From an uncultured bacterium (GTDB lineage Bacteria; Bdellovibrionota_G; JALEGL01; DATDPG01), in the NCBI GenBank assembly GCA_964397255.1, contig CAYNHQ010000004.1, positions 186,480-250,479 of the forward strand: 64,000 bases of DNA. The letters are read 5' to 3'. A model generated the notes under the pieces. That model searched no databases and was not told the origin of the DNA. It saw only the letters and a program-made list of their open reading frames with translations. The position numbers were made by a program, and so were the translations under genes. Positions 1-64,000 of this stretch are shown here, piece by piece; the stretch's first letter is position 1; every line of letters starts with the position of its first letter.

Positions 1-249
1 CTGAAACGTTTTTTCACTATAGCGGGCATACCGATAAATGGCGGAGAGCGTGGCATTAGTTTCGGCAATTCGAAGGGCTTGCACATACCCTTCTTCAGAG
101 GGGGAAAGATTGTTGTAATCAATCTGGCGATACGAGGCTTCGCGTTGGAGGGTGAACTTCACTTGCTCCAAAAGAGGATCGAGTGTGGTTTCGGCGTAGA
201 CGGTGGGGTACGAAGCCTCGACAAAAAGGCCCAGCGATAGCATCGACAT
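1..249 (-). CDS. Partial (3'-truncated by window edge) outer-membrane efflux protein, TolC-like N-terminus with signal peptide
   Basis: Minus-strand frame is open to position 1. Translation reads M(RRRVVV)MSMLSLGLFVEASYPTVYAETTLDPLLEQVKFTLQREASYRQIDYNNLSPSEEGYVQALRIAETNATLSAIYRY, i.e. a signal peptide followed by a TolC-family N-terminal motif. ATG at 247-249, alternative GTG at 268-270. Not in the ORF track because it runs off the window. Confidence 0.4.
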   Translation of the reverse strand, partial: MSMLSLGLFVEASYPTVYAETTLDPLLEQVKFTLQREASYRQIDYNNLSPSEEGYVQALRIAETNATLSAIYRYARYSEKTFQ

Positions 250-390
250 AACGACGACGCGCCGACGCACGTTTCCCCCCCTTCAAAAGAAACGAACGAG
301 TTGTAGTTGAACTCCCCCCCTGAGGACGGTTTTAGGCGAAGTTTCGTAGGAATGTCAACACAAGTATGATATTTCACGCCGTTTTCTTGG

Positions 391-467
391 GGCGGTGTAG
401 CTCAGTTGGTTAGAGCGAGGGTCTCATAAGCCCTAGGTCCGGGGTTCGATCCCCTGCGCCGCCACCA
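391..467 (+). tRNA. tRNA-Met (anticodon CAT), elongator type; tRNA-Ile2 (lysidine) cannot be excluded; CCA encoded
   Basis: Cloverleaf folded by hand. Acceptor GGCGGTG pairs CGCCGCC (G1:C72 is paired, so it is not an initiator), discriminator A73, CCA. D-arm GCTC-AGTTGGTTA-GAGC. Anticodon stem AGGGT/GCCCT with loop CTCATAA (CAT). T-arm CGGGG-TTCGATC-CCCTG. Confidence 0.85.
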
Positions 468-471
468 AATG
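452..471 (+). repeat. attL core: 20-bp sequence ccctgcgccgccaccaaatg at the tRNA 3' end, repeated exactly at 8353-8372
   Basis: Exact 20-bp direct repeat seen at both positions. Integrase gene lies immediately adjacent. Confidence 0.75.
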
Positions 472-565
472 CGTTCTAACTTCTCGTCATCAAAAAACTT
501 TTTCTTCAACGTAGGGTCAGTTGGGTAACTTTGGGTAACAGCTCGGGTTACTTTTACTTCGCTGC

Positions 566-1837
566 TTACGAATGTCGAACCAAAGAGATGACTTTGGCTC
601 CTTCCGGACTCGGAGGGTTCTCGGTCGGTTTATCTTTCCCCAACGCGAATTTTTCAATCGCGTTCCTTTGCGTTCTCTCTGCCACCTTCGCGTAATGCTG
701 CGTGACGGCGAGATCTCGGTGACCCATCGCTGCTTGCGCAGCCCGAATATCATTCGTCTGATCCGCATAAATTGAGGCGAATGTGTGACGCATGACATGC
801 GTTGACCTCACTGGAAGGCCCAGGGCCCGATACGCTTTCTTGTAGGCATTCTGGAGCGCCGGGTACTTGAGCATCTCCCCTTCTTTGTGAAAGACAAAGG
901 GGCCGTTCGTCCCTTTCAGTTTCCATTCGCTCAAGAGACGAACCAGACGTGACGGCATGACCACCTTTCGGAGGTCTCCCGTCTTGGTCCCCTCACGTAG
1001 GAACGGTTCCTTCGTTCGATACTGCCAGTAACAGACTCGCTTGATCTCCACGGCTGAATTCTGAAGATCGACGCAGTCCCACTGAAGACCGCACGATTCA
1101 CCGATCCGCGCGCCACAGAGCGCTTGGAACGACGCCAGGTAATAATAAACCGGCCGATGATGCGTGCGAAGACGTTCGAGAAATCTCTCTAAGTCCACCT
1201 CAGAAAGCGAAATGTCCGGCTTTCCCGGCTTCGCTTTAAAGAAAGCATCCCGTCGGTGTCGCTTGAGTATCGGAGGTTGAAACCTCGGATTCTTATACTC
1301 GCGATACCAGTTCAGTATCGTCATGAGCGTTTTTACCTCACGCAAGAACGACACGCGCGTTGCCTTCTTCGGGTAGGAAGGATCGATCATGTATTTCAAC
1401 CACCGATCGATATCTTCCGCCGAGAGATCCTCCACAGGAATTTCGAAGAGAGCTCCAAAATGAAAGATCTCCTTCGTTAAAGAATCCCACGTGCCTGGCG
1501 CGAATCTCGGCGGCTTTGACCACTCCCTCCAGTCCGCAACGAGGTTTTGTATTGTGTACGTGTTCTCTTTACGGATGGGAATCTCAGGATTGGATTCGGT
1601 TCTCCAGCCCCGAGCCTCATCGACCGTATGAAAAAGTCGGATCTGCTGGACGATTTTTCCCAGCATTTTCACCCGACGAACGGCGCGATAACTCTTCGCC
1701 TTACTTCCGACGACGGAGCGAAGATCGATGTAACGTTGTTTTTCCTCGCTCCAGACAGTGATCTTGAAGATCCCCGGATATCCCCGCACTTTGGTCAGAC
1801 GGCGTGTATCCCTCTTTCTGTTTTGATGATTATCCAT
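566..1837 (-). CDS. int: Tyrosine-type site-specific integrase (phage integrase family)
   Basis: C-terminal catalytic motifs ...ARIGESCGLQWDCVDL...HVMRHTFASIYA...GHRDLAVTQHYAKV (R, HxxR and Y signature). Adjacent to the tRNA attachment site. The first Met of the ORF may be upstream of the real start. Confidence 0.85.
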   Translation of the reverse strand: MDNHQNRKRDTRRLTKVRGYPGIFKITVWSEEKQRYIDLRSVVGSKAKSYRAVRRVKMLGKIVQQIRLFHTVDEARGWRTESNPEIPIRKENTYTIQNLVADWREWSKPPRFAPGTWDSLTKEIFHFGALFEIPVEDLSAEDIDRWLKYMIDPSYPKKATRVSFLREVKTLMTILNWYREYKNPRFQPPILKRHRRDAFFKAKPGKPDISLSEVDLERFLERLRTHHRPVYYYLASFQALCGARIGESCGLQWDCVDLQNSAVEIKRVCYWQYRTKEPFLREGTKTGDLRKVVMPSRLVRLLSEWKLKGTNGPFVFHKEGEMLKYPALQNAYKKAYRALGLPVRSTHVMRHTFASIYADQTNDIRAAQAAMGHRDLAVTQHYAKVAERTQRNAIEKFALGKDKPTENPPSPEGAKVISLVRHS

Positions 1838-2093
1838 ACTGCTGACTCCTCTCTGATAACCACCTGCGAATCACTTCGGAGCTGAAACGAACCATCCGCG
1901 GCGTAGGTCGGACCGTTGGGATCTTCCCCTGCCAGACTAAATTCCGAATGGTGCCTTTGCTGCATTGAAGGACTTCCGCCAATTCACTGACCGTAAGCAG
2001 TCGGCCTATTCCCTTTTCAAAGATCAAGCCCTCGCGAAGTTGAAATTTCCTCGGGCCGAATTGCGCGATCTTATCATCCTGCATGGGAAACAA
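1830..2093 (-). CDS. xis: AlpA/Xis-family excisionase-type helix-turn-helix DNA-binding protein
   Basis: 87 aa with MerR-like HTH LLTVSELAEVLQCSKGTIRNLVWQGKIPTVRP. Lies immediately upstream of int, overlapping it by 8 nt. This is the typical int-xis arrangement. Confidence 0.6.
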   Translation of the reverse strand: MFPMQDDKIAQFGPRKFQLREGLIFEKGIGRLLTVSELAEVLQCSKGTIRNLVWQGKIPTVRPTPRMVRFSSEVIRRWLSERSQQYG

Positions 2094-2114
2094 CCTTTCT
2101 TTTTCAAATCCTCA

Positions 2115-3488
2115 TCAGAAATCGATCTCCGGGCCGCTCTTTTTCTCGAGGCTCACGTCTCCGAAGAGCGTCAGCGTTTTTTCATTTTTTCGAACTGGTC
2201 GGCGAACCACTTCTGGTCTACGGGATTGAGATTGGGAATCACCTTCTCTTGAAACGTCCTCCAGAGAATCGCGTCCTGGTTCTCTTTCAGATAAAAACGC
2301 CAAATGGAACAGACGCTTACCGCCACCACCGCCATGGCGAGGTTCAGGAGAAAGAAGACCCCGATCGCTTTGAGCTTGATTCCGTTGTTGGCTTGTCGAA
2401 TATCCTCCAGAACGTCCTGCGCCCGTTCGCAGGAGGAGCGAAAGCTCTCGCCCGCCGATTGATAGGTTCGCTGTAGCTGCTGGCTTTCGACCTGCGATTT
2501 GTGGGTCATCTCCCTTAACGAATCGAGCAAGGGACAGATTTTTTTCTCGAAGTCGTTGGCCACGTTTTTGAAGCTCTCGTGAGAGATCTGGAGAAGGTAG
2601 GGCGGATCCTTTTCGGAACTGTTCGATGGCCTGGAAAAGTCTTGGGTCATCTCGGTTTTGGTCATAACTGATTCCTTTCTCTTGTTGTAAGCCGTGCCAC
2701 GTATAGGCTCGGCCGAGGTTACTTCCTTTCATCGATTCGCCGTCCAGACGAAAGCGAATTCCTGAAATGTGGCCGGTCTTGGCCTGGTACGGAGAGACAT
2801 CGACATGCTGGTCCTGAAGCCGTCCAATAAAATCACTCATCGTCGGCTTTCCCTGTGCCGCTTCGTCGATGATCTGTTGTAGTCGGAGCTTTGTACTTGG
2901 CTCGCCGGTCCGAAGAACCCTGTGCAACTCTCCGGAGGTCGGTGATCGTGAGAGCGATTCCCGGCTTGGCAGAACTCGGGTCAGTCCATGCTCCAATTCC
3001 AGGCTCCGAATGGTCGTTTCACTCCGGCGGTAGTCGTGACTTTCTGAAACGACTTTGCCGTCTATGCCGATTCGGTTTGCCACAATATGAATATGGTCGT
3101 GAGGCGTATCGGTGTGTCGGACGATCAGGAATTGCGATTTCTTAAATCCCATCCGGTCGAGATAGGTGTGCGCAACCTCGTTCCATTTCTGATCCGAAAG
3201 GCGCTCGCCGGGTGGTAACGAAAGGCTTGCGTGGTACACGGGCCTTTTCATGCTCGGTTTCAAATTCCGGACCGCTCCGAATTCGGCGATAAGGTCTTTC
3301 GGGGATCGACCGACCATGTTTCCGCCGATCTGCTGCGCACCCTCCTTCCCGAGAACATACTTAACGAGGCCGCCAAAACTCTTCCCTTTGGTCTGCTTAC
3401 CGATCACGCCAACCTCGATGCCAAAACGTTTAGCGCCAGGTTCTGAACGGCGGCGCTTATCTCTTCGAGCAGGCCGACGCCGACGCAA
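2115..3488 (-). CDS. mobA: Mobilization relaxase (MobA/MobL-type relaxase domain)
   Basis: Catalytic Tyr region GKSFGGLVKYVLGKEG and 3-His motif HTDTPHDHIHIVANRIG. The first ~28 codons of the ORF overlap the mobC 3' end, so the real start is probably near 3405-3420 (GTG or ATT). The C-terminal ~180 aa are low-complexity (R/S/G-rich) and overlap an alternative-frame ORF. Confidence 0.7.
   Translation of the reverse strand: MRRRRPARRDKRRRSEPGAKRFGIEVGVIGKQTKGKSFGGLVKYVLGKEGAQQIGGNMVGRSPKDLIAEFGAVRNLKPSMKRPVYHASLSLPPGERLSDQKWNEVAHTYLDRMGFKKSQFLIVRHTDTPHDHIHIVANRIGIDGKVVSESHDYRRSETTIRSLELEHGLTRVLPSRESLSRSPTSGELHRVLRTGEPSTKLRLQQIIDEAAQGKPTMSDFIGRLQDQHVDVSPYQAKTGHISGIRFRLDGESMKGSNLGRAYTWHGLQQEKGISYDQNRDDPRLFQAIEQFRKGSALPSPDLSRELQKRGQRLREKNLSLARFVKGDDPQIAGRKPAATANLSIGGRELSLLLRTGAGRSGGYSTSQQRNQAQSDRGLLSPEPRHGGGGGKRLFHLAFLSEREPGRDSLEDVSREGDSQSQSRRPEVVRRPVRKNEKTLTLFGDVSLEKKSGPEIDF
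2171..2665 (-). CDS. Hypothetical membrane protein encoded out of frame inside the relaxase gene (mobB-like nested ORF)
   Basis: 164 aa with balanced composition and a clear TM helix AIGVFFLLNLAMAVVAVSVCSIW. It lies entirely within the 3' third of the relaxase ORF in another frame. Confidence 0.3.
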   Translation of the reverse strand: MTKTEMTQDFSRPSNSSEKDPPYLLQISHESFKNVANDFEKKICPLLDSLREMTHKSQVESQQLQRTYQSAGESFRSSCERAQDVLEDIRQANNGIKLKAIGVFFLLNLAMAVVAVSVCSIWRFYLKENQDAILWRTFQEKVIPNLNPVDQKWFADQFEKMKKR

Positions 3489-3829
3489 CTCGCCTGCCCG
3501 GAATGAATGGCCTTTGTCAGCTGGTTGAGGTTGTTCCCGACGCGAGCAAGCTCTTGATACGCGGATCTATTGATCTCGGGTGCGGGAAGAGGCGGAAGTC
3601 TACGCTTCAATACCGCCCGCCGGACGTATTCGCTCAGGCTTAGGTGGAAAGCTCGAGCGCTCATTCCGATCTCTTTTCGTTCTTCCGGCGTGAACCGAAT
3701 GGGAACGACGCGAGTCCTCCCGCGAACGGAGTGAGTGGGACCGCAAATCGACGTAGTCGGTTTGCATGGCTCGCTACTCACTTCTTCCCACATTCTTTCC
3801 CCCTGCTTCTCTTCCCATTTCTTTTTCAT
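3404..3829 (-). CDS. mobC: Relaxosome accessory protein MobC (ribbon-helix-helix mobilization protein)
   Basis: VVPIRFTPEERKEIGMSARAFHLSLSEYVRRAVL...YQELARVGNNLNQLTKAIHSGQ matches the MobC signature (RxTxEE...SxSEYIR...GNNLNQ). Start taken at the internal ATG at 3827-3829 (MKKKWEE). The upstream part of the 276-aa ORF overlaps a plus-strand gene and is judged non-coding. Confidence 0.7.
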   Translation of the reverse strand: MKKKWEEKQGERMWEEVSSEPCKPTTSICGPTHSVRGRTRVVPIRFTPEERKEIGMSARAFHLSLSEYVRRAVLKRRLPPLPAPEINRSAYQELARVGNNLNQLTKAIHSGQASCVGVGLLEEISAAVQNLALNVLASRLA

Positions 3830-3926
3830 CTTTTTGTCTTTTCTCTCTACGCATCTGTGATATAACACATTTGAGGTACACCGTGTCAACGCATAGTTAC
3901 GTGATAAAATATAACGTTTTAAGCCT

Positions 3927-4760
3927 ATGAATGTATTCAAAAATTCCGGGCAGCCTCCGGAGCCAGGTGTCGCCCAGGCGGAGAAGCCTCGATCGAACTT
4001 GGTCGGAATGAATGTACGGCTGGAGCCATCCCTCAAAAAGGCGATCGAGGCAGTAACTTGGGAATCCGGAGTCTCCCCAGGCGGGCTCATTCGAAGGCTC
4101 TCGTTCCAGGACATCACGAGAAATGTTGCGAACCGATGGAAGGCCCCGGAGTGGATCAAAGAGGAGCCACGTGCAGCGAACCTGAATTTTCTTGTGCTTG
4201 CCCGACATTCGGAAGCGATTCGACTTCGAGCCAAGGAACTAAATTTAAGCCTGACCGACTACATTCGCTCGCTCGCCATTTTCCAGGTTTTTGAAGCTGA
4301 AAAAGTGTTCAAAGAAAAGGGTCAAAAATTAACAATCTTGGACGAAACCTCAAGACACTATTGGCCAACCCTCGAAGCAAAATCGAAAAAGAGTTGGCTA
4401 TCGAAATGGACAAAAAGCAAGAGAGACCCAGACCTTCAAGACCAATTTCTACGCGACGTCGAGGGCGTTGACATCGCCGCCGGATACACCACGTACAAAG
4501 GCAAGAAGATCATCGAGCTTGTGAAAGGCGAGGCAGAAAAAGAGGGCTTAAGTCTTGCGGCCTATCAAAAGAAGCTCGTGTATGAAGACCTGGAACGAAA
4601 ATATGGGATGAAATTTGTGGCAGAAATTCTCGACGAACCGTTTGAGCAATGGGAGATGTATGATGATTTTATAAAGCGTGTGATCGATGATACCGGAAAG
4701 GTGAATATGGAATTCCTGAAACTCAAATCCTCGGCAAAATCGCCGCATACGAAGAAGTGA
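3927..4760 (+). CDS. Hypothetical protein with two N-terminal ribbon-helix-helix (CopG/MetJ-like) motifs
   Basis: MNVRLEPSLKKAIEAV... and FLVLARHSEAIRLRAKELNLSLTDYIRSLAI resemble RHH beta-strand plus helix units. The K/E-rich C-terminal ~150 aa is of unknown function. 16-nt gap to the next gene on the same strand. Confidence 0.5.
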   Translation: MNVFKNSGQPPEPGVAQAEKPRSNLVGMNVRLEPSLKKAIEAVTWESGVSPGGLIRRLSFQDITRNVANRWKAPEWIKEEPRAANLNFLVLARHSEAIRLRAKELNLSLTDYIRSLAIFQVFEAEKVFKEKGQKLTILDETSRHYWPTLEAKSKKSWLSKWTKSKRDPDLQDQFLRDVEGVDIAAGYTTYKGKKIIELVKGEAEKEGLSLAAYQKKLVYEDLERKYGMKFVAEILDEPFEQWEMYDDFIKRVIDDTGKVNMEFLKLKSSAKSPHTKK

Positions 4761-4776
4761 TGGAGATCAAAACTCA

Positions 4777-6243
4777 GTGACTCTGAATGAACTACGCCGC
4801 CTTGTCCGTGAAGGCGAAGGCCCCGGACTGGAGTTCAAACGAACGACGGGAGAGCTGAGCCGCGGTTTAGAAACGATATGTGCTTTTTTGAATACGGAAG
4901 GTGGACAGGTTTTGTTCGGCGTCGGCCCCAAGGGGACGATCGAAGGGCAGCAAGTCTCATCCCAAACCCTGCATGAAATCACCCAGGCATTCAGCCGATT
5001 CGAACCGCCGGCGGTGATCAAGATTGAACGGGTCAAGATCGGAAAAGGGCGCGAAATACTTGTTCTAAACCCGAAAATCGATTCGGAGTCGCTGCCGTTC
5101 ACGTTTGATGGTCGCCCCTATGAACGAGTCGGAAACACGACTCGGAAGATGCCGCAGCACCGATATGAGTCCCTTCTTTTTGAACGGGCTCACGCCACGC
5201 GGCGATGGGAGAATCAACCCGCCGAGGGCGTGCGTCTCAAAGACCTCGATCACGAGGAAATTTTAGCAACAAGGGAAGCCGCCATTGCGCAACGGCGGAT
5301 CTCCGCAGGAACCAGCCGGGATATCGGAGACATCCTCGACCGACTCGGCCTTCGCGTCGATGGAAAGATCACGCAGGCAGCGCAAGTTCTCTATGGGACG
5401 AAGTTCTTGCCTTACTATGCCCAGTGCCTTCTAAAAATGGGAAGGTTTCGGGGAACAAAAATCACAGGGGAAATCGTCGACAACAAGCAAGAACATTTGC
5501 ACGCTTTCGCGGTCGTACGGGAGGGGATGGCATTTTTAGACCGAACGCTTCCGCTCGGCGCGCGTTTCCCCGAGGGAAAGATTTTCCGGGAAGACCGCCT
5601 TCCGATTCCTCCGAATGCGCTCCGAGAAATCCTTCTCAATGCGGTGATGCATCGGGATTATTCCGATTATGGTGGACACATTGCGATCGCGATTTTCGAT
5701 GACCGCGTCGAAATCAGGAGTGCAGGAAAGCTTCCGGCCGGCGTGACCGTAGATCAACTATCAGGTCCTCACCTTTCAAAACTCCGTAACCTTCTCATCG
5801 CTGGAACGTTTCACCGGACCGGGGCGGTCGAAATCTGGGGTCGCGGCACAGACCGAGTCGTGGACGAGTGCAAACAGCATGGAATCGATCCCCCGATTTT
5901 TGAGGAACGACAAGGGTTCCTGATTGTAACGTTTCGGGCGCAGGTCGTCGTTACCTCGCGACAGCTAGAGTCACAGCCAGAGTCACAGCTAGAGTCGCGG
6001 CCAGAGTCGCTCGATAGACGGGTTTTAATTTTCCTCGAGAACGGTCCTTTGGGAAAAGCGGAAATTGCGGCGCGTATGAGCCAAAAGAAAGTCTCTGGCC
6101 AGCTCAACAAGGTGATTCGGGAACTCGTGAGCGAAGGCCTAATCGTGTATACGATTCCTGAAAAGCCAAACAGCCGGTTGCAGCGATATCAGATAACCAA
6201 AGTAGGCAAAAAACTCTTGGAGAAGAACGGTGAAAGCGAATAG
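4777..6243 (+). CDS. Schlafen-like AlbA_2 (putative DNA-binding) + HATPase_c_4 (RecG C-terminal-like ATPase) + C-terminal winged-HTH protein
   Basis: N-terminus LEFKRTTGELSRGLETICAFLNTEGGQVLFGV (AlbA_2-like). Central LREILLNAVMHRDYSDYGGHIAIAIFDDRVEIRSAGKLP (HATPase_c-like). C-terminus DRRVLIFLENGPLGKAEIAARMS... (wHTH). Family assignment made from memory of motifs. Confidence 0.65.
   Translation: MTLNELRRLVREGEGPGLEFKRTTGELSRGLETICAFLNTEGGQVLFGVGPKGTIEGQQVSSQTLHEITQAFSRFEPPAVIKIERVKIGKGREILVLNPKIDSESLPFTFDGRPYERVGNTTRKMPQHRYESLLFERAHATRRWENQPAEGVRLKDLDHEEILATREAAIAQRRISAGTSRDIGDILDRLGLRVDGKITQAAQVLYGTKFLPYYAQCLLKMGRFRGTKITGEIVDNKQEHLHAFAVVREGMAFLDRTLPLGARFPEGKIFREDRLPIPPNALREILLNAVMHRDYSDYGGHIAIAIFDDRVEIRSAGKLPAGVTVDQLSGPHLSKLRNLLIAGTFHRTGAVEIWGRGTDRVVDECKQHGIDPPIFEERQGFLIVTFRAQVVVTSRQLESQPESQLESRPESLDRRVLIFLENGPLGKAEIAARMSQKKVSGQLNKVIRELVSEGLIVYTIPEKPNSRLQRYQITKVGKKLLEKNGESE
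5961..6008 (+). repeat. In-frame 12-bp tandem repeat x4 (acagctagagtc / acagccagagtc / acagctagagtc / gcggccagagtc) encoding QLES-QPES-QLES-RPES
   Basis: Seen directly in the sequence. Lies between the ATPase core and the C-terminal wHTH of the 4777-6243 gene. Confidence 0.9.
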
Positions 6244-6495
6244 GCGACTGAATTACGGCGCGGAATAGCGACCGTTTTGCAATGCCTCTCCTTTACACCT
6301 GGCCACCGGCCGCTGAAGTCTCCCCATTGATCCGCGACAGTTTCGCAGAGACATTCACTCCGCAGCCCTCGCCCTCAAAGAAAAAATATTAATGATATTA
6401 ATTGCTTATATCTGAAATCCATTCTCTATAAATGGCCTATTGAATGCATGGAAATAGTGTGACAATATGCGTCAATTTTTCGAACGAGGTGTGAG

Positions 6496-7299
6496 ATGAG
6501 AACGAAGTGGATGGCAATAACGATGGCTGCTCTGGCGACCGCGTCGGCGCAAGCGGCTTCTGAAAAATCCGATCGGATTTGTGGGTTTCCCGGCGAAGCG
6601 GGTCACAATATTGAGCAGAGAATTGCGGATTGCAAAGTGGCCTACCCATCCGATTCAACACGGAAGTCCGACACGTCGAACGCAACCATCTCGTTGGTGA
6701 CTCGCTTGATTTCAAACAGTGGAAAGTCGGAAGATGTTTGGAAAGAGATGCCTAGCGGCCTTCTATGGTCGGATATCATTAAGCGAGTGACTGATCCCCC
6801 GAGCGACAAAGCACCTGATTCATCGGAGAAGCCCAAAACTACTTATTCATGGAATGAACTCATAGAGTGGGCAAAGTTGAAAACGGAGCCAGGTTCGTTG
6901 GAGTTTTTGGATGACGTAGAAACATATAGATGGGTCGAGAGGAAATATTCTGGAGGCAAATCCGTAAAATTTGATGACCCCGCTGGGAAAACCGTTTGCC
7001 AACTCGCGACTGAGAAGTTGGCCGCAATGGGGGGGCTTAAAGATGTTCATTGGCATCTTCCGACAGCTGACGAGCTAGCCCACATCGGAAGGGTGGATCA
7101 GAGCCGTTACAACGAATACGAAAAGAAAAATATCACAGGGAATGGGCTTTTTGCGAAACTTCCGAACATGGCCGATCATTGGTTTTGGTCCTCGTCGCCT
7201 GCCGGTGGCGTCAACGCGTGGGGGCTCAGCGGGAGCTTCGGCGATGTCGTCAGCGACGACCGCGACTACGACGGCGCCGTACGTTGCTTGGGCCGCTAG
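6496..7299 (+). CDS. Secreted DUF1566 (Lcl C-terminal domain-like) protein with signal peptide
   Basis: Signal peptide MRTKWMAITMAALATASAQA. C-terminal motifs VHWHLPTADEL...FWSSSPAGGVNAWGLSGSFGDV resemble DUF1566. AT-rich promoter region upstream. Confidence 0.5.
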   Translation: MRTKWMAITMAALATASAQAASEKSDRICGFPGEAGHNIEQRIADCKVAYPSDSTRKSDTSNATISLVTRLISNSGKSEDVWKEMPSGLLWSDIIKRVTDPPSDKAPDSSEKPKTTYSWNELIEWAKLKTEPGSLEFLDDVETYRWVERKYSGGKSVKFDDPAGKTVCQLATEKLAAMGGLKDVHWHLPTADELAHIGRVDQSRYNEYEKKNITGNGLFAKLPNMADHWFWSSSPAGGVNAWGLSGSFGDVVSDDRDYDGAVRCLGR

Positions 7300-7322
7300 G
7301 CGTGGGAAGGGTCAGCTTAGAA

Positions 7323-7366
7323 GGGGACTATCAGTCCGTGATGGATTGATAGTCCCCTTTGATTTT
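7323..7366 (+). terminator. Rho-independent terminator after the DUF1566 gene
   Basis: Perfect 11-bp inverted repeat ggggactatca / tgatagtcccc (loop 13 nt) followed by tttgatttt. Confidence 0.7.
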
Positions 7367-7496
7367 CACCCGTTTTCGATGGATCGAAATCTCTTCGGGA
7401 ATCGCACGGAACTCGGTGGTCCAATCGACCAGCCGATCGAGGGATTCTTTCCGAAGTCGATAGCTTTGGGCATGAATCAGATAGCCGAGGCAGGAA

Positions 7497-8078
7497 TTGA
7501 GTTTTGCCAGGCGGCTCTCAGTTATTTTCGGCCAGCTGGGAAACGCGAGCGCCTGGGTACCCGGCAACATCACGGATAATGTGTACGCCGAAATCTTATT
7601 CCTACGCGAGCTGGAGAAAAAGGAGACTGCGCCCACTGGCAGCGCAACAGTTGCTGAAAAAGTTAAAGGACCCAAGAACATTCAAGAGGCTATTGCCAAT
7701 TCTATTCGATTCCTAACGCGAGAATTAAGCGGACATGTGAAACTCTTGAGCCAGCACAATCAGCCCAAGGAGCTCTATAAAGAGATGGCAATTGAACAAT
7801 CCGGGTATGGGATGATCTGTCCTTTAGGAGATGTTGGCCAATGTCTCCTCTTACCAAAGGCCATAAAGGACGTTCTTCCGATTCAGATGCAGCATCTCAC
7901 GCCCGAAGTGGAAAAGTTTGTAAAGGCCACTACCGGGAAACTCATATATTACGACCCCGCACTCTTCGCCCAACGGGTCAGAGAAGCGAACGAGAAACAT
8001 CAGCGTGAGATCATTCGCGAAGGTCAATTCGCCGCCGAAGCGCAACAAAAAGCAGTCGATCGGCAATTGAAGTGGTAG
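7497..8078 (+). CDS. Hypothetical protein (island cargo); true start uncertain
   Basis: 193-aa ORF with protein-like composition from ~VYAEILFLRELEKKE onward. No recognisable domain. Overlaps a probably spurious minus-strand ORF. Confidence 0.35.
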   Translation: MSFARRLSVIFGQLGNASAWVPGNITDNVYAEILFLRELEKKETAPTGSATVAEKVKGPKNIQEAIANSIRFLTRELSGHVKLLSQHNQPKELYKEMAIEQSGYGMICPLGDVGQCLLLPKAIKDVLPIQMQHLTPEVEKFVKATTGKLIYYDPALFAQRVREANEKHQREIIREGQFAAEAQQKAVDRQLKW

Positions 8079-8352
8079 CCCGACTTCATTTGGATCATTA
8101 AGAAGAACAATTGACCAGCGGGCTAGTCGATAGCGAGGTTAACTTGCCCATACTTCGTCTTTTTGGGATTCACACGAGGGATACCATTTGGTTCGCGGTA
8201 ACCCTTTCCCGTGTCTTGGGTAATTTTGGGTAACAGGCCGACTGATACGGAGTGAAATGGGTGCTACTCAGTGATACTGCAGGTTTTGTTATCTGCTTGA
8301 TGTTATTGTTTTTGCCTTACGATCCGAACCGTTGCGCGCCCGCCCCTGCAGG

Positions 8353-8372
8353 CCCTGCGCCGCCACCAAATG
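8353..8372 (+). repeat. attR core: second copy of the 20-bp tRNA 3'-end sequence
   Basis: Exact match to 452-471. Confidence 0.75.
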
Positions 8373-8375
8373 ATT

Positions 8376-8420
8376 TCCGAATACGGTATTCGGAATACAG
8401 AATTCAGTATTCTAAAAAAT
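8376..8420 (+). promoter_or_regulatory. Cluster of GAATAC/GTATTC half-sites including the perfect palindrome ccgaatac-g-gtattcgg; candidate operator/promoter upstream of the 8440 gene
   Basis: Sequence ttccgaatacggtattcggaatacagaattcagtattct...gagtattct. Lies immediately outside attR and 20-60 nt upstream of the start codon. Confidence 0.4.
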
Positions 8421-8439
8421 CGAGTATTCTGCCCCGTTC

Positions 8440-10032
8440 ATGTCGACCGAAATCCAGTCCGTAGGGAACCTCTCAGACACCCCCCTCCTTCAATTATTTC
8501 GATGGGTTACCGAGAACCACTATAGCGGGGTCATGATTCTTGCCCACGACGAAGTGAAGAAATCGATCATTTTTGAAAAGGGCCAGATCATCTCCGCTCG
8601 TTCCAACATTATGTCGGAGTGTCTTGGGCAGCTCCTGCTCGCTCAAGGGAAGATTACTCAAGCTCAGCTCACTCAATCGCTGACCAAAACCGATGCACAG
8701 GAATCCATGCGACATGGAGAGGTGTTGATTGCGATGGGACTAATCGACCATGCCCTTCTAAATGATTTTCTTCGAAGACAAGTGGAAGTACGAATCGAAG
8801 AAATTTTTTCCTGGAAAGAAGGGAAATACGGCTTTGTTGAGAAAATTCCGGAGGATGCGGCCCGCGTAAAAATCGAAGGCACACTTCTTGAGATCGCTCT
8901 TAGGGGTCTAATTCGGCGATATTTGAAACAAGAAGATACGAAAGCGCTGAGTCTTGATTTAAAGCCAATTTCGATTGGAGGACATGGTATTGAAATTGAG
9001 CAACTGAAATTAGTGGGTCGAGAGATGAGTCTGTTGAGAGCTGTTTCTGGTGTGTCGACAATGAAAGATATTATTACGAAGTCACGAATGGATGAGCCCA
9101 TGGCACGCGCAATGTTTCTGGCATTTCGCGACTTCGGAATGATTCGAATCGGCGACACCGCTCCGCAAACTTCTCCCAGCACCCGATCTACCCCTCCGCC
9201 CCCACGCGAATCTTCAAAGCCGGCCCCTGCGCCATCATCTGCCACCGCATCGAAGCCGAGTACTCCGGCTCCGCAGACCCCGGCCACCAAAGGATTTAAC
9301 CCGGAGGAAATAGCCGATCGACTGGCCGCCGCGCAAACGCAAACCCTTTTCGATCTCTTAGGGGTTCCGCGACAGGCGACAACCGACGATATCAAGAAAG
9401 CCTATTTCGATCTTGCCAGGAAGTACCACCCCGATCGCTTGCCACCGAACATGTCCCCCGAAGATCGAAAAAATGCGGAAGCTCTATTTGCTCGAATTAC
9501 CGAAGCACAGACCAGGCTTACCAATCCTTCTTCGCGAAAAGAATATGAGGCCTCACTTGAATTGGAGGCGAGCGGGGTCGGGTCGGGACAAGTGAATGCG
9601 GTCCTGGAATCGGAGGCGGAGTTCCAGAAAGGGACGGCTCTTTTGCGGAAGGGGGATTTCAAAGGAGCTATGGAGGCTTATCAAAAAGCAATATCGCTTT
9701 ACGAAAAAGAACCCGAATATTTTTCACAGCTGGGTTGGGCGATGTTTCGTCAGTCGGCGAAGACGAAAAATGCCGCGGAACATGCGAAAGCAAAACGGGC
9801 GGTGGAGACGTCGATCAAGATGAATCCGAATTTGGCGCAATCGTATTACTACCTGGGCATGATCACGAAGACCGACGGCGATCTCGAAATGGCCAAGAAA
9901 CTGTTCAATAAAGCGGTAGAAATGAATCCAAAAAATGCGGAAGCGACTTCCGAACTCCGACTCATCAATTCGCGTCTGGAGAAGGAACATAAGGGAGGAC
10001 TTAAAGGGCTCTTTAAGAAAAAGGAAGCATGA
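8440..10032 (+). CDS. DUF4388-like N-terminal domain / J-domain (DnaJ) / TPR-repeat protein
   Basis: J-domain YFDLARKYHPDRLP (HPD motif). Pro/Ser-rich linker. C-terminal TPR-like repeats (AMEAYQKAISLYEKEPEYFSQLGWA..., AQSYYYLGMITKTDGDLEMAKKLFNKAVEMNP). N-terminus resembles the DUF4388/PATAN fold (from memory). Confidence 0.65.
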   Translation: MSTEIQSVGNLSDTPLLQLFRWVTENHYSGVMILAHDEVKKSIIFEKGQIISARSNIMSECLGQLLLAQGKITQAQLTQSLTKTDAQESMRHGEVLIAMGLIDHALLNDFLRRQVEVRIEEIFSWKEGKYGFVEKIPEDAARVKIEGTLLEIALRGLIRRYLKQEDTKALSLDLKPISIGGHGIEIEQLKLVGREMSLLRAVSGVSTMKDIITKSRMDEPMARAMFLAFRDFGMIRIGDTAPQTSPSTRSTPPPPRESSKPAPAPSSATASKPSTPAPQTPATKGFNPEEIADRLAAAQTQTLFDLLGVPRQATTDDIKKAYFDLARKYHPDRLPPNMSPEDRKNAEALFARITEAQTRLTNPSSRKEYEASLELEASGVGSGQVNAVLESEAEFQKGTALLRKGDFKGAMEAYQKAISLYEKEPEYFSQLGWAMFRQSAKTKNAAEHAKAKRAVETSIKMNPNLAQSYYYLGMITKTDGDLEMAKKLFNKAVEMNPKNAEATSELRLINSRLEKEHKGGLKGLFKKKEA

Positions 10033-10517
10033 ACGGCCCGCCCTCACTTCTGTTTGAACTTCATATCGCTATACTCGTGGTCGGAGTTCTCTTATTTCTG
10101 TTTGCGTCTCTCTCTTCGCTGATTTATTTGTTGGCGCAACGCCAACTGAAAAGTCGGAAGTTAGAGCCTTGGTTTCGCCGGCTTCCGCCGCTCGAGACCA
10201 TGGACCGTTGGACCGTGCGCGCTCTCATTCTGGGATTTGTTTCGTTGACCATCGGCATTGTCTCGGGAATTTATCTCGCCCATTTGGTGTGGCCCGCGGC
10301 CTGGATCCATGACCCCAAAGTGATTTGTGCGGTGGCCACGTGGGGATGGAATGTCTTGATTCTAATCGTTCGGTATCGACGCGGCTGGCGAGGGGCCAAG
10401 TTTTTTGCGCTCATTCTCGTTGGCTTTTTGTTTCTTTTGCTGACGTTTTTAGGAGTTTTCTTTGTGTTCCCCGCAGAACCTCATCGGATAGCCTCTGTAT
10501 GGATCTCGTTGTATTAG
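10029..10517 (+). CDS. hemX: Small polytopic membrane protein, HemX/CcsA (cytochrome c assembly family)-like, upstream of hemA
   Basis: Four predicted TM helices. W-rich segment WPAAWIHDPKV...ATWGWNVLILIV. Position upstream of hemA, ATGA-coupled to the preceding gene. Shorter than the canonical HemX. Confidence 0.35.
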   Translation: MNGPPSLLFELHIAILVVGVLLFLFASLSSLIYLLAQRQLKSRKLEPWFRRLPPLETMDRWTVRALILGFVSLTIGIVSGIYLAHLVWPAAWIHDPKVICAVATWGWNVLILIVRYRRGWRGAKFFALILVGFLFLLLTFLGVFFVFPAEPHRIASVWISLY

Positions 10518-11782
10518 GCGTGAATCACCGGACGGCGCCGCTGGAGGTTCGCGAGCGGCTCGATTTTTCGAAATATCCGCGCGAGGATTATCTTTCAAAA
10601 CTGGCCGGACAAAGCTCCGTCCGTTCCGGAATGGTTCTTTCGACGTGTAATCGCGTGGAAGTCTACGCCATGGGGAACAACGCCGAACGACTCCTGACGG
10701 ATGCAGACGAATTTCTTCGTATCTTTCATGGTCTAAGAAAAGGCGAAATTGAATCTTTTCTTTACAGCAAATCCAACATGGATGCCGTACGGCATCTCTT
10801 CCGAGTGGCCGCGAGCCTGGATTCGATGATTGTGGGCGAACCTCAAATCCTGGGCCAAGTGAAAGAAGCCTATTTTGCTTCCAGTGCCGCCTCTTTGGTG
10901 GATCCTATTTTTGATCGGCTTCTTCGGAAGACCTTTTCAGTGGCGAAGCGAGTTCGCAATGAAACCAATATCGCAGAACAGGCCGTGTCGATTAGTTACG
11001 CGGCCGTGGAGTTGGCTACCCACATATTTGGAAGGCTTGAAGGGAAGAAGGTGATGATTTTAGGGGGCGGGGAGATGGCTGAACTCGCTGCCCGTCATTT
11101 TTCAAAAGAAAACGTGGGCAAAATATACTTTGCAAACCGGACCTACGAATCGTCGGTCGAGCTTGCGAAAGAATTTAATGGGATCCCCATTCCGATCGAT
11201 CAATTTTCAAAAGACATTTTTGAAGTGGATATTCTTCTCGTTTCCACGGCCGCTCCTCACTATATGGTTCACGTAGGAGAAGTCGCCCGGGCGCTGGAAA
11301 TGCGGAAACAGGAACCAATGTTTTTCATCGATATCTCCGTGCCCCGGAATGTGGATCCGGCCATTAACGCCCTCGAAAATGTTTATTTGTACAATATTGA
11401 TGACCTTCAAAATGTAGTGGCCAACCATAAGGAAGCTCGCGCCCAGGAAGCGGAAAAGGCGGAAGCAATTATCGAACTGGAGATCAAACGTTTCTATGAG
11501 GCGATAGAGAGAATGAAAGTAGGCCCGATGATCGAGTCGCTGCAGGAAAAAGCCGAAACCGCCCGGCAAATGGAACTCTCCCGGCTTTCGAAACGACTTA
11601 AAAATGTGACGGCGGAGGAGATGGCCGAAATAGAGCGCGCGACCGAGTCCCTCGTTCGAAAAATTCTTCACGACCCGATCCAATTTTTGAAAGAAGACCC
11701 CAACGAAATGTCGCAGGCCGAGCGGACGGTCCTTTTTCAATCGATTTTCGGTCTTCGAAAAGAAAGCGAAGGGGAAGAGTGA
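10499..11782 (+). CDS. hemA: Glutamyl-tRNA reductase
   Basis: MDLVVLGVNHRTAPLEVRERL...LSTCNRVEVYA... with NAD-binding MILGGGEMAELAARHF. Start moved to the internal ATG at 10499; the track ORF from 10325 carries an implausible N-terminal extension overlapping hemX. Confidence 0.9.
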   Translation: MDLVVLGVNHRTAPLEVRERLDFSKYPREDYLSKLAGQSSVRSGMVLSTCNRVEVYAMGNNAERLLTDADEFLRIFHGLRKGEIESFLYSKSNMDAVRHLFRVAASLDSMIVGEPQILGQVKEAYFASSAASLVDPIFDRLLRKTFSVAKRVRNETNIAEQAVSISYAAVELATHIFGRLEGKKVMILGGGEMAELAARHFSKENVGKIYFANRTYESSVELAKEFNGIPIPIDQFSKDIFEVDILLVSTAAPHYMVHVGEVARALEMRKQEPMFFIDISVPRNVDPAINALENVYLYNIDDLQNVVANHKEARAQEAEKAEAIIELEIKRFYEAIERMKVGPMIESLQEKAETARQMELSRLSKRLKNVTAEEMAEIERATESLVRKILHDPIQFLKEDPNEMSQAERTVLFQSIFGLRKESEGEE

Positions 11783-12708
11783 AGCTCCGTGTGGGAACGC
11801 GGGGAAGCTCTCTCGCTCTCGCGCAAAGCAAGCTTCTTCAGACGCAACTGGCCCAACAAAATCCGAATCTGAAATTCGAAACGAAAGTCATAAAAACCAC
11901 CGGCGATGAAGCAATTAATCGCCCATTTTCCGCCATCGGCGGGCGCGGAGTGTTTACGCGTGAACTGGACGAGGCGCTCTCCAAGAATGAAATTGATTTT
12001 GCGGTTCATAGTTTGAAGGATCTCACGTCCGAATTTATTCCGGGGGTGATGTTGGGCGCGGTCACCGCTCCAGCGGATCCTCGCGATGTCGTGGTCTCCC
12101 GTAGCGGGCAGCCTCTGGGTGAACTTTCGAAAGGCGCTGTGGTTGGAACCGCAAGCCTGCGGCGCACGGCGCTTCTCAAATCCAAATATCCTCATCTCAA
12201 GATCGAAATGCTCCGAGGCAATATCGATACGCGTCTTCGTAAAGTGGCGGAGGGAACCTACGACGCGATCGTGATCGCGGCGGCGGGGCTCATTCGTCTC
12301 GGCTGGGAATCCAAAATCACCGAGTTTCTCGATCCCAAAGAATTTGTCCCCGCGATTGGACAGGGAAGACTGGCTTTGACCTGCCGAACGTCGGACATGG
12401 CTACCCGTCGAGTGATTGAGACGGTCGATGATTCCGCGAGCCATCGCCTCGCCCGAATGGAGCGAATCTTGATGCAAAGGCTCGAGGGAGGATGTCTCGT
12501 CCCCATCGGTTGTTACGGGGAAGAGAGGGAGGGAAGGGTGATCCTCTATGGGTATCTTGGAATGCCGGATGGGAAAAGGGAGATTCGCCGGACCGTCGAA
12601 GGACGGGTAACCGACGCCGAAAAACTGGCGGAAGATTTGGCAGCTCAGATGCTCCAGGGTGGCGGCAAAGAAATGCTGGAGGAACTTCGCCCGGGAGTGA
12701 CGAAATGA
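11779..12708 (+). CDS. hemC: Porphobilinogen deaminase (hydroxymethylbilane synthase)
   Basis: MKLRVGTRGSSLALAQS...FAVHSLKD... dipyrromethane cofactor region. ATGA overlap with hemA. Confidence 0.9.
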   Translation: MKLRVGTRGSSLALAQSKLLQTQLAQQNPNLKFETKVIKTTGDEAINRPFSAIGGRGVFTRELDEALSKNEIDFAVHSLKDLTSEFIPGVMLGAVTAPADPRDVVVSRSGQPLGELSKGAVVGTASLRRTALLKSKYPHLKIEMLRGNIDTRLRKVAEGTYDAIVIAAAGLIRLGWESKITEFLDPKEFVPAIGQGRLALTCRTSDMATRRVIETVDDSASHRLARMERILMQRLEGGCLVPIGCYGEEREGRVILYGYLGMPDGKREIRRTVEGRVTDAEKLAEDLAAQMLQGGGKEMLEELRPGVTK

Positions 12709-13493
12709 AGCGAGCTCTCGATGGAAAGAGGGTGGTACTGACTCGTCCACGAGATGCCGGAGATGTTTGGAGAAAAGCGTTTGAGCAACATGGAGCGGAG
12801 GTGATTACGATTCCAGTCACGGAGTTCGCACCTCCCAGTTCCTGGGAAGAAGCTGATCGGGCGATTGAAGAATTGACGAGCTTTCGATGGGCCGTCTTTA
12901 CCAGTCAGGAAGCGGTTCGGCGATTGTTCGGTCGACTGCGGGAAAAAGGGAAGCCTTGGCCTATGCGAATGCGAGTGGCCGCAGTCGGTGAAAAAACGGC
13001 GGCCGAGCTAACTTCGGCCGGCTATCGTCCGGAAGTTATTCCCGAAAGCGCCAATGGGAGCGAAGCTCTCGCGAAAACCATTTTGAATCGCGGGCCGATC
13101 AACGGCGTTGCCATTTTGTTTCCCCGTGCCGAAGAGGGCAGCGAGACATTGATCGATGAACTCAAACGATTCGGGGCTACGGTGGTGATGGTCCCGGTAT
13201 ACAGAACTGAAACCAACGCCAAATCAGGTCAGGCGGTTCGGAATCTCCTCCGCCAAAATATCCATTGGGTCACTTTTGCCTCCGGTTCAGCGGTTCGTGC
13301 TTTCTTTTCCCTCGGGGGGAAAGGTGCTGTACTTTCTTGGATTCACGAAAAGGGTATAAGGATCGCGGTGCTGGGTGCAACGGCTGCCGAGGCTCTTTCC
13401 AAGCAGGGGGGAGCGTGTACCGTACGTGCATCACACCCCACCGTGGAGGCGTTGGTGGAAACCGTCGTGAACTATGAAAGTGAGACAGGATGA
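12705..13493 (+). CDS. hemD: Uroporphyrinogen-III synthase
   Basis: HEM4-like. Start at the internal ATG (MKRALDGKRVVLTRPRD) overlapping the hemC stop as ATGA. The track ORF from 12492 has a spurious R/G-rich extension. Confidence 0.8.
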   Translation: MKRALDGKRVVLTRPRDAGDVWRKAFEQHGAEVITIPVTEFAPPSSWEEADRAIEELTSFRWAVFTSQEAVRRLFGRLREKGKPWPMRMRVAAVGEKTAAELTSAGYRPEVIPESANGSEALAKTILNRGPINGVAILFPRAEEGSETLIDELKRFGATVVMVPVYRTETNAKSGQAVRNLLRQNIHWVTFASGSAVRAFFSLGGKGAVLSWIHEKGIRIAVLGATAAEALSKQGGACTVRASHPTVEALVETVVNYESETG

Positions 13494-14458
13494 CGAAGAA
13501 AACTTTTTATCGGGGTCGTAGGCTTCGCCGAAATGAAGAGGCCAGGAATTTTTCGCGTGAAACGTGGGTGACTCCTTCGGATCTTATATCGCCTATTTTT
13601 GTGACCGAAGGAAAAGGAGTTCGGCAGGCCATCGATTCGATGCCGGAGATTGAGCGTTACTCGGTCGATCAACTCGATAGCGAATTGGAAGCGGTTTTCG
13701 CTGCGAAAATTATGTCGGTTCTTCTCTTTGGCGTTCCAAAAGACAAGGATGCAAAGGCCTCTGGCGGTTGGAAGGAGAGCGGAGTGGTTCAAGAGGCAAT
13801 TGCGCGAATCAAGAAGATGGCGCCCGCGATGAACGTAATTACCGATGTTTGCCTATGCGCGTATACCGATCATGGACATTGCGGACATCTCAAGAATGGA
13901 ATCGTGGACAATGACTCTTCGCTTGAGACTCTGGCCCAAATAGCGCTCTCACATGCCAGAGCGGGCGCTGATTTTGTCGCACCTTCCGACATGATGGATG
14001 GGCGTGTTGCCGCGATTCGGGAGAAACTGGATGAGAATGGTTTTCAAAATCTTCCCATTCTTTCTTATTCAGCGAAATACGCCTCGGCCTTTTATGGACC
14101 TTTCCGCGAGGCGGCAAAATCGGGTGCTAAGGAGGGAGACCGGAAGAGCTACCAGATGGATCCTCCCAATGTCCGCCAGGCTATGCGTGAAATTGCGGCG
14201 GATATAGATGAAGGAGCGGATATGGTAATGGTAAAGCCGGCACTGGCCTATCTGGATGTCATTCGTGTCGCTCGCCAGCGTTTCGACACGCCGATCGTGG
14301 CTTACAATGTGAGCGGCGAGTATTCGATGGTGAAAGCCGCCGCGGAGCGGGGCTGGCTGGATGAAAAATCCGTCGTTCGTGAAATTTTAACAGCCATCAA
14401 ACGCGCCGGTGCCGATCGAATCGTTACTTACCACGCCAAAGACTTTGTCCGCGCGTAA
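13490..14458 (+). CDS. hemB: Porphobilinogen synthase (delta-aminolevulinic acid dehydratase)
   Basis: ALAD signature ...VMVKPALAYLDVI...SGEYSM.... ATGA overlap with hemD. Confidence 0.9.
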   Translation: MTKKTFYRGRRLRRNEEARNFSRETWVTPSDLISPIFVTEGKGVRQAIDSMPEIERYSVDQLDSELEAVFAAKIMSVLLFGVPKDKDAKASGGWKESGVVQEAIARIKKMAPAMNVITDVCLCAYTDHGHCGHLKNGIVDNDSSLETLAQIALSHARAGADFVAPSDMMDGRVAAIREKLDENGFQNLPILSYSAKYASAFYGPFREAAKSGAKEGDRKSYQMDPPNVRQAMREIAADIDEGADMVMVKPALAYLDVIRVARQRFDTPIVAYNVSGEYSMVKAAAERGWLDEKSVVREILTAIKRAGADRIVTYHAKDFVRA

Positions 14459-14520
14459 CGCCGCCGCGCGTAGTTGAGGTCATATTCATTCTTGATATGA
14501 TCCCGCGCGAAGGAGGAATC

Positions 14521-14907
14521 GTGCGTATTTATATTCAAATTGGTTTGGTAGTGGTGTTTTGTTTCAGCGTGGTATCCGCATTTGCTGCGAACTGTTATCG
14601 CGGCAGTCAAGGGACCTTGGTTGAAACCGTTGTTGTTCGCGATCCGATGGGCAATCTTTGGACGCTGGACAAAGGAACACAGGTAAGGGTGGTCGATGGC
14701 GAAGTGAGCATGAGAGATCCGCACTCGGGTGTTGAGCTCTACGCTTGGCTTGAATTGGCAGCTCAAACCCCGGCCACGCCTAAGGAAGTTCGTGATTCCA
14801 AAGGGACTTTGGTGGCCTGCGCAGTTGAACCGGGTCGGATCATTTCTGGACGAACTATTGACGAAGCACTTGGCACAAAATACGTGATCAATTGCTATCC
14901 TAACTAA
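14521..14907 (+). CDS. Hypothetical secreted protein
   Basis: GTG start preceded by RBS gaaggagga. Signal peptide VRIYIQIGLVVVFCFSVVSAFA. Confidence 0.4.
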   Translation: MRIYIQIGLVVVFCFSVVSAFAANCYRGSQGTLVETVVVRDPMGNLWTLDKGTQVRVVDGEVSMRDPHSGVELYAWLELAAQTPATPKEVRDSKGTLVACAVEPGRIISGRTIDEALGTKYVINCYPN

Positions 14908-16132
14908 GGGAATGAAAGACAAAGCCGGTCATGACTTTGGGGTAAAAGAAAGTTGATTTTTGGGGAAGAACCTCACCCCGTTTTGCCATTTCGATGACTT
15001 GTTCCACTCGCAGCGGCTTTAGCCAAAAGCCGATGCGATGGGGACTTTTCGTGAGTTCCACCACTTCATTCGCCGATTTTACAAATTGGATCTTGCGCTG
15101 ATCTTCCGGGTGCTGGAGGTCAAGACCAAAAATGGGTTTCATGATTTCGTGATTGAGAATTTCTGTCGGCAACATCGAAGATGGTTGTTTGGGCGTCAGT
15201 AGGGTCATCGTTGACTGACGGCCATCAATCCAGGCTATCGGAGCGTTCGCCATCGTGAAATGCTTTTCCTCGAGGGGCAATTCGTTCAAATGAAAATGAG
15301 GCAGCAACTTTTTGTCCAACTCCTCTTTGGAAAATGTCGTCGAGAGTACACGATGAATCGCGCCCAGGACCAAACCCGGATCGGGAGCCGTGGCCAAATA
15401 GGTGAGCATGAAACGGGATTCAGGCAGGCGATGGCCCTCCTTCTCCGCGAAATGAAGCGCGGTGGCGTAGCGATGATGACCGTCGGCGATCAAAAAGGGG
15501 ACATCTTTCAAGATTCGCTGAATTTCAGCCGTCATCAGTGGAGAGGAAATTCTCCAAAAGCGGTGTTCGATTTTTTCATCACGGTTCGCAAATTGAACGA
15601 GTGGTGGAAAAGAGGTGGTTCGGTCTAAGAGGGCCGACATCGAATGAGAGGGATCTTCGGCGATTAAATAAATGGGGCTTAAGTGGGTTTGAGTCTCCGT
15701 TAAAAGTTTGAGGCGATCTTCAATCGGTCCTGCAAGTGTTCGCTCATGTGGGAGAATGTTTCCTCTTCCCAACGTTTCCAATTCGACAAGGCCGATGATC
15801 CCGCGGCGTTGAAGTCGAGTCCCCTTCCACTCAAAGCTGTCCTCTACGACATAAGAGGATGGTTCTTTCTCCTGCTCGAGAGTGCCGTCTTTTTTCCACG
15901 CTGCTAGCGTCTCTGCGGCTTTACGGTAACGGGAAACATCTTCTTGTTCGGCCTTTGTCAATGTAAAGGGATCGCCCAAAATCAGGCGTATTACATTTTG
16001 GGGGTGTCGCACATGGAGTGCCTCACACTGCGATCGCGAAATGACATCATACGGGGGCGCTATGACGGCAGAGAAGTCGGATAGTTTGGAAAGATCATAG
16101 CGGAGACCTCGGAAAGGAAGGAATCGGGCCAC
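14900..16132 (-). CDS. DUF1015 family protein
   Basis: Conserved ADGHHR motif (FLIADGHHRYATA), recalled from memory as the DUF1015 signature. Confidence 0.65.
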   Translation of the reverse strand: MARFLPFRGLRYDLSKLSDFSAVIAPPYDVISRSQCEALHVRHPQNVIRLILGDPFTLTKAEQEDVSRYRKAAETLAAWKKDGTLEQEKEPSSYVVEDSFEWKGTRLQRRGIIGLVELETLGRGNILPHERTLAGPIEDRLKLLTETQTHLSPIYLIAEDPSHSMSALLDRTTSFPPLVQFANRDEKIEHRFWRISSPLMTAEIQRILKDVPFLIADGHHRYATALHFAEKEGHRLPESRFMLTYLATAPDPGLVLGAIHRVLSTTFSKEELDKKLLPHFHLNELPLEEKHFTMANAPIAWIDGRQSTMTLLTPKQPSSMLPTEILNHEIMKPIFGLDLQHPEDQRKIQFVKSANEVVELTKSPHRIGFWLKPLRVEQVIEMAKRGEVLPQKSTFFYPKVMTGFVFHSLS

Positions 16133-16749
16133 TACTTCTTCTTCTCTAAAGCTCCTACGATCACATCCCAGGGGATCGCGCCTTCACGAAGGAGCTCAGG
16201 CGGGCGCTTCGTACAGTCGATGACCGTGGAGGGGGGTAGGCCTGTCGCCGGCCCCGCATCCAGAACCATAAGATCCGGGTGATGAAACATTTTTCTCACT
16301 TCTTCGGGTGTGGCCGCAGGAATTTTTCCCGAAGGATTCGCACTTGTCGTCGTCATCGGTTTGCCGAATTGTTCCGCGAGAGCTTTGGCGACAGGATGGT
16401 CGCTCACGCGGAATCCAACCCCTCCGCTCGGACCGCGAAGATCCTCCGAAAATCGAGAGGCGGGAACAATGAGGGTCAGAGCTCCGGGCCAGAATTTTTT
16501 AGCCAGCAGTTTCGCCTCAGGAGAAACTTCGTCGGCATATTCGGGAAAGAGGGCGGGTGTGGGGAGGAGAAGAGGGAAGGGCTTGCCTTCGGGACGACCT
16601 TTTAATTCCCGAAGACGTGCAAGGGCCTTGGGGTCAAGAGCATTCACACCCAGGCCGTAGACCGTTTCGGTGGGATACGCGACCATTTTTCCCGATCGGA
16701 GCCATTGAATCGTCGCCGCAAGATCTGGAGATTTCAGAGAGCTCGCCAA
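16132..16749 (-). CDS. tsaC: L-threonylcarbamoyladenylate synthase (Sua5/YciO/YrdC family)
   Basis: YPTETVYGLGVNALDPKALARLRELKGR...PLLLP... is a YrdC-domain signature. Confidence 0.8.
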   Translation of the reverse strand: MASSLKSPDLAATIQWLRSGKMVAYPTETVYGLGVNALDPKALARLRELKGRPEGKPFPLLLPTPALFPEYADEVSPEAKLLAKKFWPGALTLIVPASRFSEDLRGPSGGVGFRVSDHPVAKALAEQFGKPMTTTSANPSGKIPAATPEEVRKMFHHPDLMVLDAGPATGLPPSTVIDCTKRPPELLREGAIPWDVIVGALEKKK

Positions 16750-18011
16750 CCGATGTCCTTTCGAAAACTTTTTCCCTCGAACGCGATCTTGTCCGCGGCG
16801 CGATACGCCGCGGTTTGAGCTTCTTGGAGATTTTTGCCCAGGCCCGTGATTGCGAACACTCGCCCCCCCGAAGTCACGATTTTTCCCTGATCTATCTTGG
16901 TTCCCGCATGGAAAACAATTGCATCCTTGGCCGCGCCTCCTAAGCCGGAAACGATTTTCCCGGTTTGGGGAGATTGTGGGTATCCATTTGATGCCAGGAC
17001 GACGGTCATCGCCGACTCATTCTTCCAGACAATGCCGGAACCATCTAGTCTTCCTCTGGTCGCGTTTAATAGAAGTTCGGCCAGGTCCGATTCAAGCCTA
17101 GGTAAAATGGCTTCGGTTTCGGGATCGCCGAAACGCGCATTGAATTCCAAGACTTTGGGTCCCTGTTTTGTCAACATGAGACCGGCATAGAGGATTCCCG
17201 TAAAAGGCGTCTTTCGGGTGACCAGAGTTTGAAGAATCGGTCGGACAATCTTCTCTTCCGTCTCCTTTTGTATGGCTCCCGAAAAAATCGGTGCGGGAGA
17301 ATAGGCTCCCATTCCACCTGTATTGGGGCCTTGGTCACCATCCAGCAACCGCTTGTGGTCTTGAGCGCTAGCCAGAGAGGCGAAATCGGTGCCATGGGCA
17401 ATCACCAAGAACGATGCTTCTTCGCCTTCCAAAAATTCTTCGGCGACAATATTCGAGCCGGCGTTGCCATAAATTTTCTTTTCCATCACATCAGAGACGA
17501 AGGTAAGGGCTTCTTCTTTTGTTCCAGCTACGAGCACGCCCTTTCCCGCAGCTAAGCCATCCGCTTTGAGAACGAGAGGATATTGGGAAGAGGAGAGATG
17601 TTCACATGCTTCGGTTGCCGAAAAAAGGCGCTTGAATCCTGCGGTAGGAACTTTTGCTTCGGCCATGAGTTCTTTTGAAAATCCCTTTGAGGCTTCCACT
17701 TGTGCTGCAGCCTTTGTAGGGCCGAAGATTCGAAGATCACGCGTGCGAAATTGATCGACGATTCCCTCTGCAAGTGGCTTTTCGGGGCCCACGACCGTTA
17801 AATCGATTCCCTCTGTGGAAGCGAAGGCCAAAAGAGCAGGAATATCGTCGGAAGCAATCGGCGTGTTTTGGTTTTTTGGAACGAGACTCGTTCCAGGATT
17901 TCCCGGCGCCGTGAAAATGTCTGTGACCAATGGACTTTGCGACAGTTTCCAAGTCAGAGCGTGTTCCCGCCCCCCATTTCCGACGACCAATACCCTCATG
18001 AGCGGGCGCAA
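16734..18011 (-). CDS. purD: Phosphoribosylamine--glycine ligase
   Basis: MRVLVVGNGGREHAL... GARS N-terminal, ATP-grasp and C-terminal domains. Start may be Met1 or Met6. Confidence 0.9.
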   Translation of the reverse strand: MRPLMRVLVVGNGGREHALTWKLSQSPLVTDIFTAPGNPGTSLVPKNQNTPIASDDIPALLAFASTEGIDLTVVGPEKPLAEGIVDQFRTRDLRIFGPTKAAAQVEASKGFSKELMAEAKVPTAGFKRLFSATEACEHLSSSQYPLVLKADGLAAGKGVLVAGTKEEALTFVSDVMEKKIYGNAGSNIVAEEFLEGEEASFLVIAHGTDFASLASAQDHKRLLDGDQGPNTGGMGAYSPAPIFSGAIQKETEEKIVRPILQTLVTRKTPFTGILYAGLMLTKQGPKVLEFNARFGDPETEAILPRLESDLAELLLNATRGRLDGSGIVWKNESAMTVVLASNGYPQSPQTGKIVSGLGGAAKDAIVFHAGTKIDQGKIVTSGGRVFAITGLGKNLQEAQTAAYRAADKIAFEGKSFRKDIGWRAL

Positions 18012-18141
18012 ATTACCCGGTTTGTATCGAAAAGAAAAAGGTTACGTTAGTTGCTAAGATCCTCGCATTTGGGCAGACCGGAGGAAGAAAGCGACCCCTT
18101 CTGCCGTAACGCCGATTAGAAAAAATAAAATAACGAAAGCC

Positions 18142-18624
18142 TTACAATGGCTGTTCACTGAATGTCATCACCTTCCACTCGCCGCCGACCAATTTAAGAG
18201 TGGCATGATGCTTTGCTTCGATCACACGAGGACTACCTCCCATGGCGCTCGAACGATGATCGGTTTGTATGGCGTCGACGGTTGCTTCGTCACCCGTAAT
18301 GACTTTTGTAATATTGCGGTAGGTGGTTCCATCAGATGTGCCTCTGGCCTCTCGAAGCATTTCCTTTCCGCCATCCGACATTTTACCCATGAGACCGGGT
18401 GCGCCCGCTTGCCCGCGCGAAATCGTGCGTTCACTTTTGTAGGTTTGCATGAGGGCGTTTGCGTCGCCCATCGACATCGTCATGGCTGCGTCGTATTGAT
18501 CCGCGGCGATGGCAGCGGCGAAGTGTTTATAGGCGATGACCGCAGGCGGGTCTGCCTTGTAGACATATTGGTATGCGTAGTAACCGCCACCGCCCAAAAG
18601 CGCGAGGAAAAAAAGCATTTTCAT
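18142..18624 (-). CDS. Hypothetical membrane-anchored/secreted protein
   Basis: N-terminal hydrophobic segment MKMLFFLALLGGGGYYAYQYV. No recognisable domain. Confidence 0.4.
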   Translation of the reverse strand: MKMLFFLALLGGGGYYAYQYVYKADPPAVIAYKHFAAAIAADQYDAAMTMSMGDANALMQTYKSERTISRGQAGAPGLMGKMSDGGKEMLREARGTSDGTTYRNITKVITGDEATVDAIQTDHRSSAMGGSPRVIEAKHHATLKLVGGEWKVMTFSEQPL

Positions 18625-18695
18625 GATTCACCTCCCTTTGAAAGATTACCTCCATTGAATCTTGAATCGCGGACAGGGGTCAACGAAAATTGATT

Positions 18696-20966
18696 TTAGC
18701 GAGTGGCTTCCAAGAGGGCGCGCCAGGGTGGCATGTAGCGAGGCTCGATTTGAAGCGACTCTCGCCATTTTGCGATGGCTTCTGCCTTGTCTTTCTTGGC
18801 CATTGCAATATCTCCCAAACCCGCCAGCGCGCGATAGTTCCAAAGAGAGTCCTTTGCCGCCGTATTGAACTCAGTAGAAGCGTCGTTCCATTTCTTCATT
18901 TTGAGGTAGGTCATTCCGAGCCAATAGTGGGACATGGCGCTTACCGGATCATTCTTCACGGCTTGTCGAAAAGCTGTTGCCGCCGCGTCCCAGTTCTTCA
19001 GGGCGAATTGGGTTCGTCCCCAATAAATATGGGGATATTCGAGAGAGGGTGCCAATTCACGCGCACGCTGAAAGGGTCGAAGCGCCGAACGAATTTTCTC
19101 CACATTTTGCTCCGCTTCGCCTTGCGTAAGTCGAAGAAGGCCCAAAAGAGCATGCGCCGTCGGCTCCGTCGCTCGCGAATCTACGAGTGACGAAAATCGG
19201 TGATCCAATGTGCTCCAGGGTGGGCTCCATTCTTCCATGGAGGGAGAGTCCCAGAGGTCCGACACGGGAGCCAGACCCGCCTTCGTAGCAGCCGCGCTCG
19301 CCACATCTAAAGCTTCATCCGGCTCACTCTTTTGCAGGATGAGTCGAGCCAAAAAGAAATAGGGAAGAATCCAATTGGGAGCGATGGAGAGAGTCTCGCG
19401 ATAACCTCGTAACGCTTCATTCACGGTCGCGAATCTTTCCTGTGTTCGGGCGAGAGCTAGACGAAGCTCGGAGTTATTGGGTTCCGTCTTACTCGCGTCT
19501 CCAAGCGTGGCCAACGCCTCGCTTGGACTGCCCAACGCCTCGAGTACGGATGCGCGAGAGATGGCAAATTGTGGAGAGGAAGCGAGAAGAGGTGGGAATT
19601 GATCGACAAGATCTTTGGCTTCTCCAGGACGGCGAGTACGCAGGAGAATTCGAGTCAACATTCGCTGGGCACCGAAAATTTCCGACGTATGGGCGAATCG
19701 CCGGTAACGCGTCAGGATTTCACGTAAGTGCCGCTCGACTATGGGATGGGCCTCCTCTTCATTTTGGAGAAGACGACAGAGGGCAAGGCGGCTCGGAACA
19801 AAACTCGGCTCGGCTCGAAGCGACTCCTGATACCACTCCATCGCTGCGGATTGGTTTTCGGCGCGTTCATCCAGAAGCCCCATTCGATAGGGTGCGGCGG
19901 GATCGTTGGGAGCGCGGGTCATACGCTGTTCAAAGAAACCGCGCGCTTGATCAGGTTCCCCCCGAAGAAAATAACCCATTCCCGCGACGTCATATCCTTC
20001 CAAAAGGGTGGGATCGGTTTGCAAACCTTGGGTCGCCTTTGAAATGGCGAGTGAAATTTCCTGAGGTTCTTTCGCCTTTGCCAGCAAAATGGCTGCATAC
20101 GTGATGAGAAGCGCCCCGCTTCTTGGAAAAAGGGTTTCTGCTTTTTGTGCCGCCTCAAGTGCTAAGGAGAAGTTGTTTGCAGATAATGCACTTCGAATTT
20201 TTGCAATGTAACCTTCGGGCTGATTCGGACTAATCGATAGAGCGAGGTCGGCAATATCAAGCGCTGTCACTTGCAATCGAGGTTCATCACCCAACTCGGA
20301 AGAATAGGCGTACGCCACCGCAAGATTCCCAAGGAGATTCCCATTTTCCGGATCGAGTGTGAGCGCCTGTTCCAAAAGACGCCGTGCCGATTCATAGGCT
20401 TCCGGATGGTTACTTTGCAGGAGCGCTTTTCCATTCTCGAAAAGTACATCGGCGGAACGATTGGCGGCGGGTATTTGCTCCCGAAGTTGAGCTACAAGCT
20501 TATCCCTGAGGGGAAAAGTGGAATGGGAGGTAGGTTGATATCGAACCACGCGGTAGAGCGTCCAAGCGATGGCGCTGGAGAGAAGAGCGACAAGAAAGAA
20601 TTGGAAAAACCACCGGGACGAGAATGAAAATCGCCCAAAACTTTTAAGCGGCGATATGGTGGCTGCTTGGCGATATCGCAGGGTTCGAAATGCATCCTGA
20701 AACGCGCGCAATGCGTTCGCTTGGCTCCGGTTGCCGTCGGGAAGGACGATCAAATCCGTCGGGAGAATGAGTCCTTGAAGGATCCACTGGCGTACTGCTC
20801 CTTCGGATTCGAGTTCAAAGTCTTTGCCTTCTTTGATGACTTTCCAGACCGAGCGAGTTTCCGGTTCAATCTCAATCCCGGGATCGGTGCGACAATCAGG
20901 ACAGACGGGGATGATATCATCCGCTTCTCCCTCAAATTGCGTTCCGCAGCTGATACAGGTACGCAT
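18696..20966 (-). CDS. Zinc-ribbon / TM / TPR-repeat protein
   Basis: N-terminus CISCGTQFEGEADDIIPVCPDC (zinc ribbon). TM segment FFQFFLVALLSSAIAWTLY. Multiple TPR-like repeats in the C-terminal 550 aa. Confidence 0.55.
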   Translation of the reverse strand: MRTCISCGTQFEGEADDIIPVCPDCRTDPGIEIEPETRSVWKVIKEGKDFELESEGAVRQWILQGLILPTDLIVLPDGNRSQANALRAFQDAFRTLRYRQAATISPLKSFGRFSFSSRWFFQFFLVALLSSAIAWTLYRVVRYQPTSHSTFPLRDKLVAQLREQIPAANRSADVLFENGKALLQSNHPEAYESARRLLEQALTLDPENGNLLGNLAVAYAYSSELGDEPRLQVTALDIADLALSISPNQPEGYIAKIRSALSANNFSLALEAAQKAETLFPRSGALLITYAAILLAKAKEPQEISLAISKATQGLQTDPTLLEGYDVAGMGYFLRGEPDQARGFFEQRMTRAPNDPAAPYRMGLLDERAENQSAAMEWYQESLRAEPSFVPSRLALCRLLQNEEEAHPIVERHLREILTRYRRFAHTSEIFGAQRMLTRILLRTRRPGEAKDLVDQFPPLLASSPQFAISRASVLEALGSPSEALATLGDASKTEPNNSELRLALARTQERFATVNEALRGYRETLSIAPNWILPYFFLARLILQKSEPDEALDVASAAATKAGLAPVSDLWDSPSMEEWSPPWSTLDHRFSSLVDSRATEPTAHALLGLLRLTQGEAEQNVEKIRSALRPFQRARELAPSLEYPHIYWGRTQFALKNWDAAATAFRQAVKNDPVSAMSHYWLGMTYLKMKKWNDASTEFNTAAKDSLWNYRALAGLGDIAMAKKDKAEAIAKWRESLQIEPRYMPPWRALLEATR

Positions 20967-21000
20967 TCAGCAAGCATACCAAAGTAGATGGAGGGTTACG

Positions 21001-22299
21001 ATGAAGCTCTTCGCTGACCGGATAGAAGATTTAGGCACCGAAAATGCCTTTAAGGTGGGACCCTATATAAAGGAAGTGGAAAACACCGGTCACAGGGTCA
21101 TCAAGTGCAACCTTGGGGAGCCCGATTTTCCGTTGGCGAAGCATATTGCCGCGGAGGTCAAAAGGCAGATTGATCGAGACTTGACTCATTATGTGGATCC
21201 GCAGGGAATTCTCCCGTTACGCGAAACCGTGGCCAACGATGTGGGCAAAAAAAGAGGCCTCCACATCAATCCCGATCGTGTGGTTGTTTTTCCAGGGGCT
21301 AAACCATCCATTGGATTTTGCCAGCACGCCTATTGTAATCCGGGAGAAGAAGTTATTTATCCGAGTCCCGGATATCCGATTTACGAATCGTTTACGAAGT
21401 ATGTCGGGGCGAAACCCATTCCACTGCATTTGGAAGAAGAAAATGGATTTAGCTTCACAGGCGATGAACTGGCGCCACTCATCAGCCCACGAACGAAATT
21501 AATCATCCTCAACTTCCCCTCCAATCCTACGGGAGGCGTGGCCACCCGAGATCAGCTCAAAGGAATAGCGGAGGTGATTCGAAAAAAAGCGCCCGAGCAT
21601 GCGAGAATTTATTCCGACGAGGTGTACGAGAACATCTTGTTTGATGGTGCAAGGCATGTATCCATTGCGTCTCTCCCCGGCATGGATGAAAGAACGATCA
21701 TTGCGTCGGGCGCATCGAAATCCTATTCGTGGACGGGAGGCCGGATCGGCTGGGCCATCTTTCCGACAAAAGAGGAAGCAGCGATATTTAAAAATCTCAA
21801 TATCAACTACTTCTCTTGCATTCCGGCGTACAACCAGTTTGGGGCGAAAGTCGCGATCGAGTCCAAAGAAAGCGTCATTTCCATACGCAAAATGGTGCAT
21901 GCCTTTGAGGAGAGGCGAAACCTCGTGCTGAAGGGGCTCAATTCCATCCAGGGGATCACCTGTCAGACTCCCAAGGGAGCCTTTTATGTCTTTCCCAATA
22001 TTCGTGAAGTTTGCGAATCCATTGGAGCGATTGAGGCCTATCCAAAACTGGACCCTCTGACACGATCTCATTCGAGTCCTTCGACACTTTTTCAGATGTT
22101 CCTGCTTTACCGGTATCAGGTCGCGACGATGGACCGACGATCATTCGGAAGTATTGGAAGTGAGGATATGCACTTTCTTCGAATTTCGGTCGCGACGGGC
22201 AAGAAGGACCTCGAAGAGACACTGGACCGTATTCGAAAAGCATCGACCGACCGCATGGGATTTGCCGCCTTCATGAAGGAAGGGGGAAGGCTCTATTAA
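21001..22299 (+). CDS. Pyridoxal-phosphate-dependent aminotransferase, class I/II (aspartate/aromatic aminotransferase-like)
   Basis: PLP-lysine region IASGASKSYSWTGGRIGW and NPTGGV motif. Start at the internal ATG (MKLFADRIEDLG) preceded by ggaggg. The track ORF from 20824 uses a TTG start with an extension overlapping the divergent gene. Confidence 0.8.
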   Translation: MKLFADRIEDLGTENAFKVGPYIKEVENTGHRVIKCNLGEPDFPLAKHIAAEVKRQIDRDLTHYVDPQGILPLRETVANDVGKKRGLHINPDRVVVFPGAKPSIGFCQHAYCNPGEEVIYPSPGYPIYESFTKYVGAKPIPLHLEEENGFSFTGDELAPLISPRTKLIILNFPSNPTGGVATRDQLKGIAEVIRKKAPEHARIYSDEVYENILFDGARHVSIASLPGMDERTIIASGASKSYSWTGGRIGWAIFPTKEEAAIFKNLNINYFSCIPAYNQFGAKVAIESKESVISIRKMVHAFEERRNLVLKGLNSIQGITCQTPKGAFYVFPNIREVCESIGAIEAYPKLDPLTRSHSSPSTLFQMFLLYRYQVATMDRRSFGSIGSEDMHFLRISVATGKKDLEETLDRIRKASTDRMGFAAFMKEGGRLY

Positions 22300-23861
22300 T
22301 GTTTGAAGTGGCGAACGCCGGTAAAAATCATCGCGATATGGTGATCATTGGCGGCTTGAACAACCTCTTCGTCCCGAATGGATCCTCCCGGCTGGACAAT
22401 CGCTGTCACGCCGTACTTGGCCACTTCATCGATGGAATCGCGGAAGGGAAAGAAGGCATCCGAAGCAAGTGCGAAGCCTTTGAGTTTAATGGATTCCGCT
22501 TTTAGCGCGGCGAAGCGGCTGGAATCCACTCGGCTCATTTGTCCCGCGCCGATTCCGACCGTTGCGGACTCATTGGTGAGAACAATGGCGTTGGATTTCA
22601 CATGTTTCCCGACTTTCCACGCCAGTGTCAGGGCTCGAAGTTCCGCATCAGTGGGTTTTCTTTTCGTGACGACTTTTGATTCTTTCAAATTCTCTATGCT
22701 TCGATCACGATTTTGGATCAGATATCCATCAACGGCGCGCCGGATGTCGTAGCCCCCCAACACTTTTTTGGCGGCTTCGGTATCGACTTCCAAGAGGCGA
22801 AGGTTTTTCTTTTTGGAGAAAATCTTTAAAGCTCCCTCTTCAAACTTTGGTGCGATCACAATTTCCGTAAATGTTTCCACGCAATGGGCGGCCGTTTTCT
22901 CATCCAGCGGGTGAGAAAAAACCACGATGCCGCCGAAAGCGGAAACCGGGTCACAGGCTAGAGCCCGATCATACGCTTCGCCCAAGGATGTTTCCGACGT
23001 TCCCACCCCGCAGGGGTTGGTATGTTTTAAAATGGCTACCGCACGAACGTTTTCGAATTCGGTAATGAGATCAAGCGCGCCATGGACATCCATCAAATTG
23101 TTGTAGGAAAGAGCTTTTCCCTGAAGAACTCGTTCGAGAACCGTCACTCCCTGTGCGGCGGCCGGAAGATAAAATCCGGCCTTTTGGTGAGGATTTTCGC
23201 CGTAACGCATTTCCCATTTTTCTTGAAGTCCAAGTGCATAGCGCTTGGGCATCTCTTCTTCTTCGCCGCGGAAAAAAGCGGAGATGGTGGCGTCGTACTC
23301 GGCGGTTCGTTCAAAAACAGAACGAGCGCAATTCCTCCGAAATTCCAGCGTCGTCGCACCTTGATAATCTTCGAACTCTTTCAAGAACGTTTCGTACTGC
23401 GCCGGTTCAATGAGTACAGTTACGAAGGGGAAATTTTTCGCGGCCGAGCGAAGCATCGTCGGTCCGCCGATATCGATTTGCTCCACAATGTCATGAAACT
23501 GATTTTTCGGATTCTTGAGGGCCGATTCAAAGGGATACAGATTCACGACCACCAAATCGATCGGGACGAATTTCTGCGCCTCCAATTGTTTCATATGTTC
23601 GGCATTGTCTCGAATCGCAAGAAGGCCGCCGTGGACCTTGGGATGAAGGGTTTTGAGTCGTCCATCCAGCATTTCAGGCGCACCGGTGAAATTAGACACG
23701 TCGCGGACCGGGATTCCCTTTTCCGCCAGGAACTTCGCCGTTCCCCCTGACGAGAGAATTTCCACATCCCGTTTCGTAAGGGCGCGGGCCAACTCTTCGA
23801 GGCCGGACTTGTCACTCACACTTAAAATGGCTCTTCGGATAGGGATTCGATCACTTGTCAT
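22296..23861 (-). CDS. purH: Bifunctional AICAR transformylase / IMP cyclohydrolase
   Basis: MGS-like N-terminus ALTKRDVEILSSGGTAKFLAEKGIPV plus AICARFT domain. Confidence 0.9.
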   Translation of the reverse strand: MTSDRIPIRRAILSVSDKSGLEELARALTKRDVEILSSGGTAKFLAEKGIPVRDVSNFTGAPEMLDGRLKTLHPKVHGGLLAIRDNAEHMKQLEAQKFVPIDLVVVNLYPFESALKNPKNQFHDIVEQIDIGGPTMLRSAAKNFPFVTVLIEPAQYETFLKEFEDYQGATTLEFRRNCARSVFERTAEYDATISAFFRGEEEEMPKRYALGLQEKWEMRYGENPHQKAGFYLPAAAQGVTVLERVLQGKALSYNNLMDVHGALDLITEFENVRAVAILKHTNPCGVGTSETSLGEAYDRALACDPVSAFGGIVVFSHPLDEKTAAHCVETFTEIVIAPKFEEGALKIFSKKKNLRLLEVDTEAAKKVLGGYDIRRAVDGYLIQNRDRSIENLKESKVVTKRKPTDAELRALTLAWKVGKHVKSNAIVLTNESATVGIGAGQMSRVDSSRFAALKAESIKLKGFALASDAFFPFRDSIDEVAKYGVTAIVQPGGSIRDEEVVQAANDHHIAMIFTGVRHFKH

Positions 23862-23915
23862 GGCGCGCCTTTTACCCGAAAAAAAAGGAAAGAAAAGGGG
23901 GAAAAAGAGAGAAGA

Positions 23916-24911
23916 TTAATGAATGCTAGCGAGAATCAGCTCGGACTTCTCACGATTTTGGGAATCATCATACATCGCGAGAGCAGTGAGGCTCTTGTCG
24001 ACCTCGTCTAATTTCACCGCGATGGCATAGCGTGTAGTAGAAGTGTCGTTCTTTTCCGCACGAATCGTCAACAATCGACCCTTCCGAGATCGGCTGGGTC
24101 CGATAGGAATTTCTTCTTCGTCTATACTCTCACTCGATTTCAGAACGATCATATTTTCAGGTGGAACGCTCCCCACAACGACGCGAATCCCGGGCATGGA
24201 AAATTCTCCCAAAAGGCCTTTCTCAGTGAGTGCCTGATAATCCATTTCCTGCGGAACCATGACGCGCCAACGATCGGCAAAATTCACATACTTCCAACCT
24301 TTCGCGACCATCCCCGGCGAGAGCTGATCGACGCGCGGTTTAGCATGTGGACTTTCTGAGCGCCTCGTCGCGGCTTTTCCGGTCATCACCCCATTTCCAA
24401 TTCGAACAGAAATGGGTGAGCTAGGGAGGCTTTTCTCGCCATTTGCGCTCGAAGCGACAGCGAACAAATAATAGGTTCCCGTTTTTCCCTCGGGAATGTC
24501 TATCGTGATTTCCCCTGGCTCTTCGATGCTGGCAAGCAGTTCGGCTTCTTTCGAATTCTTTTCGCTGGGGGGATGTTCTGACCCATAGAGGGTATATTCA
24601 ATTTTCTCCGAATGATTGGATTCGTTTCCGTTTACGTGAAGTCTATAGTGAATGCTTAATTCGGTACTTTCCGTCCCGCATGAACGGGTTTCCGATTCTT
24701 CGACGACCTCTAACTTTGGTGCCGAGATACCTGATTTCGTAGGAAGTGAATTCGTCGGGTGAGAACTTGGGGAGTTCGTAATCGTAGAATGCGACTCGGG
24801 GCGAATTCCAGCTTGAGCGACAGGCCCGGCGGTTGGTTTATTATGCGTTGATCCGCAGCCAAATAGACTAAAGCAAAGCGCAAGGGCGATCGTGTAGGGG
24901 GCCGACCTCAT
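23916..24911 (-). CDS. Hypothetical lipoprotein
   Basis: Lipobox LFGC after a signal peptide. Ser/Pro-rich N-terminal region. No domain recognised. Confidence 0.45.
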   Translation of the reverse strand: MRSAPYTIALALCFSLFGCGSTHNKPTAGPVAQAGIRPESHSTITNSPSSHPTNSLPTKSGISAPKLEVVEESETRSCGTESTELSIHYRLHVNGNESNHSEKIEYTLYGSEHPPSEKNSKEAELLASIEEPGEITIDIPEGKTGTYYLFAVASSANGEKSLPSSPISVRIGNGVMTGKAATRRSESPHAKPRVDQLSPGMVAKGWKYVNFADRWRVMVPQEMDYQALTEKGLLGEFSMPGIRVVVGSVPPENMIVLKSSESIDEEEIPIGPSRSRKGRLLTIRAEKNDTSTTRYAIAVKLDEVDKSLTALAMYDDSQNREKSELILASIH

Positions 24912-24967
24912 ACACTTCGGCCTTATAGCGCATCGCGCTATGAAGTCAAGGTTTGCTATCGCGATGA

Positions 24968-26401
24968 CTAAAACTTCGCGGCGCCGCCGGCAGAGGCGGC
25001 GATGGCCTTTAAGTCGCTGTCATAAAACTGAATTCCGAGGCCGAAAAACGGATTCTTTTTGGACGCCTTTGTGATCAGGTCATCCACACCTCCGGTAAAC
25101 AAGAGATGTTTGTAAAGGACGAGTGTTCCATATGCGCGCAGGTGCGCCCGGTCAAAGTCGCGGGAGAAATCAAATCCTTCAAATGAGACGATAAATTTAT
25201 CTCGCAGGAGATGATAGTCGAGGCCAATCCCCGCGCGAGAACGCATCAAACCCACTCGGGCGGTGAGATCCCACAAACGTTTAGCGTAAAAAAGGCTTAA
25301 GAGGAGATTATCGTTGGTTTGAATCGTCTGTGTGGTCGTTACCGGCACACCGTTAGAGAGAACCACCGTATCGGTCACGCGCGCGACTCCCACCGGGGCG
25401 GAGACAAATTCAAGCATTACGTATTGATCGGGCGTGGGCGCGACCGAAATTCCGATCAAACTTTGCAGCTCCTGCGCGCCGGTAAGCCACTCCCCCCGAT
25501 AGCGAATCCCGAGCTGAATTTTGCGAAAAACACCGAGCGTGTCGTTCACGGTGTCGATGGCTTGGTTCAAATTGTTGACGGTGGTTTCGTCATTGACCAG
25601 TTTGCCGATCGTCCCCTCTCCTTTGTCGATCTTGTCCGCCACGCGCTGAAGCGAAGCCATGGTCGAATCGAGGTTGTCGGCCGCTTTTCGGAACGATCCA
25701 TCTTTTCCAAGCACTTCCTTTAGACTCGACAACGTATCACTCATGGAAACGAGGACATTGTGAATGTCGTCCTTGTTTTCGCCCGTGATATCTTTGAGGT
25801 CACTCGTAAATGAATCGACGTTAGCCATGATCCTGTTGAATCGGCCCTCGTTCTCACCCACCATGTCTTTAATTTGTTTTGTAGTATCGCGAAGGTTCAC
25901 AATCACCTGGCCCAGCGCCCCTTTGGGGTTGTCCGACTCGACCAGCGACTTTACAAGGTCGGCGGTCTCCGCCAGGGAGCTTGTCAGGCGCTCGAGATCT
26001 CCCTGCGAAAATGTCTTTGGAATCTCGTCGCCATCCCCCAAGAGCGCGGCATCCGGCGTGCCGGGATTCAGCATGAGGAATCGATCCCCCAGAATTCCAC
26101 GGTCGCGAACGCTGAGCGAACTGTTGGCGTAGACTTTTACATCCTTTCGTACCCGAACAATGACGCGAGCTCGGCCGTCCACGAGATCAATCGATTGAAT
26201 GAAACCGGCTGGAATGCCCGATACTTCCACCGGAACTTTTCGGACGAGACCGCTTACCGACTGGAAATACGCACGATAACTGTTGGCCGAGCCACCGACC
26301 GTTCCTCGGTCGTTGATCTGGAGCGACATATAAATGATGATCAGGAGGCCAAGAAGTGCGAAGGTGCCCACCGTGAATTCAGTTGTAAGAAAGCGCCTCA
26401 T
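24968..26401 (-). CDS. mlaD: MlaD/MCE-domain protein with long C-terminal extension
   Basis: N-terminal TM plus MCE domain (VSGLVRKVPVEVSGIPAGFIQSIDLVDGRARV). Extra ~300 aa C-terminal region. TGA/ATG overlap with mlaF. Confidence 0.75.
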   Translation of the reverse strand: MRRFLTTEFTVGTFALLGLLIIIYMSLQINDRGTVGGSANSYRAYFQSVSGLVRKVPVEVSGIPAGFIQSIDLVDGRARVIVRVRKDVKVYANSSLSVRDRGILGDRFLMLNPGTPDAALLGDGDEIPKTFSQGDLERLTSSLAETADLVKSLVESDNPKGALGQVIVNLRDTTKQIKDMVGENEGRFNRIMANVDSFTSDLKDITGENKDDIHNVLVSMSDTLSSLKEVLGKDGSFRKAADNLDSTMASLQRVADKIDKGEGTIGKLVNDETTVNNLNQAIDTVNDTLGVFRKIQLGIRYRGEWLTGAQELQSLIGISVAPTPDQYVMLEFVSAPVGVARVTDTVVLSNGVPVTTTQTIQTNDNLLLSLFYAKRLWDLTARVGLMRSRAGIGLDYHLLRDKFIVSFEGFDFSRDFDRAHLRAYGTLVLYKHLLFTGGVDDLITKASKKNPFFGLGIQFYDSDLKAIAASAGGAAKF

Positions 26402-27150
26402 GTCAGTGTGTTGGCCGCCAGTTGCACGTCGATGAATTGTCTCACGAACGGGTGCTTGGATCGACGAAATTGCTCCGGCGTACCCGACTCGATGATCTTC
26501 CCTTCGTACAGCATGGAAATTTGATTCGCCAATCGGAACGACAGCGAGAGATCATGGCTGATCACCACGGCGGTTACTTCATGGCGCTGATGCGTGGTCT
26601 CAATGAGTTCAGCGATTTGATCGGTGATGATGGGATCGAGGCCAGTCGTGGGCTCGTCGAAGAGAAGAATTTTCGGATTCAACATAAGCGCGCGCGCTAA
26701 CCCTACGCGCTTGCGCATACCACCGGATAGTTCGTTCGGCAACTTGTGGTTGATGTCGGTGAGTCCCACTTCCGACAATTTTTCGACTACCTGATCCAGA
26801 ATTTCTGCATCTTTCATTTCAGTGTGCTCGTACAGCGGGAAACTGACGTTTTCGAAGACGTTCATATCGTCGAAAAGAGCGGCGTCTTGAAAGAGCATTC
26901 CAAATTTTCTTCGGACGATGTTCATTTCCTTGTTCGGTAGTCCGACGATATTTTCGCCTTCCAGCAAAATTTCCCCCTGATCCGGCCGAAGGAGGCCGAT
27001 CAAATGCTTGAGCATCACCGATTTCCCAGTCCCGCTGGGTCCCATGATGACGGTGATCTTTCCCGCTTCAATGGAAAGATTCACACCTGCCAATACCTTT
27101 TGTGTTCCGAAGGTTTTGTGAAGGTTTCGTATTTCAATCAGCGGCGGCAT
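26398..27150 (-). CDS. mlaF: ABC transporter ATP-binding protein, MlaF-like
   Basis: Walker A GPSGTGKS, ABC signature LSGGMRKRVGLARAL, Walker B LLFDEPTTGLD. Confidence 0.85.
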   Translation of the reverse strand: MPPLIEIRNLHKTFGTQKVLAGVNLSIEAGKITVIMGPSGTGKSVMLKHLIGLLRPDQGEILLEGENIVGLPNKEMNIVRRKFGMLFQDAALFDDMNVFENVSFPLYEHTEMKDAEILDQVVEKLSEVGLTDINHKLPNELSGGMRKRVGLARALMLNPKILLFDEPTTGLDPIITDQIAELIETTHQRHEVTAVVISHDLSLSFRLANQISMLYEGKIIESGTPEQFRRSKHPFVRQFIDVQLAANTLT

Positions 27151-27157
27151 TGATTCA

Positions 27158-27967
27158 TTAAAAGAGGAGGGCGGTTAGAAAATAATCGGATACCAAGACG
27201 GCAACCGATGAAATCACTACGGCGTGCGTGGTGGCTCGACCGACACCGGCGGCACCTCCACGGGCGTTGTATCCCTTGTAACAACTCACCAGAACGATAA
27301 TGATGGCAAAAAAACAGGACTTAAAAAGTCCCTGAACGACATCGGAGACATCAACGTAATACTGAATTTTCTGAACGAAAATCGCTTCGTCGATTTTCAA
27401 TAATTTAACGCCGACGACGTAGGCTCCCAGGGCACCGATAAAATCGAAAATAGTGGTGAGAAGCGGAAGAACCAGCAGGCTCGCCACCATCCTGGGAACA
27501 ATTAAGTAGTGGATCGGATTAACGGCCATCGATTCAAGAGCGTCGATTTGTTGCGTGACTTGCATGGTCCCGAGCTGTGCGGCCATCGCCGATCCCGCGC
27601 GCGCGGTGACCATGATTGCGGTGAGCACTGGCGACAATTCCCGGGCAATGGCAAGCGTGGCGACGGCACCGGTCAACGTTTCGGCACGAAAGAGAGCAAA
27701 GGCCCTTCCACTTTGGAGGGAAAAGACCATTCCCGTGAATGCGCCGGTGAGAAGGACGATAAAGAGCGAGCTAACGCCGATAAATTGCATTTGCACCACG
27801 ATCAATTTCCAGCGAATCGGCGGCGTGATCATTTGAACCACAGCCTGCCAGAGCAGGAGGAGCATTTTCCCTGTTTCGTCGATCGCCACCGTAAACGCGT
27901 GGATGATGGCGAGGACAATTCTTCCCAAATCTTGAACGGGTTTGTGAGGTAAGGGGGCGGGGCTCAC
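27158..27967 (-). CDS. mlaE: ABC transporter permease, MlaE-like
   Basis: Hydrophobic ~270-aa membrane protein reading as MlaE/Ttg2B-like. Sits upstream of mlaF with 4-nt coupling. Confidence 0.8.
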   Translation of the reverse strand: MSPAPLPHKPVQDLGRIVLAIIHAFTVAIDETGKMLLLLWQAVVQMITPPIRWKLIVVQMQFIGVSSLFIVLLTGAFTGMVFSLQSGRAFALFRAETLTGAVATLAIARELSPVLTAIMVTARAGSAMAAQLGTMQVTQQIDALESMAVNPIHYLIVPRMVASLLVLPLLTTIFDFIGALGAYVVGVKLLKIDEAIFVQKIQYYVDVSDVVQGLFKSCFFAIIIVLVSCYKGYNARGGAAGVGRATTHAVVISSVAVLVSDYFLTALLF

Positions 27968-29103
27968 TTTGCCCGTCCCATCAAATATTGACGGCTCACA
28001 CGCGTACTAATTCCGGTCAGTACCTCGTAGGGAATGGTCCGCTCCGCTTCCGCCAATTCACGGGCATCGGGAGCCCCCGTCAATGGCGTTCCCAGCAGAA
28101 TCGCTTCTTCTCCCGGTCGAACTCTTTCAAACGCACTTACGTTCATCATCATGAGATCCATGCATACGTTGCCGACAATTTCACATCGCTTTCCACGAAA
28201 TCCGATCCCGACCTTGGCATACCCCCTGCGAAATCCATCCCCGTATCCCGCCGCGAGCGTGGCAATCGTCATCCTTTTTCGCGCACGAAAACTTCGGTTG
28301 TAGCTGACGAAATCTCCCGAGGCAATTGACTTCACCTGCAAGATCGGCGCGCGCCATTCCAAAAAAGGCGCGAAGTCTTCGCCCTTTCGAACGAGATGCG
28401 CCGGTGGATATCCGTACAGAGCGATCCCCGGGCGAACCCAGTCGAATTGGGCGTTTGAATATCCCAAAATTCCTCCGCTGTTGGCTGCGTGGCGAATCAG
28501 CTTGCGATTCAGAGCCTTCTCAAACAGACCGACCGCCAATTGAAATCTTTTTAGCTGAAGTTGGGTCAGAGCCGGGTCGGGATCATCCGCCTCTAAAAGA
28601 TGAGTGAAAATTCCCTCGACTTGAACTCCCTGTGAGGATTGCAGCATGCCAGCTATTTTTTCCCAATCGCCCGGGTCGAGTCCCAGCCTGTGCATGCCGG
28701 TATCGACTTTCACATGAACACGAATTTTCCTCCGATGTTTTTTGGTGAAAGCTGTGAAGCGTGCCAGGCCTTCTTTGGAATGGATGGTCAAAATTAAATT
28801 GCTCTGAATGCTTTCTAAGAATGCCTGCTCGGAGGATGCTCCCAAACATAGAATATCTCCCTCATACCCCGCATCGCGAAGAGGGATGGCTTCGGCGACA
28901 TCCGCCACTCCTACGCCAGCGGCTCCCAGGCGTGCGGCTTCCTTTGCAATGGCCACACTTCCATGCCCGTACGCATTGGCTTTGACCACCGCGAGAATAC
29001 TCGTGCCGCGGCCCAGGCGTGCCAAAAGAGATTTCCAATTTCGTCGAAACCCTTGAAGGTCGATCACGGCCTTCGTCGGCCGAACGTAGGGAGATCGTTT
29101 CAT
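27964..29103 (-). CDS. alr: Alanine racemase
   Basis: PLP motif AVVKANAYGHG and C-terminal racemase domain. Confidence 0.85.
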   Translation of the reverse strand: MKRSPYVRPTKAVIDLQGFRRNWKSLLARLGRGTSILAVVKANAYGHGSVAIAKEAARLGAAGVGVADVAEAIPLRDAGYEGDILCLGASSEQAFLESIQSNLILTIHSKEGLARFTAFTKKHRRKIRVHVKVDTGMHRLGLDPGDWEKIAGMLQSSQGVQVEGIFTHLLEADDPDPALTQLQLKRFQLAVGLFEKALNRKLIRHAANSGGILGYSNAQFDWVRPGIALYGYPPAHLVRKGEDFAPFLEWRAPILQVKSIASGDFVSYNRSFRARKRMTIATLAAGYGDGFRRGYAKVGIGFRGKRCEIVGNVCMDLMMMNVSAFERVRPGEEAILLGTPLTGAPDARELAEAERTIPYEVLTGISTRVSRQYLMGRAK

Positions 29104-31082
29104 TTGAGCCCGAGTTCCATTTGAAGTTCAGCGATCGACTGATACCGCGCTTGGGGTTCTTTTTGAAGCGCGCGAAGAATCGCCCGCCGCATGTCCTCTG
29201 AAATTTGCGGCTCGCTTTCTTTTGGATCGGGAGGGGAAGTGTGGACATGATGGTAGCCAAGGTCGCCGCCTTTGAATGGAAGCGAGCCGGTGGTCAGCTC
29301 ATACATGCAGATTCCGACCGAATAGATATCGGTGCGATAGTCAATCGGTTTTCCCAGGGTCTGCTCCGGTGACATGTAGGAGGGAGTACCCCCGATGATC
29401 GACTGCTCACTGAGAAGTTCCTTGATAATTTTTGCCAGACCGAAATCCATGATTTTCACCCGTTTGTCCCGGGTCCACATGATGTTGTTGGTGGTTAAGT
29501 CTCGATGAACGATTTTGTTGGCATGGGCGTATGCCAGTGCCGAAAGAAGTTGCCTCAGAATTTCCCGAGTATCCACGTTGGAGAATTTTCCACGAGATCT
29601 CAGAATCTCCTTCAACGTTTTTCCCTGAATATATTCCATGGCGATGTAATAATCGTTCAGCTCCAGACCGGTATCGAAGACGGTGACGATATTGGGATGA
29701 TTCAAGCTGGCAGCGGCCTTTGCCTCTCGCAGAAAGGTTTCGACCGCTTGAAGATTTTTCTTGAATGCTCCGTGGAGAATTTTTAGAGCCACAATTCGGT
29801 CTAACTTCGTATCCTTCGCACGGTATACGATGCCCATACCCCCGCGGCCGATTTCCTCCATTCGAATGTAGCGTTTAGGTGTAGGCGCTGTGGCGATGCC
29901 CTCGGGAACAATTTCCAGCTCAGTACGCTCTTCATTTTGAAAACAGCGCTCCGCCTCTTCGAGATCTCCGGCGCGTTTAAATGCTTCGGCCGCCTCCGCC
30001 ATCCGGTTGGCCTTTTTATACAAAAAACCCGCGAGGGAATATTCCTTGGCCTCCTCATACATGTGGGCGGCCTGATCGAATTCTTCAAGATCGCGGTGAA
30101 TTTCAGCGGCGCGATGGAAATCTTCTCCCCTTTTAAATTGTTCAACGGCTTCACGATATTTTCCTTCCAAAAGGAAACGCTCGCCCTCTAAAAGGGCGGC
30201 CGCCTTTTGATCGCCCGTTAAAGCAATCGCTTGCGATGCTTTTTGAAGGTCGCCGGCTTTTTGAAAAAATTCAGCCGCTTTTTTGGGTTGTCCGGCGAGC
30301 AAATAGCATTCCGCCGCCTGACCGATATTTTTCAGCTCCTGAAAGACTTCCGCGGCGGACTCAAAGTCACCGGCCCATTTTAATAGACGCGCGGCGCGTT
30401 CTCCCGCCGCCTCGGTTTCCGGGCGGAAAGGTTCACCCTCAAGGCCATCCTGCATCTTTTTTGCAGCGAGGAAGGCTCGATCGGCTGCGTCGGCTGCTTC
30501 ATTTCGCTTCCCCAATTTTTCGAAGGTCTCGGCTGCATCACTGAAACGCGCAGCGGAAAAAAAAGCGCATGCCGCACGTTCCAGATTTCCGCTTTTAATA
30601 TAATAGTCACCCGTCAATTCCTTTTTCCCGGCCTTTTGAAGCGCTCCTTCGGCAAGGTCGAATTGTTTTCGTTCAAAATAAATTTCCGCCGCTTTCACAA
30701 ACTCGCCTCCACGCTCGTACAGTACCGCAGCTTTCTCCACATTTTTGCGCCGAAGCTGGATGTCGGCCGCACGACCGAATAAATTTCCCCTGATGAAAAC
30801 ATCCAGGGCTTGATCGATGTTTCCCAGTGCGATCAACCGATCTCCTGCTTGGGCGTATTCGCCCACTCGCAGAAGCGAACGAATTTCGCGATGCCCGTAC
30901 CAAATATTGAGAAGAGGAATCTTGGCACGAAAAGTAGCCCCTCTTGCACTCATAAAAAATCGATACAGGAAATATATGATGAGAATGAGGAAGCTCAGTT
31001 TTACAGAAGCATTCAGCCAAAAATGAGCCTGAATGACTTCCAGGGCCTGAGAAATAAAGCTGAGGGATTGCGATGGGTTCAC
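29100..31082 (-). CDS. Membrane-anchored TPR-like repeat protein with C-terminal Ser/Thr protein kinase domain (atypical catalytic loop)
   Basis: N-terminal TM (LSFLILIIYFLYRFFM). ~19-aa helical repeats (xxAAExFxKAGD...). Kinase motifs present: GRGGMGIVYRAKD, VALK, HRDLTTNN (canonical is HRDLKPxN), DFG, SPE. ATGA-coupled to alr. Confidence 0.75.
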   Translation of the reverse strand: MNPSQSLSFISQALEVIQAHFWLNASVKLSFLILIIYFLYRFFMSARGATFRAKIPLLNIWYGHREIRSLLRVGEYAQAGDRLIALGNIDQALDVFIRGNLFGRAADIQLRRKNVEKAAVLYERGGEFVKAAEIYFERKQFDLAEGALQKAGKKELTGDYYIKSGNLERAACAFFSAARFSDAAETFEKLGKRNEAADAADRAFLAAKKMQDGLEGEPFRPETEAAGERAARLLKWAGDFESAAEVFQELKNIGQAAECYLLAGQPKKAAEFFQKAGDLQKASQAIALTGDQKAAALLEGERFLLEGKYREAVEQFKRGEDFHRAAEIHRDLEEFDQAAHMYEEAKEYSLAGFLYKKANRMAEAAEAFKRAGDLEEAERCFQNEERTELEIVPEGIATAPTPKRYIRMEEIGRGGMGIVYRAKDTKLDRIVALKILHGAFKKNLQAVETFLREAKAAASLNHPNIVTVFDTGLELNDYYIAMEYIQGKTLKEILRSRGKFSNVDTREILRQLLSALAYAHANKIVHRDLTTNNIMWTRDKRVKIMDFGLAKIIKELLSEQSIIGGTPSYMSPEQTLGKPIDYRTDIYSVGICMYELTTGSLPFKGGDLGYHHVHTSPPDPKESEPQISEDMRRAILRALQKEPQARYQSIAELQMELGLK

Positions 31083-31169
31083 GTGATTTCGGGCCTAGTT
31101 ATACAGGGAGCCTTGACAAGCTACCAATCGAACCGTACCTAAAGCCAAATTCAACTTGGGGAGGTTTTC

Positions 31170-31598
31170 ATGGCGGGCATCAATAAAGTGATTTTAATCG
31201 GACATCTCGGGGCGGATCCTGAAATTCGATATACGCAAGGGGGTGCGCCGGTGGCTAACCTTCGACTCGCGACAAGCGAATCCTGGAAAAATAAAAACGG
31301 CCAGAAGGAAGAACGTACCGAATGGCATCGCGTCGTGGCCTGGTCGAAACTCGCCGAACTCGCCGGACAATATCTCCAAAAGGGGCGGCAGATTTATGTG
31401 GAAGGCAGACTTCAAACCCGAAGCTGGGACGACAAAGATGGAAATAAACGCTACTCCACCGAAATCGTCGCGACGAACATTCAATTTCTTGGTGGCCGGC
31501 CAGAAGGAAAAGAAGCTCCGAAGGATTTTCCCGCCGATCTTCCCCCGCCCCCTGACGATTTAGGCACCACGGCAGGCGAAGAGGATATTCCTTTCTAA
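31170..31598 (+). CDS. ssb: Single-stranded DNA-binding protein
   Basis: OB-fold N-terminus [22 protein letters not shown]... and acidic C-terminal tail ...EEDIPF. Confidence 0.9.
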
Positions 31599-31715
31599 CC
31601 GAGTGCGGGTAGAGTAGCGCGGGTGGCACCGATGGGGGGTTCCCAACCGAGTCTTTTCGCGAGATGGGTCCCAGGCCCCAGAGGTGACAGGACCCGCGCA
31701 ATAAACCGCGCTAAA

Positions 31716-32123
31716 TTATTCCTGTTGGGGGACGTCACGGGCTTCGTGAAGGAACCAGTTTTGTTCCTTGGGATCATATTTCCAAATTTGAAGCTCTTGG
31801 CGATATTTTAGATCTTGATCCGCGACATTATAGAAACTGAATTCCACGAGCACCGATGCGTTTTTCTTTTCCGCGTCCACACCCAAATCTACAATCGAAT
31901 AGTCCACTACACGCGTGGTGCTTAGTTGCTTGGCCAATCGCTGCGCCATACTTCGGCGAACATCGTCTGCTATGACCGCACTAGCCGCCGTCACACTCGA
32001 CCATCGGACCGATCGATTGTAGGCCTCGGCCCGATCGGTCAAAAGCTCCACTCGCTCTTTTCCACAGCCAAGGAGTCCCAACAGAAGAACGATCGATAAT
32101 TCTCGAAGATGCACGACCCTCAT
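31716..32123 (-). CDS. Hypothetical lipoprotein
   Basis: Lipobox LLGC after a signal peptide. Confidence 0.4.
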   Translation of the reverse strand: MRVVHLRELSIVLLLGLLGCGKERVELLTDRAEAYNRSVRWSSVTAASAVIADDVRRSMAQRLAKQLSTTRVVDYSIVDLGVDAEKKNASVLVEFSFYNVADQDLKYRQELQIWKYDPKEQNWFLHEARDVPQQE

Positions 32124-32149
32124 TATCGCGGAGTCGGCGGAGTTGGCTA

Positions 32150-32692
32150 CTATTTGGGGCGATTAAAAATATTTGCCAGGGAATTGGTATTTTGTGTGCT
32201 GAGTCCCTGGCAGGCTGCGCAAAATTGCGGGATCACGCGACCCGTGGATAGGGAGCTAAAACGAGGATTTTTCATTTGCATGGACATTCGCATAATGGCA
32301 CTGAGGTGAAGATATTTATCAAGGTACTTAAAAATGATGGCGCCAAAAGCATTCGACGAAAGATCCTTCCAAAAATCGAGGGAAAAAATACTCGAAAGAC
32401 TCATTGGTGTGGGTTGCGCTTTTTGTCCGCCCAAACCCATATTCTGCATCATTTGAGCATACAAGATGGCGCTGTAGGGATCGGCTGCCCCATTGCGTTG
32501 CAGAGCCAATAAAGTGGGGTCCATTTGAGGATAAATCCGGCTTGCCGCTCCAAAATCGGTTCCCCACTGATTTCCGGTTGCGCGCACATCGGACGGGGGC
32601 ATTGTAGTTGTCTGAGGAATGCCGGCCTGGGCGGGCGAACCCAAAAGAATGAGAAGTGCCAACGTCCGGAATATGAGCAGAGCTCTGCGCAT
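32150..32692 (-). CDS. Hypothetical secreted protein
   Basis: Start at the internal Met with signal peptide MRRALLIFRTLALLILLGSPAQA. The upstream extension in the track is implausible. Confidence 0.35.
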   Translation of the reverse strand: MRRALLIFRTLALLILLGSPAQAGIPQTTTMPPSDVRATGNQWGTDFGAASRIYPQMDPTLLALQRNGAADPYSAILYAQMMQNMGLGGQKAQPTPMSLSSIFSLDFWKDLSSNAFGAIIFKYLDKYLHLSAIMRMSMQMKNPRFSSLSTGRVIPQFCAACQGLSTQNTNSLANIFNRPK

Positions 32693-32772
32693 CGATCCTA
32701 TTCTACCGCAAGCCACATGCCAGCGAAGATCCAGGGACCTTAATATAACCCATTGAAACCATGTACATTTTT

Positions 32773-34020
32773 TCAAGTTGCGGGGGCGGGCGATGCTGAA
32801 GTTTGGCACTGTCGCAGCACTTCCCTGGCCTCGCTCAATTTCGGATTAAGCTCCAAAGCATGCTCAGCTGCCCGCCTTGCCTCACCTGTTTTCCCCAGAG
32901 CCAAAAGGGCCTGAGCCAGCGCAAGGTGTACATCGGCATAGCCTGGCTTCTTATCCGCTACACGCCCGAAATGGCGTGCCGCCTCGGCGAACTCCCCCAT
33001 CGCGAAAAGTAAGCGAGCATAATCCAGTCTCGCTTCGATGTAGCCCGTATGAATTCTCAGAGCCGCTTCCCAGCTCTTTCGAGCGGATTCCAGATCGCCC
33101 TCCGCCTGATGCAATAGGGCCAATTGATGGTGAAGGTCCGGGTAGTTGGGATGGCTCGACACCAATTCAAGCAAACGGGTTCGGGCTTGGCTCACATCGC
33201 CTCCTCTCGCAACTGCTGTGATAAGTTGTAGCTCGCTCGAAATCGTTTTCGGCGAAGGAAGCGCCTCTGAGGATTCCCGTCGCTTGAGCGAGCCGAGCAA
33301 TAAAATTCCGATGGCAATAATGGGAAGAAAAACAGCCAACGAAAAAATGCCGACATACATCCACTTCTTGTCCAGATGCCACGCAGGGGGAGGGGGGAGA
33401 GGTTTTTCGACCTTTGTTTCGGCCGGGGATTCTTCCAGAAGCGCCTTTACCGCCGCTTCAGGGGACGATTTAAGCTCTTCTCCAGTTCCACTAGAAAAAG
33501 ATGCGAGCTGATATTGGGCGCCCCGCTCCACGATTCGAATTCGTCCGGCCGTTTCATCCAGCCACATCTCTCCGAGGGGGTCGGGTGATCCGAGGGGGGC
33601 ATAAACGATTTTCCAGGCATGGGGATAGGCCTCGCCGAACACCGTAACGGGTTCAATTCCTGAATTCGAGAAAAGGAAGTCCCCGCTCTTCCAAGTTTGA
33701 CCCGCTTCGGCCGGTGTTTTGAAAAACATCAGAGGTTGATTACAACCCATCGCATTGGAGGGAAGTTGGCTCGCCTGACACTCGTACCAATCGCCATTGG
33801 AAGTGAAAACGAGGCGATTGTTTCCGTCGTCCCTACGAACGACGGCGACATTCACGCTTCCTTGACTGGTTGAAATGGTCGAGAAACTTTCCACATAATG
33901 ATGTCGTTGGGGCGAACCATCGACTTGATAGGTCCATCGTGTTCCGACTTTTAGAGAGAGCGGAGCGGCCGGAAAGCTCATAAAAAGAATGGATCCAATG
34001 AAGAAAGCTCGAGTGGTCAT
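32773..34020 (-). CDS. Signal peptide / periplasmic domain / TM / cytoplasmic TPR protein
   Basis: MTTRAFFIGSILFMSFPAAP is signal-like. Internal TM segment WMYVGIFSLAVFLPIIAIGILLLG. C-terminal TPR repeats. Start moved to Met6 for a 4-nt overlap with moaC. Confidence 0.45.
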   Translation of the reverse strand: MTTRAFFIGSILFMSFPAAPLSLKVGTRWTYQVDGSPQRHHYVESFSTISTSQGSVNVAVVRRDDGNNRLVFTSNGDWYECQASQLPSNAMGCNQPLMFFKTPAEAGQTWKSGDFLFSNSGIEPVTVFGEAYPHAWKIVYAPLGSPDPLGEMWLDETAGRIRIVERGAQYQLASFSSGTGEELKSSPEAAVKALLEESPAETKVEKPLPPPPAWHLDKKWMYVGIFSLAVFLPIIAIGILLLGSLKRRESSEALPSPKTISSELQLITAVARGGDVSQARTRLLELVSSHPNYPDLHHQLALLHQAEGDLESARKSWEAALRIHTGYIEARLDYARLLFAMGEFAEAARHFGRVADKKPGYADVHLALAQALLALGKTGEARRAAEHALELNPKLSEAREVLRQCQTSASPAPAT

Positions 34021-34454
34021 TTGATTCGCTTCCAAGACCCGCTTCTTCCGCCACTTTTCTCAAGAAGCTCAATGCGATGAATCGACATTCCTCGGTCGAG
34101 AGATTTGCACATATCGTATATGGTGAGGGCCGCCGCCGCGGCGGCGGTGAGCGCCTCCATCTCCACGCCGGTTTTCCACGTGACTTCGGCCGACGTACGA
34201 ATTTCAATTTCAGAAGGAACCTCCCGAATTTGAAATTCCACATCAAGGCATTCCAGCGGAAGGGGATGGCAGAGAGGGAGAATCCGGGACGTTTCTTTCG
34301 CCGCTTGAATCGCTGCCACCTTCGCCACAGCCAACACATCGCCTTTGGGGACGGTTCCATTCTGAATCGCGGCCAATGTCTTCTTCGATAGAGAAACGAT
34401 GGCATGCGCAGAGGCCCGTCGAAGAGTCGCCTCTTTCGGACCGACATTGATCAT
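34017..34454 (-). CDS. moaC: Cyclic pyranopterin monophosphate synthase accessory protein
   Basis: MINVGPKEATLRRASAHAIV... reads as the MoaC fold. Start at the internal ATG; the 215-aa track ORF has a spurious extension. Confidence 0.8.
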   Translation of the reverse strand: MINVGPKEATLRRASAHAIVSLSKKTLAAIQNGTVPKGDVLAVAKVAAIQAAKETSRILPLCHPLPLECLDVEFQIREVPSEIEIRTSAEVTWKTGVEMEALTAAAAAALTIYDMCKSLDRGMSIHRIELLEKSGGRSGSWKRIK

Positions 34455-34518
34455 CCGAACTTCTCCCGCGCGCTTCACGCCCAAGAGGTTACCTGACTTC
34501 TTTCGAATGAGAAGAGGG

Positions 34519-35628
34519 CTATCCTCGGGGCGGAGTGGAGGTCGCTGTCGAGGTCGTTTGAGTTTTATCGTCGTTGAAATCGAAAAACGTGTAACTGGTT
34601 CCTCTCGGACATTTTCCGCTCTGATTATCCAGGCCAAGCGCAATGCACACGGCGCTGGATTCATCCAGCGGCTTCACATTGGCAACCTCATAGTTTGAAT
34701 AATCGAGCAGTTTGAAATTTGGATTGCGGAACGCGATTGTGAATTTGCGTATCTCGTTCGGTTGATTGCTCGGGCGATAGGGCGCCGTGACCACATACGT
34801 GTCATAGGGCTCGGAGATGTTATTTTTGTAGGGTCCGTCTTCTTCCACCGCGAGTCTGGATGCCAACCGAACGATTGAATGAATGGCCACACCGCTTGGG
34901 CAGTCTCGATCATCGTTATTTCTTGACCCTCCGCCCACCTCACCCGTGACATCGCAGACGATTGTATTTTCCTGTACGTCTCTGGGAGAAACTGCGGAAT
35001 CAAATTTGAGGACGACCAAATCCTGACTCGACAAAGGTTCTCCCGATTTTCTGGGTAGGTACATATGAGCCACAGGCTTTTCAGCGAATTCGAATGCCGA
35101 ATCCGGATCGACTTGATAAAAGCTGTCCTGCGCGGGAGCTATTTTGAGTTTTTCTCGTTTCTTATTGTCGCTTCTTTCGAATTCGAGCGGCAACCGACTC
35201 AGCGTGATCGAAGATCCCCGTTCAAGCGGAGAGGCGCCGCCCTTCTTGGGAATCGGAAGGATGTATGCGCGTGTAATGCATCCACCTCCCTCATTCACCG
35301 AGGGCAGAGTAATTTTTCGCTGAACAAAGATGTCAATCGCCTCGCCCGAAGATTGCACACCGGGCGTGGGTGTGACCGTAGGCGTGGCGGAAGGTTCCCC
35401 ATTCGCGGAGCCAGATCCTGAATCATTGCCCATGGCAAACGCAGGATCCTTTTTAAGTGTGTACCCGTGTTGAATTTTTGACTCTGAAATGCACATTGCG
35501 CTCGAGATTTCATCCGTGAGCACCACATTGGTCGGAACTCGGTTAGATTTGCAGGAGGATATAACCGCAAAGAGCAGAAATAGTGCGCTCACCTGGCGGA
35601 ATTTGGAGTCGCTGAACCACATAGTCAT
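34519..35628 (-). CDS. Hypothetical lipoprotein
   Basis: Lipobox VISSC after a signal peptide. Gly/Ser/Pro/Thr-rich linker. No domain recognised. Confidence 0.45.
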   Translation of the reverse strand: MTMWFSDSKFRQVSALFLLFAVISSCKSNRVPTNVVLTDEISSAMCISESKIQHGYTLKKDPAFAMGNDSGSGSANGEPSATPTVTPTPGVQSSGEAIDIFVQRKITLPSVNEGGGCITRAYILPIPKKGGASPLERGSSITLSRLPLEFERSDNKKREKLKIAPAQDSFYQVDPDSAFEFAEKPVAHMYLPRKSGEPLSSQDLVVLKFDSAVSPRDVQENTIVCDVTGEVGGGSRNNDDRDCPSGVAIHSIVRLASRLAVEEDGPYKNNISEPYDTYVVTAPYRPSNQPNEIRKFTIAFRNPNFKLLDYSNYEVANVKPLDESSAVCIALGLDNQSGKCPRGTSYTFFDFNDDKTQTTSTATSTPPRG

Positions 35629-35731
35629 CTATGTATTGGCAAGGAATATGCCTTAGAGATAGCTTTGATTTCAACATGTTATAAGCGAAATGGGCTCGTA
35701 AAAGTGGGGTGTGAATTCCCACTGAGCTGAA

Positions 35732-35974
35732 TTATTCCACTATCTCAAGAACATAGCGGCGGTTTTGCTTGCCACCAACGGCATCAAGAATGGTCCGTAC
35801 TGCGTTCGCGTTTGCCCCCCGCTTCCCGATCACTTTGCCGACATCGTCCTTCGAAACCCTTAATTTAAGTACGCAAGTATACGAACCGAGCGATTCTTCG
35901 ACCACCACATCTTCCGGACGATCCACCAATGCCTTCGCGATCTGCTCAATTAGTTCCTTCATGGCCCGCTCCAA
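35732..35974 (-). CDS. KH-domain RNA-binding protein (UPF0109/YlqC family)
   Basis: 80 aa with GKVIGKRGANANAVRTIL KH motif (GxxG loop). Confidence 0.7.
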   Translation of the reverse strand: MERAMKELIEQIAKALVDRPEDVVVEESLGSYTCVLKLRVSKDDVGKVIGKRGANANAVRTILDAVGGKQNRRYVLEIVE

Positions 35975-36094
35975 TGCTGCTGGGTTCTTCTTTTTTTACG
36001 TACCATCCGCGCAAATTCAGAAGGAATCAAGGGAAGAATGAAGGAAGTGGGCCTGCGGAGAAGAGTTGGTTTTTGGTGTTTCGGCGAGAGCGAA

Positions 36095-37354
36095 TTAGTC
36101 AGTTTTTTCGGCTATAACGGCCGTTGCGGCGCAGCCGCTAAGGACATTTACGCAAGTGAGAATCGGATCTGTAAAAGGATCGATCGCAAGAAACAAAATG
36201 TGAGCAATTTCCATCGGGAGCCGAAGTGGATCGAGTACGATCGACAAAACGGAGAGCGCTGCCGCAGCCGGTACTCCGGTAACAGACATTCCGCTCAAAA
36301 TAGAACCAAAGAGAACGATTAAATAGCCTTGTAAATTTAGATGAAGGCCATAGAGCTGTGTCATGAACATGCTTCCGAGTGAAAAATAAAGCACACTTCC
36401 CTGCGGATTCAAACTCACGCCGATTGGAACGACCAGTTTTGAGAGATTCGGCTGAATCTTCAGTTTGTCCTCCAGCGCTACGATCGAAACGGGAACTGTG
36501 GCAAAGCTCGAAGAGGTTCCCAATGCCACCACAATCGGTTCTTTAAGCGCAGAGAGAGTTGCGCGTATTGATTTTCGCGTGGCTCGAGAAATAATTAAAA
36601 TGTAGGAGATCAAGAGAATGCTCGAGCCGATATAAACACAAAGAAGAAGTCTTCCCATTGCGAAGAAAATCCCAAGTCCTGTTCGGGAGACCTGCATGGT
36701 GAACATGCAAAAAAGGCCGAAGGGCAGTCCATACATGACCCAGCCGATCATTTTTAATAACGCATCGAACAGTGACTCAATCACTCTCAGTGTGGTTTCA
36801 CTGGAAGTGGTTCGGAGGAGCCCTAAAGCCATGCCGAGCAAGATGCAAAAGAAGATAACCGGCAAATTTTTCCCCTGCGTGGCAGCCTCGAAAGGATTTA
36901 TGGGGATCATCATTCGCACGAACCCGAGCATGCTTGGAGGTTCACTGGAGGCGATCGAAGAATTTCTAGATTCCTGCTCGGCAAGAATATTTCCAACTGC
37001 ATTTTGGGAGGAATCCTTGAGTGCTCCGCCTGGATTTCCAACCATGCCTGTAATCATCCCTAGAAGCGTGGCTAAGAAAATGCCGAGCGCGAATACGATG
37101 ATCAGCTTTCTCAAATAGGTCATCGCTTCCCCAGAAGAGAAAAGGCGACCCAATCCAGACACGATTGCGGTTATCAAGATGGGCAATACACACATTTGGA
37201 GAAGCGCAAGGTAAAGTGCCGCGAATGTCGCCACTTTCGGGCCCAATGAAGGACGTAAATGCCCGACTAAAATTCCAGCCACAGAACTCAAAACGATCGT
37301 TTTCGGACTTACGAGAACTCTGAGTCTATGATTTTTACTTGCGGCGCCACTCAT
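36095..37354 (-). CDS. Dicarboxylate/amino acid:cation symporter (DAACS family, GltP/DctA-like)
   Basis: Polytopic membrane protein with conserved segments reading as DAACS-like. Confidence 0.75.
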   Translation of the reverse strand: MSGAASKNHRLRVLVSPKTIVLSSVAGILVGHLRPSLGPKVATFAALYLALLQMCVLPILITAIVSGLGRLFSSGEAMTYLRKLIIVFALGIFLATLLGMITGMVGNPGGALKDSSQNAVGNILAEQESRNSSIASSEPPSMLGFVRMMIPINPFEAATQGKNLPVIFFCILLGMALGLLRTTSSETTLRVIESLFDALLKMIGWVMYGLPFGLFCMFTMQVSRTGLGIFFAMGRLLLCVYIGSSILLISYILIISRATRKSIRATLSALKEPIVVALGTSSSFATVPVSIVALEDKLKIQPNLSKLVVPIGVSLNPQGSVLYFSLGSMFMTQLYGLHLNLQGYLIVLFGSILSGMSVTGVPAAAALSVLSIVLDPLRLPMEIAHILFLAIDPFTDPILTCVNVLSGCAATAVIAEKTD

Positions 37355-38204
37355 TTGTCTTCACATACTTTGTCATCCAGCCGCTGAGCGTTCCGTCGTA
37401 TCGAATCACATCCAAATACGAATTTAACCAATGGAGCAGATTCTCATTCTTCCAATTCACCGCCATCGCCTTCGGATCTAACTTGTCTGGCAAGATAATT
37501 TTATGAACTTGGATAGCGTATTTTGGATTCCGAAATTCCCAATCGCTCACCGTAACGTCCTGGTGTAAGACCGCCGAGAGATTTCCGCGAGCAACATCAA
37601 CGTACATTTCATCAAAATCTTTATAGATCTTGAGCTCCGCGTTTGGATAATTGGCTTTTGTGAATTCGGAATAGGCATTCCCGGCCACCACACCCATGGT
37701 TACACCTTTGTTGTCTAAGAATTCGATGGAATCCGGCCCTCTCCCTCGTTGGGCCTGCGCGATTCGATTCACCAGTAACACTTCGGTGAGCGTGGCATAG
37801 GCATTCGTGTATTGAACCCGCAACGCTCGTCTCGGCGTAATACTTATGCGCGAGATCGCCACGTCGGCCTTGCCTGCTTCGACTTGGTCGAGAAGTTCAT
37901 CGAAGGTTTTGGCGGTTCGAAGAAAATTAACTTTCACTCCAATTTTGCTGGCGATGTCGCGTGCCATTTCCACATCCAGACCGATTAACTGACCCGATGA
38001 GGTGGTCATAAAAAATGGTGCACTGTCCTTTTGGTGCATCGCCACGACGATGGATCCATTCTTTATGATGCGCGCCAGATCAGGCGCACCTTCCATTCCT
38101 TGGGCGACAAACGGCAAGATAAACACGAAAACGAAGAATCGCAGCGAATCCACGAAATGAAAATAATAGCCCAACTCACGATGATGTCCATAACCGGTAG
38201 CCAA
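37335..38204 (-). CDS. Amino-acid ABC transporter substrate-binding protein (SBP family 3)
   Basis: Signal-like N-terminus. Periplasmic binding-protein segments (IVVAMHQKDSAPFFMT, GLDVEMARDIASKIGVKVNF). Confidence 0.65.
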   Translation of the reverse strand: MATGYGHHRELGYYFHFVDSLRFFVFVFILPFVAQGMEGAPDLARIIKNGSIVVAMHQKDSAPFFMTTSSGQLIGLDVEMARDIASKIGVKVNFLRTAKTFDELLDQVEAGKADVAISRISITPRRALRVQYTNAYATLTEVLLVNRIAQAQRGRGPDSIEFLDNKGVTMGVVAGNAYSEFTKANYPNAELKIYKDFDEMYVDVARGNLSAVLHQDVTVSDWEFRNPKYAIQVHKIILPDKLDPKAMAVNWKNENLLHWLNSYLDVIRYDGTLSGWMTKYVKTNEWRRK

Positions 38205-38216
38205 AAAAAGAGGTGA

Positions 38217-39101
38217 ATGGTAATGGGGGCGATGCTCAAATTGAAAAAGAAGGAGGGGTGGAAGGAGCGATTTCAGGGTTGGCTCGGAAAATTCCGTACG
38301 GGTGCCATTTCGCGCGAAGAACTCGAGGCGCTGCTTTTTGAGGCCGATTTATCCGCCGAGGTCGTGGATAAACTTTGCGAAGTCGCCAAACATTATGGAG
38401 GGAAAACTGAAGATGAGCTGATCCAGGGTCTTCAGCGTGAAATCGTTTCCTTGCTCGGCGAGATGAATCGACCCGCGACACTTCTTCCCACACCGGGGGC
38501 CATTCTTTTGGTCGGAGTAAACGGCGCCGGGAAAACCACCGTCGCCGGAAGACTTGCATATCAGTTTCACAAAAAAGGATATGAAGTGATTCTCGCGGCG
38601 GGGGACACATTTCGCGCCGGAGCGATTGAGCAACTCAAAAAATGGGGGGAGCGCGCTGACGTTGAAGTGGTCGCACAAAAGGAAGGTGCCGATCCGGCCG
38701 CCGTCATTTTTGATGCCTGGCAAAGATCCGTCGCGCGAAATGCACTTCTGATTGCAGATACCGCCGGGAGACTCCATACGAAGTCACCGCTCATGGAAGA
38801 AATCAAAAAAGTCGTTCGAGTTCTTGGAAAAGATGGGAGAGGAGCACCTCACGAAACATTTCTCGTTCTCGACGCTACGCTTGGCCAAAACTCCATTGCC
38901 CAGGCACGTGAATTCCAAAAAGCCGTTCCATTAACAGGGCTTATTCTTACGAAGATGGACGGCACCGCACGAGGGGGCGCGGCACTCGCCTCTTCGCTGG
39001 AACTGAAACTCCCAATCCGTTATCTTGGAGTAGGGGAGCAAGCGATAGATCTGGTTCCATTTGATGCGATCCAGTTCGCTCAAGAGCTCCTCAGCGCATG
39101 A
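38217..39101 (+). CDS. ftsY: Signal recognition particle receptor FtsY (NG domain form)
   Basis: GTPase motifs GVNGAGKTT, DTAGR, TKMDG. Confidence 0.85.
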   Translation: MVMGAMLKLKKKEGWKERFQGWLGKFRTGAISREELEALLFEADLSAEVVDKLCEVAKHYGGKTEDELIQGLQREIVSLLGEMNRPATLLPTPGAILLVGVNGAGKTTVAGRLAYQFHKKGYEVILAAGDTFRAGAIEQLKKWGERADVEVVAQKEGADPAAVIFDAWQRSVARNALLIADTAGRLHTKSPLMEEIKKVVRVLGKDGRGAPHETFLVLDATLGQNSIAQAREFQKAVPLTGLILTKMDGTARGGAALASSLELKLPIRYLGVGEQAIDLVPFDAIQFAQELLSA

Positions 39102-40732
39102 CCCATTTTTCCATTGCCTACGTTTTTGCGGCTCTTTGCTTCTTTCTCTACGGGCTTCATATGACCGAGGAAGGTTTCCGCCAGGCGGTCGGAGATCAGC
39201 TTCGGGCGAAGATAGGTCGGCTTACGCGCCATCGGCTGGCCGGTTTTTTTCTCGGCATCATCATGGCCATTGTCTTTCAAAGTTCCACAGCAACCACTGT
39301 CATGATGGTGGGGCTGGCGAGCATTGGGCTTCTCAATGTTCGTCAGGCCGCGGCCGTCGTTTTGGGCGCTGATGTGGGAACGACACTATTGGTAGTTTTG
39401 CTCGCATCGATTGTTCGATTCGATGCCACGATTCTGTCTTTCTCGATTTTGGTTTCCGGTTTCGTGGCCACCTTTCTTTTGCGTCAGGGGCGCAGACAAT
39501 TTTTTGCTGAGGCCCTTCTCGGTTTTGGTTTCATTTTTTATGGATTGACGCTCATGGGAACTTCCGCGACTCCTCTTCGGGAATCTCCTTTGTCTCACGA
39601 AGTGATCGCCGCCATTGCGGGAAATCATGCGGCGGCTCTATTTCTTGCGGCTCTTTTCACGGGGCTGGTTCAAAGCAGCGCAGCCATTGTCGGTATTCTC
39701 CTCTCTTTTGCCGCCGCCGGCCTTCTTACTGCCACAGATGCGGTTCCGTTTGTTCTCGGAGCGAATCTAGGGGGAACCGTGGGCCCTCTCCTAGCTGGTT
39801 TTCGTGCGCAAACGGAAGGAAAGCGTTTGGCGCTACTTCATGTCATGACGAAGTCCCTCGTCATCTTTGCGCTGCTTCCTTTCGCGGATGTCATCGGGGA
39901 GTGGGCCACCGAACAAATTTCCGTTCCTTCGTATCAAGTGGCGGCGATTCACATATTTTTTAACGTTATCTTGGCTGTTGTTTTTCTACCTATTGTTCCG
40001 CTTCTCTCCCGTTGGATGTCGACATTGGTTCGCCCGCGTGTAGGCGAATCAGAATTTGGGCCCAAATATTTGGACGAGCATGCGTTGGAGTCCCCGACAT
40101 TGGCCTTCGCAAATGTGACACGTGAAATTCTCCGAATGGCCGAAATCACGCAGGAGATGTGCGCTCTGGCGTTGGCTCCCTTCGAAGAACAGGACCGTGA
40201 GACGATGAATCGCCTCGAAGAGATGGATGATCAAGTGGATCGCCTCGACAAGGGGATTAAATTCTACTTGGCCAAAGTCGCGCAAACAAAACTCACCGAT
40301 GAACAAGCGCAACGCGAGTTGGAACTGCTCATGCTTACACACGACCTCGAATCGGTGGGCGATGTGGTCTCCAAGGATTTGATGGCTCTGGCGGAAAAAC
40401 GACGACGAAAAGGAGTATCGTTTTCCACCGTAGGGCGGGAAGAAATTCATGAGTTTCACCGCCAAGTGATGGAAAATTTTCAGTTGGCGGTGACTTCGTT
40501 TGCGACCGGCAATATCGAGATCGGACAAAAGGTCATGAGGCACAAAAAGCAAATCGCCCAATTGGAGCAGGAACTCAGCCAAAAACACCTTTTTCGCCTT
40601 CATCAGGGATACAAAGAGTCCATTGAAACCTCGTCGATCCATTTAGATATATTGAGCAATCTTCGCCGAATCAATTCGATCATTTGCAAGATGGCCTACC
40701 CTGTCTTGGACCGTCGTGGAGCCCACTCCTAG
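39098..40732 (+). CDS. Na/Pi-cotransporter family protein with C-terminal PhoU-like domains
   Basis: N-terminal polytopic Na/Pi-cotransporter repeats. C-terminal helical PhoU-like region. ATGA overlap with ftsY. Confidence 0.75.
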   Translation: MTHFSIAYVFAALCFFLYGLHMTEEGFRQAVGDQLRAKIGRLTRHRLAGFFLGIIMAIVFQSSTATTVMMVGLASIGLLNVRQAAAVVLGADVGTTLLVVLLASIVRFDATILSFSILVSGFVATFLLRQGRRQFFAEALLGFGFIFYGLTLMGTSATPLRESPLSHEVIAAIAGNHAAALFLAALFTGLVQSSAAIVGILLSFAAAGLLTATDAVPFVLGANLGGTVGPLLAGFRAQTEGKRLALLHVMTKSLVIFALLPFADVIGEWATEQISVPSYQVAAIHIFFNVILAVVFLPIVPLLSRWMSTLVRPRVGESEFGPKYLDEHALESPTLAFANVTREILRMAEITQEMCALALAPFEEQDRETMNRLEEMDDQVDRLDKGIKFYLAKVAQTKLTDEQAQRELELLMLTHDLESVGDVVSKDLMALAEKRRRKGVSFSTVGREEIHEFHRQVMENFQLAVTSFATGNIEIGQKVMRHKKQIAQLEQELSQKHLFRLHQGYKESIETSSIHLDILSNLRRINSIICKMAYPVLDRRGAHS

Positions 40733-40786
40733 CCACGGGCATTTCAAACTTGACGGAGCCGACCCATATTAGGTATTCCGGTCGGC

Positions 40787-41059
40787 ATGAGCACGGAAGT
40801 AAAGATCCTCGGCAAGGCTTATACGGTTCGGAGCGGTTTTGACGATTCATTTGCCAATGAGTCAGCCGATTTGGTGAATTCGAAAATGCGCGAGCTGATT
40901 GGAAAGGCGGGTTCTCTTTCGACGGAGAAAATTGCAATATTGACGGCCATGAATCTTGCGGGCGAATTGCTGCAAGAGCGGCGGCAAGCGGCCCGAATTC
41001 GAGACACCATTCAGAAGCGTGGCAACCGCATTCTCAAGCTCGTCGACGCACAGCTTTAA
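40787..41059 (+). CDS. zapA: Cell division protein ZapA
   Basis: 90-aa protein VKILGKAYTVRSGFDDSFANESADLVNSKMREL... reads as ZapA-like. Confidence 0.55.
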   Translation: MSTEVKILGKAYTVRSGFDDSFANESADLVNSKMRELIGKAGSLSTEKIAILTAMNLAGELLQERRQAARIRDTIQKRGNRILKLVDAQL

Positions 41060-41145
41060 TTTCTTTCCACTTGTTGATTGATCCCCATTGAGCCGCATGA
41101 TGCACGTGTGGATTAGGTGGTAATAGAACAGGAAATGTTTCAAGT

Positions 41146-41946
41146 ATGAATATTCTTTTAATTGGAGATGTATTTGGAAAGCCGGGACGACGGGCCATTA
41201 TGGAGAGCCTTCCCGCGCTCATCAAAAATGAGGCCCTCGATTTCGTGATCGCTAACGGGGAAAATCTCGCGGGAGGGAAGGGGATGACTCCGGACAAATG
41301 TGAAGAATTGTTTGCCGCCGGTGTCGACATCATTACCAGTGGCAATCACGTTCGAGACCAAAAAGAGATCGATCCGGCTCTCGACTCCGACTCCCGTCTT
41401 CTTCGCCCGCTCAATTACCCGCCCCATAGCATGCCGGGAAGGGGATGGATCGTGCGCGCGGCAAAAAATGGTGTGGAAGTGGGAGTGATCAATGCCATTG
41501 GCCGGGTTCATATGGGCGAAATTCCCTCGCCATTTGAGATTACACTGGGCGCGGTGACCGAGTGCCGAAAAACGACATCGATTATCATTGTCGACTTTCA
41601 TGCCGAAGCGACGTCAGAAAAGCGGGCATTGGGGTGGTATCTCAATGGAAAAGTTTCAGCGGTCTTGGGAACGCACACGCATGTTCAAACCGCTGACGAG
41701 GAAATTCTATCGGAGGGTACGGCCTATATCAGCGATGTGGGAATGACGGGCCCCTATGATTCCGTCATCGGTCTTCGAAAAGACCTGGCGCTGGAGCGTT
41801 TTGTTCTGGGCATTAAGGGGAAATTTGATGTCGGGAAAAATGACGTTCGTTTTTGCGGAGCTATTGTGGACGTGGATTCAAAAACAGGTCGCGCCCGGTC
41901 CATCCGGCGTGTCCGCCAAGATCTCGGCACGCTAGCCCCAGGTTAA
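41146..41946 (+). CDS. ymdB: YmdB-family metallophosphoesterase (2',3'-cyclic-nucleotide phosphodiesterase-like)
   Basis: MNILLIGDVFGKPGRRA...VIANGENLAGGKG...GNH... is the calcineurin-like/YmdB signature. Confidence 0.75.
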   Translation: MNILLIGDVFGKPGRRAIMESLPALIKNEALDFVIANGENLAGGKGMTPDKCEELFAAGVDIITSGNHVRDQKEIDPALDSDSRLLRPLNYPPHSMPGRGWIVRAAKNGVEVGVINAIGRVHMGEIPSPFEITLGAVTECRKTTSIIIVDFHAEATSEKRALGWYLNGKVSAVLGTHTHVQTADEEILSEGTAYISDVGMTGPYDSVIGLRKDLALERFVLGIKGKFDVGKNDVRFCGAIVDVDSKTGRARSIRRVRQDLGTLAPG

Positions 41947-42503
41947 CTAGGACGATATCGGAAACAGTCGGTGGTATGGTCGGCGACAAGTCCGCAGGCC
42001 TGCATGAAGGCGTAACAAATCGTTGAACCGACAAAATTAAAACCTCTCTTTTTTAAATCTCTGCTCATGGCGTCCGATTCTCGGGTTCGAGGAGGAACTT
42101 CCTTGAGGGAGCGGGGAGAATTTCGGATCGGTTTTCCAGCTACGAATTGCCAAATATAACGATCAAAACTTCCAAATTCCTTCTGCACATCGAGAAACGC
42201 CCTAGCATTTTCAATTGTCGAACGAATCTTGAGCCGATTCCGAACAATCCCTTCATTTCGCAAGAGATCTTTTTCTTTCTTCGATGTGTAGCGCGAAATT
42301 TTTTTTGGATCGAATCCGTTAAACGCTCGGCGATAGTTTTCTCGCTTGCGGAGAATCGTAATCCAAGAGAGTCCCGCCTGCGCACCCTCGAGCGTGATGA
42401 ATTCAAAGAGCGTTCGATCGTCGTGCACGGGTCTTCCCCACTCGTCGTCGTGGTATGCGATATAGAGGGGGTCGCTGCCCGACCATGCGCAGCGATTTTT
42501 CAT
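41943..42503 (-). CDS. tag: DNA-3-methyladenine glycosylase I
   Basis: YHDDEWGRPVHDDRTLFEFITLEGAQAGLSWITIL is the Tag signature. Confidence 0.85.
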   Translation of the reverse strand: MKNRCAWSGSDPLYIAYHDDEWGRPVHDDRTLFEFITLEGAQAGLSWITILRKRENYRRAFNGFDPKKISRYTSKKEKDLLRNEGIVRNRLKIRSTIENARAFLDVQKEFGSFDRYIWQFVAGKPIRNSPRSLKEVPPRTRESDAMSRDLKKRGFNFVGSTICYAFMQACGLVADHTTDCFRYRPS

Positions 42504-42925
42504 TTCACGAAGGTCGAAAGATGTTGAGTGAGGGCCTGCAGAATTTTTCCTTCCAACACGTAGTCAGTGGGGAGTGCTTTCCAATGCTCTCCATCGAAGG
42601 TTTGCCGCTGGTTGTAGAGTGTGAGGAGAGATTTATCGTTTTGCGAAATGATTCTTCCCGATATTCGATTTCGAATCGTTATTCCAAGAGTTTGTTCCGT
42701 GATCTGCTTCGTTGAAAAAAACCCCTCGGTATCATCCGCCACTTCCAAAGGGAATTTGAAGTCGTTTTCTATGACGGTAATGGTTGCCTTCCAAAGCGTG
42801 GTAAAGGGGAAATCAAATATTTTCGCATTGGGTGGGACCGGAGAGACGGGTGGGGTAGATCCCACACAACCAAATACGGAGAAAAGGAATAGAAAAAACG
42901 TTAGCCGGAGATTGGAGTAAGCCAT
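42500..42925 (-). CDS. Hypothetical lipoprotein
   Basis: Lipobox VFGC after a signal peptide. Confidence 0.4.
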   Translation of the reverse strand: MAYSNLRLTFFLFLFSVFGCVGSTPPVSPVPPNAKIFDFPFTTLWKATITVIENDFKFPLEVADDTEGFFSTKQITEQTLGITIRNRISGRIISQNDKSLLTLYNQRQTFDGEHWKALPTDYVLEGKILQALTQHLSTFVK

Positions 42926-43824
42926 TCTCGATATTTCGGAACTCGTCCGTACACCACATCGGTATACAGTTGCTGCAATTTTCGCGTGATGGGACCCGGA
43001 ACGCCCTTCCCAATTTGTCGGTGGTCTATTTCTCGGATCGGTGTAATTTCCGCTGCTGTTCCGGTAAAGAATATTTCATCAGCGACATAAAGATCGTCAC
43101 GTGTCAGTCCTTCTTCGATCAGCGGCATCCCTTCATTTTTCGCCAATGTTATTACCGTATCCCGAGTTATTCCGCGTAAAATGGCTCCTAGAGTGGGAGT
43201 CTTGATCACGCCATCTCGGACAATAAAAATGTTTTCGCCCGAACCTTCGGCGACATAGCCCTCCGGATCGAGGAGGATCGCTTCGTCGAATCCTCCTACT
43301 CGAGCTTCTCTTTTGGCCAAAACTGAATTGACATACTGGCCCGTAATCTTCCCCTTTGTGAAATTCGTGTTTCGATGCAGGCGGGTATAGCTCGAAATTT
43401 TTGTTCGAACGCCGTCTTTAAGGGCGTCTTTTCCAAGATAGGCTCCCCATCCGTAGGTGACCATGGCGACACGGACCGGATTATCATAGGCCCAGAGTCC
43501 GACATTGGGTCCCTCGGAGATAAAGGCCAGCGGCCGAACATATCCTTCTTTTAATCCGCAAATCCGGAGGAGTTCCAAACAGCCGTCCCGGAGTTGCGTG
43601 GCAGTGAAGGGAAGTTTGAGCGCGACGATTTTCACGGATTCTTCGAATCGACGAAGATGATCGCCCAGGCGAAAAAGAGCCGGACCTCGTTCCGTGTTGT
43701 AATAGCGAATTCCTTCAAACGCTCCGACGCCATAGTGAAGCGAATGGGTCATGATGTGGACGTTTGCATCCCCCCAGGGAACCAACTTTCCATCCATCCA
43801 GATCTTTTCCGTCGGCTGATACAT
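42901..43824 (-). CDS. ilvE: Branched-chain amino acid aminotransferase
   Basis: Class IV aminotransferase. ...FEGIRYY... and ...EIFFTGTAAEITPI... reads as IlvE. Confidence 0.85.
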   Translation of the reverse strand: MYQPTEKIWMDGKLVPWGDANVHIMTHSLHYGVGAFEGIRYYNTERGPALFRLGDHLRRFEESVKIVALKLPFTATQLRDGCLELLRICGLKEGYVRPLAFISEGPNVGLWAYDNPVRVAMVTYGWGAYLGKDALKDGVRTKISSYTRLHRNTNFTKGKITGQYVNSVLAKREARVGGFDEAILLDPEGYVAEGSGENIFIVRDGVIKTPTLGAILRGITRDTVITLAKNEGMPLIEEGLTRDDLYVADEIFFTGTAAEITPIREIDHRQIGKGVPGPITRKLQQLYTDVVYGRVPKYREWLTPISG

Positions 43825-43856
43825 GGCGCAGGCAACCTAAGTCGTTGGCTCTCCTT

Positions 43857-44906
43857 CTACAAGTTTTTTTCGCTCTTCTTTAGCGTCACGAGCGACTCTG
43901 AGTATGGTGGTCGGGCGATGCCGTTTTCGGTAATAATTGCAGTGACATAACGGGCGGGCGTGACATCGAATGCGGGATGGCGCGCGTTCATTTCCACTGG
44001 GGCGACCAAATTTCCCCCGAATCGGCGAACCTCCTCCGGATTTCTTTCTTCAATGGGTATCGCTGTTCCCCAAGGAGTTCCCAGATCGATTGTTGAGAGG
44101 GGAGCCGCTACATAAAATGGAATTCCATTTTCTTTTGCCAACACCGCCAACGTGTATGTGCCAATTTTGTTTGCAACGTCTCCATTCGCCACAATTCGAT
44201 CGGCTCCCACGATGACTAAATCAACTTCCCGTCGCGACATAAAATGCCCCGCCATATTGTCGGAGATCAAAGTTGCGGGAATCTCTAACTCACCCAATTC
44301 CCAGGATGTGAGCCGAGCACCTTGCAGAAAGGGCCGGGTTTCATCTACCCAGACGGAAACGTTTTTACCCGATTCTGCCGCCGAACGAATCACACCGACT
44401 GCCGTGCCCCATCCCGCCGTGGCTAATGCCCCCGCATTGCAGTGGGTGAGAATTTTCGCATGGCTCGGGATCAGCGAAGCGCCGAAGTCCCCCATGGTTT
44501 TGCAGGCCCGAATGTCTTCCTCTCGAATTTTTTTCGCTTCCTCCAAGAGTTTTGCCGCCCATTCCTTCGTATGGGGGTATGATTTCGCTGCGGTCCGCTT
44601 CATCCGTTCGATTCCCCAGAAGAGATTGACGGCGGTCGGTCGCGTCGACGCAAATCGTTCGCACCAACGGCCAAATTGCATATTGGCCTCGGGCAGAGAA
44701 ATCGACGTATCTTGATTTGCTGCCAAAGCGAGGCCAAGCGCCGCAGTCACGCCAATGGCGGGAGCTCCTCGCACAATCATTTTTTCTATCGATTGGACGA
44801 CGTCCTCCGGGTCTGAATAGGAGTGATAGATCACCTGGTGAGGAAGAAGCGTCTGATCGATCACGACGACTTGATTGTCTTTCCATTCCACCGTTTCAAA
44901 CGGCAC
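43857..44906 (-). CDS. mtnA: S-methyl-5-thioribose-1-phosphate isomerase (eIF-2B alpha/beta/delta family)
   Basis: IVRGAPAIGVTAALGLALAA... and ...VIVGADRIVANGDVANKIGT... are eIF-2B-family signatures. Confidence 0.75.
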   Translation of the reverse strand: MPFETVEWKDNQVVVIDQTLLPHQVIYHSYSDPEDVVQSIEKMIVRGAPAIGVTAALGLALAANQDTSISLPEANMQFGRWCERFASTRPTAVNLFWGIERMKRTAAKSYPHTKEWAAKLLEEAKKIREEDIRACKTMGDFGASLIPSHAKILTHCNAGALATAGWGTAVGVIRSAAESGKNVSVWVDETRPFLQGARLTSWELGELEIPATLISDNMAGHFMSRREVDLVIVGADRIVANGDVANKIGTYTLAVLAKENGIPFYVAAPLSTIDLGTPWGTAIPIEERNPEEVRRFGGNLVAPVEMNARHPAFDVTPARYVTAIITENGIARPPYSESLVTLKKSEKNL

Positions 44907-46356
44907 GGCCCAGCTCCTCTTTTAGAATTTGATTCACTAATTCGGGGTTGGCTTTTCCCTGTGAGGCTTTCATGACCTGGCCCACAAAAAATCCAAAGAG
45001 TTTCTCTTTTCCAGCGCGGTAGTCCGACGCTTGACTCGGGTTCGCAGCGACAATGGCTTTCACTATTTTTCGGATTTCTTCCGGATCGGTGAGTTGCGAA
45101 AGGCCCTGACTCGCCACAATATCCGCAGCGCTTTTTCCCGAAGCCGCCATTTCATCAATCACTTCTTTCGCCATTTTTCCGCTGATCTTCCCCGAATCTT
45201 TCAAATTCAAAAGGTCGGCCAGCGCCACCGGAGAGATACCCGCCTGGTCCACGGATTTCCCCTTTTCATTCGCAATTCGAAGAACCTCTCCCATGACAAA
45301 GTTGCTGATCGTCTTTACTCGCTCGGGGGAGGGATTTCCATAAGCCTTTAGCGCGGTCTCAAAATAGTCGGCCATCTCTTTCTCGGCCGTCAAAACTCCC
45401 GCATCGTATGAGGGAAGGGCATATTCTTTCTCAAATCTTTTTCTCCGTTCATCGGGCAACTCGGGAAGGGATGTTTGCGCGTCTTTAATAAGCTGGGCTG
45501 GGAGTTCGAGAGGAAGCAGGTCGGGATCGGGAAAATAACGATAATCGTGGGCGTGTTCCTTTGATCGCATCGATGCGGTGAGATTTTTGTCGGGATTCCA
45601 AAGCCGCGTTTCCTGAACGATCTTCTCGCCCGATTCGAGAGCTTCCGTTTGCCGGAAAATTTCGTACTCAATGGCTTTTTGAACATGCTTAAACGAATTC
45701 ATGTTCTTGATTTCTACCTTCGTTCCAAATTCTTTCGCTCCCCTTTTACGAACCGAAACATTGGCATCGCAACGGAAACTTCCTTCCTCCATATTTCCGT
45801 CGCAGACCTCCAGATAACGGAGGGTCGTGCGAAGTTTTTTCAAATAAGCGGCGGCATCCTCGCCCGACCGAAGATGGGGCTCGCCGACAATTTCAATGAG
45901 CGGCACCCCCGCACGATTAAGATCGACCAAGCTCCCTTCCTTTGTAATCATGCTGTCGCCGTGAAGGAGTTTTCCGGCATCTTCCTCCATGTGAATTCGC
46001 GTAATTCCCACCTCTTTGGGGCCTTCTTTCGTGTCGATGGTCATTTTTCCATTTGTGCACAGAGGAGCTTCATATTGTGAAATTTGATAGCCCTTGGGGA
46101 GATCAGGATAAAAATAATTTTTTCGTGCAAAGATCGATCGCGGATGAATCTTGCAGTGAAGGGCAATCCCCGCCTTGAGCGCGAATTGAACGGCCTGGCC
46201 GTTGAGTACAGGCAATGCACCTGGCAGGCCGAGACATACAGGACATGTCAGCGTGTTTCCTTCTTTACCGAATAAATTCTCACAGCGGCAAAAGAGTTTC
46301 GTTTTGGTCTTTAGTTGCGCATGGACTTCCAGGCCGATGACTGCTTCGTAGTTCAT
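44896..46356 (-). CDS. gatB: Asp-tRNA(Asn)/Glu-tRNA(Gln) amidotransferase subunit B
   Basis: MNYEAVIGLEVHAQL...CDANVSVR... reads as GatB. Confidence 0.9.
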   Translation of the reverse strand: MNYEAVIGLEVHAQLKTKTKLFCRCENLFGKEGNTLTCPVCLGLPGALPVLNGQAVQFALKAGIALHCKIHPRSIFARKNYFYPDLPKGYQISQYEAPLCTNGKMTIDTKEGPKEVGITRIHMEEDAGKLLHGDSMITKEGSLVDLNRAGVPLIEIVGEPHLRSGEDAAAYLKKLRTTLRYLEVCDGNMEEGSFRCDANVSVRKRGAKEFGTKVEIKNMNSFKHVQKAIEYEIFRQTEALESGEKIVQETRLWNPDKNLTASMRSKEHAHDYRYFPDPDLLPLELPAQLIKDAQTSLPELPDERRKRFEKEYALPSYDAGVLTAEKEMADYFETALKAYGNPSPERVKTISNFVMGEVLRIANEKGKSVDQAGISPVALADLLNLKDSGKISGKMAKEVIDEMAASGKSAADIVASQGLSQLTDPEEIRKIVKAIVAANPSQASDYRAGKEKLFGFFVGQVMKASQGKANPELVNQILKEELGRAV

Positions 46357-47816
46357 GCCGGAGGCTTTCGTTCAAAATAGCGGGTTTCGGTTTCATAGGC
46401 GTGTCCGACCTGAAAGAGAGTCGATTCGTCGAATGCTTTTCCGATCAACTGAATCCCAAGCGGAAGTCCCGTCGCAGAGAATCCGGATGGAACGGCCAGG
46501 GCGGGAAGGCCGGCCAACGGCGTGGAAACCGTGAAAATATCCGAGAGATACATTTCAAGCGGATTACTTGATCTGCTTCCAATTTTAAAAGCAGGGGTAG
46601 GGGAGGTGGGACTCAGAATCACATCGACTTTCTCAAACGCCTTGGCAAAGTCATTTCGAATCAGCGTCCGGACTTTTTGCCCCTTGAGGTAATACGCGTC
46701 GTAATAGCCGGAGCTCAGCACGAACGTTCCCAGAAGGATTCTCCTCTGCACCTCTTTGCCAAAGCCTTCCGTTCGCGATCTAACAAAAAGCTCCGTCATG
46801 TCATTCGATTTGTCAGACCGGTGTCCATAACGTACGCCGTCGTAGCGAGCGAGATTCGACGAAGCCTCCGCCGTGGCCACAATGTAGTAGCAGGCAATAG
46901 CGTACTCCGTATGCGGCAGCGAAATTTCCACTACTGTGGCCCCTAATTTCTCGAAGTCTCGGAGCGCCTTGGTAAAATTTTCACGAACTTCTTTTGAAAG
47001 TCCTTCCGGAAGAAACTCTTTGGGATAGCCGATCCGGAGCCCCTGGATGGATTGGCCGATTTTCCCACGCGGGGGTTCCATCGTGACTCGTGCGGAGGTT
47101 GATTCGTGGGGATCATGTCCGGCAATCGTTTCGAAAACCAAAGCCGAATCTTCCACTCTTCTCGTCATCGGTCCCACTTGGTCAAGGGAAGAAGCGAACG
47201 CCACCACGCCATACCGGCTGACACGCCCATACGTGGGTTTAAGTCCGACAATTCCGCAGAGGGCCGCGGGCTGGCGAATGGATCCACCCGTATCGGTGCC
47301 CAATGCTGCCGGAGCTTCCCGCGAAGACACGGCAGCAGCGGACCCGCCACTCGATCCTCCCGGCACACATTTTAGATTCCAAGGGTTTCGGACCACTTCG
47401 TAGGCTGAATTTTCATTCGAAGATCCCATCGCAAATTCGTCGCAATTGGTCTTGCCCAGGAACACGGCTCCGGTGTCGCGAAGTTTCTCCGTCACAGTGG
47501 CGTCGTAGGGAGCCACAAAATTTCGGAGAATTTTTGAACCAGCCGTCGTTCGAACCCCCCGAACGTGAATGATGTCTTTAATCGCGATCGGGATTCCGGC
47601 GAGAGGCGAAATCTCGCCCTGTTTGATTTTCTGGTCCGCTCGGTCAGCCATTTCAAGAGCCAGCTCGGGTGTGACGGTGAGAAAAGCTCCGAATGCATGG
47701 TCTCGGTTGTCGATGTCATCGAGAAAAATCTTCGTCATTTCTCGCGAAGATATTTTTCGTTTGTCGAGAAGCGCGCGAAGTTCGGTGAGACTCGCCTCTT
47801 GAATTTGATCACGCAT
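46353..47816 (-). CDS. gatA: Asp-tRNA(Asn)/Glu-tRNA(Gln) amidotransferase subunit A (amidase)
   Basis: Amidase signature GGSSGGSAAAV; K and S catalytic residues; coupled to gatB. Confidence 0.9.
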   Translation of the reverse strand: MRDQIQEASLTELRALLDKRKISSREMTKIFLDDIDNRDHAFGAFLTVTPELALEMADRADQKIKQGEISPLAGIPIAIKDIIHVRGVRTTAGSKILRNFVAPYDATVTEKLRDTGAVFLGKTNCDEFAMGSSNENSAYEVVRNPWNLKCVPGGSSGGSAAAVSSREAPAALGTDTGGSIRQPAALCGIVGLKPTYGRVSRYGVVAFASSLDQVGPMTRRVEDSALVFETIAGHDPHESTSARVTMEPPRGKIGQSIQGLRIGYPKEFLPEGLSKEVRENFTKALRDFEKLGATVVEISLPHTEYAIACYYIVATAEASSNLARYDGVRYGHRSDKSNDMTELFVRSRTEGFGKEVQRRILLGTFVLSSGYYDAYYLKGQKVRTLIRNDFAKAFEKVDVILSPTSPTPAFKIGSRSSNPLEMYLSDIFTVSTPLAGLPALAVPSGFSATGLPLGIQLIGKAFDESTLFQVGHAYETETRYFERKPPA

Positions 47817-47821
47817 GGGAA

Positions 47822-48130
47822 CTATTCGTTCTCCACCACTCGGGGAACTCGAAAATAATGATCTTGTTTGGAAGGAGCATTGGCCAGGCCGACATCGGGA
47901 TCCAGTGAAGGAACAGGCTGGTCCGGGGCCAAAGGTGTCCCCAATGAACCCTCGGCTGTTGTAATCTGAGCCGTGGGTTCGATCTGATTTGTGTCAATCT
48001 CATTTAGCTTTTCAATGTGGGTCAAAATGTCGTTAAACTCGGCGAGACGCTTGGCAAAATCCGACTCCTCAATGCGTAGGCGGGCGAGGGTTGCCACATG
48101 CGCGATATCCTTTTGAGTGAGTTTCGGCAC
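47822..48130 (-). CDS. gatC: Asp-tRNA(Asn)/Glu-tRNA(Gln) amidotransferase subunit C
   Basis: VPKLTQKDIAHVATLARLRIEE... is a GatC N-terminus. Probable GTG start at 48128-48130. The track ORF to 48208 adds an implausible extension. Confidence 0.75.
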   Translation of the reverse strand: MPKLTQKDIAHVATLARLRIEESDFAKRLAEFNDILTHIEKLNEIDTNQIEPTAQITTAEGSLGTPLAPDQPVPSLDPDVGLANAPSKQDHYFRVPRVVENE

Positions 48131-48225
48131 GGCGAATCTGCTATCACATTGAGCGGTCTTTACAACCTTGCGGCCCGGTGCGAAGATCCGCCTCCATAAA
48201 AGTTTCAATTTAGGAGGTTAGGTTC

Positions 48226-48804
48226 ATGCGAAAAATCATTGGAGTGAGTTCACTGGTACTTCTTTTTGCGGGATGTGTGGCGAGTACAAACCGGGTGGAT
48301 GTGACTGCCGACGAGCCTTTTTCGGACACCCAAACGGGCAGCAAAGATCTCCTCGCGGTGGCTCAAAACATGTCGCGATCGATGATCCAACTTCCACAAA
48401 TTGCGAACGCAAAAACCCCACCTCGCATTGCTTTTGCCGATGTGAAAAATGAAACGAATGAAATTATTAACAAGAATCTCTTTATCGAAAAAATGCGAAC
48501 CCTTCTTTTGAAGAATGCCTCGGGGAAAATGGTTTTTCTGGATCGCGAATTGAGCGAACAAATCGCGAAAGAACGGGAGGCCAAACGGAAAGGCGAAATC
48601 ACCAGTTCAGGCTCGAAAATGAAATCGGGCGCGGACTATTTTCTGACCGGTAAACTTTCGTCCATCGACAAGGTGGCGGGAGGAACCCGTTCCACGTATA
48701 CCCGCTATGCCTTTCGTCTCACCGACGCCGAATCAACCGACATCCTTTGGGAGGATGAATACGAAGTGAAAAAGATCGGTGAGGCGGGATTGTACGATCG
48801 ATAA
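48226..48804 (+). CDS. LpoB-like (penicillin-binding protein activator family, COG3417-like) lipoprotein
   Basis: RBS aggagg upstream. Lipobox LFAGC. C-terminal ADYFLTGKLSSIDKV...YTRYAFRLTDAESTDILWE pattern resembles LpoB (from memory). Confidence 0.4.
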   Translation: MRKIIGVSSLVLLFAGCVASTNRVDVTADEPFSDTQTGSKDLLAVAQNMSRSMIQLPQIANAKTPPRIAFADVKNETNEIINKNLFIEKMRTLLLKNASGKMVFLDRELSEQIAKEREAKRKGEITSSGSKMKSGADYFLTGKLSSIDKVAGGTRSTYTRYAFRLTDAESTDILWEDEYEVKKIGEAGLYDR

Positions 48805-48816
48805 CCCCGGACCTCA

Positions 48817-49968
48817 GTGAACCGAATTTGCGCTGCCGTTCTCTTTCTGAGCGGCGCGCTGATGGCCTGCAGCACTCATCTTCCAGCGGCGGGAGTCAAA
48901 GCCTACGATGCCTGCGACTATGCTCGAGCCACGAAAGTCTTTGAAGGAAAGGCGAACGAAGGGGACAAGAATTTTGTTCTTTATAATTTAGCGATTCTAA
49001 GTTCCGCCATCCATGGTGGGGATGAGGAAAAAGCGGAAAAAGCTTCCCAAGCCGCGCAGCAAACCATGTGGAGTGATGTCGGAAAGGGAAGAGGCGAAGC
49101 CAGCCTGGTCAGTGCCGAAGCGATTAAAATTTTTAAGGGTGAGCCTTTTGAAAAGGCGATGGCAGCCATCTATGGCGGGATTATCTATTATAATAAGGGG
49201 GACTACGATAATGCGCGCGCTTCATTTACCAAGGCGACGCTGGCGATTAAGCAAAAAGAGAAAAACCGCGACGACTTTGCGTTGGCCTATCTCCTCTTGG
49301 CGAAACTGGCGTTTAAGTTGGGAGAAGATGACAACGCCCGAATCGCGCTTGAGAATGTGAAGAAGGTTTATCCCCATCATCCCCTTCTTTCTCCGGAAAA
49401 ACTAAAAGCGGCGAATATCATTTTTCTCGCGGAGCTGGGAAAAATGCCGGAAAAGGTTCGAAAGGGGCCGGGAGGAAGTTTGATTGAATGGCAGCGGCGG
49501 AATTATCCGGAACGGGGAGTGGAGATTGAGATCGACGGAGCCGCCAAAGGAGAGGGAGCCGAGATCGCGGATCTAACCAATCAGGCAAGATCAAAGGGAT
49601 GGACTGGAAAAGACACAGTACAAATTACGAAGGGGATCACCCATGATGCCGCGGCTGCGACCACAGTGATTGCTGCGAATGAAGCGGCAAAGGGAAATGA
49701 AACGGCGGGTTGGGTGGCGCTGGGTGCCGGTCTCTTTATGTTGGCGGATCAGTCGAAAGCCGACACACGCGAGTGGGAACTGTTGCCTGATCGCATTCTC
49801 ACGTTTGGAACTCATTTGGCACCGGGCCGGCATGAGGTGAGAGTTCGATTTTACGCCGAGGGAAAGTCTCCTCTTCCCCGATACGATCAGCTCTGGTACT
49901 ACGACATACAAACGGGAGAGGAACGGATGGTTTTGGTCCGTGGACAACCGTGTCCACCGAAATCTTAG
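48817..49968 (+). CDS. Hypothetical large lipoprotein (COG4259-like?)
   Basis: Lipobox LMAC. 383 aa of mixed alpha/beta composition. Follows the LpoB-like gene with a 12-nt gap. Confidence 0.4.
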   Translation: MNRICAAVLFLSGALMACSTHLPAAGVKAYDACDYARATKVFEGKANEGDKNFVLYNLAILSSAIHGGDEEKAEKASQAAQQTMWSDVGKGRGEASLVSAEAIKIFKGEPFEKAMAAIYGGIIYYNKGDYDNARASFTKATLAIKQKEKNRDDFALAYLLLAKLAFKLGEDDNARIALENVKKVYPHHPLLSPEKLKAANIIFLAELGKMPEKVRKGPGGSLIEWQRRNYPERGVEIEIDGAAKGEGAEIADLTNQARSKGWTGKDTVQITKGITHDAAAATTVIAANEAAKGNETAGWVALGAGLFMLADQSKADTREWELLPDRILTFGTHLAPGRHEVRVRFYAEGKSPLPRYDQLWYYDIQTGEERMVLVRGQPCPPKS

Positions 49969-49982
49969 GGATGGAGGTTAAA

Positions 49983-50372
49983 ATGAAGCGACTATTGATT
50001 GGAATCTTTTTAATTGCGGGGCTGGGGTGCGGTCCATATAAGCCGACTTCCAGTGAAACGCCTCTCCAAGAAACTGAAAAGGTGTTGCTTCTGGATCATG
50101 GATTGACCTACCGGATTCATGTCGTGAAAGAAGCCAGCACCCGTCTCGCCGGAGGCCAGTTCGAAGTCAAAATGGAAATTGAAAACAAATGGAATGACGA
50201 TGTGTGGGTCGATATTCAGACGATTTTCCGTGGAACCGATGGATTTGAAATAGAAAAGACCGACTGGGAGCCTTTCTTGCTCCATCGCCGGACGGTCACT
50301 TTGTTTCAAAGAAACTCACTCAATACCGCCGCCGCCGACTACCGCATTCTGATCCGGAACGTCAGAAATTAG
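49983..50372 (+). CDS. Small lipoprotein, YcfL/DUF1425-like
   Basis: Start at the internal ATG MKRLLIGIFLIAGLGCG (lipobox). ~130 aa, all-beta-like composition. Confidence 0.35.
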   Translation: MKRLLIGIFLIAGLGCGPYKPTSSETPLQETEKVLLLDHGLTYRIHVVKEASTRLAGGQFEVKMEIENKWNDDVWVDIQTIFRGTDGFEIEKTDWEPFLLHRRTVTLFQRNSLNTAAADYRILIRNVRN

Positions 50373-50425
50373 GCCGTATCTTGACTGCCGAAGCGACCTG
50401 CCGTCATTGCTCGATTTCATGTAGG

Positions 50426-50455
50426 TTGACACAAACATATACACATTTATATACT
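50426..50455 (+). promoter_or_regulatory. Sigma70-like promoter (TTGACA-18-TATACT) driving the toxin-antitoxin operon, apparently leaderless
   Basis: ttgaca at 50426-50431 and tatact at 50450-50455. The antitoxin ATG at 50462 is about 7 nt downstream. Confidence 0.35.
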
Positions 50456-50461
50456 CGTGGT

Positions 50462-50737
50462 ATGAAGAAGGTGAATGCACTGACTTTGCGGCAATCTCTG
50501 GGTAAGGTCCTGAGGGACCTTGCCCGAAATGAGGGTCCGATTCTCGTGGAAAAAGGGCGGGAGCCCGCGGCCGTGCTGATCTCGGTGAAGGACTTCCGCG
50601 AACGATTCGTAGATAAACATGCCGCCGAGGAACGCAAGACCCTGGTCGAACACATGATCGCCCTACGAAAACGGAAAGGGAAGTCTAATACGAGCTCTCT
50701 CGACATTTTGAGAAGTCTTCGAGGCCCTCTGCCTTGA
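50462..50737 (+). CDS. Type II antitoxin, Phd/YefM-like
   Basis: MKKVNALTLRQSLGKVLRDLARNEGPILVEKGREPAAVLISVKDF is the Phd/YefM fold signature. Overlaps the PIN toxin by ATGA. Confidence 0.6.
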   Translation: MKKVNALTLRQSLGKVLRDLARNEGPILVEKGREPAAVLISVKDFRERFVDKHAAEERKTLVEHMIALRKRKGKSNTSSLDILRSLRGPLP

Positions 50738-51138
50738 TTCGGGTAGTCGATGCCTCCGTTGCGACCAAATGGTTTCGGGAAGAAAAGGGCTCCGATCGAG
50801 CGCGTGAATACTTGTTTGAAATACAGGAACGTCCGGAGGCATTTGCAGTCCCCGAGCTTTTCTTCTTTGAAGTACATGCCGTCCTTCTTCGGTTGTTGGA
50901 GGCGAGGGATGTGGAGGAAGCCCTTCAAGGCCTATTGAAACTTGGTGTAAGGCGCTATCCAATGGATGAAGGCCTCTCCCATTGCGCTTGTGAAATTGTT
51001 TCCAAATTCAAGTTGACGGGATACGACGCTGCTTACGCGGCCCTGGCTAAACTCCTTCGAGGTAAGTGGTTGACTTTCGACGGCGAAGCCGTCAGCCGGC
51101 TGCAAGGAGCGAACTACGCGCTCTGTCTCGATTCCTAA
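50734..51138 (+). CDS. vapC: PIN-domain toxin VapC
   Basis: MIRVVDASVATKWF...ELFFFEVHAVLL...GYDAAYAALA... carries the acidic PIN residues. Confidence 0.75.
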   Translation: MIRVVDASVATKWFREEKGSDRAREYLFEIQERPEAFAVPELFFFEVHAVLLRLLEARDVEEALQGLLKLGVRRYPMDEGLSHCACEIVSKFKLTGYDAAYAALAKLLRGKWLTFDGEAVSRLQGANYALCLDS

Positions 51139-51167
51139 TTTAGAATATGGAATGCAAGTTCGAATCG

Positions 51168-52058
51168 TCAAAATCCCCCCGTCATTTTGAGGGCGATGGG
51201 GACGAAGAGAAGGATAAAGACGACTGGAAAAATACATATAATGAGGGGGGCGAGCATTTTCACGGGGGCTTTTTGAGCGAGAGCTTCGGCTTGGCTGAAG
51301 ATTTCGCGGCGCAGAGTTTCCGATTGAAGGCGAAGTAGGCTTCCTAAGCTCGATCCAAGCTGCTCCGATTGAGCGATACTGGAAGCCCAGAGGGACATGG
51401 CCTCGACCCCGGTTCGATTCGCCATATCCTGGAAAGCTACGGAACGAAGCGTTCCCATTCGAATCGATTTCAATGTGATGAGAAGCTCTTCCCGCAACGG
51501 ATTGTTTTGATCTCGCCCTACCACCTCTTCAATTGCTACGATCAAATCGAGACCAGCTTCGAGGGCGAGGGTGATGAGATCCAGGTAATAAGGGAAGCAC
51601 AGCACAATCGCCCGTTGCCGTTTTCGGATCTGACTATTGAGAGTTTGAGCCGGGAGAAAATAGCCTGCGGTGGCAAACAGGATCGCTAGGAAAGGAGTAT
51701 CGAGTACGGACCAAAAAACCAACCCGAGGATACTTCCCCCCACGCTCAACAGAATTTGTTTCGCTAGAAAATGTGGCGCTTCTCCAGCCGGTCTTCCAGC
51801 CCGCTCCAATTTCTTCGCGAGTCCAGCGAATATTGTGGGTGAAACGCGGCCGGTCAGCCACTGGCTGAAATCCGCCGATAATCGAGTGCTTCCCTGTTTT
51901 GGGTTTTTGAAAAGTTGGGGGTTGACTCCCGCAGGAACCCATTTCGCCAATCGTGTGCGGTATCCCCAAATGAGATATCCGAGCGCCGAACCCCAACAAC
52001 CAATAGCCAATAATTCCATCATCGGATGAGCTCCATTTTGCTGATCTTGTAAACCCAT
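51168..52058 (-). CDS. tadC: Tad/type II secretion system F-family inner membrane protein TadC
   Basis: T2SSF-like: ...LITLKSIRMGTLRSVAFQDMANRTGVEAMS... with 3 TM segments. Confidence 0.7.
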   Translation of the reverse strand: MGLQDQQNGAHPMMELLAIGCWGSALGYLIWGYRTRLAKWVPAGVNPQLFKNPKQGSTRLSADFSQWLTGRVSPTIFAGLAKKLERAGRPAGEAPHFLAKQILLSVGGSILGLVFWSVLDTPFLAILFATAGYFLPAQTLNSQIRKRQRAIVLCFPYYLDLITLALEAGLDLIVAIEEVVGRDQNNPLREELLITLKSIRMGTLRSVAFQDMANRTGVEAMSLWASSIAQSEQLGSSLGSLLRLQSETLRREIFSQAEALAQKAPVKMLAPLIICIFPVVFILLFVPIALKMTGGF

Positions 52059-52957
52059 GTTCCGCCGACGCTGAGAAGAACGATCGATACGGCGATCGCC
52101 AAGTGTCCCGCCGATGTTCGGAAAAGTGGGGAAAGATAGTCGGGTGCCAAAAAATTCATTCCAACCGTCAGTAAAATCGGCATAGCGATCGCTACCATCG
52201 CCTGCACTTTCCCCTGCGCCGTTAAAGCCGTGAGGCGGTCTCGAAGCGCAGCTCGCGCCCGGATCATCTCCGCTACGCGATCAAAAGCTTCGGAAAGGTT
52301 CGATCCGACACGCCGAGAAATCGAAACGGCGCTCGAGACCAGCTCCAGATCACGGCTCGGATAGCGAAGGCAGAGATTCTTCATCGCCTCTTCCATTGTG
52401 GTTCCCAGACGCAGCTCCTTTGCGACGATCTGGAATTCCTGAGAAAGTGGAGCAGGCTGCGTTCGAATCAGTGATTCAATCGCGCGATCAAATGTATGCC
52501 CCGCATGAAGAATGGCCGAGAGCTGAGGCAGGACCAAACCAAATTGCTTCTGAAAAAGTGTCTGGCGGCGGTTTCGAATATGCCGTAAAAGTAAAATCGG
52601 TATTCCGATCGCAAGGAGGAGCGAGCCAAAGAAGGGCCATGGCGAAAGGGTAACAAACGAGACGAGGCCACCAACGGCAGCCATACATAACAAGCTTTTT
52701 CTTAGCGCCGTCGGATTTACAAAGAGAAATTGTTCTGAGAGCCCGTATCGAACATTTTCTTCCCATTCATTCTCCACCACCAAAAGCTTGGTTTGATAGC
52801 GGCTCACCAGGTTCGTGGCGATCCAAAAAAGAGATGCCGCGATAAAGAGAGCGCTAAGCCAAAGCACGGAGTTCTCCAAGGTTGAGGATATCCACAAAAC
52901 GCTGGCGTTCCTGAGACGAAAGCTGGTCGGCGAATCGGGGAAGACGTCCGGTGGCAT
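52019..52957 (-). CDS. tadB: Tad/type II secretion system F-family inner membrane protein TadB
   Basis: T2SSF-like. Probable GTG start near 52863-52866 (VLWLSALF...), giving a short overlap with cpaF. The track start at 52957 overlaps cpaF by 104 nt. Confidence 0.7.
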
Positions 52958-54140
52958 GAAGCCCTTCCACGCCGGGGCGTCGAAGAAAGAGATCCTGCGA
53001 TTGAATCGTTCCGTCCTCGGTTCCGCAAATTTCCGTCACATGCGTCACTTTTCGAGTTCCATCGGAGCATCGAGCCTGAAAGACGATGAGGTCGATCGCA
53101 CTGGCGATCTGTTCGCGAATCGCGCGCAGCGGGAGATCGAAACCTGCCATCATCACCATGGTCTCCAGGCGAAGAAGGGCATCGCGCGGAGAGTTCGCAT
53201 GAGCGGTAGTGAGCGAACCATCATGGCCAGTGTTCATGGCTTGAAGCATGTCGAGAGCTTCGCCCCCACGGCATTCGCCCACGACAATCCGATCGGGGCG
53301 CATGCGGAGGGCATTGCGGACAAGGTCACGGATGGAGACCTCTCCACGACCTTCAACATTTGCCGGGCGAGCTTCCAGCGAAACCACATGAGGTTGCGGA
53401 AGTTTCAATTCGGCGGCGTCCTCTACCGTCAAAATTCGTTCATGACTTGGGATGAATCCTGAAAGAGCGTTGAGAAGAGTCGTTTTTCCCGAACCGGTTC
53501 CTCCTGCGATCAAAACATTCTTTCGAATACGAACGGCATCATTAAGAAAAAAGGCGGCTTGTTTGGTGAGCGAACCGAATTCAATGAGCCGTTCGACGGA
53601 AATGGGGGTCTTTGAGAATTTTCGAATGGTGATCGTAGGTCCATTTAGCGCGAGCGGCGGAATAATGGCATTCACCCGTGAACCATCGGCCAGACGTGCA
53701 TCGACCATAGGAGAAGACTCATCGATTCGACGGCCCAGAGGAGTGACGATTCGATCGATGATCGTCCGGAGAGATGCATCGCTCGAAAACGTCGCCAGAG
53801 TCTGCTGAATCTTTCCTTTTTGTTCGATAAAGATTCGATCTTTGCCGTTTACCATGATTTCCGTAACGGTCGGATCGCGAAGCAGCTTTTCCAAGGGTCC
53901 GAGTCCGACGGCTTCGTCGACAATGTCGGAAACCAATTCGTCGTCTACGGAGAGACGACCCTGGGCATCGATTTTGTCGAGACATTGTTTGACCAGCGCT
54001 TCGACTTTGGCACGCAATTCGGGACCTCGAAGCTGAGCGTAGTCGGTCTTTCGAAGATCGATGATCTCCAGAAGGTTGTTTAAGAGAAACTCCTTCGATC
54101 GATTCCGAACATTTTGTGAAAGGGTGGTGTTCATGATCAA
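52854..54140 (-). CDS. cpaF: Tad/Flp pilus assembly ATPase CpaF/TadA
   Basis: Walker [18 protein letters not shown]; secretion ATPase Asp/His boxes. Confidence 0.85.
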
Positions 54141-55540
54141 TCCAGAATCGAGAGTTTGAGTTCCTTATCAAACCGCTTGGAGTGCTCATCCGCTTTCTTA
54201 AGCGTCTGTCGTGCGACCGTACTGGTTGCATCTCCAGAGAATGGGGTAAGGAAGATGACGAACTCAGATTCATTTTTCTGAAAGGATCGGCTTTTGAATA
54301 GCTCACCCAAAATCGGCACGTGTCCGAGGAAGGGAACTTTCTCCACATTCTTGCGGGATCGATCTTCAATTAAACCTCCCAGGACGATCGTGTCGCCCAA
54401 GCGGAGATTTGCCGCAGTTTTGACTCGATGTTCGAGGATGCCGGGAATGTTGTCGATCGCCGTAGAGGAATCGAGATCGGAAATTTTGCTTTCAATTTCA
54501 AGATAGACTCTTCGCGACTGGTCGATCTTTGCCTTGATTTCGAGTTTTACACCGTACTCTTTGAAGATGACGTCCGCTGTGCGTTCCCCCACGACTCGAA
54601 TCGGGATTTCGCCCCCTGCGAGGAAGGATGCGGGCGTTCCGTTCCGACAGAGAAGCTTGGGGTTGGAAAGAACCTTGGCAAGCCCTTTGGCGACCATGGC
54701 TTTGAGGTTCAGGGTGGGTTTTTCGCCCCCGATATTGATGATTCCCGACCAACCGGCCCCGCCGCCGAAACTAGCTGAAGCGTCACTTGAAATGCTGTTC
54801 GGCCAATCGAGACCCACGTCACCGAGAGAATTTTTTCGGATCTCCATCATCTTCACATCCACCAAGATCAAAGGCTCGGCGGACACGCCGACGGAAATGG
54901 AATTGGAAACTTTGGAATAAATGGATTTCGCGAGATTCTCCGCGCGTGCGATATCGCCTTTGCGCGATACTTCTCCTTCCAGAAAAATCGTGTCGACTTC
55001 GCTCCGGACGGTTACTTGCTCAAGACCCGCCTTTTCAAGCCGCTCGGCGATCTGATGCCCCATGTATTCCAGCGCCTGAGGATTTACACGTGTATTGTCC
55101 TTCACATTGGAATAATTCTTCGTAATTTTCGCGATCTTTTCGAGATCTTCGCCTCGGAACACCTGTCCTTCGAGTGTTAAATTTCCTCCTGTTCTTCGAA
55201 GCGAGACCCCTTCCATTCCATCGAGCATTGCCCGCACTTCCTGTTCGATATTTCTTCCTTTCGTATTCACTTCGATGAGATAGGATTTTTTCGATCCATC
55301 TCGAAACCAAAGGATGAGATCCGTAGTGCCTCGTTTAGCGCCGGTCACAATGACTTGTTGAGCATCGGGGAGGGCCTTCACGTCCGCCACATCGGGGTCA
55401 CCGATGGCCGCGCGCTTTACTCCGGGGGATGAAATCACATGTTGACGGCCGGGAGCGATTGTGATCGTTTCCGCCGCCTTCGCCGATGTGATGCATAAGA
55501 GACTCAAAAGAATTTGAAATATTTTTTTCGCGTTTTTCAT
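54137..55540 (-). CDS. cpaC: Secretin CpaC/RcpA (type II/III secretion secretin family)
   Basis: Signal peptide, BON-like N-domain, C-terminal secretin motif [30 protein letters not shown]. Confidence 0.8.
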
Positions 55541-55720
55541 ACCCCCTGCTATGGCAATCGAAGTGCCAACGCGCGAAAACGCGCAACTGCTTGATATAAA
55601 AGGAATAAAATCTCAGACTCTTCGGCATGACTGGACGAAAGAAAGTCAACAGAGATCGATTTTCGGACGGAAGAAAATCTCTCTTGGGTCATACCGTTTT
55701 CCAGCTAGAATCGCGGTTCC

Positions 55721-56809
55721 TTGAATACCGTTGAGCAATTATTACGAAAGCTTCCTGAAATGGGGGCTTCCGACCTCCATATCGCGGCCAGCATGCCCCC
55801 CTTGGTTCGCGTGCATGGCCTGCTAAAGCCTCTGTCTGTACCCCCATTCCGACCGGAAGAAACCGAACAAATGATCGGTGCGATACTAAATGACGAACAA
55901 AAAAAGGGATTTTCGGAGAAGTGGGATATCGATTTTTGTTACGAGATTCCGGAAGTCGGTCGTTTTCGCGCTAACGTGTTGCGACAGCGTAACGGCATGG
56001 ATGCCGTTTTTCGTTATATCCCAAACAAGATTCCAACGCCGAAGGATTTGGGACTTAACGACACGATTGTTAATTTCGTGAATTTAAATCAGGGGCTCAT
56101 CCTGGTTACGGGACCGACTCGGAGCGGAAAGACCACCACTCTGGCAGCGCTCATTCAAACCATTAATGAACGAGAGCCGGTTCATATTATTACGGTGGAA
56201 GACCCGATAGAGTTCATTTTCCCTCCCGGCCGTGCGCTGATCAATCAGCGCGAGGTGGGAAAACACACCAAGAGCACGGCCGCTGCTTTGCGTGGAGCCC
56301 TACGCGAAGACCCCGACATTATTATGGTGGGCGAAATGCGGGATCTGGAAACCATTTCGCTCGCGATCTCAGCCGCGGAAACGGGTCACTTGGTATTGAG
56401 CACGCTTCAAACGCAAAGCGCCCACAAGACCGTCGATCGAATTGTGGATTCGTATCCGGCGACTCAGGCCTCGCAAATTCGAACCATGCTTTCCGAATCT
56501 TTACGAGGAATCTGTTCACAGCAGTTGTTAAAGAAGGCCGACAATAGTGGCATGGTCTTAGCGACGGAAATATTGGTCACGACCACATCCATTTCAAATC
56601 TCATTCGCGACGGAAAAACCTTCCAGATTCCCTCCATCATGCAAACGGGTGCCACTTTGGGAATGAAAAAGATGGATACCGCTCTTGCAGAATTGGTTCG
56701 CGACAAGGTGATTACAAGAGAAGAGGCTCTGCGGGCCGCGCATCACAAGAAGGAAGTGGATGCGCCCCTCGCGGTAAAGAAAACAGGAGTTCAGCGTGGC
56801 CAAGCTTGA
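55721..56809 (+). CDS. pilT: Type IV pilus retraction ATPase PilT family
   Basis: Walker A GPTRSGKTT; Asp box IITVEDPIEF; His box; PilT C-terminal region. Confidence 0.85.
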   Translation: MNTVEQLLRKLPEMGASDLHIAASMPPLVRVHGLLKPLSVPPFRPEETEQMIGAILNDEQKKGFSEKWDIDFCYEIPEVGRFRANVLRQRNGMDAVFRYIPNKIPTPKDLGLNDTIVNFVNLNQGLILVTGPTRSGKTTTLAALIQTINEREPVHIITVEDPIEFIFPPGRALINQREVGKHTKSTAAALRGALREDPDIIMVGEMRDLETISLAISAAETGHLVLSTLQTQSAHKTVDRIVDSYPATQASQIRTMLSESLRGICSQQLLKKADNSGMVLATEILVTTTSISNLIRDGKTFQIPSIMQTGATLGMKKMDTALAELVRDKVITREEALRAAHHKKEVDAPLAVKKTGVQRGQA

Positions 56810-57848
56810 TCGACTCTTTATAGAGCTTAAGGAACGGGGGGCTTCGGACCTTCATCTCTCCGTCGGATTTCCCCCAATGCTGCGTGTTCATGGCGAAGTT
56901 ATGCCGCTTAAAATTCCGCCTCTCACCGATGATCAACTGAAACAGTTGGTATTTGAAATCATGCGACCCGAGCAAGTTGAAATCGCCACGCGGGAATGGG
57001 ATCTCGATTTTGCCTATTCCATTGAAAATGTGGCGCGATTTAGAGCCAACGTTTTTTTCACACATCGCGGTATGGCCGCAGTGTTTCGTATCATTCCCGC
57101 CGAAATCAAGCACATCGATGCGATGGGATTTCCTCCCGCGGTTAAGAAATTAGCGGAACTTGAAAAGGGAATGGTCTTGGTGACGGGCCCGACGGGAAGC
57201 GGAAAGTCGACGACTCTCGCTTCAATGATCAACCACATCAATGAAACACGGGAAGCGCACATTATCACGATTGAGGACCCCATTGAGTTTGTTCATCCAC
57301 CGAAGAAGTGTCTGGTGACGCAAAGGGAAGTTCATTATCACGCGCGAAGTTTCGCTACCGCTCTTCGAGCAGCTTGTCGGGAAGATCCCGATGTCATTTT
57401 GGTGGGCGAAATGCGCGACGTCGAAACCATCGGTCTTGCGCTCACTGCCGCAGAATTAGGAGTCCTCATTTTCGGTACGTTGCATACCAATAGTGCAGGA
57501 AAAACCGTGGATCGAATCATTGATGTTTTTCCGGTAGAAGCACAGGCGCAAGTGCGAACAATGCTTGCCGATTCTCTCAAGGGTGTGATTGCGCAACAGT
57601 TGATTCGAACATCGGATGGCAGAGGAAGGGCAGCGGCGCTTGAAATCATGGTCGGGGGGTCGGCGCTGGCGAATTTAGTCCGAGAAGGGAAAACGACTCA
57701 AATCGCTTCCATGATTCAAACAGGTGCCTCGGAAGGAATGGTCTTAATGGATCAGTCGCTCATGGCGCTGGTAAAAGCGGGAAAGATTGATCGGCAGGAG
57801 GCCGCATTGAGGGCAATGGATAAAAAGCCATTCGAGACAACCGCATGA
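56796..57848 (+). CDS. pilU: Second PilT-family ATPase (PilU-like paralog)
   Basis: Walker A GPTGSGKST; IITIEDPIEF; GEMRD. 14-nt overlap with the first pilT. Confidence 0.8.
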   Translation: MAKLDRLFIELKERGASDLHLSVGFPPMLRVHGEVMPLKIPPLTDDQLKQLVFEIMRPEQVEIATREWDLDFAYSIENVARFRANVFFTHRGMAAVFRIIPAEIKHIDAMGFPPAVKKLAELEKGMVLVTGPTGSGKSTTLASMINHINETREAHIITIEDPIEFVHPPKKCLVTQREVHYHARSFATALRAACREDPDVILVGEMRDVETIGLALTAAELGVLIFGTLHTNSAGKTVDRIIDVFPVEAQAQVRTMLADSLKGVIAQQLIRTSDGRGRAAALEIMVGGSALANLVREGKTTQIASMIQTGASEGMVLMDQSLMALVKAGKIDRQEAALRAMDKKPFETTA

Positions 57849-58312
57849 GTCAATTTCTTATTAAAAAAACCAAGAGAGAAGTTGTGCTTCATGTGGCGGG
57901 GCACAAACCGATCAAGGGGAATGTATTTCTTAGCGAAGTGACTACCGCGCATCACGGGGCAGAACGTGTGTTGGATGTGCTAGCGGCGCCCGAGCCTTTT
58001 ATCGCCTTCGAAACGGAGAAAAAAGATTTTTGGATGGTTCAAAAAAAGGCGATCGAAAAAATTGTCGTGGATGCAGAATACGAACTCGAAATTATGAGAT
58101 CATACGGTGCCGGCGTGGCCAAACTCAAAGACGTGCTTGTGGTGATGACGGACGGGAAGGAAGAACTCGGCGTGGTTTGGGTGGAATCGCAGGAGCCGTG
58201 GAGGGCATTTGATGAGGTCAACCGGAGCAAAAATTTTCTGTTATTGGATTGCGGAAAGAGCGTTCAACTGATCGGATTTGCTTCAATCGCGACGATTAAG
58301 GAACCGCCTTAA
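57845..58312 (+). CDS. Hypothetical protein translationally coupled (ATGA) to the second PilT paralog
   Basis: 155 aa, no recognisable domain. Confidence 0.35.
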   Translation: MSQFLIKKTKREVVLHVAGHKPIKGNVFLSEVTTAHHGAERVLDVLAAPEPFIAFETEKKDFWMVQKKAIEKIVVDAEYELEIMRSYGAGVAKLKDVLVVMTDGKEELGVVWVESQEPWRAFDEVNRSKNFLLLDCGKSVQLIGFASIATIKEPP

Positions 58313-59616
58313 GTCTTTTCGAACGTTCCCACCAGTTCAACGTGGTAGGTCTGCGGAAACATGTCGTAAGGTTGTGTCGAAATTAGTTTGAAGCCCAGCG
58401 GGGCGAGGGCCTTCACGTCCCGTGCGAATGTCGCAGGAGAGCAAGAAACATAGAGGAGCTGCTTGATCCCAAGCTTCGGAATTGTCTCGATAATTCCGGG
58501 CAGTAATCCTTTTCTCGGTGGATCAACGACCGCCGTATCAAATTGTTCTCCCTCCGCGAAGAGGCGTTGAACAATCCGATCTGCTTTGCCCGCGCGAAAT
58601 TTTGCCAGTTCATGAAGTTGATTTTCTTTAGCGGATCGCTCCGCCTGCTGAATCGACGGGTATTGAACGTCTATTCCCAGCGTGGAAATATTTTGACGAG
58701 CGAGCGCAAGCGTAAAAAGACCCGCGCCGCAGAAAATGTCTAGAGCTCTCGTCACATTTTGCTTCCGGGCCCAGCGAGTGACATCCGCAACGATTTTTTC
58801 CGTCATCTCGGGATTGATTTGAAAAAATAAATCTGGGCGAACGTGATATTGGATTCCTCCCAATTCCTCTACAAGGGTGTCCGGGCCACAAAGTGAAACG
58901 AACTCCTTTCCGAAGGGAGAATACGAATCCTTGCGGATGAGCGTTGAATAAGCGCTCGTGACTTCCAGTTGTGAAGAGATGTTTTTGAGCGTGTCGTCTA
59001 TGGGAGTTGTAACACTAAAAATAATGGAAGTTTGACCGGTTGTCGTTCTTCTTAGGACGATGTAGGGAAGTTGGAATGCCGGTATTTCGGCAGCGAGGCT
59101 ACGAACGGTTCCCCAGAGCCGGTTGAGCTGTTCGTTTGCAATGGGGCATTGGGGAACATCAATGACTTGATCCCTCCTCCAGGAAACATAACCCTGAGCG
59201 CCCGATTCCGATCGGTGATACGTGACACGATTCCTGTAATTCCAAGTGATGTCGCCGGTGATAAGAGGAGAAACTTCCGGCTTCTCAAGGGAAGCAAGTC
59301 GCGTCAGGGCGTCGCGAACGAATTGGCCCTTTTGTTCCGCAGCCGCTTTGGGAGAAAGATGTTGAAGATGACAACCTCCGCATTCCGAAAAATGTTTGCA
59401 ACGAGGAACGACTCGATCCTTCGATTCTGATTGAATGGCTCGAATGACGGCCCGACCGTATCGCCGCCGGACATCCGTAATTTCCACATCGACTTGATCT
59501 CCGGGTGCGGTGCGGGGAACGAATAATGTGAATCCGTCCGGAAGCGCCACTCCATCTCCTCCATACGCCACGCGATCAATCGTTACAGTGATAGCCTTTC
59601 CTGGAACGAGGTTCAC
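58309..59616 (-). CDS. rlmD: 23S rRNA (uracil-C5)-methyltransferase RlmD/RumA family (TRAM + [4Fe-4S] + SAM MTase)
   Basis: TRAM N-terminus; Cys cluster CKHFSECGGCHLQHL; SAM motif LDIFCGAGLFTLALA; catalytic PPRKG. Confidence 0.8.
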   Translation of the reverse strand: MNLVPGKAITVTIDRVAYGGDGVALPDGFTLFVPRTAPGDQVDVEITDVRRRYGRAVIRAIQSESKDRVVPRCKHFSECGGCHLQHLSPKAAAEQKGQFVRDALTRLASLEKPEVSPLITGDITWNYRNRVTYHRSESGAQGYVSWRRDQVIDVPQCPIANEQLNRLWGTVRSLAAEIPAFQLPYIVLRRTTTGQTSIIFSVTTPIDDTLKNISSQLEVTSAYSTLIRKDSYSPFGKEFVSLCGPDTLVEELGGIQYHVRPDLFFQINPEMTEKIVADVTRWARKQNVTRALDIFCGAGLFTLALARQNISTLGIDVQYPSIQQAERSAKENQLHELAKFRAGKADRIVQRLFAEGEQFDTAVVDPPRKGLLPGIIETIPKLGIKQLLYVSCSPATFARDVKALAPLGFKLISTQPYDMFPQTYHVELVGTFEKT

Positions 59617-59617
59617 A

Positions 59618-61474
59618 TTATTTTTTCCATGTCGCGGCCAGTGTTTGTGAAATCTCTCTCTTCATAGCCATAATTCGCCCTTCGAGCGCCTCATGTTCGC
59701 TAACGAGATTAGCCACTCTGTTACGTGAACGCAGGTTGGCGGACAAATATTGAAGGGCTCTTTTAGCTTCTTGAGGTTCCGTGTTCATAGATTGCCTCGC
59801 CCATTTTAATATCTCTTCATAATGCGCGATTTCAACATGGGTAAAGTCACTCTTGCACTTTAATTCTTTTTCGCGAAGGGCTGAGAGCATTTCTGATTTA
59901 CCTGGAGAATATTGCATGCTCTGAACTCTCGATTTATCAGCTTCTATACTTTGGAGTTCAGCACTGAGCGATTCCATTTCAGGTGTCGCGGACGTAATCT
60001 GCCATGAAGGTTTTGTCGGGATACTTGAGGTTTTTAAAGAAGAAACTGAAACTTTCTCAGTGTCCATATTGCGAATTCGTACGAGCAAAGCTTCGGCGCG
60101 GTTGACTACCGCAAACTTTCCTGTGCGCTTGGCTCTCATAATTTGGGCTACAAATGTTTCTCTTTCAGCAAGTGGTAGGCTTGCACGACCGTTTAATGTT
60201 CGCTCAATATTGGTTAGGTCGGTCCTCGCACGTTCCTCATCGACCACAAAACCATTCCCCTTCCAATCAGCCAATTCATCAATTTTTTCTCGTCCACTTT
60301 GGGTACCAAATTCACGGTCACTTTCATGGTTTTTGACCGATCCATTTGAATTCTTCCCAAAGGTGAATTCTTTTCTAGTGGAGTCTCCGAAAAGCGCGAC
60401 CATCGGTAATGATTTTCCTAAAGAAACTAGCACAGAGGGACCTTTGGGGAATGTCAGTTCAGTAGCGAGTTTCAAAGGTGTCGATCGCATCTCGATCGCC
60501 GCACCCGCAAGCGCGGGAGCTAGCGCTGGTGGCGGAGAAAAGCGTTCGTTAAGGAACGCTTTTGTATCTCTGATGAGAGCCGCCGTGTCTTCAGTAAGGA
60601 TAGTCCTCCCAAGCCGCCCCACTCCCAACCCACCTTGAAGAACACTATAACCCGCAAAAACGAGATCAGTTTCGGCTTCCAGGAATTCGGCCACATTTTT
60701 TGCTTCCGCAGCTCGTCTTCCGGGATCCAGAAACATGGAACTTACAATTGCGGTTGTTGTCCCCTTTGCCATATCTGGAATGGAAATCCCCGCTTCATGG
60801 GCTTCACGAATTCCAATAAAGACCTTGGCGATGATCCCTTGTGGAGCGTAATTCTTCCTGGAAAGGAGAACCATGTCGAACACATTGGCCCCCGTCAGAG
60901 CCCAAATCCCCTCCGCCGTTATCTTAGTAACCACTCGTTCCGGAATCGTCGAAGCTACGAATGCTCTTTGAAGAAAAGGCGCTCTGTCCCATGCCTCATG
61001 CCTGCGAATCTTGTCGTAGGCCACATCATAAGAACCGTCTTCGATTCGAAATACGACGGCAGACCCGTCTCGATTGGAAATCGCCTTAAAAATTAATGCG
61101 TGATCGGTTTGGTGGATCAATTCGCACGTTGAATAGAGTTTGGAAATAAACCAAAGAAATTGCTCGCTGTTCGTGAAAGCGGAATCCATAGAGAGAGCCC
61201 GCTCAATGTCCAGCTTTTTTTCGACATCGGGCCTGGCGAAAGATTCGACAGTGGTCTCCGTAGATGCGCATTCGGATGGAGCCGGTCCGGCCCCGCCAGA
61301 CGCATTTGACAGTGACTGAATTCGTTCGGATTCCTCTTTTTCGTCGATCGACGTGTGAAGGATACACTCCAAATTTCTCTCCAACTCACTCCCCCGAACG
61401 GGTCGAAATTCCACAAAATTATGGACCTGTTGGACCGATACGGCGGCAATGGCAGCTGTAAGAACGACAATCAT
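59618..61474 (-). CDS. Hypothetical 618-aa membrane-anchored protein
   Basis: N-terminal hydrophobic anchor MIVVLTAAIAAVSV. No recognisable domain. Ends 2 nt before the rlmD start. Confidence 0.4.
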   Translation of the reverse strand: MIVVLTAAIAAVSVQQVHNFVEFRPVRGSELERNLECILHTSIDEKEESERIQSLSNASGGAGPAPSECASTETTVESFARPDVEKKLDIERALSMDSAFTNSEQFLWFISKLYSTCELIHQTDHALIFKAISNRDGSAVVFRIEDGSYDVAYDKIRRHEAWDRAPFLQRAFVASTIPERVVTKITAEGIWALTGANVFDMVLLSRKNYAPQGIIAKVFIGIREAHEAGISIPDMAKGTTTAIVSSMFLDPGRRAAEAKNVAEFLEAETDLVFAGYSVLQGGLGVGRLGRTILTEDTAALIRDTKAFLNERFSPPPALAPALAGAAIEMRSTPLKLATELTFPKGPSVLVSLGKSLPMVALFGDSTRKEFTFGKNSNGSVKNHESDREFGTQSGREKIDELADWKGNGFVVDEERARTDLTNIERTLNGRASLPLAERETFVAQIMRAKRTGKFAVVNRAEALLVRIRNMDTEKVSVSSLKTSSIPTKPSWQITSATPEMESLSAELQSIEADKSRVQSMQYSPGKSEMLSALREKELKCKSDFTHVEIAHYEEILKWARQSMNTEPQEAKRALQYLSANLRSRNRVANLVSEHEALEGRIMAMKREISQTLAATWKK

Positions 61475-61520
61475 GAAGATTCCCCTTAACGCGACGTGCT
61501 AAATGAAATGGGGTCAGAAG

Positions 61521-64000
61521 TCAATGGCTTATTGAGTTGTCGCCTGGTTTTGAGCGTTCCAGAGGCGAGAAAATTTCGTAGGCGCAGGGGACGACAAAAA
61601 GGGTAAGGAAGGTCGAGACAATGACTCCTCCAATCACGGCAATCGCCATAGGAATTCGAGTCTCGGCTCCGGGTCCGAGGGCAAGGGCGGGTGGAACGGC
61701 GGCGGCTACAGTGGCGATCGACGTCATGAGAATGGGACGTAGGCGAGTGGGACACGCCAGCAAGAGAGCCTCTCGAACCGACTTTCCTTTTTGACGGACC
61801 TGATTTGTGAAATCGACGAGTAGAATGGAATTCTTTTTAACGATCCCCATCAACAGAAGAAGGCCGATCAAACTAAATACGTTGAGTGACCGATCACTCA
61901 GTCGCAGCGCCAAAAGTCCGCCCGTGATACTGAAGGGAAGGGCGAGAAGAATCGTGATGGGATGGAGGAAACTATTGAACTGTGATCCGAGAACCATATA
62001 AGCGACAGCGATTCCGACCCAGAGAGCAAAGAGGAGACTCTGAAACGATTCCTGAAAAGTTTTCGCTCCTCCCGTTAAAACGGCTCGATAGCCTGGAGGA
62101 AGAACGGAGTTCGCAAACTCCAGCGCTGAATCGATAGCCTTTGTTTGAGATACATTTTTACCTAAATTTGCAAAGATGCCGATGGATCTCTCCCGGTCTC
62201 GTCGTTGAATTGTCTGAAGAGAAGGCTTTTCCGTGACTTTCACCACCTCGGAAAGAGGAATGAGTTCGTTTCGATTGTTTCGGACAAATAAATGCTCGAT
62301 ATCATCTTTTGAAATTCGGTCCTTGGCGAGAAGCCGAACCCTTACATCATAGCGTCTCCCACCTTTTGTATATCGTCCTGCTTCTACGCCGCCGATCCCA
62401 GCATTGATGATGTTTCCGATCGATGAAACGCTCACCCCTCGTTCGGAGGCCTTCACCCGATCAGGGAGAACACGAATTTCCGGCATCCCGACCCGGTAGT
62501 CATTGTCAATGTCTTGATAAAGCCCCGATGCTTTCATCTTCTCCGTGATTCGGGCCGAAAACTCACCCAGTTTGTCCCAGTCGGGACCACGGATGGAAAA
62601 TTCCACCGGAAATCCTCGATCGGCCGTGAATCCTCGTGTGGAAAGATCTTGAACAATCGCCTTAATCCCCGGAATGGCGTTAAGTCCCTTCCTCGCCTCA
62701 TCAATAAACTCGGCCTGCGTCAGTTTTCGTTCCTTGGGTGGCTTGAGTGTGACAAACAAAACTCCCGTATCGACCTCGCCTCCTCCAAAACCACCGACAG
62801 CGGCGAAGTATCGATCTGATTCCGGCCTCTTCATGATGAAAGATTCCGCCTCACGGAATTTCGCGTCGGTGTAATCGATCGACGATCCGATGGGAGCCTG
62901 AAGCCGGACAAAAAACATGCTCTGGTCCTGCGCAGGAACAAATTCCTTTCGAAGGCCACCGACCAAGAAAAGGGACCCCACAAATATTCCGACCGCACCC
63001 ACGACGACGAGCCACTTGAATCGAAGCGCGATGGAAAGGAGTAAACGGTAGAGACGGTTAAACGCACCGAAAAGTTTGTCACTTGCGCGTGTGATGACGT
63101 TGTTGTGGCCCACGCGGAGAAATTGCGAGGACCTCATCGGAGTCAGCGTCAAAGCCTCCAAAAGAGAAAGCATGACGGCAACTGAAATCGTGAGACCGAA
63201 CTGAAAGAAAAATTTTCCGATCACACCTTTCATAAAAGCGACGGGAAGAAAGATGGCGACAATTGCAATCGATGCGGCGATCGCCGCGAACGTAATTTCT
63301 TTGGATCCCTCCAGTGCCGCAAAAAACCTGGATTTTCCCATTTCTCCGTGTCGCGTGATGTTTTCCAAAACCATGATGGCATCGTCCACGACGATACCGA
63401 TGGCGAGAGTCAGCCCCAGGAGCGTGAATGTGTTGAGCGTGAATCCGAGAAAGTAAATAATGAGAAAGGATCCAAGAATGGACGTTGGAATCGCAAGTAA
63501 GACATTGAGTGTGGAAGTCATCGAACCGAGAAAAAGCCAGCAGACAATCGATGTGAGCAGCGCGGAAAGAATCAATGTGAAATTCATCTCCGAAATGGAC
63601 TCCTGAATGAATCGAGTCGAATCAAAGTTGATTCCGAGCGTAAATCCGGGAGGGAGCTGGGGTTTGAGCTCCTCCAACCGTTTTTTTACTTCGTTCGCCA
63701 CAGCGACAGCGTTCGCACCTCGCTGCTTTTTAATCCCAAGGCCGATGGCCGCTTCGCCGTTCACGCGGGCGATTCGGCGCACATCAGCCACACTGTCCTC
63801 CACAGTGGCGACTTCCTTTAAGCGAAACGGCCGGTAAAGAGGCTGGCCTCCCCGCTGATCTATGATGATGTTTTCAAAATCAGAAACGGTGGGGGCTTCA
63901 CCCATCACACGAACGTTGAATTCTTTCGCACTTGTTTCGATTCGTCCCGCGGGGACTTCTTCGTGCTGACTGCGAATGGAGGAAATAACATCGTCCATTG
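61521..64000 (-). CDS. RND efflux transporter permease (AcrB/HAE1 family), 5'-truncated by window edge
   Basis: Large polytopic protein with AcrB-like periplasmic loops and TM bundles. The frame is open to the window edge; the Met at 63998 is internal. Confidence 0.85.
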   Translation of the reverse strand, partial: MDDVISSIRSQHEEVPAGRIETSAKEFNVRVMGEAPTVSDFENIIIDQRGGQPLYRPFRLKEVATVEDSVADVRRIARVNGEAAIGLGIKKQRGANAVAVANEVKKRLEELKPQLPPGFTLGINFDSTRFIQESISEMNFTLILSALLTSIVCWLFLGSMTSTLNVLLAIPTSILGSFLIIYFLGFTLNTFTLLGLTLAIGIVVDDAIMVLENITRHGEMGKSRFFAALEGSKEITFAAIAASIAIVAIFLPVAFMKGVIGKFFFQFGLTISVAVMLSLLEALTLTPMRSSQFLRVGHNNVITRASDKLFGAFNRLYRLLLSIALRFKWLVVVGAVGIFVGSLFLVGGLRKEFVPAQDQSMFFVRLQAPIGSSIDYTDAKFREAESFIMKRPESDRYFAAVGGFGGGEVDTGVLFVTLKPPKERKLTQAEFIDEARKGLNAIPGIKAIVQDLSTRGFTADRGFPVEFSIRGPDWDKLGEFSARITEKMKASGLYQDIDNDYRVGMPEIRVLPDRVKASERGVSVSSIGNIINAGIGGVEAGRYTKGGRRYDVRVRLLAKDRISKDDIEHLFVRNNRNELIPLSEVVKVTEKPSLQTIQRRDRERSIGIFANLGKNVSQTKAIDSALEFANSVLPPGYRAVLTGGAKTFQESFQSLLFALWVGIAVAYMVLGSQFNSFLHPITILLALPFSITGGLLALRLSDRSLNVFSLIGLLLLMGIVKKNSILLVDFTNQVRQKGKSVREALLLACPTRLRPILMTSIATVAAAVPPALALGPGAETRIPMAIAVIGGVIVSTFLTLFVVPCAYEIFSPLERSKPGDNSISH

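Follow-up and report, generated by a model that had tools for sequence, protein, structure and literature searches.

Results

A tRNA-Met(CAT) gene and an exact 20-bp repeat

The stretch of DNA analysed here, which we call the window, spans 64 kb of a genome from an uncultured Bdellovibrionota-like bacterium. Its sole tRNA gene, as detected by ARAGORN, is a tRNA-Met(CAT) on the plus strand at positions 391-467. An initial annotation had described this gene as complete, and we find it to be so, with CCA encoded and a full-length match to Rfam RF00005 at 68.4 bits. Because its acceptor carries a G1:C72 pair, initiator identity is disfavoured, and the gene may encode an elongator Met tRNA or a lysidine-modified Ile2 tRNA.

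The last 16 nucleotides of the tRNA, including CCA, together with the AATG that follows, make up a 20-bp sequence, CCCTGCGCCGCCACCAAATG, that occurs in two exact copies, both on the plus strand: one at 452-471, designated the attL core, and one at 8353-8372, designated the attR core. Sequence flanking the two copies differs at once on either side, and the exact repeat is therefore 20 bp long. No third copy was found in the window even at three mismatches; 0.03 matches would be expected there by chance, and none of 100 shuffles contained two copies. Within the first 12 kb, no other long-range direct repeat is as prominent. It is not a frequent word either, with nine matches, all unrelated, in a scan of 241 million metagenome records. 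The repeat of the tRNA 3' end plus 4 nt that the initial annotation had placed at 8353-8372 is thus recovered by exact-match search and is non-random. The chromosome restarts at 8373, right after the attR core.

Integrase, candidate excisionase and putative arm-type sites

A gene on the minus strand (566-1837) reads towards the tRNA and encodes a tyrosine integrase of 423 aa (PF00589, E=1.9e-21; phrog_1 integrase, E=5e-49). Residues R244, K285, H347, R350, H373 and Y382 are invariant across a 23-sequence family alignment, and, judged from its sequence, the integrase is intact with the full catalytic residue set (R, K, HxxR, H, Y). The N-terminal 210 aa gave no match to an arm-binding or SAM-like domain in Pfam. 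Overlapping the start of int by 8 nt is a second minus-strand gene, xis (1830-2084, ATG at 2084), whose 84-aa product is an excisionase-type HTH protein (PF12728 HTH_17, E=3.6e-13) that scores 40.4 bits against the TIGR01764 excisionase domain (cut-off 28.8). This gene is kept upstream of int in three related loci (L035, L038 and L042), and its product is a candidate recombination directionality factor. Matches in Pfam, NCBIfam and PHROG, along with the complete set of integrase catalytic residues, bear out the int and xis calls of the initial annotation.

Just inside both ends of the island sits a 21-bp tandem motif, TTGGGTAAYTTTGGGTAACAG, which within the 64 kb is found only at 521-541 and 8216-8236, with 0 occurrences expected. 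In the integrase-proximal arm (521-552, plus strand), two tandem 10-bp units, TTGGGTAACT and TTGGGTAACAG, precede GGGTTAC, an inverted half-site. The distal arm (8169-8318, plus strand) is non-coding and holds the second copy of the motif together with an inverted GGTAACCC at about 8198-8206. This arm is conserved, with 70% nucleotide identity to positions 2046-1895 of L035, which are likewise placed just inside the far repeat of the L035 element. Homologous tandem motifs ending in AACAG occur at the position equivalent to 521-552 in L035, L039, L040 and L042. We propose that the TTGGGTAAYTTTGGGTAACAG repeats inside both ends are putative arm-type integrase-binding sites.

A divergent MOBP-like relaxase and its accessory protein

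The next gene on the minus strand (2115-3407, GTG at 3407) encodes a MOBP-like relaxase of 430 aa that matches PF03432 over the whole model (1-132 of 132, E=1.7e-36). Its translation shows an N-terminal Tyr in GGLVKYVLGK and a histidine triad (HxDxxxxHxH), HTDTPHDHIHIVANR. The nearest plasmid relatives, typed MOBP by MOB-suite, are 44-49% identical, and the L035 relaxase is 59% identical. Against NCBIfam TraI_MobP_relax the protein scores 83 bits, under the equivalog cut-off of 250; given this score, it counts as a divergent member of the MOBP family. The best NCBIfam match is the Bacteroides MobB subfamily NF041325, at 97 bits and over the N-terminal ~105 aa only, and with a cut-off of 400 we rejected membership of that subfamily.

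The relaxase start overlaps the upstream gene by 4 nt (GTGA). This gene (3404-3829, minus strand) encodes a 141-aa NikA/MobC-like RHH relaxosome accessory protein (PF21983 NikA-like, E=1.2e-16; PF05713 MobC, E=4.6e-7) that is 50% identical to its L035 homologue; its ATG at 3829 was chosen by conservation. The PF03432, PF21983 and PF05713 matches agree with the mobA-type relaxase and MobC named in the initial annotation. Its gene content therefore stands as claimed, with gene starts refined to ATG 2084 for xis, GTG 3407 for the relaxase and ATG 3829 for the mobC-like gene.

Between this operon and the next gene, on the opposite strand, lies a divergent intergenic region (3830-3926) with promoter-like hexamers on both strands. 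A TTGACA...TTATAT pair is kept in the window and in L035, and a promoter scan placed a promoter-like site on the plus strand at 3883-3910; counts from the promoter and terminator scans were not above those for shuffled sequence. By its position upstream of the mob operon, this region is our best guess for the location of oriT. A search for a MOBP/MOBQ nic consensus and for shared k-mers in the window, L035 and cyanobacterial mobC upstream regions found nothing conserved. We also considered a lone CATCCTGC at 2075 as a nic motif and rejected it, as it runs into the start codon of xis and L035 lacks it.

Conserved backbone and variable cargo

Two further plus-strand genes belong to a conserved backbone. 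One (3927-4760) encodes a second RHH-type DNA-binding protein with a weak NikA-like match (PF21983, E=7e-7) and a RelB-like domain; Met28, at 4008, is an alternative start. L035 has a homologue in the corresponding place that is 37% identical over 235 aa. The other (4777-6243) encodes a protein with AlbA_2 (Schlafen-type), HATPase_c_4 and C-terminal winged-helix domains (PF04326, PF13749 and PF21247) that matches phrog_12156 (E=6e-50), is 34% identical over 500 aa to its L035 homologue and is a putative regulator or DNA-binding ATPase.

The remaining plus-strand genes are variable cargo. At 6496-7299 is a gene for a secreted protein with a signal peptide, the translation having a signal-like N-terminus, and an Lcl_C/DUF1566 domain that only just clears its threshold (PF07603, 35.0 bits against a cut-off of 34.9); the gene is absent from L035. 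A predicted ORF of 193 aa (7497-8078) gave no match in Pfam, NCBIfam, PADLOC or PHROG, and a scan of the cargo for defence systems returned marginal matches only. The ~4.5 kb that the initial annotation had assigned to cargo is accordingly reduced to ~2.1 kb of variable sequence, the comparison with L035 placing the other two genes in the conserved backbone.

No ORF of the element matched a T4SS or T4CP family in Pfam, NCBIfam or PHROG, as the initial annotation had maintained in stating that no type IV secretion system is present. Neither VirB4, VirD4 nor any other MPF gene was found in the whole window, the element included; there is only a Tad/Flp pilus locus and PilT-like ATPases, and no helper conjugative system is visible within the 64 kb. 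A PHROG scan of the element likewise lacked capsid, terminase, replication and other phage genes, its matches being limited to integrase, excisionase and AlbA_2 protein, and a scan of IMG/VR with the integrase alignment returned only distant relatives, at 29% identity or below. In composition the island blends into its host: GC content is 0.516 compared with 0.513, 7 of 48 host segments show an equally large tetranucleotide distance, and a comparison of composition and GC3 with the host revealed no contrast.

Related integrases adjoin tRNA and tmRNA genes

The integrase belongs to a clade with 27 relatives at 45-64% identity, all in Bdellovibrionota-type MAGs or metagenome assemblies, and the next match is at 30%. 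The identical integrase, together with a sibling integrase, is present in SRR12313479 and SRR12313480, read sets of the source sample. Relatives at 46-64% identity all have the integrase next to a tRNA or tmRNA 3' end, as seen at the family loci L035/L036, L039, L040, L042 and L046/L044/L045. The sister element L035/L036 carries the same six-gene backbone, namely int, xis, the MOBP-like relaxase, the NikA/MobC-like RHH protein, the second RHH protein and the AlbA_2/HATPase_c_4 protein. It sits at a tRNA-Leu(TAG), with a 15-bp repeat of the tRNA end 10.1 kb off, also carries the arm motif and also lacks a T4SS; its proteins are only about 60% identical to those of the element described here. 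In L035, a Y1 transposase insertion separates the arm sites from the core.

Other members occupy a tRNA-Ser(TGA) site with 17-bp repeats (L040), a tmRNA (L042) and a tRNA-Leu (L039). L046/L044/L045 lies at another tRNA-Met(CAT) (73/77 identical), where three copies of a core, CTGCGCCGCCAC, bound two tandem elements; the L044/L045 integrase is truncated at 296 aa, and the left flank of this locus, taken from L046, is non-homologous. The last 13 nt of L044, considered as an attP, differ from the tRNA and match no other att flank, and we treated them as a contig-end artefact. The integrase clade is also found paired with other transfer modules (Replic_Relax, FtsK-like).

These comparisons raise the possibility, which we hold tentatively and at slightly less than even confidence, of an undescribed, Bdellovibrionota-restricted IME family marked by its conserved six-gene backbone and by an integrase clade that was retargeted repeatedly (tRNA-Met, -Leu and -Ser, and tmRNA), with arm-site repeats varying by element.

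The chromosomal flank and the expected junctions

The first gene past attR (8440-10032) opens a block whose synteny extends to distant relatives in Bdellovibrionota, in the order DnaJ-like, ccsA, hemA, hemC, hemD, hemB, DUF1015, yrdC and purD. Relatives at 43-49% identity keep the hem block and lack the element genes. We rejected them as an empty site, as they have thioredoxin/rodA on the left and no tRNA there. Among GTDB representatives the right-flank protein found a best match of 33% identity, and CCCTGCGCCGCCACCAAATG retrieved no attB, attP, host contig or element from the 241 million metagenome records. Looking up the flank protein by exact sequence gave no match, even though a homology database contains it. 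We attribute the failure to find a true empty site or circular junction to these collections holding no close relative of the host. One Logan contig (L001, corresponding to window positions 470-2259) begins 2 nt into the core. Suggestive as this is, the contig lacks the length needed to read it as a junction.

The sequences to look for can be specified. After excision, attP would be expected to read ...CCCCTGCAGG-CCCTGCGCCGCCACCAAATG-CGTTCTAACTTC... (in longer form GCGCGCCCGCCCCTGCAGG-CCCTGCGCCGCCACCAAATG-CGTTCTAACTTCTCGTCATC) and attB ...GGTTCGATC-CCCTGCGCCGCCACCAAATG-ATTTCCGAATAC... (in longer form GGTCCGGGGTTCGATC-CCCTGCGCCGCCACCAAATG-ATTTCCGAATACGGTATTCGG). An empty site would read the tRNA followed directly by ATTTCCGAATACGG.

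Discussion

The DNA between the 20-bp cores, at 472-8352, is very probably a site-specific integrative and mobilizable element (IME) whose insertion site is the tRNA-Met(CAT) 3' end in an uncultured Bdellovibrionota-like host. This was already the reading of the initial annotation, and it is supported by the repeat, the gene content, the arm repeats, the homologous integrases next to tRNA genes and the synteny that begins after attR. As such, the 7.9-kb element is a canonical, well-preserved IME and one more example of a known architecture.

For present-day excision, oriT and helper dependence we can only infer a course of events. The integrase would bind at the core and at the tandem arm-type repeats close to either end and, together with the HTH_17 excisionase, would recombine attL with attR to yield a 7.9-kb circle carrying attP, leaving the tRNA gene intact. 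Acting with its NikA/MobC-like RHH partner, the MOBP-like relaxase would then nick oriT, probably upstream of the mob operon, and the coupling protein and T4SS of a co-resident conjugative element would export the strand. In the recipient, the integrase would insert the circle at the same tRNA end, where the 20 bp supplied by the element would rebuild the gene.

The element could instead be a once-mobile island that entered site-specifically and is now fixed, having lost excision or transfer, for example for want of a helper or a functional oriT. The GTDB and metagenome scans returned no attB or attP evidence, the oriT search found nothing, and relatives show decay, in the form of the 296-aa integrase of L044/L045 and the Y1 transposase in L035. 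Fully host-like composition points the same way, although it would also be expected of an element circulating in the lineage that holds all of the integrase relatives. We nevertheless consider fixation unlikely, as the two 20-bp cores are identical, the backbone ORFs are all full-length with catalytic residues intact, and the arm motifs have been kept at both ends.

Since MOBP relaxases with MobC-like partners are known from conjugative MPF_T plasmids, one could also picture the remnant of an ICE whose T4SS genes were deleted rather than a dedicated mobilizable element. We regard this as very improbable. The L035/L036 sister, at about 60% identity, has the same compact six-gene backbone and is also without a T4SS, so that the T4SS-less layout is conserved and does not reflect a recent deletion; the Pfam and PHROG scans, moreover, uncovered no MPF pseudogene fragments. 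Less credible still, to the point of being negligible, is a coincidental repeat, or an island that is a prophage or satellite remnant unrelated to conjugation. While the integrase and excisionase do match phage families as well in PHROG, other phage genes, such as those for capsid, terminase or replication, are missing, and integrase relatives in IMG/VR reach no more than 29% identity. Coincidence is hard to reconcile with an expectation of 0.03 repeats per window and with the exact correspondence of the repeat to both the tRNA 3' end and the arm motifs.

Taking the element as an IME, its closest functional counterparts are NBU1 and NBU2 of Bacteroides, which are canonical IMEs, by the definition of that class, with MobP relaxases (review PMC5704250). 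Like the element, NBU1 and NBU2 are small, carry one tyrosine integrase and an RDF, and insert at a tRNA 3' end with a short direct repeat that preserves the gene, the targets being tRNA-Leu for NBU1 and tRNA-Ser for NBU2 (PMC5704250). They have a MobP-type relaxase and an oriT of their own, lack a T4SS and rely on a helper ICE to mobilize them in trans; the element likewise has a relaxase and no T4SS. It differs in its Bdellovibrionota-like host phylum, in its tRNA-Met(CAT) target and in a backbone with separate NikA/MobC-like RHH, second RHH and AlbA_2/HATPase_c_4 genes, and its helper would not be an MPF_B system. On sequence grounds, the element is a functional analogue of NBU1 and NBU2 with a relaxase outside the MobB subfamily.

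Among annotated relaxases, the closest come from MOBP plasmids of cyanobacteria (e.g. Nostoc pNPM2, NZ_CP026684.1). Identity is 44-49% over the N-terminal 270-320 aa, and these plasmids share with the element a mobC-then-relaxase pair with overlapping stop and start codons. Unlike the element, these plasmids are large, mostly have their own MPF_T system and lack an integrase and att sites, and the C-terminal third of their relaxases is unrelated. The integration module resembles that of P4-like and lambda-like tRNA/tmRNA islands, in which the core is the tRNA 3' end, int adjoins the tRNA, arm repeats lie inside both ends and, as in the clade described here, related integrases have been retargeted to different tRNA and tmRNA genes. 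By comparison, the integrase clade of the element has few members, known to date only from Bdellovibrionota-type assemblies.

Because its architecture is that of a textbook IME such as NBU1 or NBU2, the element challenges no concept. A full-text literature search found no paper mentioning Bdellovibrio together with integrative and mobilizable elements, and the present work adds a cleanly bounded IME, and with it a small family of tRNA/tmRNA islands, to a phylum with an almost undescribed mobilome. With an exactly defined core and arm motifs to go by, the two junctions, attP and attB, are open to direct testing by PCR or read mapping, and the integrase/att pair could become a site-specific integration tool for Bdellovibrionota. 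Should a Bdellovibrionota-restricted IME family be borne out, it would provide a first point of entry for studying how genes move by conjugation in predatory bacteria.

A direct repeat bounds an island at a tRNA-Met gene

An integrative mobilizable element (IME) had been proposed in the initial annotation at a complete tRNA-Met(CAT) gene, between copies of a repeat taken to comprise the tRNA's last 16 nt plus 4 nt, and both the target and the repeat were borne out. ARAGORN placed the tRNA-Met(CAT) gene at 391-467 (+) as the sole tRNA of the 64-kb window, and Rfam scored it as complete (68.4 bits). On a direct reading of the sequence combined with established knowledge, its G1:C72 pairing argues against initiator identity, with elongator Met or lysidine-modified Ile2 remaining as candidates. 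The 20-mer CCCTGCGCCGCCACCAAATG, composed of the final 16 nt of the tRNA (encoded CCA included) and AATG, occurs in exact copies at 452-471 (attL) and 8353-8372 (attR). Because the sequences flanking the two copies are unrelated on either side, the repeat is exactly 20 bp. It stands out above all other long-range direct repeats of the first 12 kb and has no further copy in the window with three mismatches tolerated; 0.03 were expected by chance, and none of 100 shuffles yielded two matches. Nor is it a frequent genomic word: in 241 million metagenome records it turned up nine times, in every case in an unrelated context (chance matches to unrelated sequence, plus one unrelated tRNA).

Inside these cores lies a second pair of repeats. 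The 21-bp motif TTGGGTAAYTTTGGGTAACAG, made of two tandem 10-bp units, has just two copies in 64 kb (0 expected by chance), at 521-541, 50 bp inside attL, and at 8216-8236, 117 bp inside attR, in identical orientation and each adjoined by inverted GGTAACC half-sites. An attP would be expected to have its arm-type integrase-binding sites arranged in this way, and we regard the motifs as putative sites of this kind. The collections scanned, which lack the host lineage, yielded neither an attB nor an attP sequence.

The island encodes integration and mobilization proteins

A tyrosine integrase of 423 aa (566-1837, -; PF00589) retains R244, K285, H347, R350, H373 and Y382, which are invariant in a 23-sequence family alignment. 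Its start is overlapped by a gene for an excisionase-type protein (1830-2084, -; HTH_17/TIGR01764). The relaxase that follows (2115-3407, -; 430 aa, GTG start) has a complete PF03432 domain, an N-terminal tyrosine (GGLVKYVLGK) and the histidine triad HTDTPHDHIHIVANR; its closest annotated relatives, 44-49% identical, belong to mobC-relaxase pairs of cyanobacterial plasmids and are MOBP by MOB-suite. A NikA/MobC-like ribbon-helix-helix (RHH) protein is encoded at 3404-3829 (-), its stop codon overlapping the relaxase start (GTGA). Transcribed divergently are genes for a second RHH-type protein, RHH2 (3927-4760, +), and a protein with AlbA_2, HATPase_c_4 and winged-helix domains (4777-6243, +; Pfam matches, phrog_12156). 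These conserved DNA-binding proteins are probably regulators or maintenance functions. Within the latter gene, a 12-nt unit (ACAGCTAGAGTC) repeated four times in tandem (5961-6008) encodes a repetitive QLESQPES linker ahead of the C-terminal winged-helix domain.

Two further genes complete the island, one for a secreted Lcl_C/DUF1566 protein (6496-7299, +; Pfam match barely over cut-off) and a 193-aa open reading frame with no family match (7497-8078, +). Directly past the Lcl_C stop, a hairpin with 17-bp arms and a 5-nt loop (7321-7359) precedes a T-rich run and is probably a terminator between these cargo genes; the ORFs that cross it, 7142-7579 (+) and 7331-7681 (-), are without family support. 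Scans of family libraries matched no type IV secretion system (T4SS), coupling-protein or phage structural family among the element's genes, in agreement with the initial description of a relaxase and MobC lacking a T4SS. A search by nic motif and shared k-mers located no oriT in the element.

Relatives of the integrase occupy tRNA and tmRNA 3' ends

Among 5.8 billion proteins the integrase has just 27 relatives at 45-64% identity, the next match being 30% identical. Of seven relatives with contigs at hand, six have the integrase gene directly beside an identified tRNA or tmRNA gene, at its 3' end and convergent on it as in the window. Contigs L035, L036 and L037 (integrase 62% identical) carry it at tRNA-Leu(TAG), where the tRNA end recurs over its first 15 nt at a distance of 10.1 kb (we estimate a chance of about 0.004). 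L039 (54%) has the same target on a contig too short for a repeat to appear. L040 (50%) lies at tRNA-Ser(TGA), with 17-bp repeats 8.3 kb away, AbiEii-type cargo and no relaxase, and L042 (59%) has a tmRNA target and an FtsK-like gene. The seventh, L038 (59%), carries a Replic_Relax gene, and its contig ends inside an apparent tRNA 3' end. L044, L045 and L046 (61%) use a tRNA-Met(CAT) identical to ours at 73 of 77 positions, with three copies of the core CTGCGCCGCCAC that in L044/L045 bound two elements in tandem (about 4.9 and 6.4 kb).

The sister element of L035 shares with ours a six-gene backbone in the same order (int, xis, relaxase, NikA-like, RHH2 and AlbA_2/HATPase_c_4; 34-62% identity). 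Its distal genes are unlike those of the window, so just ~2.1 kb of our element is variable cargo; the annotated int, xis, relaxase and MobC-like genes are thus present, but the ~4.5 kb of cargo is not upheld. The final ~150 bp ahead of attR (8169-8318) are non-coding, yet 70% identical to the equivalent end of the L035 element. Homologous tandem arm motifs lie at both ends of the L035 (TGTTGACCCGGTGTTGACCCAA) and L040 (TGTCCCGCA) elements, and at the integrase end in L039 (TTGCGGAACTTTGCGGAACAG) and L042 (TTGGGTAACGTTGGGTAACAG), whose contigs hold that end only.

Several of these loci show further rearrangement or context. In L035, the stretch from the integrase arm sites to the tRNA-Leu core is interrupted by a Y1 transposase gene (IS200/RAYT-like, 11416-11862) with GC-rich CCCGGGCTTACGCCCGGGG-type hairpins on either side (about 11400 and about 11915), an insertion that may have inactivated that element's attL. 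The tRNA-Ser 3' end is present twice on the far side of the L040 island (3055-3071 and 3177-3193, 122 bp apart), which suggests an att site left from an earlier element. L044/L045 correspond to GCA_035292885.1 contig DATDPG010000203.1, from a related Bdellovibrionota population, with the array at a second tRNA-Met(CAT) locus; CTGCGCCGCCAC lies there (+) at about 120, 6478 and 11371, and in L046 the locus is at 3065-3139. One element of the array combines a full integrase with xis and a Gp49/HTH_37 toxin-antitoxin pair; in the other, a NikA-like gene and an IS (DDE_3) accompany an integrase truncated to 296 aa. Ahead of the core, the final 13 nt of L044 (reverse-complement positions 1-14) read TGTGCTGGGCGTGC, where L045 and L046 have tRNA T-arm sequence; since this end has no match among the other att flanks, it may represent either an alternative junction or an artefact of the assembly end. 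L039 (Logan SRR12313480) is also represented on a 294-kb NCBI contig. An integrase identical to the window's is encoded on L001, a contig of the run next to it in accession number (Logan SRR12313479), so a second element of the family may be present in the same organism or community.

Conserved synteny begins at attR

Directly after attR come genes for a DUF4388-DnaJ-TPR protein, CcsA, HemA, HemC, HemD, HemB, DUF1015, YrdC and PurD, a block kept in order in three Bdellovibrionota-type lineages (orthologues 43-49% identical). There thioredoxin and rodA precede the block and the island genes are absent, so the right-hand boundary falls where conserved synteny sets in. Lacking a tRNA at this position, these relatives are not true empty sites. 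The first chromosomal gene (8440-10032; DUF4388(PatA_N)-DnaJ-TPR), which Bdellovibrionota-type genomes conserve ahead of the ccsA-hem cluster, has a weak MshE-like c-di-GMP-binding motif in its product (34.1 bits, below the cut-off of 38). The best GTDB match of the right-flank protein is 33% identical, the host being without close-range representation, and its best named homologue (49%) is from a Bdellovibrionota MAG.

The remainder of the window is housekeeping chromosome, with secretion-type genes limited to a Tad/Flp pilus locus and PilT-like ATPases, and no helper conjugative system is visible within the 64 kb. The Tad/Flp-type locus (51168-57848), which is chromosomal and bears no relation to conjugation, encodes two TadB/C-like proteins (T2SSF), a CpaF-like ATPase and a BON-domain secretin, with genes for two PilT-like ATPases (T2SSE) coming next. 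Sequence composition gave no contrast: GC is 0.516 in the element vs 0.513 outside, GC3 differs little, and of 48 host segments 7 deviate in tetranucleotide use by at least as much. Such host-like composition fits an element circulating within the lineage, without being positive evidence for it.

Discussion

With its own integration/excision module and relaxase and no T4SS, the element matches the canonical definition of an IME (PMC5704250), as first proposed. Both the statistics and the family evidence rule out chance as the source of the 20-bp repeat. A remnant of an ICE (integrative conjugative element) is unlikely, given that L035 retains the backbone that lacks a T4SS; a prophage or satellite is likewise unlikely, as phage genes are absent. 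That the island was once mobile and is by now quiescent strikes us as rather improbable.

As an IME, the element would be excised by its integrase, acting with the excisionase on core and arm sites to recombine the two 20-bp cores, which would release a circle of 7.9 kb and leave the tRNA gene intact. The relaxase, together with its RHH partner, would then nick an oriT, for which the 97-bp divergent promoter region (3830-3926) or its vicinity is the likeliest location. A resident conjugative element would supply coupling protein and pore, and in the recipient the integrase would return the circle to the 3' end of tRNA-Met. Bacteroides NBU1 and NBU2, which have MobP relaxases and target the 3' ends of tRNA-Leu and tRNA-Ser, function alike; however, our relaxase scores 97 bits against a cut-off of 400 for the Bacteroides MobB model, which places the element outside their lineage. 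A full-text literature search returned no paper in which Bdellovibrio and integrative and mobilizable elements occur together. The element adds a member of an already known IME type in a poorly studied phylum.

What the first reader, a model, noticed from the sequence alone, without database searches (positions are those of the whole stretch)
2115..3488. Out-of-frame ORF nested within the relaxase gene (mobB-in-mobA-like arrangement) or relaxase frameshift
The relaxase catalytic domain (Tyr and HxDxxHxH motifs) occupies the 5' ~800 nt. The ORF then continues for ~550 nt as low-complexity R/S/G-rich sequence. A 164-aa ORF (2171-2665) sits in another frame over exactly this stretch and encodes a well-composed protein with a TM helix. 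Known small mobilization systems carry accessory genes nested out of frame inside the relaxase gene (RSF1010 mobB in mobA; ColE1 mbeB/mbeD in mbeA). Alternatively the relaxase is frameshifted and decaying.
Basis: partly seen in the sequence, partly recalled or inferred. Interest (0 to 1): 0.55.

Follow-up and report, generated by a model that had tools for sequence, protein, structure and literature searches.

The report
Hidden mobB gene inside relaxase gene
The second reading frame inside this DNA-transfer (relaxase) gene is a real, conserved gene for a small membrane protein distantly related to MobB of plasmid RSF1010, a known kind of gene-within-a-gene that gene finders almost always miss.

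Summary
A 164-aa ORF (2171-2665, minus strand) lies in the +1 frame inside the relaxase gene, whose true extent is 2115-3407 (430 aa, GTG start).

The relaxase is not frameshifted. Its low-complexity tail has in-frame homologues and ends in a conserved C-terminal motif.

ORF length alone proves nothing: given the tail's amino acids, P is 0.06-0.15. Comparison with other loci settles it:
- All 16 distinct relatives with this tail type carry the same +1 ORF.
- It starts at the same ATG, inside the relaxase Tyr codon, behind a Shine-Dalgarno-like motif.
- Substitutions between close relatives switch phase to the +1 frame within the overlap (p 1e-6 to 1e-11).
- Both frames stay stop-free against expectation.

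The nested proteins form a family: a helical region with an I-x-P-L motif, one transmembrane helix, and often a W-R-T-F tail. They are remote homologues of IncQ MobB (hhalign 92%, reciprocal HMM hits, a bridging sequence). RSF1010 mobB sits at the same place and in the same frame of mobA.

The gene lies in a 7.9-kb integrative mobilizable element in tRNA-Met. It is a new member of a known kind. The family is almost absent from protein databases: 3 of 1.84 billion representatives.

The parts
2115..3407 (-). Relaxase gene (mobA-like), 430 aa. GTG start at 3407-3405, TGA stop at 2117-2115.
   Evidence: ORF. PF03432 E 1.7e-36. Homologues start M/V-IGKQTKG and are 420-470 aa. The GTGA overlap with the upstream gene's stop is read directly.
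2643..3407 (-). Conserved relaxase domain, residues 1-255. Contains catalytic Tyr17 and the HxDxxHxHxH metal motif, and ends in the motif G-I-S-Y-D-Q-N-R-D.
   Evidence: Invariant columns in alignment A1. Substitutions between close relatives fall mainly on codon position 3, as in a normal single-coding gene.
2171..2665 (-). Nested mobB-like gene, 164 aa, in the +1 frame of the relaxase gene. This is the 495-nt dual-coding stretch.
   Evidence: ORF. Conserved in 16 distinct related loci with the same start. Phase switch of substitutions. Homology to IncQ MobB. A gene caller called it as a 159-aa product (P0121).
2673..2677 (-). Shine-Dalgarno-like AAGGA, 7 nt upstream of the nested ATG. It is built from the relaxase codons for E-K-G.
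   Evidence: Sequence. A GGAG/AGGA/GAGG motif sits 7-11 nt before the ATG in all 17 loci listed.
2516..2539 (-). Nested protein residues 43-50 (ICPLLDSL): the family's I-x-P-L motif, matching IEPLAQSM of RSF1010 MobB.
   Evidence: Alignments A2 and A3. hhalign pairs this motif with MobB residues 19-26.
2300..2368 (-). Nested protein residues 100-122 (AIGVFFLLNLAMAVVAVSVCSIW): predicted single transmembrane helix.
   Evidence: Kyte-Doolittle maximum 2.51. A hydrophobic helix sits at the equivalent place in all family members and in MobB. AlphaFold2 models it as helix.
2195..2272 (-). Nested protein residues 132-157 (AILWRTFQEKVIPNLNPVDQKWFADQ): conserved post-membrane W-R-T-F...P motif. Present in 10 of 16 family members and absent from IncQ MobB.
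   Evidence: Alignments A2 and A3. Also present in the free-standing relative in L151.
2115..2170 (-). Single-coding 3' end of the relaxase gene: the last 18 residues, ending KKSGPEIDF. This is the conserved basic C-terminus with a G-x-D/E-hydrophobic-x-F/R end, possibly a secretion signal.
   Evidence: C-terminal motif shared by homologues. Similar ends in RSF1010 MobA (GGPDFSM) and ColE1 MbeA (DGPSLGW). The signal function is inferred.
3404..3829 (-). Relaxosome accessory gene (NikA-like ribbon-helix-helix plus MobC motif), 141 aa. Its stop overlaps the relaxase start.
   Evidence: PF21983 E 1.2e-16 and PF05713 E 4.6e-7. Gene call of 141 aa in L001.
1830..2093 (-). Excisionase-type HTH gene immediately downstream of the relaxase gene.
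   Evidence: PF12728 E 3.6e-13 and TIGR01764 E 2.7e-10.
566..1837 (-). Tyrosine integrase gene of the element.
   Evidence: PF00589 E 1.9e-21.
391..471 (+). tRNA-Met gene (391-467) and left attachment repeat CCCTGCGCCGCCACCAAATG (452-471).
   Evidence: ARAGORN. Direct-repeat family D2.
8353..8372 (+). Right attachment repeat: a 20-nt exact copy of the tRNA-Met 3' end. It sets the element length at about 7.9 kb.
   Evidence: Direct-repeat family D2. Housekeeping haem-synthesis genes lie beyond, from about 10.3 kb.

Best explanation
Positions 2171-2665 (minus strand) are a genuine second protein-coding gene, overprinted in the +1 frame on the disordered C-terminal tail of the relaxase gene.

The gene lies in a 7.9-kb integrative mobilizable element: tRNA-Met, integrase, excisionase, relaxase with the nested gene, and a NikA/MobC-like accessory gene.

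The nested gene is translated independently. Its own ATG is formed by the relaxase codons TAT-GAC, and it follows an AAGGA ribosome-binding site formed by the relaxase E-K-G codons.

It encodes a 164-aa protein with four parts:
- a helical N-terminal region of about 95 residues, probably cytoplasmic;
- an I-x-P-L motif;
- one transmembrane helix;
- a short conserved C-terminal segment.

It is a distant member of the MobB family known from IncQ plasmids (RSF1010/R1162).

By analogy with R1162 MobB (inferred, not shown here), it probably anchors in the inner membrane and binds the relaxase. It would help form or stabilise the relaxosome at oriT. It would also help hand the relaxase-DNA complex to the coupling protein and type IV secretion system of a helper conjugative element.

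The relaxase tail is kept open. It evolves as a loosely constrained linker that carries a conserved basic C-terminal end lying just beyond the overlap.
For: **Shown by tool results**

1. The +1 ORF spans 71-90% of the tail (120-177 codons) in every relative with this tail type, including AT-rich ones. In cyanobacterial relatives it spans 10-25%, and there the +1 frame stops 2-17 codons after the same Tyr codon.
2. In all 17 loci the ORF starts at the ATG in the Tyr codon at relaxase residue 246/247, preceded by an SD-like motif. In 10 loci a +1-frame stop lies directly upstream.
3. Differences between close pairs shift from relaxase codon position 3 in the domain to position 1, which is nested position 3, in the overlap.
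   - L003/L087: [10,9,43] against [16,10,4], p 2.5e-6.
   - L027/L042: [19,11,69] against [59,31,24], p 8e-12.
4. On the same DNA, nested-frame proteins are more alike than relaxase-frame tails. L027/L042 are 73.5% against 55.9% identical. Eighteen pairs reach 30 bits in the nested frame, against 3 in the relaxase frame.
5. With the nested protein held fixed, the relaxase frame should carry 2-9 stops but has none in 15 of 15 loci.
6. Within the window, codon-position GC changes from (0.60, 0.42, 0.60) in the domain to (0.68, 0.50, 0.39) in the tail. The +1 frame scores positive for the window's codon usage.
7. Homology to MobB:
   - hhalign gives 90.8% against RSF1010 MobB and 92.1% (E 6e-7) against five IncQ MobB sequences.
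   - The family HMM hits IncQ MobB at 25-29 bits, against 16.4 bits for the best reversed decoy.
   - The IncQ MobB HMM hits the nested ORF of L147 at E 1.5e-15, and L083, L086, L116, L127, L130 and L139 more weakly.
8. RSF1010-type mobB is nested in the +1 frame from MobA codon 250.

**From the literature.** mobB lies inside mobA/repB in another reading frame, and MobA, MobB and MobC are needed for mobilization (PMC2200642; PMC5572225).
Against: - There is no expression evidence (protein, ribosome profiling or transcript) for this locus or any relative.
- Within this single window the ORF length is not significant (P 0.06-0.15).
- Sequence similarity to MobB is remote: 16-17% identity over about 90 columns that include a transmembrane helix, which can inflate profile scores.
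- The window's own copy is not hit directly by the IncQ MobB HMM at E 10 or better. The link runs through the family profile and intermediates.
- The relaxase is of a different Pfam family (PF03432) from RSF1010 MobA (PF03389). Function transfer is therefore by analogy.
- The C-terminal W-R-T-F segment has no counterpart in MobB.
- The AlphaFold2 model is of low confidence (pLDDT 68, pTM 0.27).
Confidence: 0.87

Rival explanations
1. The +1 ORF is a by-product of composition. The relaxase tail is poor in Leu/Ile/Val/Met codons ending in TA or TG, so the +1 frame rarely acquires stops and a long non-coding ORF appears by chance.
For: With the tail protein held fixed, only 2-3 stops are expected in the +1 frame, and an open run of 156 codons or more occurs in 6-15% of synonymous randomisations. 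Per-locus permutation p-values in relatives are often only 0.02-0.4.
Against: - The start codon, SD motif, length class and transmembrane helix are conserved across loci whose tails are barely alignable.
- Substitution phase switches to the +1 frame.
- +1-frame proteins are more conserved than the relaxase-frame tail.
- The family shows homology to a characterised protein family, MobB.
- In L151 a related gene stands free downstream of the relaxase gene.
Confidence: 0.04
2. The relaxase gene is frameshifted, by sequencing error or decay. The true C-terminus of the relaxase is the +1-frame sequence, and the in-frame R/S/G-rich tail is meaningless read-through.
For: The in-frame tail is of low complexity, and the codon-usage score of the +1 frame equals or exceeds frame 0 in the tail. 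The gene calls on the Logan contig L001 omit the relaxase here and take the nested ORF.
Against: - Homologues of 420-470 aa have the same kind of in-frame tail, and the window's tail ends in their conserved motif (SGPEIDF against GPEIDR, LEIDF, GIDFF).
- The relaxase frame is stop-free through the overlap in 15 of 15 loci against an expectation of 2-9 stops.
- In 10 of 17 loci a +1-frame stop lies immediately upstream of the nested ATG, so no simple fusion is possible there.
- An independent assembly of the same sequence is identical over the relaxase N-terminal domain (L001, 100% identity).
Confidence: 0.02
3. The +1 frame is reached by programmed ribosomal frameshifting from the relaxase frame. 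This would give a second, membrane-anchored relaxase isoform rather than, or in addition to, an independent small protein.
For: In the window the +1 frame is open from relaxase residue 226, 21 codons before the ATG. Dual products from one mobilization gene are known in RSF1010, where MobA/RepB and RepB' arise by internal initiation.
Against: - The ATG with an SD motif is conserved in all loci, and a stop lies directly upstream of it in most.
- No conserved slippery sequence was seen.
- MobB of RSF1010 is annotated as a separate product.
- L151 encodes a free-standing relative.
Confidence: 0.03
4. The nested gene is real but is not a relaxosome or secretion helper. It might serve, for example, as an entry-exclusion or membrane immunity protein in the manner proposed for ColE1 MbeD.
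For: It is a small membrane protein with a segment after the transmembrane helix (W-R-T-F...P) that IncQ MobB lacks. ColE1 carries nested genes annotated as mobilization/exclusion proteins.
Against: Sequence homology points to MobB, not to MbeB (7.8%) or MbeD (0.7%). Strict co-location with the relaxase tail across distant lineages suggests a function tied to the relaxase.
Confidence: 0.1

Closest known systems
RSF1010/R1162 (IncQ) mobB nested in mobA/repB
   Same: - It is encoded wholly inside the relaxase gene in the +1 frame. It starts just after the relaxase domain, at MobA codon 250 against codon 247 here, over an R/G-rich linker.
- It is a small protein (137 against 164 aa) with an I-E-P-L-A motif, a helical region and a K-L-W transmembrane helix.
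- Remote homology is detectable.
- The relaxase C-terminus ends in a similar G-P-D-F motif.
- A MobC-type accessory gene lies upstream.
   Different: - The relaxase domain is PF03432, not PF03389 MobA_MobL, and there is no primase domain.
- The nested protein has an extra conserved C-terminal segment.
- The element is an integrated IME with integrase and excisionase, not a plasmid.
- The mobC-like gene is co-directional and overlaps the relaxase start, rather than being divergent.
- Identity to MobB is only about 16%.
ColE1 mbeB and mbeD nested in mbeA
   Same: - The relaxase is of the same Pfam family (PF03432), with an R/G/E/S-rich tail.
- mbeB is nested in the +1 frame from about MbeA residue 229.
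- MbeB is 172 aa with a helical N-terminus, a transmembrane helix near residue 90-110 and a C-terminal segment.
- The upstream MobC-type gene has the same LxxxGNNLNQ motif.
- The MbeA C-terminus is DGPSLGW.
   Different: - There is no significant sequence similarity to MbeB (hhalign 7.8%) or MbeD (0.7%), and no HMM hit.
- ColE1 has two nested genes; here there is one.
- MbeA has the HEN variant of motif III (PMC12857230), whereas this relaxase has three histidines.
Relaxase-primase fusions of PF03432 type with a nested mobB-like ORF (metagenomic loci L147, L158, L156, L127)
   Same: - The relaxase domain is of the same family, 43-47% identical.
- The nested ORF uses the same +1 frame and the same start at the Tyr codon.
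- The L147 ORF is hit both by this family's HMM (2.4e-13) and by the IncQ MobB HMM (1.5e-15).
   Different: These relaxases are 548-808 aa, and some have RepB-primase-like C-terminal domains as in RSF1010. Their nested proteins lack the W-R-T-F C-terminal segment or have it in altered form.

Membership tests
MobB (IncQ-type mobilization protein) | Gene lies entirely within the relaxase gene, in a different reading frame, just downstream of the relaxase domain. | tested here: met
   Nested ORF 2171-2665 lies inside 2115-3407 in the +1 frame, from relaxase codon 247. RSF1010-type mobB is in the +1 frame from MobA codon 250.
MobB (IncQ-type mobilization protein) | Detectable sequence homology to RSF1010/R1162 MobB. 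| tested here: met
   - hhalign gives 90.8% for family against RSF1010 MobB, and 92.1% (E 6e-7) against five MobB sequences.
- The family HMM hits four IncQ MobB at 25-29 bits, against 16.4 bits for the best decoy.
- The reciprocal MobB HMM hits family members L147 (1.5e-15), L083, L086 and L116.
- The homology is remote. The window copy itself is linked only through the profile.
MobB (IncQ-type mobilization protein) | Small protein with a hydrophobic membrane-spanning segment near the C-terminus, preceded by a helical region carrying the I-E-P-L-A motif. | tested here: met
   Residues 100-122 are hydrophobic (KD 2.51). ICPLLDSL at residues 43-50 aligns with IEPLAQSM. The predicted structure is all-helical.
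MobB (IncQ-type mobilization protein) | Partner relaxase is a MobA_MobL (MOBQ1) relaxase fused to the RepB primase. | tested here: not met
   The window relaxase is PF03432 with no primase domain. RSF1010 MobA is PF03389 plus PF16793 and PF22448. Intermediates with PF03432-type domains and primase-like C-termini exist.
MobB (IncQ-type mobilization protein) | Stabilises the relaxosome or stimulates nicking at oriT, and is required for type IV transport of the relaxase. | not testable with these tools
   This is a functional property known from R1162 genetics (Parker and Meyer 2007, cited in PMC3297438; PMC2200642). It needs mobilization assays.
MbeB (ColE1-type nested mobilization protein) | Sequence homology to MbeB. 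| tested here: not met
   hhalign probability is 7.8%. There was no HMM hit to L162 ORFs and no MbeB-type Pfam family among the matches listed.
MbeB (ColE1-type nested mobilization protein) | Nested in the +1 frame in a PF03432 relaxase gene after the catalytic domain, followed by a second nested gene (mbeD). | tested here: inconclusive
   The arrangement and frame are the same. There is no room for a second nested gene, since only 56 nt remain after the nested stop.
MobA/VirD2-like relaxases (Pfam PF03432) | N-terminal catalytic Tyr and a histidine triad, scoring above the Pfam gathering threshold. | tested here: met
   125.8 bits against a cutoff of 24.6. Y17, H103, H105 and H107 are invariant in A1.
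Integrative mobilizable element (IME) | Integrase and excisionase plus a relaxase and accessory gene, flanked by att repeats at a tRNA gene, without its own type IV secretion system. | tested here: met
   - tRNA-Met at 391-467.
- 20-nt exact repeats at 452-471 and 8353-8372.
- int, xis, relaxase and NikA/MobC genes.
- Four of the other large ORFs within 467-8372 were scanned and show no T4SS or coupling-protein domains; two matched other families and two had no Pfam match. Smaller ORFs were not scanned.

The most novel reading that the evidence does not exclude
The out-of-frame mobB-in-relaxase overlap may be an ancient dual-coding module rather than a peculiarity of IncQ plasmids. It keeps the same junction and the same +1 frame across two relaxase Pfam families (PF03389 and PF03432). 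It occurs across plasmids and integrated elements of Pseudomonadota, Bdellovibrionota/Oligoflexia and Planctomycetota. That would make it one of the oldest and most widespread overlapping gene pairs in bacteria.

Under this reading, the disordered relaxase tail, its conserved G-P-D-F-type C-terminus and the membrane-anchored MobB-like protein form one co-evolving docking device for foreign type IV secretion systems. Annotation pipelines would systematically miss the small partner.
Probability: 0.4. Interest if true: 0.6.

Novelty: new member of a known kind. Interest (0 to 1): 0.5.

Why it matters
It gives a clear comparative demonstration that about 500 nt of a bacterial gene code for two proteins at once. 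The small membrane protein is the more constrained partner, and the relaxase tail is a tolerated but deliberately open read-through.

It extends the MobB family beyond IncQ plasmids. The family now reaches integrated mobilizable elements of predatory and environmental bacteria, and a different relaxase family.

It exposes an annotation blind spot. Only three members were found among 1.84 billion representative proteins. The source contigs known for them are short fragments (625, 2,486 and 5,226 bp; the last, L001, is the only one with gene calls examined, and there the relaxase was not called). Surveys of mobilization modules (MOB typing, IME discovery) therefore under-count accessory genes.

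It also offers a clean genetic handle. TAT to TAC at the Tyr codon removes the nested start without changing the relaxase.

Tried and rejected
1. **ORF length as evidence.** Three null models, holding either the relaxase tail protein or its codon composition fixed, gave P 0.06-0.15. I dropped it as an argument on its own.
2. **Direct database homology for the 164-aa protein.**
   - The word-indexed search found only itself.
   - The profile search of 5.8 billion clusters found only itself.
   - Exhaustive phmmer found two more uncharacterised proteins on short contigs.
   - tblastn against 72,556 plasmids found nothing.
   - Pfam and NCBIfam gave only noise.
3. **ColE1 MbeB and MbeD as homologues.** Rejected on sequence; only the arrangement is shared.
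4. **Presence of an ATG at the Tyr codon as a discriminator.** Rejected, because 40 of 86 loci without a nested gene also have TAT-G there. What differs is that their +1 frame stops within 2-17 codons.
5. **Structure prediction.** With a three-sequence alignment the model was one long helix of low confidence (pLDDT 68, pTM 0.27). I ran no fold search, since matches would be meaningless.
6. **An oriT-like inverted repeat upstream of the accessory gene (3780-3960).** Only a 9-nt palindrome was found. oriT was not located.
7. **Literature on MobB function.** The primary papers (Parker and Meyer 2007; Meyer's IncQ review) are not held. I cited only secondary statements.
Full report
**What is in the sequence**

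On the minus strand an ORF runs from 3488 to 2115, and a 164-aa ORF (2665 to 2171) lies inside it in another frame.

The outer ORF is a relaxase:
- Pfam PF03432 matches with E 1.7e-36.
- Tyr17 and the H98-x-D-x-x-H-x-H-x-H107 motif are invariant in an alignment of 31 homologues.

Its real start is the GTG at 3407, giving 430 aa. Homologues begin M/V-IGKQTKG. That GTG overlaps the TGA of the upstream NikA/MobC-type accessory gene (3404-3829) as GTGA.

Conserved homology ends near residue 255, at the motif G-I-S-Y-D-Q-N-R-D. The remaining 175 residues are rich in R, L, G and S.

The inner ORF starts at the second base of the Tyr codon of that motif (TAT GAC read as ATG AC), so it is in the +1 frame. 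AAGGA lies 7 nt upstream. The ORF ends 56 nt before the relaxase stop. Its product has ordinary composition and a strongly hydrophobic stretch at residues 100-122.

**Context**

- A tRNA-Met gene lies at 391-467.
- A 20-nt exact copy of its 3' end recurs at 8353-8372.
- Between the two repeats lie:
  - a tyrosine integrase and an excisionase-type HTH gene;
  - the relaxase and the accessory gene;
  - a divergent second RHH protein;
  - a Schlafen/AlbA_2-type ATPase;
  - an Lcl_C-domain protein.
- Haem-synthesis genes follow from about 10.3 kb.

The locus is therefore a 7.9-kb integrative mobilizable element.

**Is the relaxase frameshifted? No.**

The closest homologues (44-64% identical over their aligned part, 420-470 aa) all have a poorly conserved, low-complexity tail of similar length. 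The tail is followed by a conserved basic end: G-x-D/E-hydrophobic-x-F/R, for example RGPDLGR, GIDFF and GPEIDR. The window's protein ends SGPEIDF in frame.

**Is the inner ORF more than chance?**

By length alone, no. Stops in the +1 frame need NTA or NTG codons followed by A or G, and the tail has few of them. With the tail protein held fixed, 2-3 stops are expected. A run of 156 open codons or more arises in 6-15% of randomisations.

I therefore fetched 160 related loci from genome and metagenome collections and compared them. Six results follow.

1. **The ORF is conserved only with this tail type.** Every locus with this tail type (16 distinct sequences, from Bdellovibrionota, Oligoflexia, Bacteriovoracia and Planctomycetales bins and from unbinned metagenome contigs) has the +1 frame open over 71-90% of the tail. 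This includes AT-rich genes with GC3 of 0.25-0.3. Cyanobacterial relatives, whose tails differ, have 10-25%. In them the +1 frame stops 2-17 codons after the same Tyr codon.
2. **The start is conserved.** In all 17 loci the ORF begins with ATG at relaxase residue 246/247, preceded by GGAG, AGGA or GAGG at 7-11 nt. In 10 loci a +1-frame stop lies directly upstream, which rules out a fusion there. GC-rich members use TAT at this Tyr although they prefer TAC elsewhere.
3. **Substitutions switch phase.** In close pairs they fall on relaxase codon position 3 in the domain, but on position 1 (nested position 3) in the overlap.
   - L003/L087: [10,9,43] against [16,10,4], p 2.5e-6.
   - L027/L042: [19,11,69] against [59,31,24], p 8e-12.
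   - Three further pairs give p 4e-8 or lower.
4. **The nested frame is the better conserved.** For the same DNA, nested proteins are more alike than relaxase tails: 73.5% against 55.9% in L027/L042. In all-against-all BLASTP, 18 pairs reach 30 bits in the nested frame, 3 in the relaxase frame and 1 in the third frame.
5. **The relaxase frame is also maintained.** With the nested protein held fixed and its synonymous codons permuted, the relaxase frame should carry 2-9 stops. It has none in 15 of 15 loci, and 13 of the 15 loci have p 0.011 or lower.
6. **The window shows the same signal internally.** Codon-position GC changes from (0.60, 0.42, 0.60) in the domain to (0.68, 0.50, 0.39) in the tail. 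This is the pattern expected if relaxase position 3 is nested position 2. The +1 frame scores positive for the window's codon usage.

Both frames are therefore maintained. The nested frame is the more constrained at the protein level.

**What the nested protein is**

The 16 proteins, plus two found by exhaustive search, share one architecture:
- an M-x-K-T-E start;
- a helical region of about 90 residues with an I-x-P-L-x-E motif;
- a (I)T-x-K-L-W transmembrane helix;
- in 10 of the 16 aligned proteins, and in both proteins found by search, a segment W-(R/E/K)-x-F...P...Q after the membrane helix.

AlphaFold2 gives an all-helical model of low confidence. No Pfam or NCBIfam model matches.

The family is nearly absent from protein databases:
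- A profile search of 5.8 billion clusters returned only the window's own product.
- phmmer against 1.84 billion representatives returned that product plus two proteins, on contigs of 625 and 2,486 bp.

On the Logan contig identical to this locus, the gene calls took the nested ORF and omitted the relaxase. A plausible explanation, which I did not test, is that gene callers cannot report both genes.

**Comparison with known systems**

I fetched ColE1 and an RSF1010-type IncQ plasmid.

*ColE1.* mbeB (172 aa) and mbeD lie in the +1 frame inside mbeA, starting at about residue 229. They overlie an R/G/E/S-rich tail that ends DGPSLGW. MbeB has the same architecture, but its profile similarity is insignificant at 7.8%.

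*IncQ plasmid.* mobB (137 aa) lies in the +1 frame from MobA codon 250, over an R/G-rich linker, and MobA ends GGPDFSM. MobB reads ...AEQIEPLAQSMATL...GWHWKLWLTVMLASMM..., which matches the family's two motifs. The evidence for homology is:
- hhalign gives 90.8% against the single sequence and 92.1% (E 6e-7, 91 columns) against five IncQ MobB sequences.
- The family HMM hits four of the five IncQ MobB at 25-29 bits (the fifth scores 14.3), when searched against 6,659 six-frame ORFs. The best reversed decoy scores 16.4 bits.
- The IncQ MobB HMM hits the nested ORF of L147 at E 1.5e-15, and L130, L127, L083, L116, L139 and L086 more weakly, with no decoy hits.

L147 and L158 are PF03432-type relaxases fused through an R/G-rich linker to a RepB-primase-like domain. 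This is the RSF1010 architecture, and they carry the nested ORF at the same Tyr codon. They bridge the two groups.

L151 has a related 313-aa gene standing free downstream of a relaxase whose Tyr codon is TAC.

**Mechanism**

*Shown:*
- Two overlapping coding frames are maintained by selection.
- The nested gene has an independent start with an SD motif.
- It encodes a membrane-helix protein homologous to MobB.
- The relaxase tail acts as a loosely constrained linker, and its conserved C-terminal end lies just outside the overlap.

*Inferred from RSF1010/R1162:* there mobB is translated from another frame of mobA, and MobA, MobB and MobC are needed for mobilization (PMC2200642; PMC5572225). 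MobB is also required for the relaxase's type IV transport signals (Parker and Meyer 2007, cited in PMC3297438). By analogy, the nested protein would sit in the inner membrane and bind the relaxase. It would promote relaxosome formation and hand-over to a helper element's coupling protein. The basic C-terminal end of the relaxase may be part of the transport signal. This last point is my inference, from the shared motif and from my own knowledge of C-terminal type IV signals.

**Novelty and verdict**

The arrangement is textbook for RSF1010 and ColE1, so this is a new member of a known kind.

What is new:
- The MobB family and its exact nesting extend to a different relaxase Pfam family.
- They extend to integrated elements.
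- They extend to distant phyla.
- The family is essentially unannotated.

My confidence that this is a real MobB-family gene is about 0.87. My confidence in the specific MobB-like function is lower, about 0.6, because nothing here tests function.

Noticed in passing
window 391-471 and 8353-8372; also 521-541 and 8216-8236: The relaxase sits in a 7.9-kb integrative mobilizable element inserted at the 3' end of tRNA-Met. It is bounded by a 20-nt exact repeat, CCCTGCGCCGCCACCAAATG. A second repeat, TTGGGTAAYTTTGGGTAACAG, lies just inside each end and may be an integrase arm-type site.
   Followed up: partly
window 2115-2170; L163 4590-4630; L162 3700-3733: Relaxases that carry a nested gene share a C-terminal end of the form basic run, then G-(P)-(D/E/S)-(F/L/I)-(G/D/S)-(F/R/M/W). 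Here it is SGPEIDF, in relatives RGPDLGR, GPDFSF and GIDFF, in RSF1010 MobA GGPDFSM, and in ColE1 MbeA DGPSLGW. It always lies just beyond the overlap. It could be a common type IV secretion or coupling-protein signal.
   Followed up: partly
L001 2499-2714 and 3295-3774 (window about 3235-3450 and 2171-2650): The gene calls on the identical Logan contig omit the 430-aa relaxase altogether. They report an antisense 71-aa ORF plus the nested 159-aa ORF. No protein closer than 59% identity to this relaxase was found in the 5.8-billion-cluster collection.
   Followed up: partly
L151 2961-3899: In one metagenomic relative the MobB-like gene is not nested. It stands free, directly downstream of a 423-aa relaxase. 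The product is 313 aa with extra coiled-coil repeats, a transmembrane helix and the same W-R-T-L...P motif. This may show the state before or after overprinting.
   Followed up: no
L147 452-2863, L158 654-2804: These are PF03432-type relaxases fused through an R/G-rich linker to a RepB-primase-like domain, with a nested MobB-like ORF. This is the RSF1010 MobA/RepB architecture built on a different relaxase family.
   Followed up: partly
window 5961-6008: Four or so tandem copies of a 12-nt unit (ACAGCYAGAGTC) lie inside the Schlafen AlbA_2 / HATPase_c_4 / Fic-like_C gene (4777-6243). They encode the repeat QLESQPESQLESRPES between its domains.
   Followed up: no
window 3927-4760: A 277-aa protein is transcribed divergently from the mob operon. 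It has a weak NikA-like ribbon-helix-helix match (E 7e-7) and possibly a second RHH-like region (DUF6290, E 0.003). The 97-nt gap between it and the accessory gene is the likely place for oriT and promoters, but no clear inverted repeat was found there.
   Followed up: partly
L116 2908-3618 and 3644-4144: In this relative the relaxase frame stops after 236 residues, while the MobB-like ORF downstream is intact (E 2e-25 to the family HMM). The relaxase may be decaying or misassembled while the small gene is retained.
   Followed up: no

Follow-up and report, generated by a model that had tools for sequence, protein, structure and literature searches.

A Schlafen-ATPase-HTH gene as probable defence cargo behind a predicted multi-RHH protein on a mobilisable island in tRNA-Met

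Two papers from 2026 tie the prokaryotic Schlafen or "Schlatpase" family to phage defence (PMC13056530; bioRxiv 10.64898/2026.05.29.728809). The first defines the motif of prokaryotic Schlafens (pSlfns) as E-x4-(E/D)-x-K and shows that pSlfn-HisKinase-HTH proteins are the commonest pSlfn class (19.2% of pSlfns) and that 30.4% of pSlfn genes lie away from defence genes (Perez Taboada et al., Nat Microbiol 2026, PMC13056530). That study selected the HisKinase class, along with other architectures, for testing; the only two constructs that protected E. coli, DUF262-Slfn and Ig-like-Slfn, do not belong to this class (PMC13056530). The second paper counts 60,692 proteins with the Schlatpase supradomain, more than 90% of whose C-terminal tails contain an HTH (bioRxiv 10.64898/2026.05.29.728809). 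This supradomain also serves as the effector of SLFN-pAgo defence: in RzAgo, ATP at the GHKL domain leads to tetramerisation, which yields an active Schlafen tRNA nuclease. A different point of comparison, for RHH proteins of mobile elements, is TraY of the F plasmid, an oriT-binding protein in which one chain forms an RHH pseudo-dimer.

Here we analyzed two adjacent genes, gene 1 and gene 2, within a 64,000-nucleotide stretch of bacterial DNA (the window). The region they occupy is the rightward arm of an integrative mobilisable island of approximately 7.9 kb, which is inserted in a tRNA-Met (CAT) gene (391–467, plus strand; ARAGORN, and Rfam tRNA with 68.4 bits, the sole Rfam match across the window). 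A repeat search of the DNA found a 25-nt direct repeat at either end of the island: attL (452–476) lies over the 3' end of the tRNA gene and attR (8353–8377) is a second copy of it. The two copies are identical at 23 of 25 positions, including all of the initial 20 nt (CCCTGCGCCGCCACCAAATG). From left to right, the minus strand encodes a tyrosine integrase (566–1837; Pfam Phage_integrase, 1.9e-21), an HTH_17 excisionase-like protein (1830–2093; Pfam HTH_17, 3.6e-13), a MobA/VirD2-type relaxase (2115–3488; Pfam Relaxase, 1.7e-36), which is 59% identical to that of a related island, L001, and the relaxosome accessory protein MobC (3404–3829; Pfam NikA-like RHH, 3.1e-17, and MobC, 1.3e-07). The start codon of mobC is uncertain (3811 or 3829), and an identical Logan contig calls a protein of 141 aa. 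The plus strand continues with gene 1 (3927–4760), gene 2 (4777–6243), a cargo gene for a 267-aa protein with a marginal Pfam Lcl_C match (6496–7299; 35.0 bits, cut-off 34.9), and a cargo ORF of 193 aa (7497–8078) that had no match in the family searches (Pfam, PADLOC, NCBIfam, and PHROG). The first-pass annotation had described two same-strand genes, 16 nt apart, between mobC and the island's cargo, and this observation was confirmed, with mobC upstream on the other strand and the Lcl_C-domain gene downstream. Its interpretation of the two genes was partly supported. The reading that we favor, with a probability of about 0.65, is that gene 1 encodes a core regulator or relaxosome helper of the island and gene 2 a co-transcribed Schlafen-ATPase-HTH cargo protein, and that the two do not form a dedicated pair.

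Gene 2 encodes a 488-aa protein and starts with a GTG codon, with a GGAG about 10 nt upstream. The 3 domains previously called in this protein were all recovered with Pfam HMMs above their gathering scores: SLFN_AlbA_2 (PF04326; residues 15–125, 64.3 bits, cut-off 25.3), HATPase_c_4 (PF13749; residues 299–386, 82.4 bits), and a Fic-like_C wHTH (residues 415–474, 29.7 bits, cut-off 27). AlbA_2 had been presented as a DNA-binding domain. The domain call stands, but the protein is not a mere DNA binder, given its intact Schlafen RNase motif E-x4-E-x-K (E14-GPGL-E19-F-K21). Among 45 gene-2 homologues, E19 and K21 of this motif are invariant and E14 is kept in at least 90%, and the GHKL residues E284, N288, D308, G317, G349, G355, and G357 are invariant as well. 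The AF2 model matched DIP2311 (3lmm), the nuclease domains of SLFN11/12/13, the tRNase domain of SAMD9, and the ATPase (CA) domains of PDK and histidine kinases. The C-terminus matched that of PDB 4rgl (8.4e-09), and the block-mean pLDDT over the wHTH region (about residues 411–480) was 83–91. Gene 2 thus shares with the pSlfn-HisKinase-HTH/Schlatpase proteins the order of domains (AlbA_2 followed by GHKL PF13749 and a C-terminal HTH), the E-x4-(E/D)-x-K motif, the conserved catalytic Glu and Asn of the GHKL domain, and a fold that matches SLFN nucleases and GHKL ATPases. It is an ordinary member of this already described family, so the statement that no described system matches the locus holds for the pairing of the two genes but not for the architecture of gene 2. 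NCBIfam gave no match to gene 2. The PHROG label "DNA helicase" was rejected as a legacy "RecG-like" mis-annotation, since a helicase domain is absent.

The Schlatpase module is common to gene 2 and RzAgo. In contrast to RzAgo, gene 2 lacks the Argonaute core and guide-dependent sensing, and has a wHTH in place of a sensor. By homology with characterised prokaryotic Schlafens and SLFN-pAgo, ATP binding at the GHKL domain would cause the gene 2 protein to oligomerise, and the oligomer would assemble the Schlafen active site (E14/E19/K21). Upon phage infection, the enzyme might then cut tRNA or other RNA, leading to growth arrest and abortive infection, with the wHTH possibly serving as a sensor or regulatory module.

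Relatives of gene 2 adjoin genes for HsdR, N6 methylase, SNF2-NOV_C, PLD-ResIII helicase, and PglZ, and their linkage to R-M and helicase genes is strong and repeated, frequently with 4-nt overlaps; one subgroup lies inside Type I R-M operons and overlaps hsdR by 4 nt. Such R-M and defence neighborhoods are also shared with the Schlatpase class. PrrC is a latent anticodon nuclease that is linked to restriction and encoded within a Type I R-M locus. The relatives of gene 2 that overlap hsdR, and only these, could conceivably echo such a tRNA nuclease that backs up restriction; R-M genes are absent near the window copy, and the protein families are unrelated. In addition, members of the gene-2 family are 60–70% identical across Planctomycetota, Thermodesulfobacteriota, Betaproteobacteria, and Sumerlaeota, a pattern that fits horizontal spread. 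These findings make the earlier proposal of gene 2 as a defence candidate on the island credible and support it, although the idea is already known for this family. Gene 2 is probably an anti-phage RNA nuclease carried as island cargo.

We consider it unlikely that gene 2 is instead a nucleic-acid-binding regulator with an HTH, lacks a phage phenotype, and is carried passively by the island. Such a role would fit the C-terminal wHTH, the old annotations that read "transcriptional regulator" or "RecG-like helicase", the pSlfn genes located away from defence genes, and the absence of the HisKinase class from the protective pSlfn constructs. It would also fit the finding that some relatives neighbor housekeeping genes, namely those for DNA polymerase III alpha, AcrB, and asparagine synthase. 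Moreover, PADLOC models do not match gene 2: a PADLOC 2.0 scan of gene 1, gene 2, the Lcl_C-domain protein, and the 193-aa ORF gave noise-level pAgo/SIR2 matches only, and the weak pAgo match on gene 2 covers its GHKL region (residues 261–388). Neither gene 1 nor gene 2 had a real match in this check, which the first-pass annotation had proposed, and no recognised defence gene other than gene 2 was found within the island with Pfam and PADLOC. However, the strict conservation of the E-x4-E-x-K motif and the ATPase residues favors an active nuclease-ATPase over a mere binder, and the R-M/helicase linkage of the relatives, the effector role of the same supradomain in SLFN-pAgo defence, and the 60–70% identity across the four groups all argue for defence. 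Unlike its Schlatpase relatives, gene 2 stands alone on a small mobilisable island, behind an RHH gene, and the R-M and helicase partners are absent nearby. This last point agrees with a regulator, and it also makes gene 2 an unusually clear case of a Schlafen-ATPase-HTH protein that stands alone on a minimal mobilisable island, and a handy test case for whether the commonest prokaryotic Schlafen class acts autonomously.

Gene 1 encodes a protein of 277 aa from an ATG start; an alternative ATG is located at 4008, and residues 1–27 are poorly conserved. Pfam gave an above-threshold match to a NikA-like RHH (residues 81–118, 29.7 bits, cut-off 27), and the alignment and the AF2 model point to 3 RHH-like units at about residues 25–65, 84–130, and 186–226. 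Two RHH motifs followed by a C-domain of no assigned kind had been reported for this protein. The RHH call was correct, but the K/E-rich C-domain holds the third unit, which in the alignment is the best-conserved stretch of the gene-1 family. In the AF2 model, which had a mean pLDDT of 61.5 with only 4 sequences as input, unit 1 is formed by β25–32/α34–47/α51–65, unit 2 by β84–91/α92–104/α109–130, and the third pair of helices spans residues 193–205 and 210–226. DUF6290/RelB matches at residues 197–237 were sub-threshold, as were all Arc and NikA matches of the gene 1 profile against PDB sequences (Arc repressor, E 0.27). The top Foldseek matches were F-plasmid TraY chains, with weak E-values of 0.1–0.5, TM-scores of up to 0.64, and an rmsd of 2.6 Å over 97 columns; overall, the TraY resemblance was weak at E 0.1–1.

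Gene 1 can be compared with TraY and with NikA of R64. The likeness lies in the RHH fold, in the NikA-like Pfam match, in the two RHH units that residues 25–130 of gene 1 join in one chain, as in TraY, and in the location beside the mobC and relaxase genes and an intergenic region with repeats. The differences are the third RHH unit, the long linkers, and the length of gene 1 (277 aa versus 131 aa for TraY), the undetectable sequence homology between gene 1 and TraY, and the several gene-1 family islands that show neither relaxase nor mobC. Gene 1 is thus predicted to be a single-chain, TraY/NikA-like multi-RHH DNA-binding protein with a weak resemblance to TraY, and the best reading of its role is that of a core DNA-binding regulator or relaxosome helper of the island.

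The divergent intergenic region between mobC and gene 1 (3830–3926) is a putative operator and/or oriT. It contains a sigma-70-like promoter on the plus strand (3883–3910), the only one found across 3400–8500, and direct repeats of the form TCWACGCAT...GTGATAWAA at 3846–3865 and 3886–3909. Blocks of this region are kept across related islands in which the gene-1 proteins are just 37–48% identical. The gene 1 product most likely binds the repeats, where it could control the divergent promoters, help to assemble the relaxosome at oriT, or both. Neither a terminator nor a second promoter was predicted between gene 1 and gene 2, and gene 2 would be co-transcribed with gene 1 from the promoter of the latter.

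To define the gene-1 family, we combined four proteins with eight added by a search of 1.84 billion representative proteins, some of the eight being fragments. This very rare family thus has 12 members in that set; other profile searches yielded nothing beyond those four proteins or duplicates of two of them, and a tblastn search with gene 1 against 72,556 plasmids gave no match. In all 6 contexts with a readable upstream flank, gene 1 points away from int, HTH_17, and, where present, relaxase-mobC. A mobC gene occurs in the window, in L001, and in L005/L090, whether or not a relaxase is visible as well. In L091, L092, and L095, no relaxase or mobC was seen, and the gene-1 homologue is flanked by int and/or HTH_17 alone. 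These three islands cast doubt on a pure relaxosome role for gene 1; a role in transcription is no less likely. The contexts in L001 and L095 adjoin other tRNA genes; with 12-nt seeds, no att repeats were found for L091, L095, or L001. The family that gene 1 defines consists of single-chain multi-RHH proteins encoded in the core of islands that integrate into tRNA genes, and is of modest interest for regulation or relaxosome organisation in small mobilisable elements; neither gene alters current understanding.

The genes downstream of gene-1 homologues vary and are mutually unrelated. The small genes that follow them in L001 and L092 were considered as a conserved partner and rejected, as they are not homologous. 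A Schlafen-ATPase gene lies directly after gene 1 in 2 of 8 contexts, and in the other 6 an AlbA_2 gene is absent downstream. Besides the window, the second case is L005/L090, in which the AlbA_2 gene starts 8 nt past the gene-1 homologue. Its product is only 27% identical to the window gene 2 and is closer (32–34%) to the subgroup embedded in Type I R-M, so it belongs to a different Schlafen-ATPase subfamily, and we rejected orthology of the two AlbA_2 genes through inheritance with the island. Since they are not orthologous, the same kind of gene was captured or replaced twice in one slot. In our favored reading, gene 2 is interchangeable cargo, a stand-alone Schlafen-ATPase-HTH protein. From the other side, no gene-1 homologue was found at any of 80 loci of gene-2 relatives, even at E<=10, and close relatives number more than 1000 for gene 2 and 3 for gene 1.

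These distributions weigh against the proposal, made in the first-pass annotation, of an RHH/AlbA_2 antitoxin-effector or addiction module. A genuine two-gene module, with the RHH protein repressing or neutralising the Schlafen-ATPase until phage attack or island loss or transfer sets it free, seems to us quite improbable. The close spacing on one strand with no predicted terminator or promoter in between, the AlbA_2 gene of L005/L090, with its second capture of such a gene in the slot, and the weak RelB/DUF6290-like matches in unit 3 are in keeping with it. So is a general likeness to type II toxin-antitoxin operons with RHH antitoxins (RelB, CopG/Arc-type), in which an RHH gene directly precedes a potentially toxic gene on a mobile element, here a nuclease. 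However, the pair is not co-conserved, an outcome that the first-pass annotation had itself named as refuting its proposal, and the gene-1 family co-varies with int, xis, and mob and not with the cargo. Type II antitoxins are small, with one DNA-binding domain and a toxin-binding tail; gene 1, with 277 aa and three RHH units, is unlike them, and exceeds an RHH antitoxin in size by a factor of three to four. Gene 2, in turn, is a 488-aa multidomain ATPase-nuclease mostly found without an RHH partner. A toxin-antitoxin or regulator-effector system formed by gene 1 and gene 2 is therefore not supported, and we retain the reading of a core gene followed by unrelated cargo.

A related and very unlikely variant is that the triple-RHH protein acts as a gatekeeper specific to the island family, which lets the state of the mobile element decide whether a Schlafen-type RNase is expressed. 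De-repression could then occur on excision, transfer, or phage attack, for example, and RHH plus Schlafen-ATPase would constitute a new module of two genes, for defence or addiction, on a mobile element. A hint in this direction is that two related islands have non-orthologous Schlafen-ATPase genes, each 8–16 nt behind the RHH gene. An AlbA_2 gene at this distance downstream in 2 of 8 gene-1 contexts also exceeds the expectation for random gene placement, a point that counts against our favored reading.

The two genes lie within an integrative mobilisable element at a tRNA-Met gene (391-467). The 3' end of this gene is repeated over 25 nt (452-476 and 8353-8377; 23/25 identical, the first 20 exact), and the island bounded by this repeat pair is approximately 7.9 kb long. 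Its leftward genes, identified with Pfam, encode an integrase (566-1837), an excisionase-like HTH_17 protein (1830-2093), a MobA/VirD2 relaxase (2115-3488), and a MobC (about 3404-3829) that joins a NikA-like to a MobC domain. The ribbon-helix-helix (RHH) protein gene (gene 1, 3927-4760, + strand, 277 aa, ATG start) and the Schlafen-ATPase-HTH gene (gene 2, 4777-6243, + strand, 488 aa, GTG start preceded by GGAG) were found exactly where the first-pass annotation had placed them, 16 nt apart, and are followed by a rightward Lcl_C-domain gene (6496-7299) and a rightward 193-aa ORF without family match (7497-8078). From 8440 on the genes look chromosomal, the first encoding a DnaJ-domain/TPR protein and more long ORFs following. 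Just within both island ends is a 21-nt direct repeat, TTGGGTAAYTTTGGGTAACAG (521-541 and 8216-8236, 20/21 identical), that internally holds a tandem TTGGGTAA; these repeats may be arm-type binding sites of the integrase/excisionase. In a Logan contig with an identical gene 1 (L096), the relaxase region (1453-2728) was called as two short opposite-strand genes; the same sequence in the window (about 2171-3446) belongs to a single 457-aa relaxase ORF.

The three domains previously assigned to gene 2 all matched Pfam above gathering scores: SLFN_AlbA_2 (residues 15-125, 64.3 bits), HATPase_c_4 (residues 299-386, 82.4 bits), and a Fic-like_C winged HTH (wHTH; residues 415-474, 29.7 bits). The AlbA_2 domain had been taken for a DNA-binding domain; we correct this to an intact nuclease domain, with the Schlafen RNase motif E14-x4-E19-x-K21. 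When gene 2 was aligned with 44 homologues (59-69% identity), E19 and K21 were invariant and E14 was at least 90% conserved, and the GHKL residues E284, N288, H292, D294, D308, G317, G349, G355, and G357 were also invariant. The AF2 model (mean pLDDT 75.8; N-terminal domain above 90, wHTH 83-91) matched DIP2311, a full-length protein from structural genomics (3lmm, E 3e-18), as well as the nuclease domains of SLFN11/12/13, the SAMD9 tRNase domain, and PDK and histidine-kinase ATPase domains. The sequence profile matched 3lmm as well, together with Schlafen 8, the C-terminal wHTH of Fic, and 2kyy, which is a 'RecG-related' AlbA_2 domain. A 12-nt tandem repeat (5961-6008, coding for QLES/QPES/QLES/RPES) sits in the disordered GHKL-wHTH linker (residues 392-409, pLDDT below 50) and could make the length of this linker variable.

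With this architecture, gene 2 fits an already described Schlafen-ATPase-HTH family as one of its standard members. Among 5,930 catalogued prokaryotic Schlafens, 'HisKinase' (34.0%) and 'HisKinase-HTH' (19.2%) fusions are the commonest architectures, and 69.6% of the proteins have a defence gene within 10 kb (Perez Taboada et al., Nat Microbiol 2026, PMC13056530). HisKinase was one of the four architectures picked for testing in that study, but only DUF262-Slfn and Ig-like-Slfn among seven constructs protected E. coli, so protection by the HisKinase class is unproven. A 2026 preprint (10.64898/2026.05.29.728809) names the AlbA_2-PF13749 unit the 'Schlatpase' supradomain and finds it in 60,692 of 103,533 prokaryotic SLFN proteins. 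These Schlatpase proteins are mostly small, and an HTH is present in over 90% of the C-terminal tails; stand-alone Schlatpases were noted within Type I restriction-modification (R-M) operons. In the Schlafen-Argonaute protein SLFN-pAgo, ATP on the GHKL domain drives tetramerisation, which assembles the Schlafen nuclease, leading to tRNA cleavage and aborted infection (10.64898/2026.05.29.728809). Potent anti-phage activity has been reported, in a third paper, for a Schlafen from Enterococcus lactis. Membership of the Schlatpase family also explains a weak PADLOC pAgo match over gene 2 residues 261-388.

For the gene 1 protein, the proposed RHH fold held, but where two RHH motifs and an unknown C-domain had been described we found three RHH units. 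Residues 81-118 gave a NikA-like RHH match in Pfam (29.7 bits, cut-off 27), and the alignment of four close family members (37-46% identity within the alignment) revealed conserved RHH-like units at about residues 25-65 (unit 1, NVRLEPSLKKAIE...), 84-130 (unit 2, NLNFLV...AIRLRAKELNLSLTDYIRSLAI), and 186-226 (unit 3, GYTTYKGKKII...AEKEGLSLAAYQKKLVYEDL). The pattern E-x-x-LSL-x-x-Y-x-x-x-L is common to units 2 and 3, and unit 3 is the best-conserved region of the family alignment. In the AF2 model, built from only 4 sequences (mean pLDDT 61.5), units 1 and 2 fold as beta-alpha-alpha and unit 3 as a helix pair. Foldseek ranked TraY highest for this model, as chains E/F/G in the structures 9f0x-9f12 of the F-plasmid relaxosome (weak E of 0.1-0.5, probability up to 1.0, TM 0.64, rmsd 2.6 Å over 97 columns); TraY is an oriT binder that is monomeric and holds an entire RHH dimer in a single chain. 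'Permuted single-chain Arc' and DndE came next, and Arc and NikA were also sub-threshold sequence matches.

The gene 1 family is very rare: single-sequence and profile searches found only four proteins among 5.8 billion, an exhaustive read only 12 among 1.84 billion representatives, and no homologue was present in 72,556 plasmids. Eight contexts were available to judge the pairing. Gene 1 points away from the integration/mobilisation module in 6 of them, which are all those with a readable upstream flank: int-HTH_17-relaxase-mobC in the window, an integrase remnant-HTH_17-relaxase-mobC beside tRNA-Leu in a Bdellovibrionota MAG (P0003, L001), mobC (P0004, L005/L090), int-HTH_17 (P0125, L091), HTH_17 (P0126, L092), and int beside tRNA-Ser (P0131, L095). 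In the other two, the contig begins within the gene (P0002, L008) or no upstream gene was called (P0128, L093). The slot 3' of gene 1 is variable cargo. It holds an AlbA_2 gene in the window (after 16 nt) and in L005 (after 8 nt), unknown 110-aa and 200-aa genes in L001, a gene other than AlbA_2 in L008, two unrelated small genes in L092, a convergent ORF in L093, and, directly convergent, a response-regulator gene in L091. The L091 integrase, HTH_17, and gene 1 homologue ahead of this neighbour (106-2528) may form a three-gene minimal island; neither a tRNA nor an att repeat was found on its 4-kb contig. In L095 (5393-14040, GCA_043809315.1), the cargo behind a distant homologue comprises genes for a MerR regulator, SBF, ArsP, thioredoxin, and a DsbD-like protein as well as AbiEii, which shows the same island backbone with metal-resistance-type cargo.

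Relatives of gene 2, in contrast to this extreme rarity, number more than 1000 at E<1e-30, the top 120 being 59-74% identical, and those with a source name bear the labels Planctomycetes, Deltaproteobacteria, and Nitrospirae. In 80 loci sampled from species-representative genomes, restriction and helicase genes predominate among immediate same-strand neighbours: HsdR (8 loci, usually with a 4-nt overlap), N6_Mtase/Eco57I-type methylases, SNF2-helicase plus NOV_C proteins of ~950-1150 aa (6 loci), PLD-ResIII helicases, PglZ, and PIN. Window gene 2 has none of these partners. The gene 1 family HMM hit 0/80 of these loci, even at E<=10, and RHH families are missing from the 25 neighbour families that occur most often. 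The first-pass annotation was right about defence-type cargo, a kind already described in 2025-2026, but its RHH-ATPase addiction or defence pair did not hold up. That the genes form a dedicated two-gene system is improbable, since an AlbA_2 gene is also absent 3' of gene 1 in 6/8 family contexts, the family sizes are so asymmetric, and the size and triple-RHH build of gene 1 are unlike an antitoxin. The capture of the same kind of gene twice in one slot nevertheless exceeds random placement, and either a defence-gene cargo hotspot or a functional affinity fits it. The two captured AlbA_2 genes are non-orthologous (27% identical), the L005 protein being nearer to the Type I R-M-embedded subgroup (32-34% identity, twice the bit score). 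Gene 2 is one more example of a described family, adjoining a very rare island core protein.

Two arrangements were observed among the relatives. An SNF2-NOV_C (DUF3883) gene lies directly 5' of three of the closest relatives (63-67% identity), with either a 4-nt overlap or a 35-nt gap (L012 780-3614, L014 2269-5706, L046 2900-5917; also L061, L067, and L075). The two genes appear to be a conserved pair, for which we found no name as a defence system. A second subgroup (L031, L034, L036, L037, L039, L041, L064, and L087, at about 6000-10700 in each) overlaps the start of Type I hsdR by 4 nt and is thus embedded in R-M operons. PrrC is an anticodon nuclease inside the EcoprrI locus, and this subgroup, not window gene 2, appears reminiscent of it.

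A sigma-70-like promoter (3883-3910, + strand) directly 5' of gene 1 is the only one predicted within 3400-8500. No terminator-like site was found in the 16-nt gap, and the sole + strand site ahead of the gene 2 stop falls within its coding region. This single promoter and uninterrupted gap suggest that the two genes are likely co-transcribed. Overlapping the promoter, the mobC/gene 1 intergenic region contains two copies of TCWACGCAT...GTGATAWAA, plausibly binding sites of the RHH proteins. The blocks TTTGT, TACG, TATAAC, GTCAA, and CGTG are conserved between this region (3830-3926), L001 (7873-8003), and L005 (252-338), although the flanking proteins are just 37-48% identical; identity to the window proteins is 45-48% for MobC and 59% for the relaxase. 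The blocks may correspond to oriT, operators, or promoters in this island family. Our best reading (probability about 0.65) is that gene 1 binds the divergent intergenic region as a regulator or relaxosome helper and gene 2 is an independently acting nuclease cargo. Gene 1 could autoregulate the rightward promoter, control the leftward mob promoter, give TraY/NikA-like relaxosome help, or combine these; since islands without a visible relaxase also keep the gene, a regulatory role is no less likely than one in the relaxosome. Gene 2, expressed from the gene 1 promoter and working alone, would oligomerise in an ATP-dependent manner via its GHKL domain, assembling a Schlafen active site that would cleave RNA, probably tRNA, and arrest growth upon infection, with the wHTH as a sensing or regulatory part. 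The analysis itself establishes domain content, motif conservation, fold, neighbourhood statistics, and island structure, whereas DNA targets, co-transcription, enzymatic activity, and any phage phenotype are inferred.

The 9-mer ATGAATGTA occurs at both 3927 and 4008, encoding M-N-V each time. Because residues 1-27 of gene 1 are unconserved (residues 1-21 with pLDDT below 50) and the predicted -10 element ends just 16 nt ahead of 3927, the true start may be 4008, or else the mRNA may be nearly leaderless.
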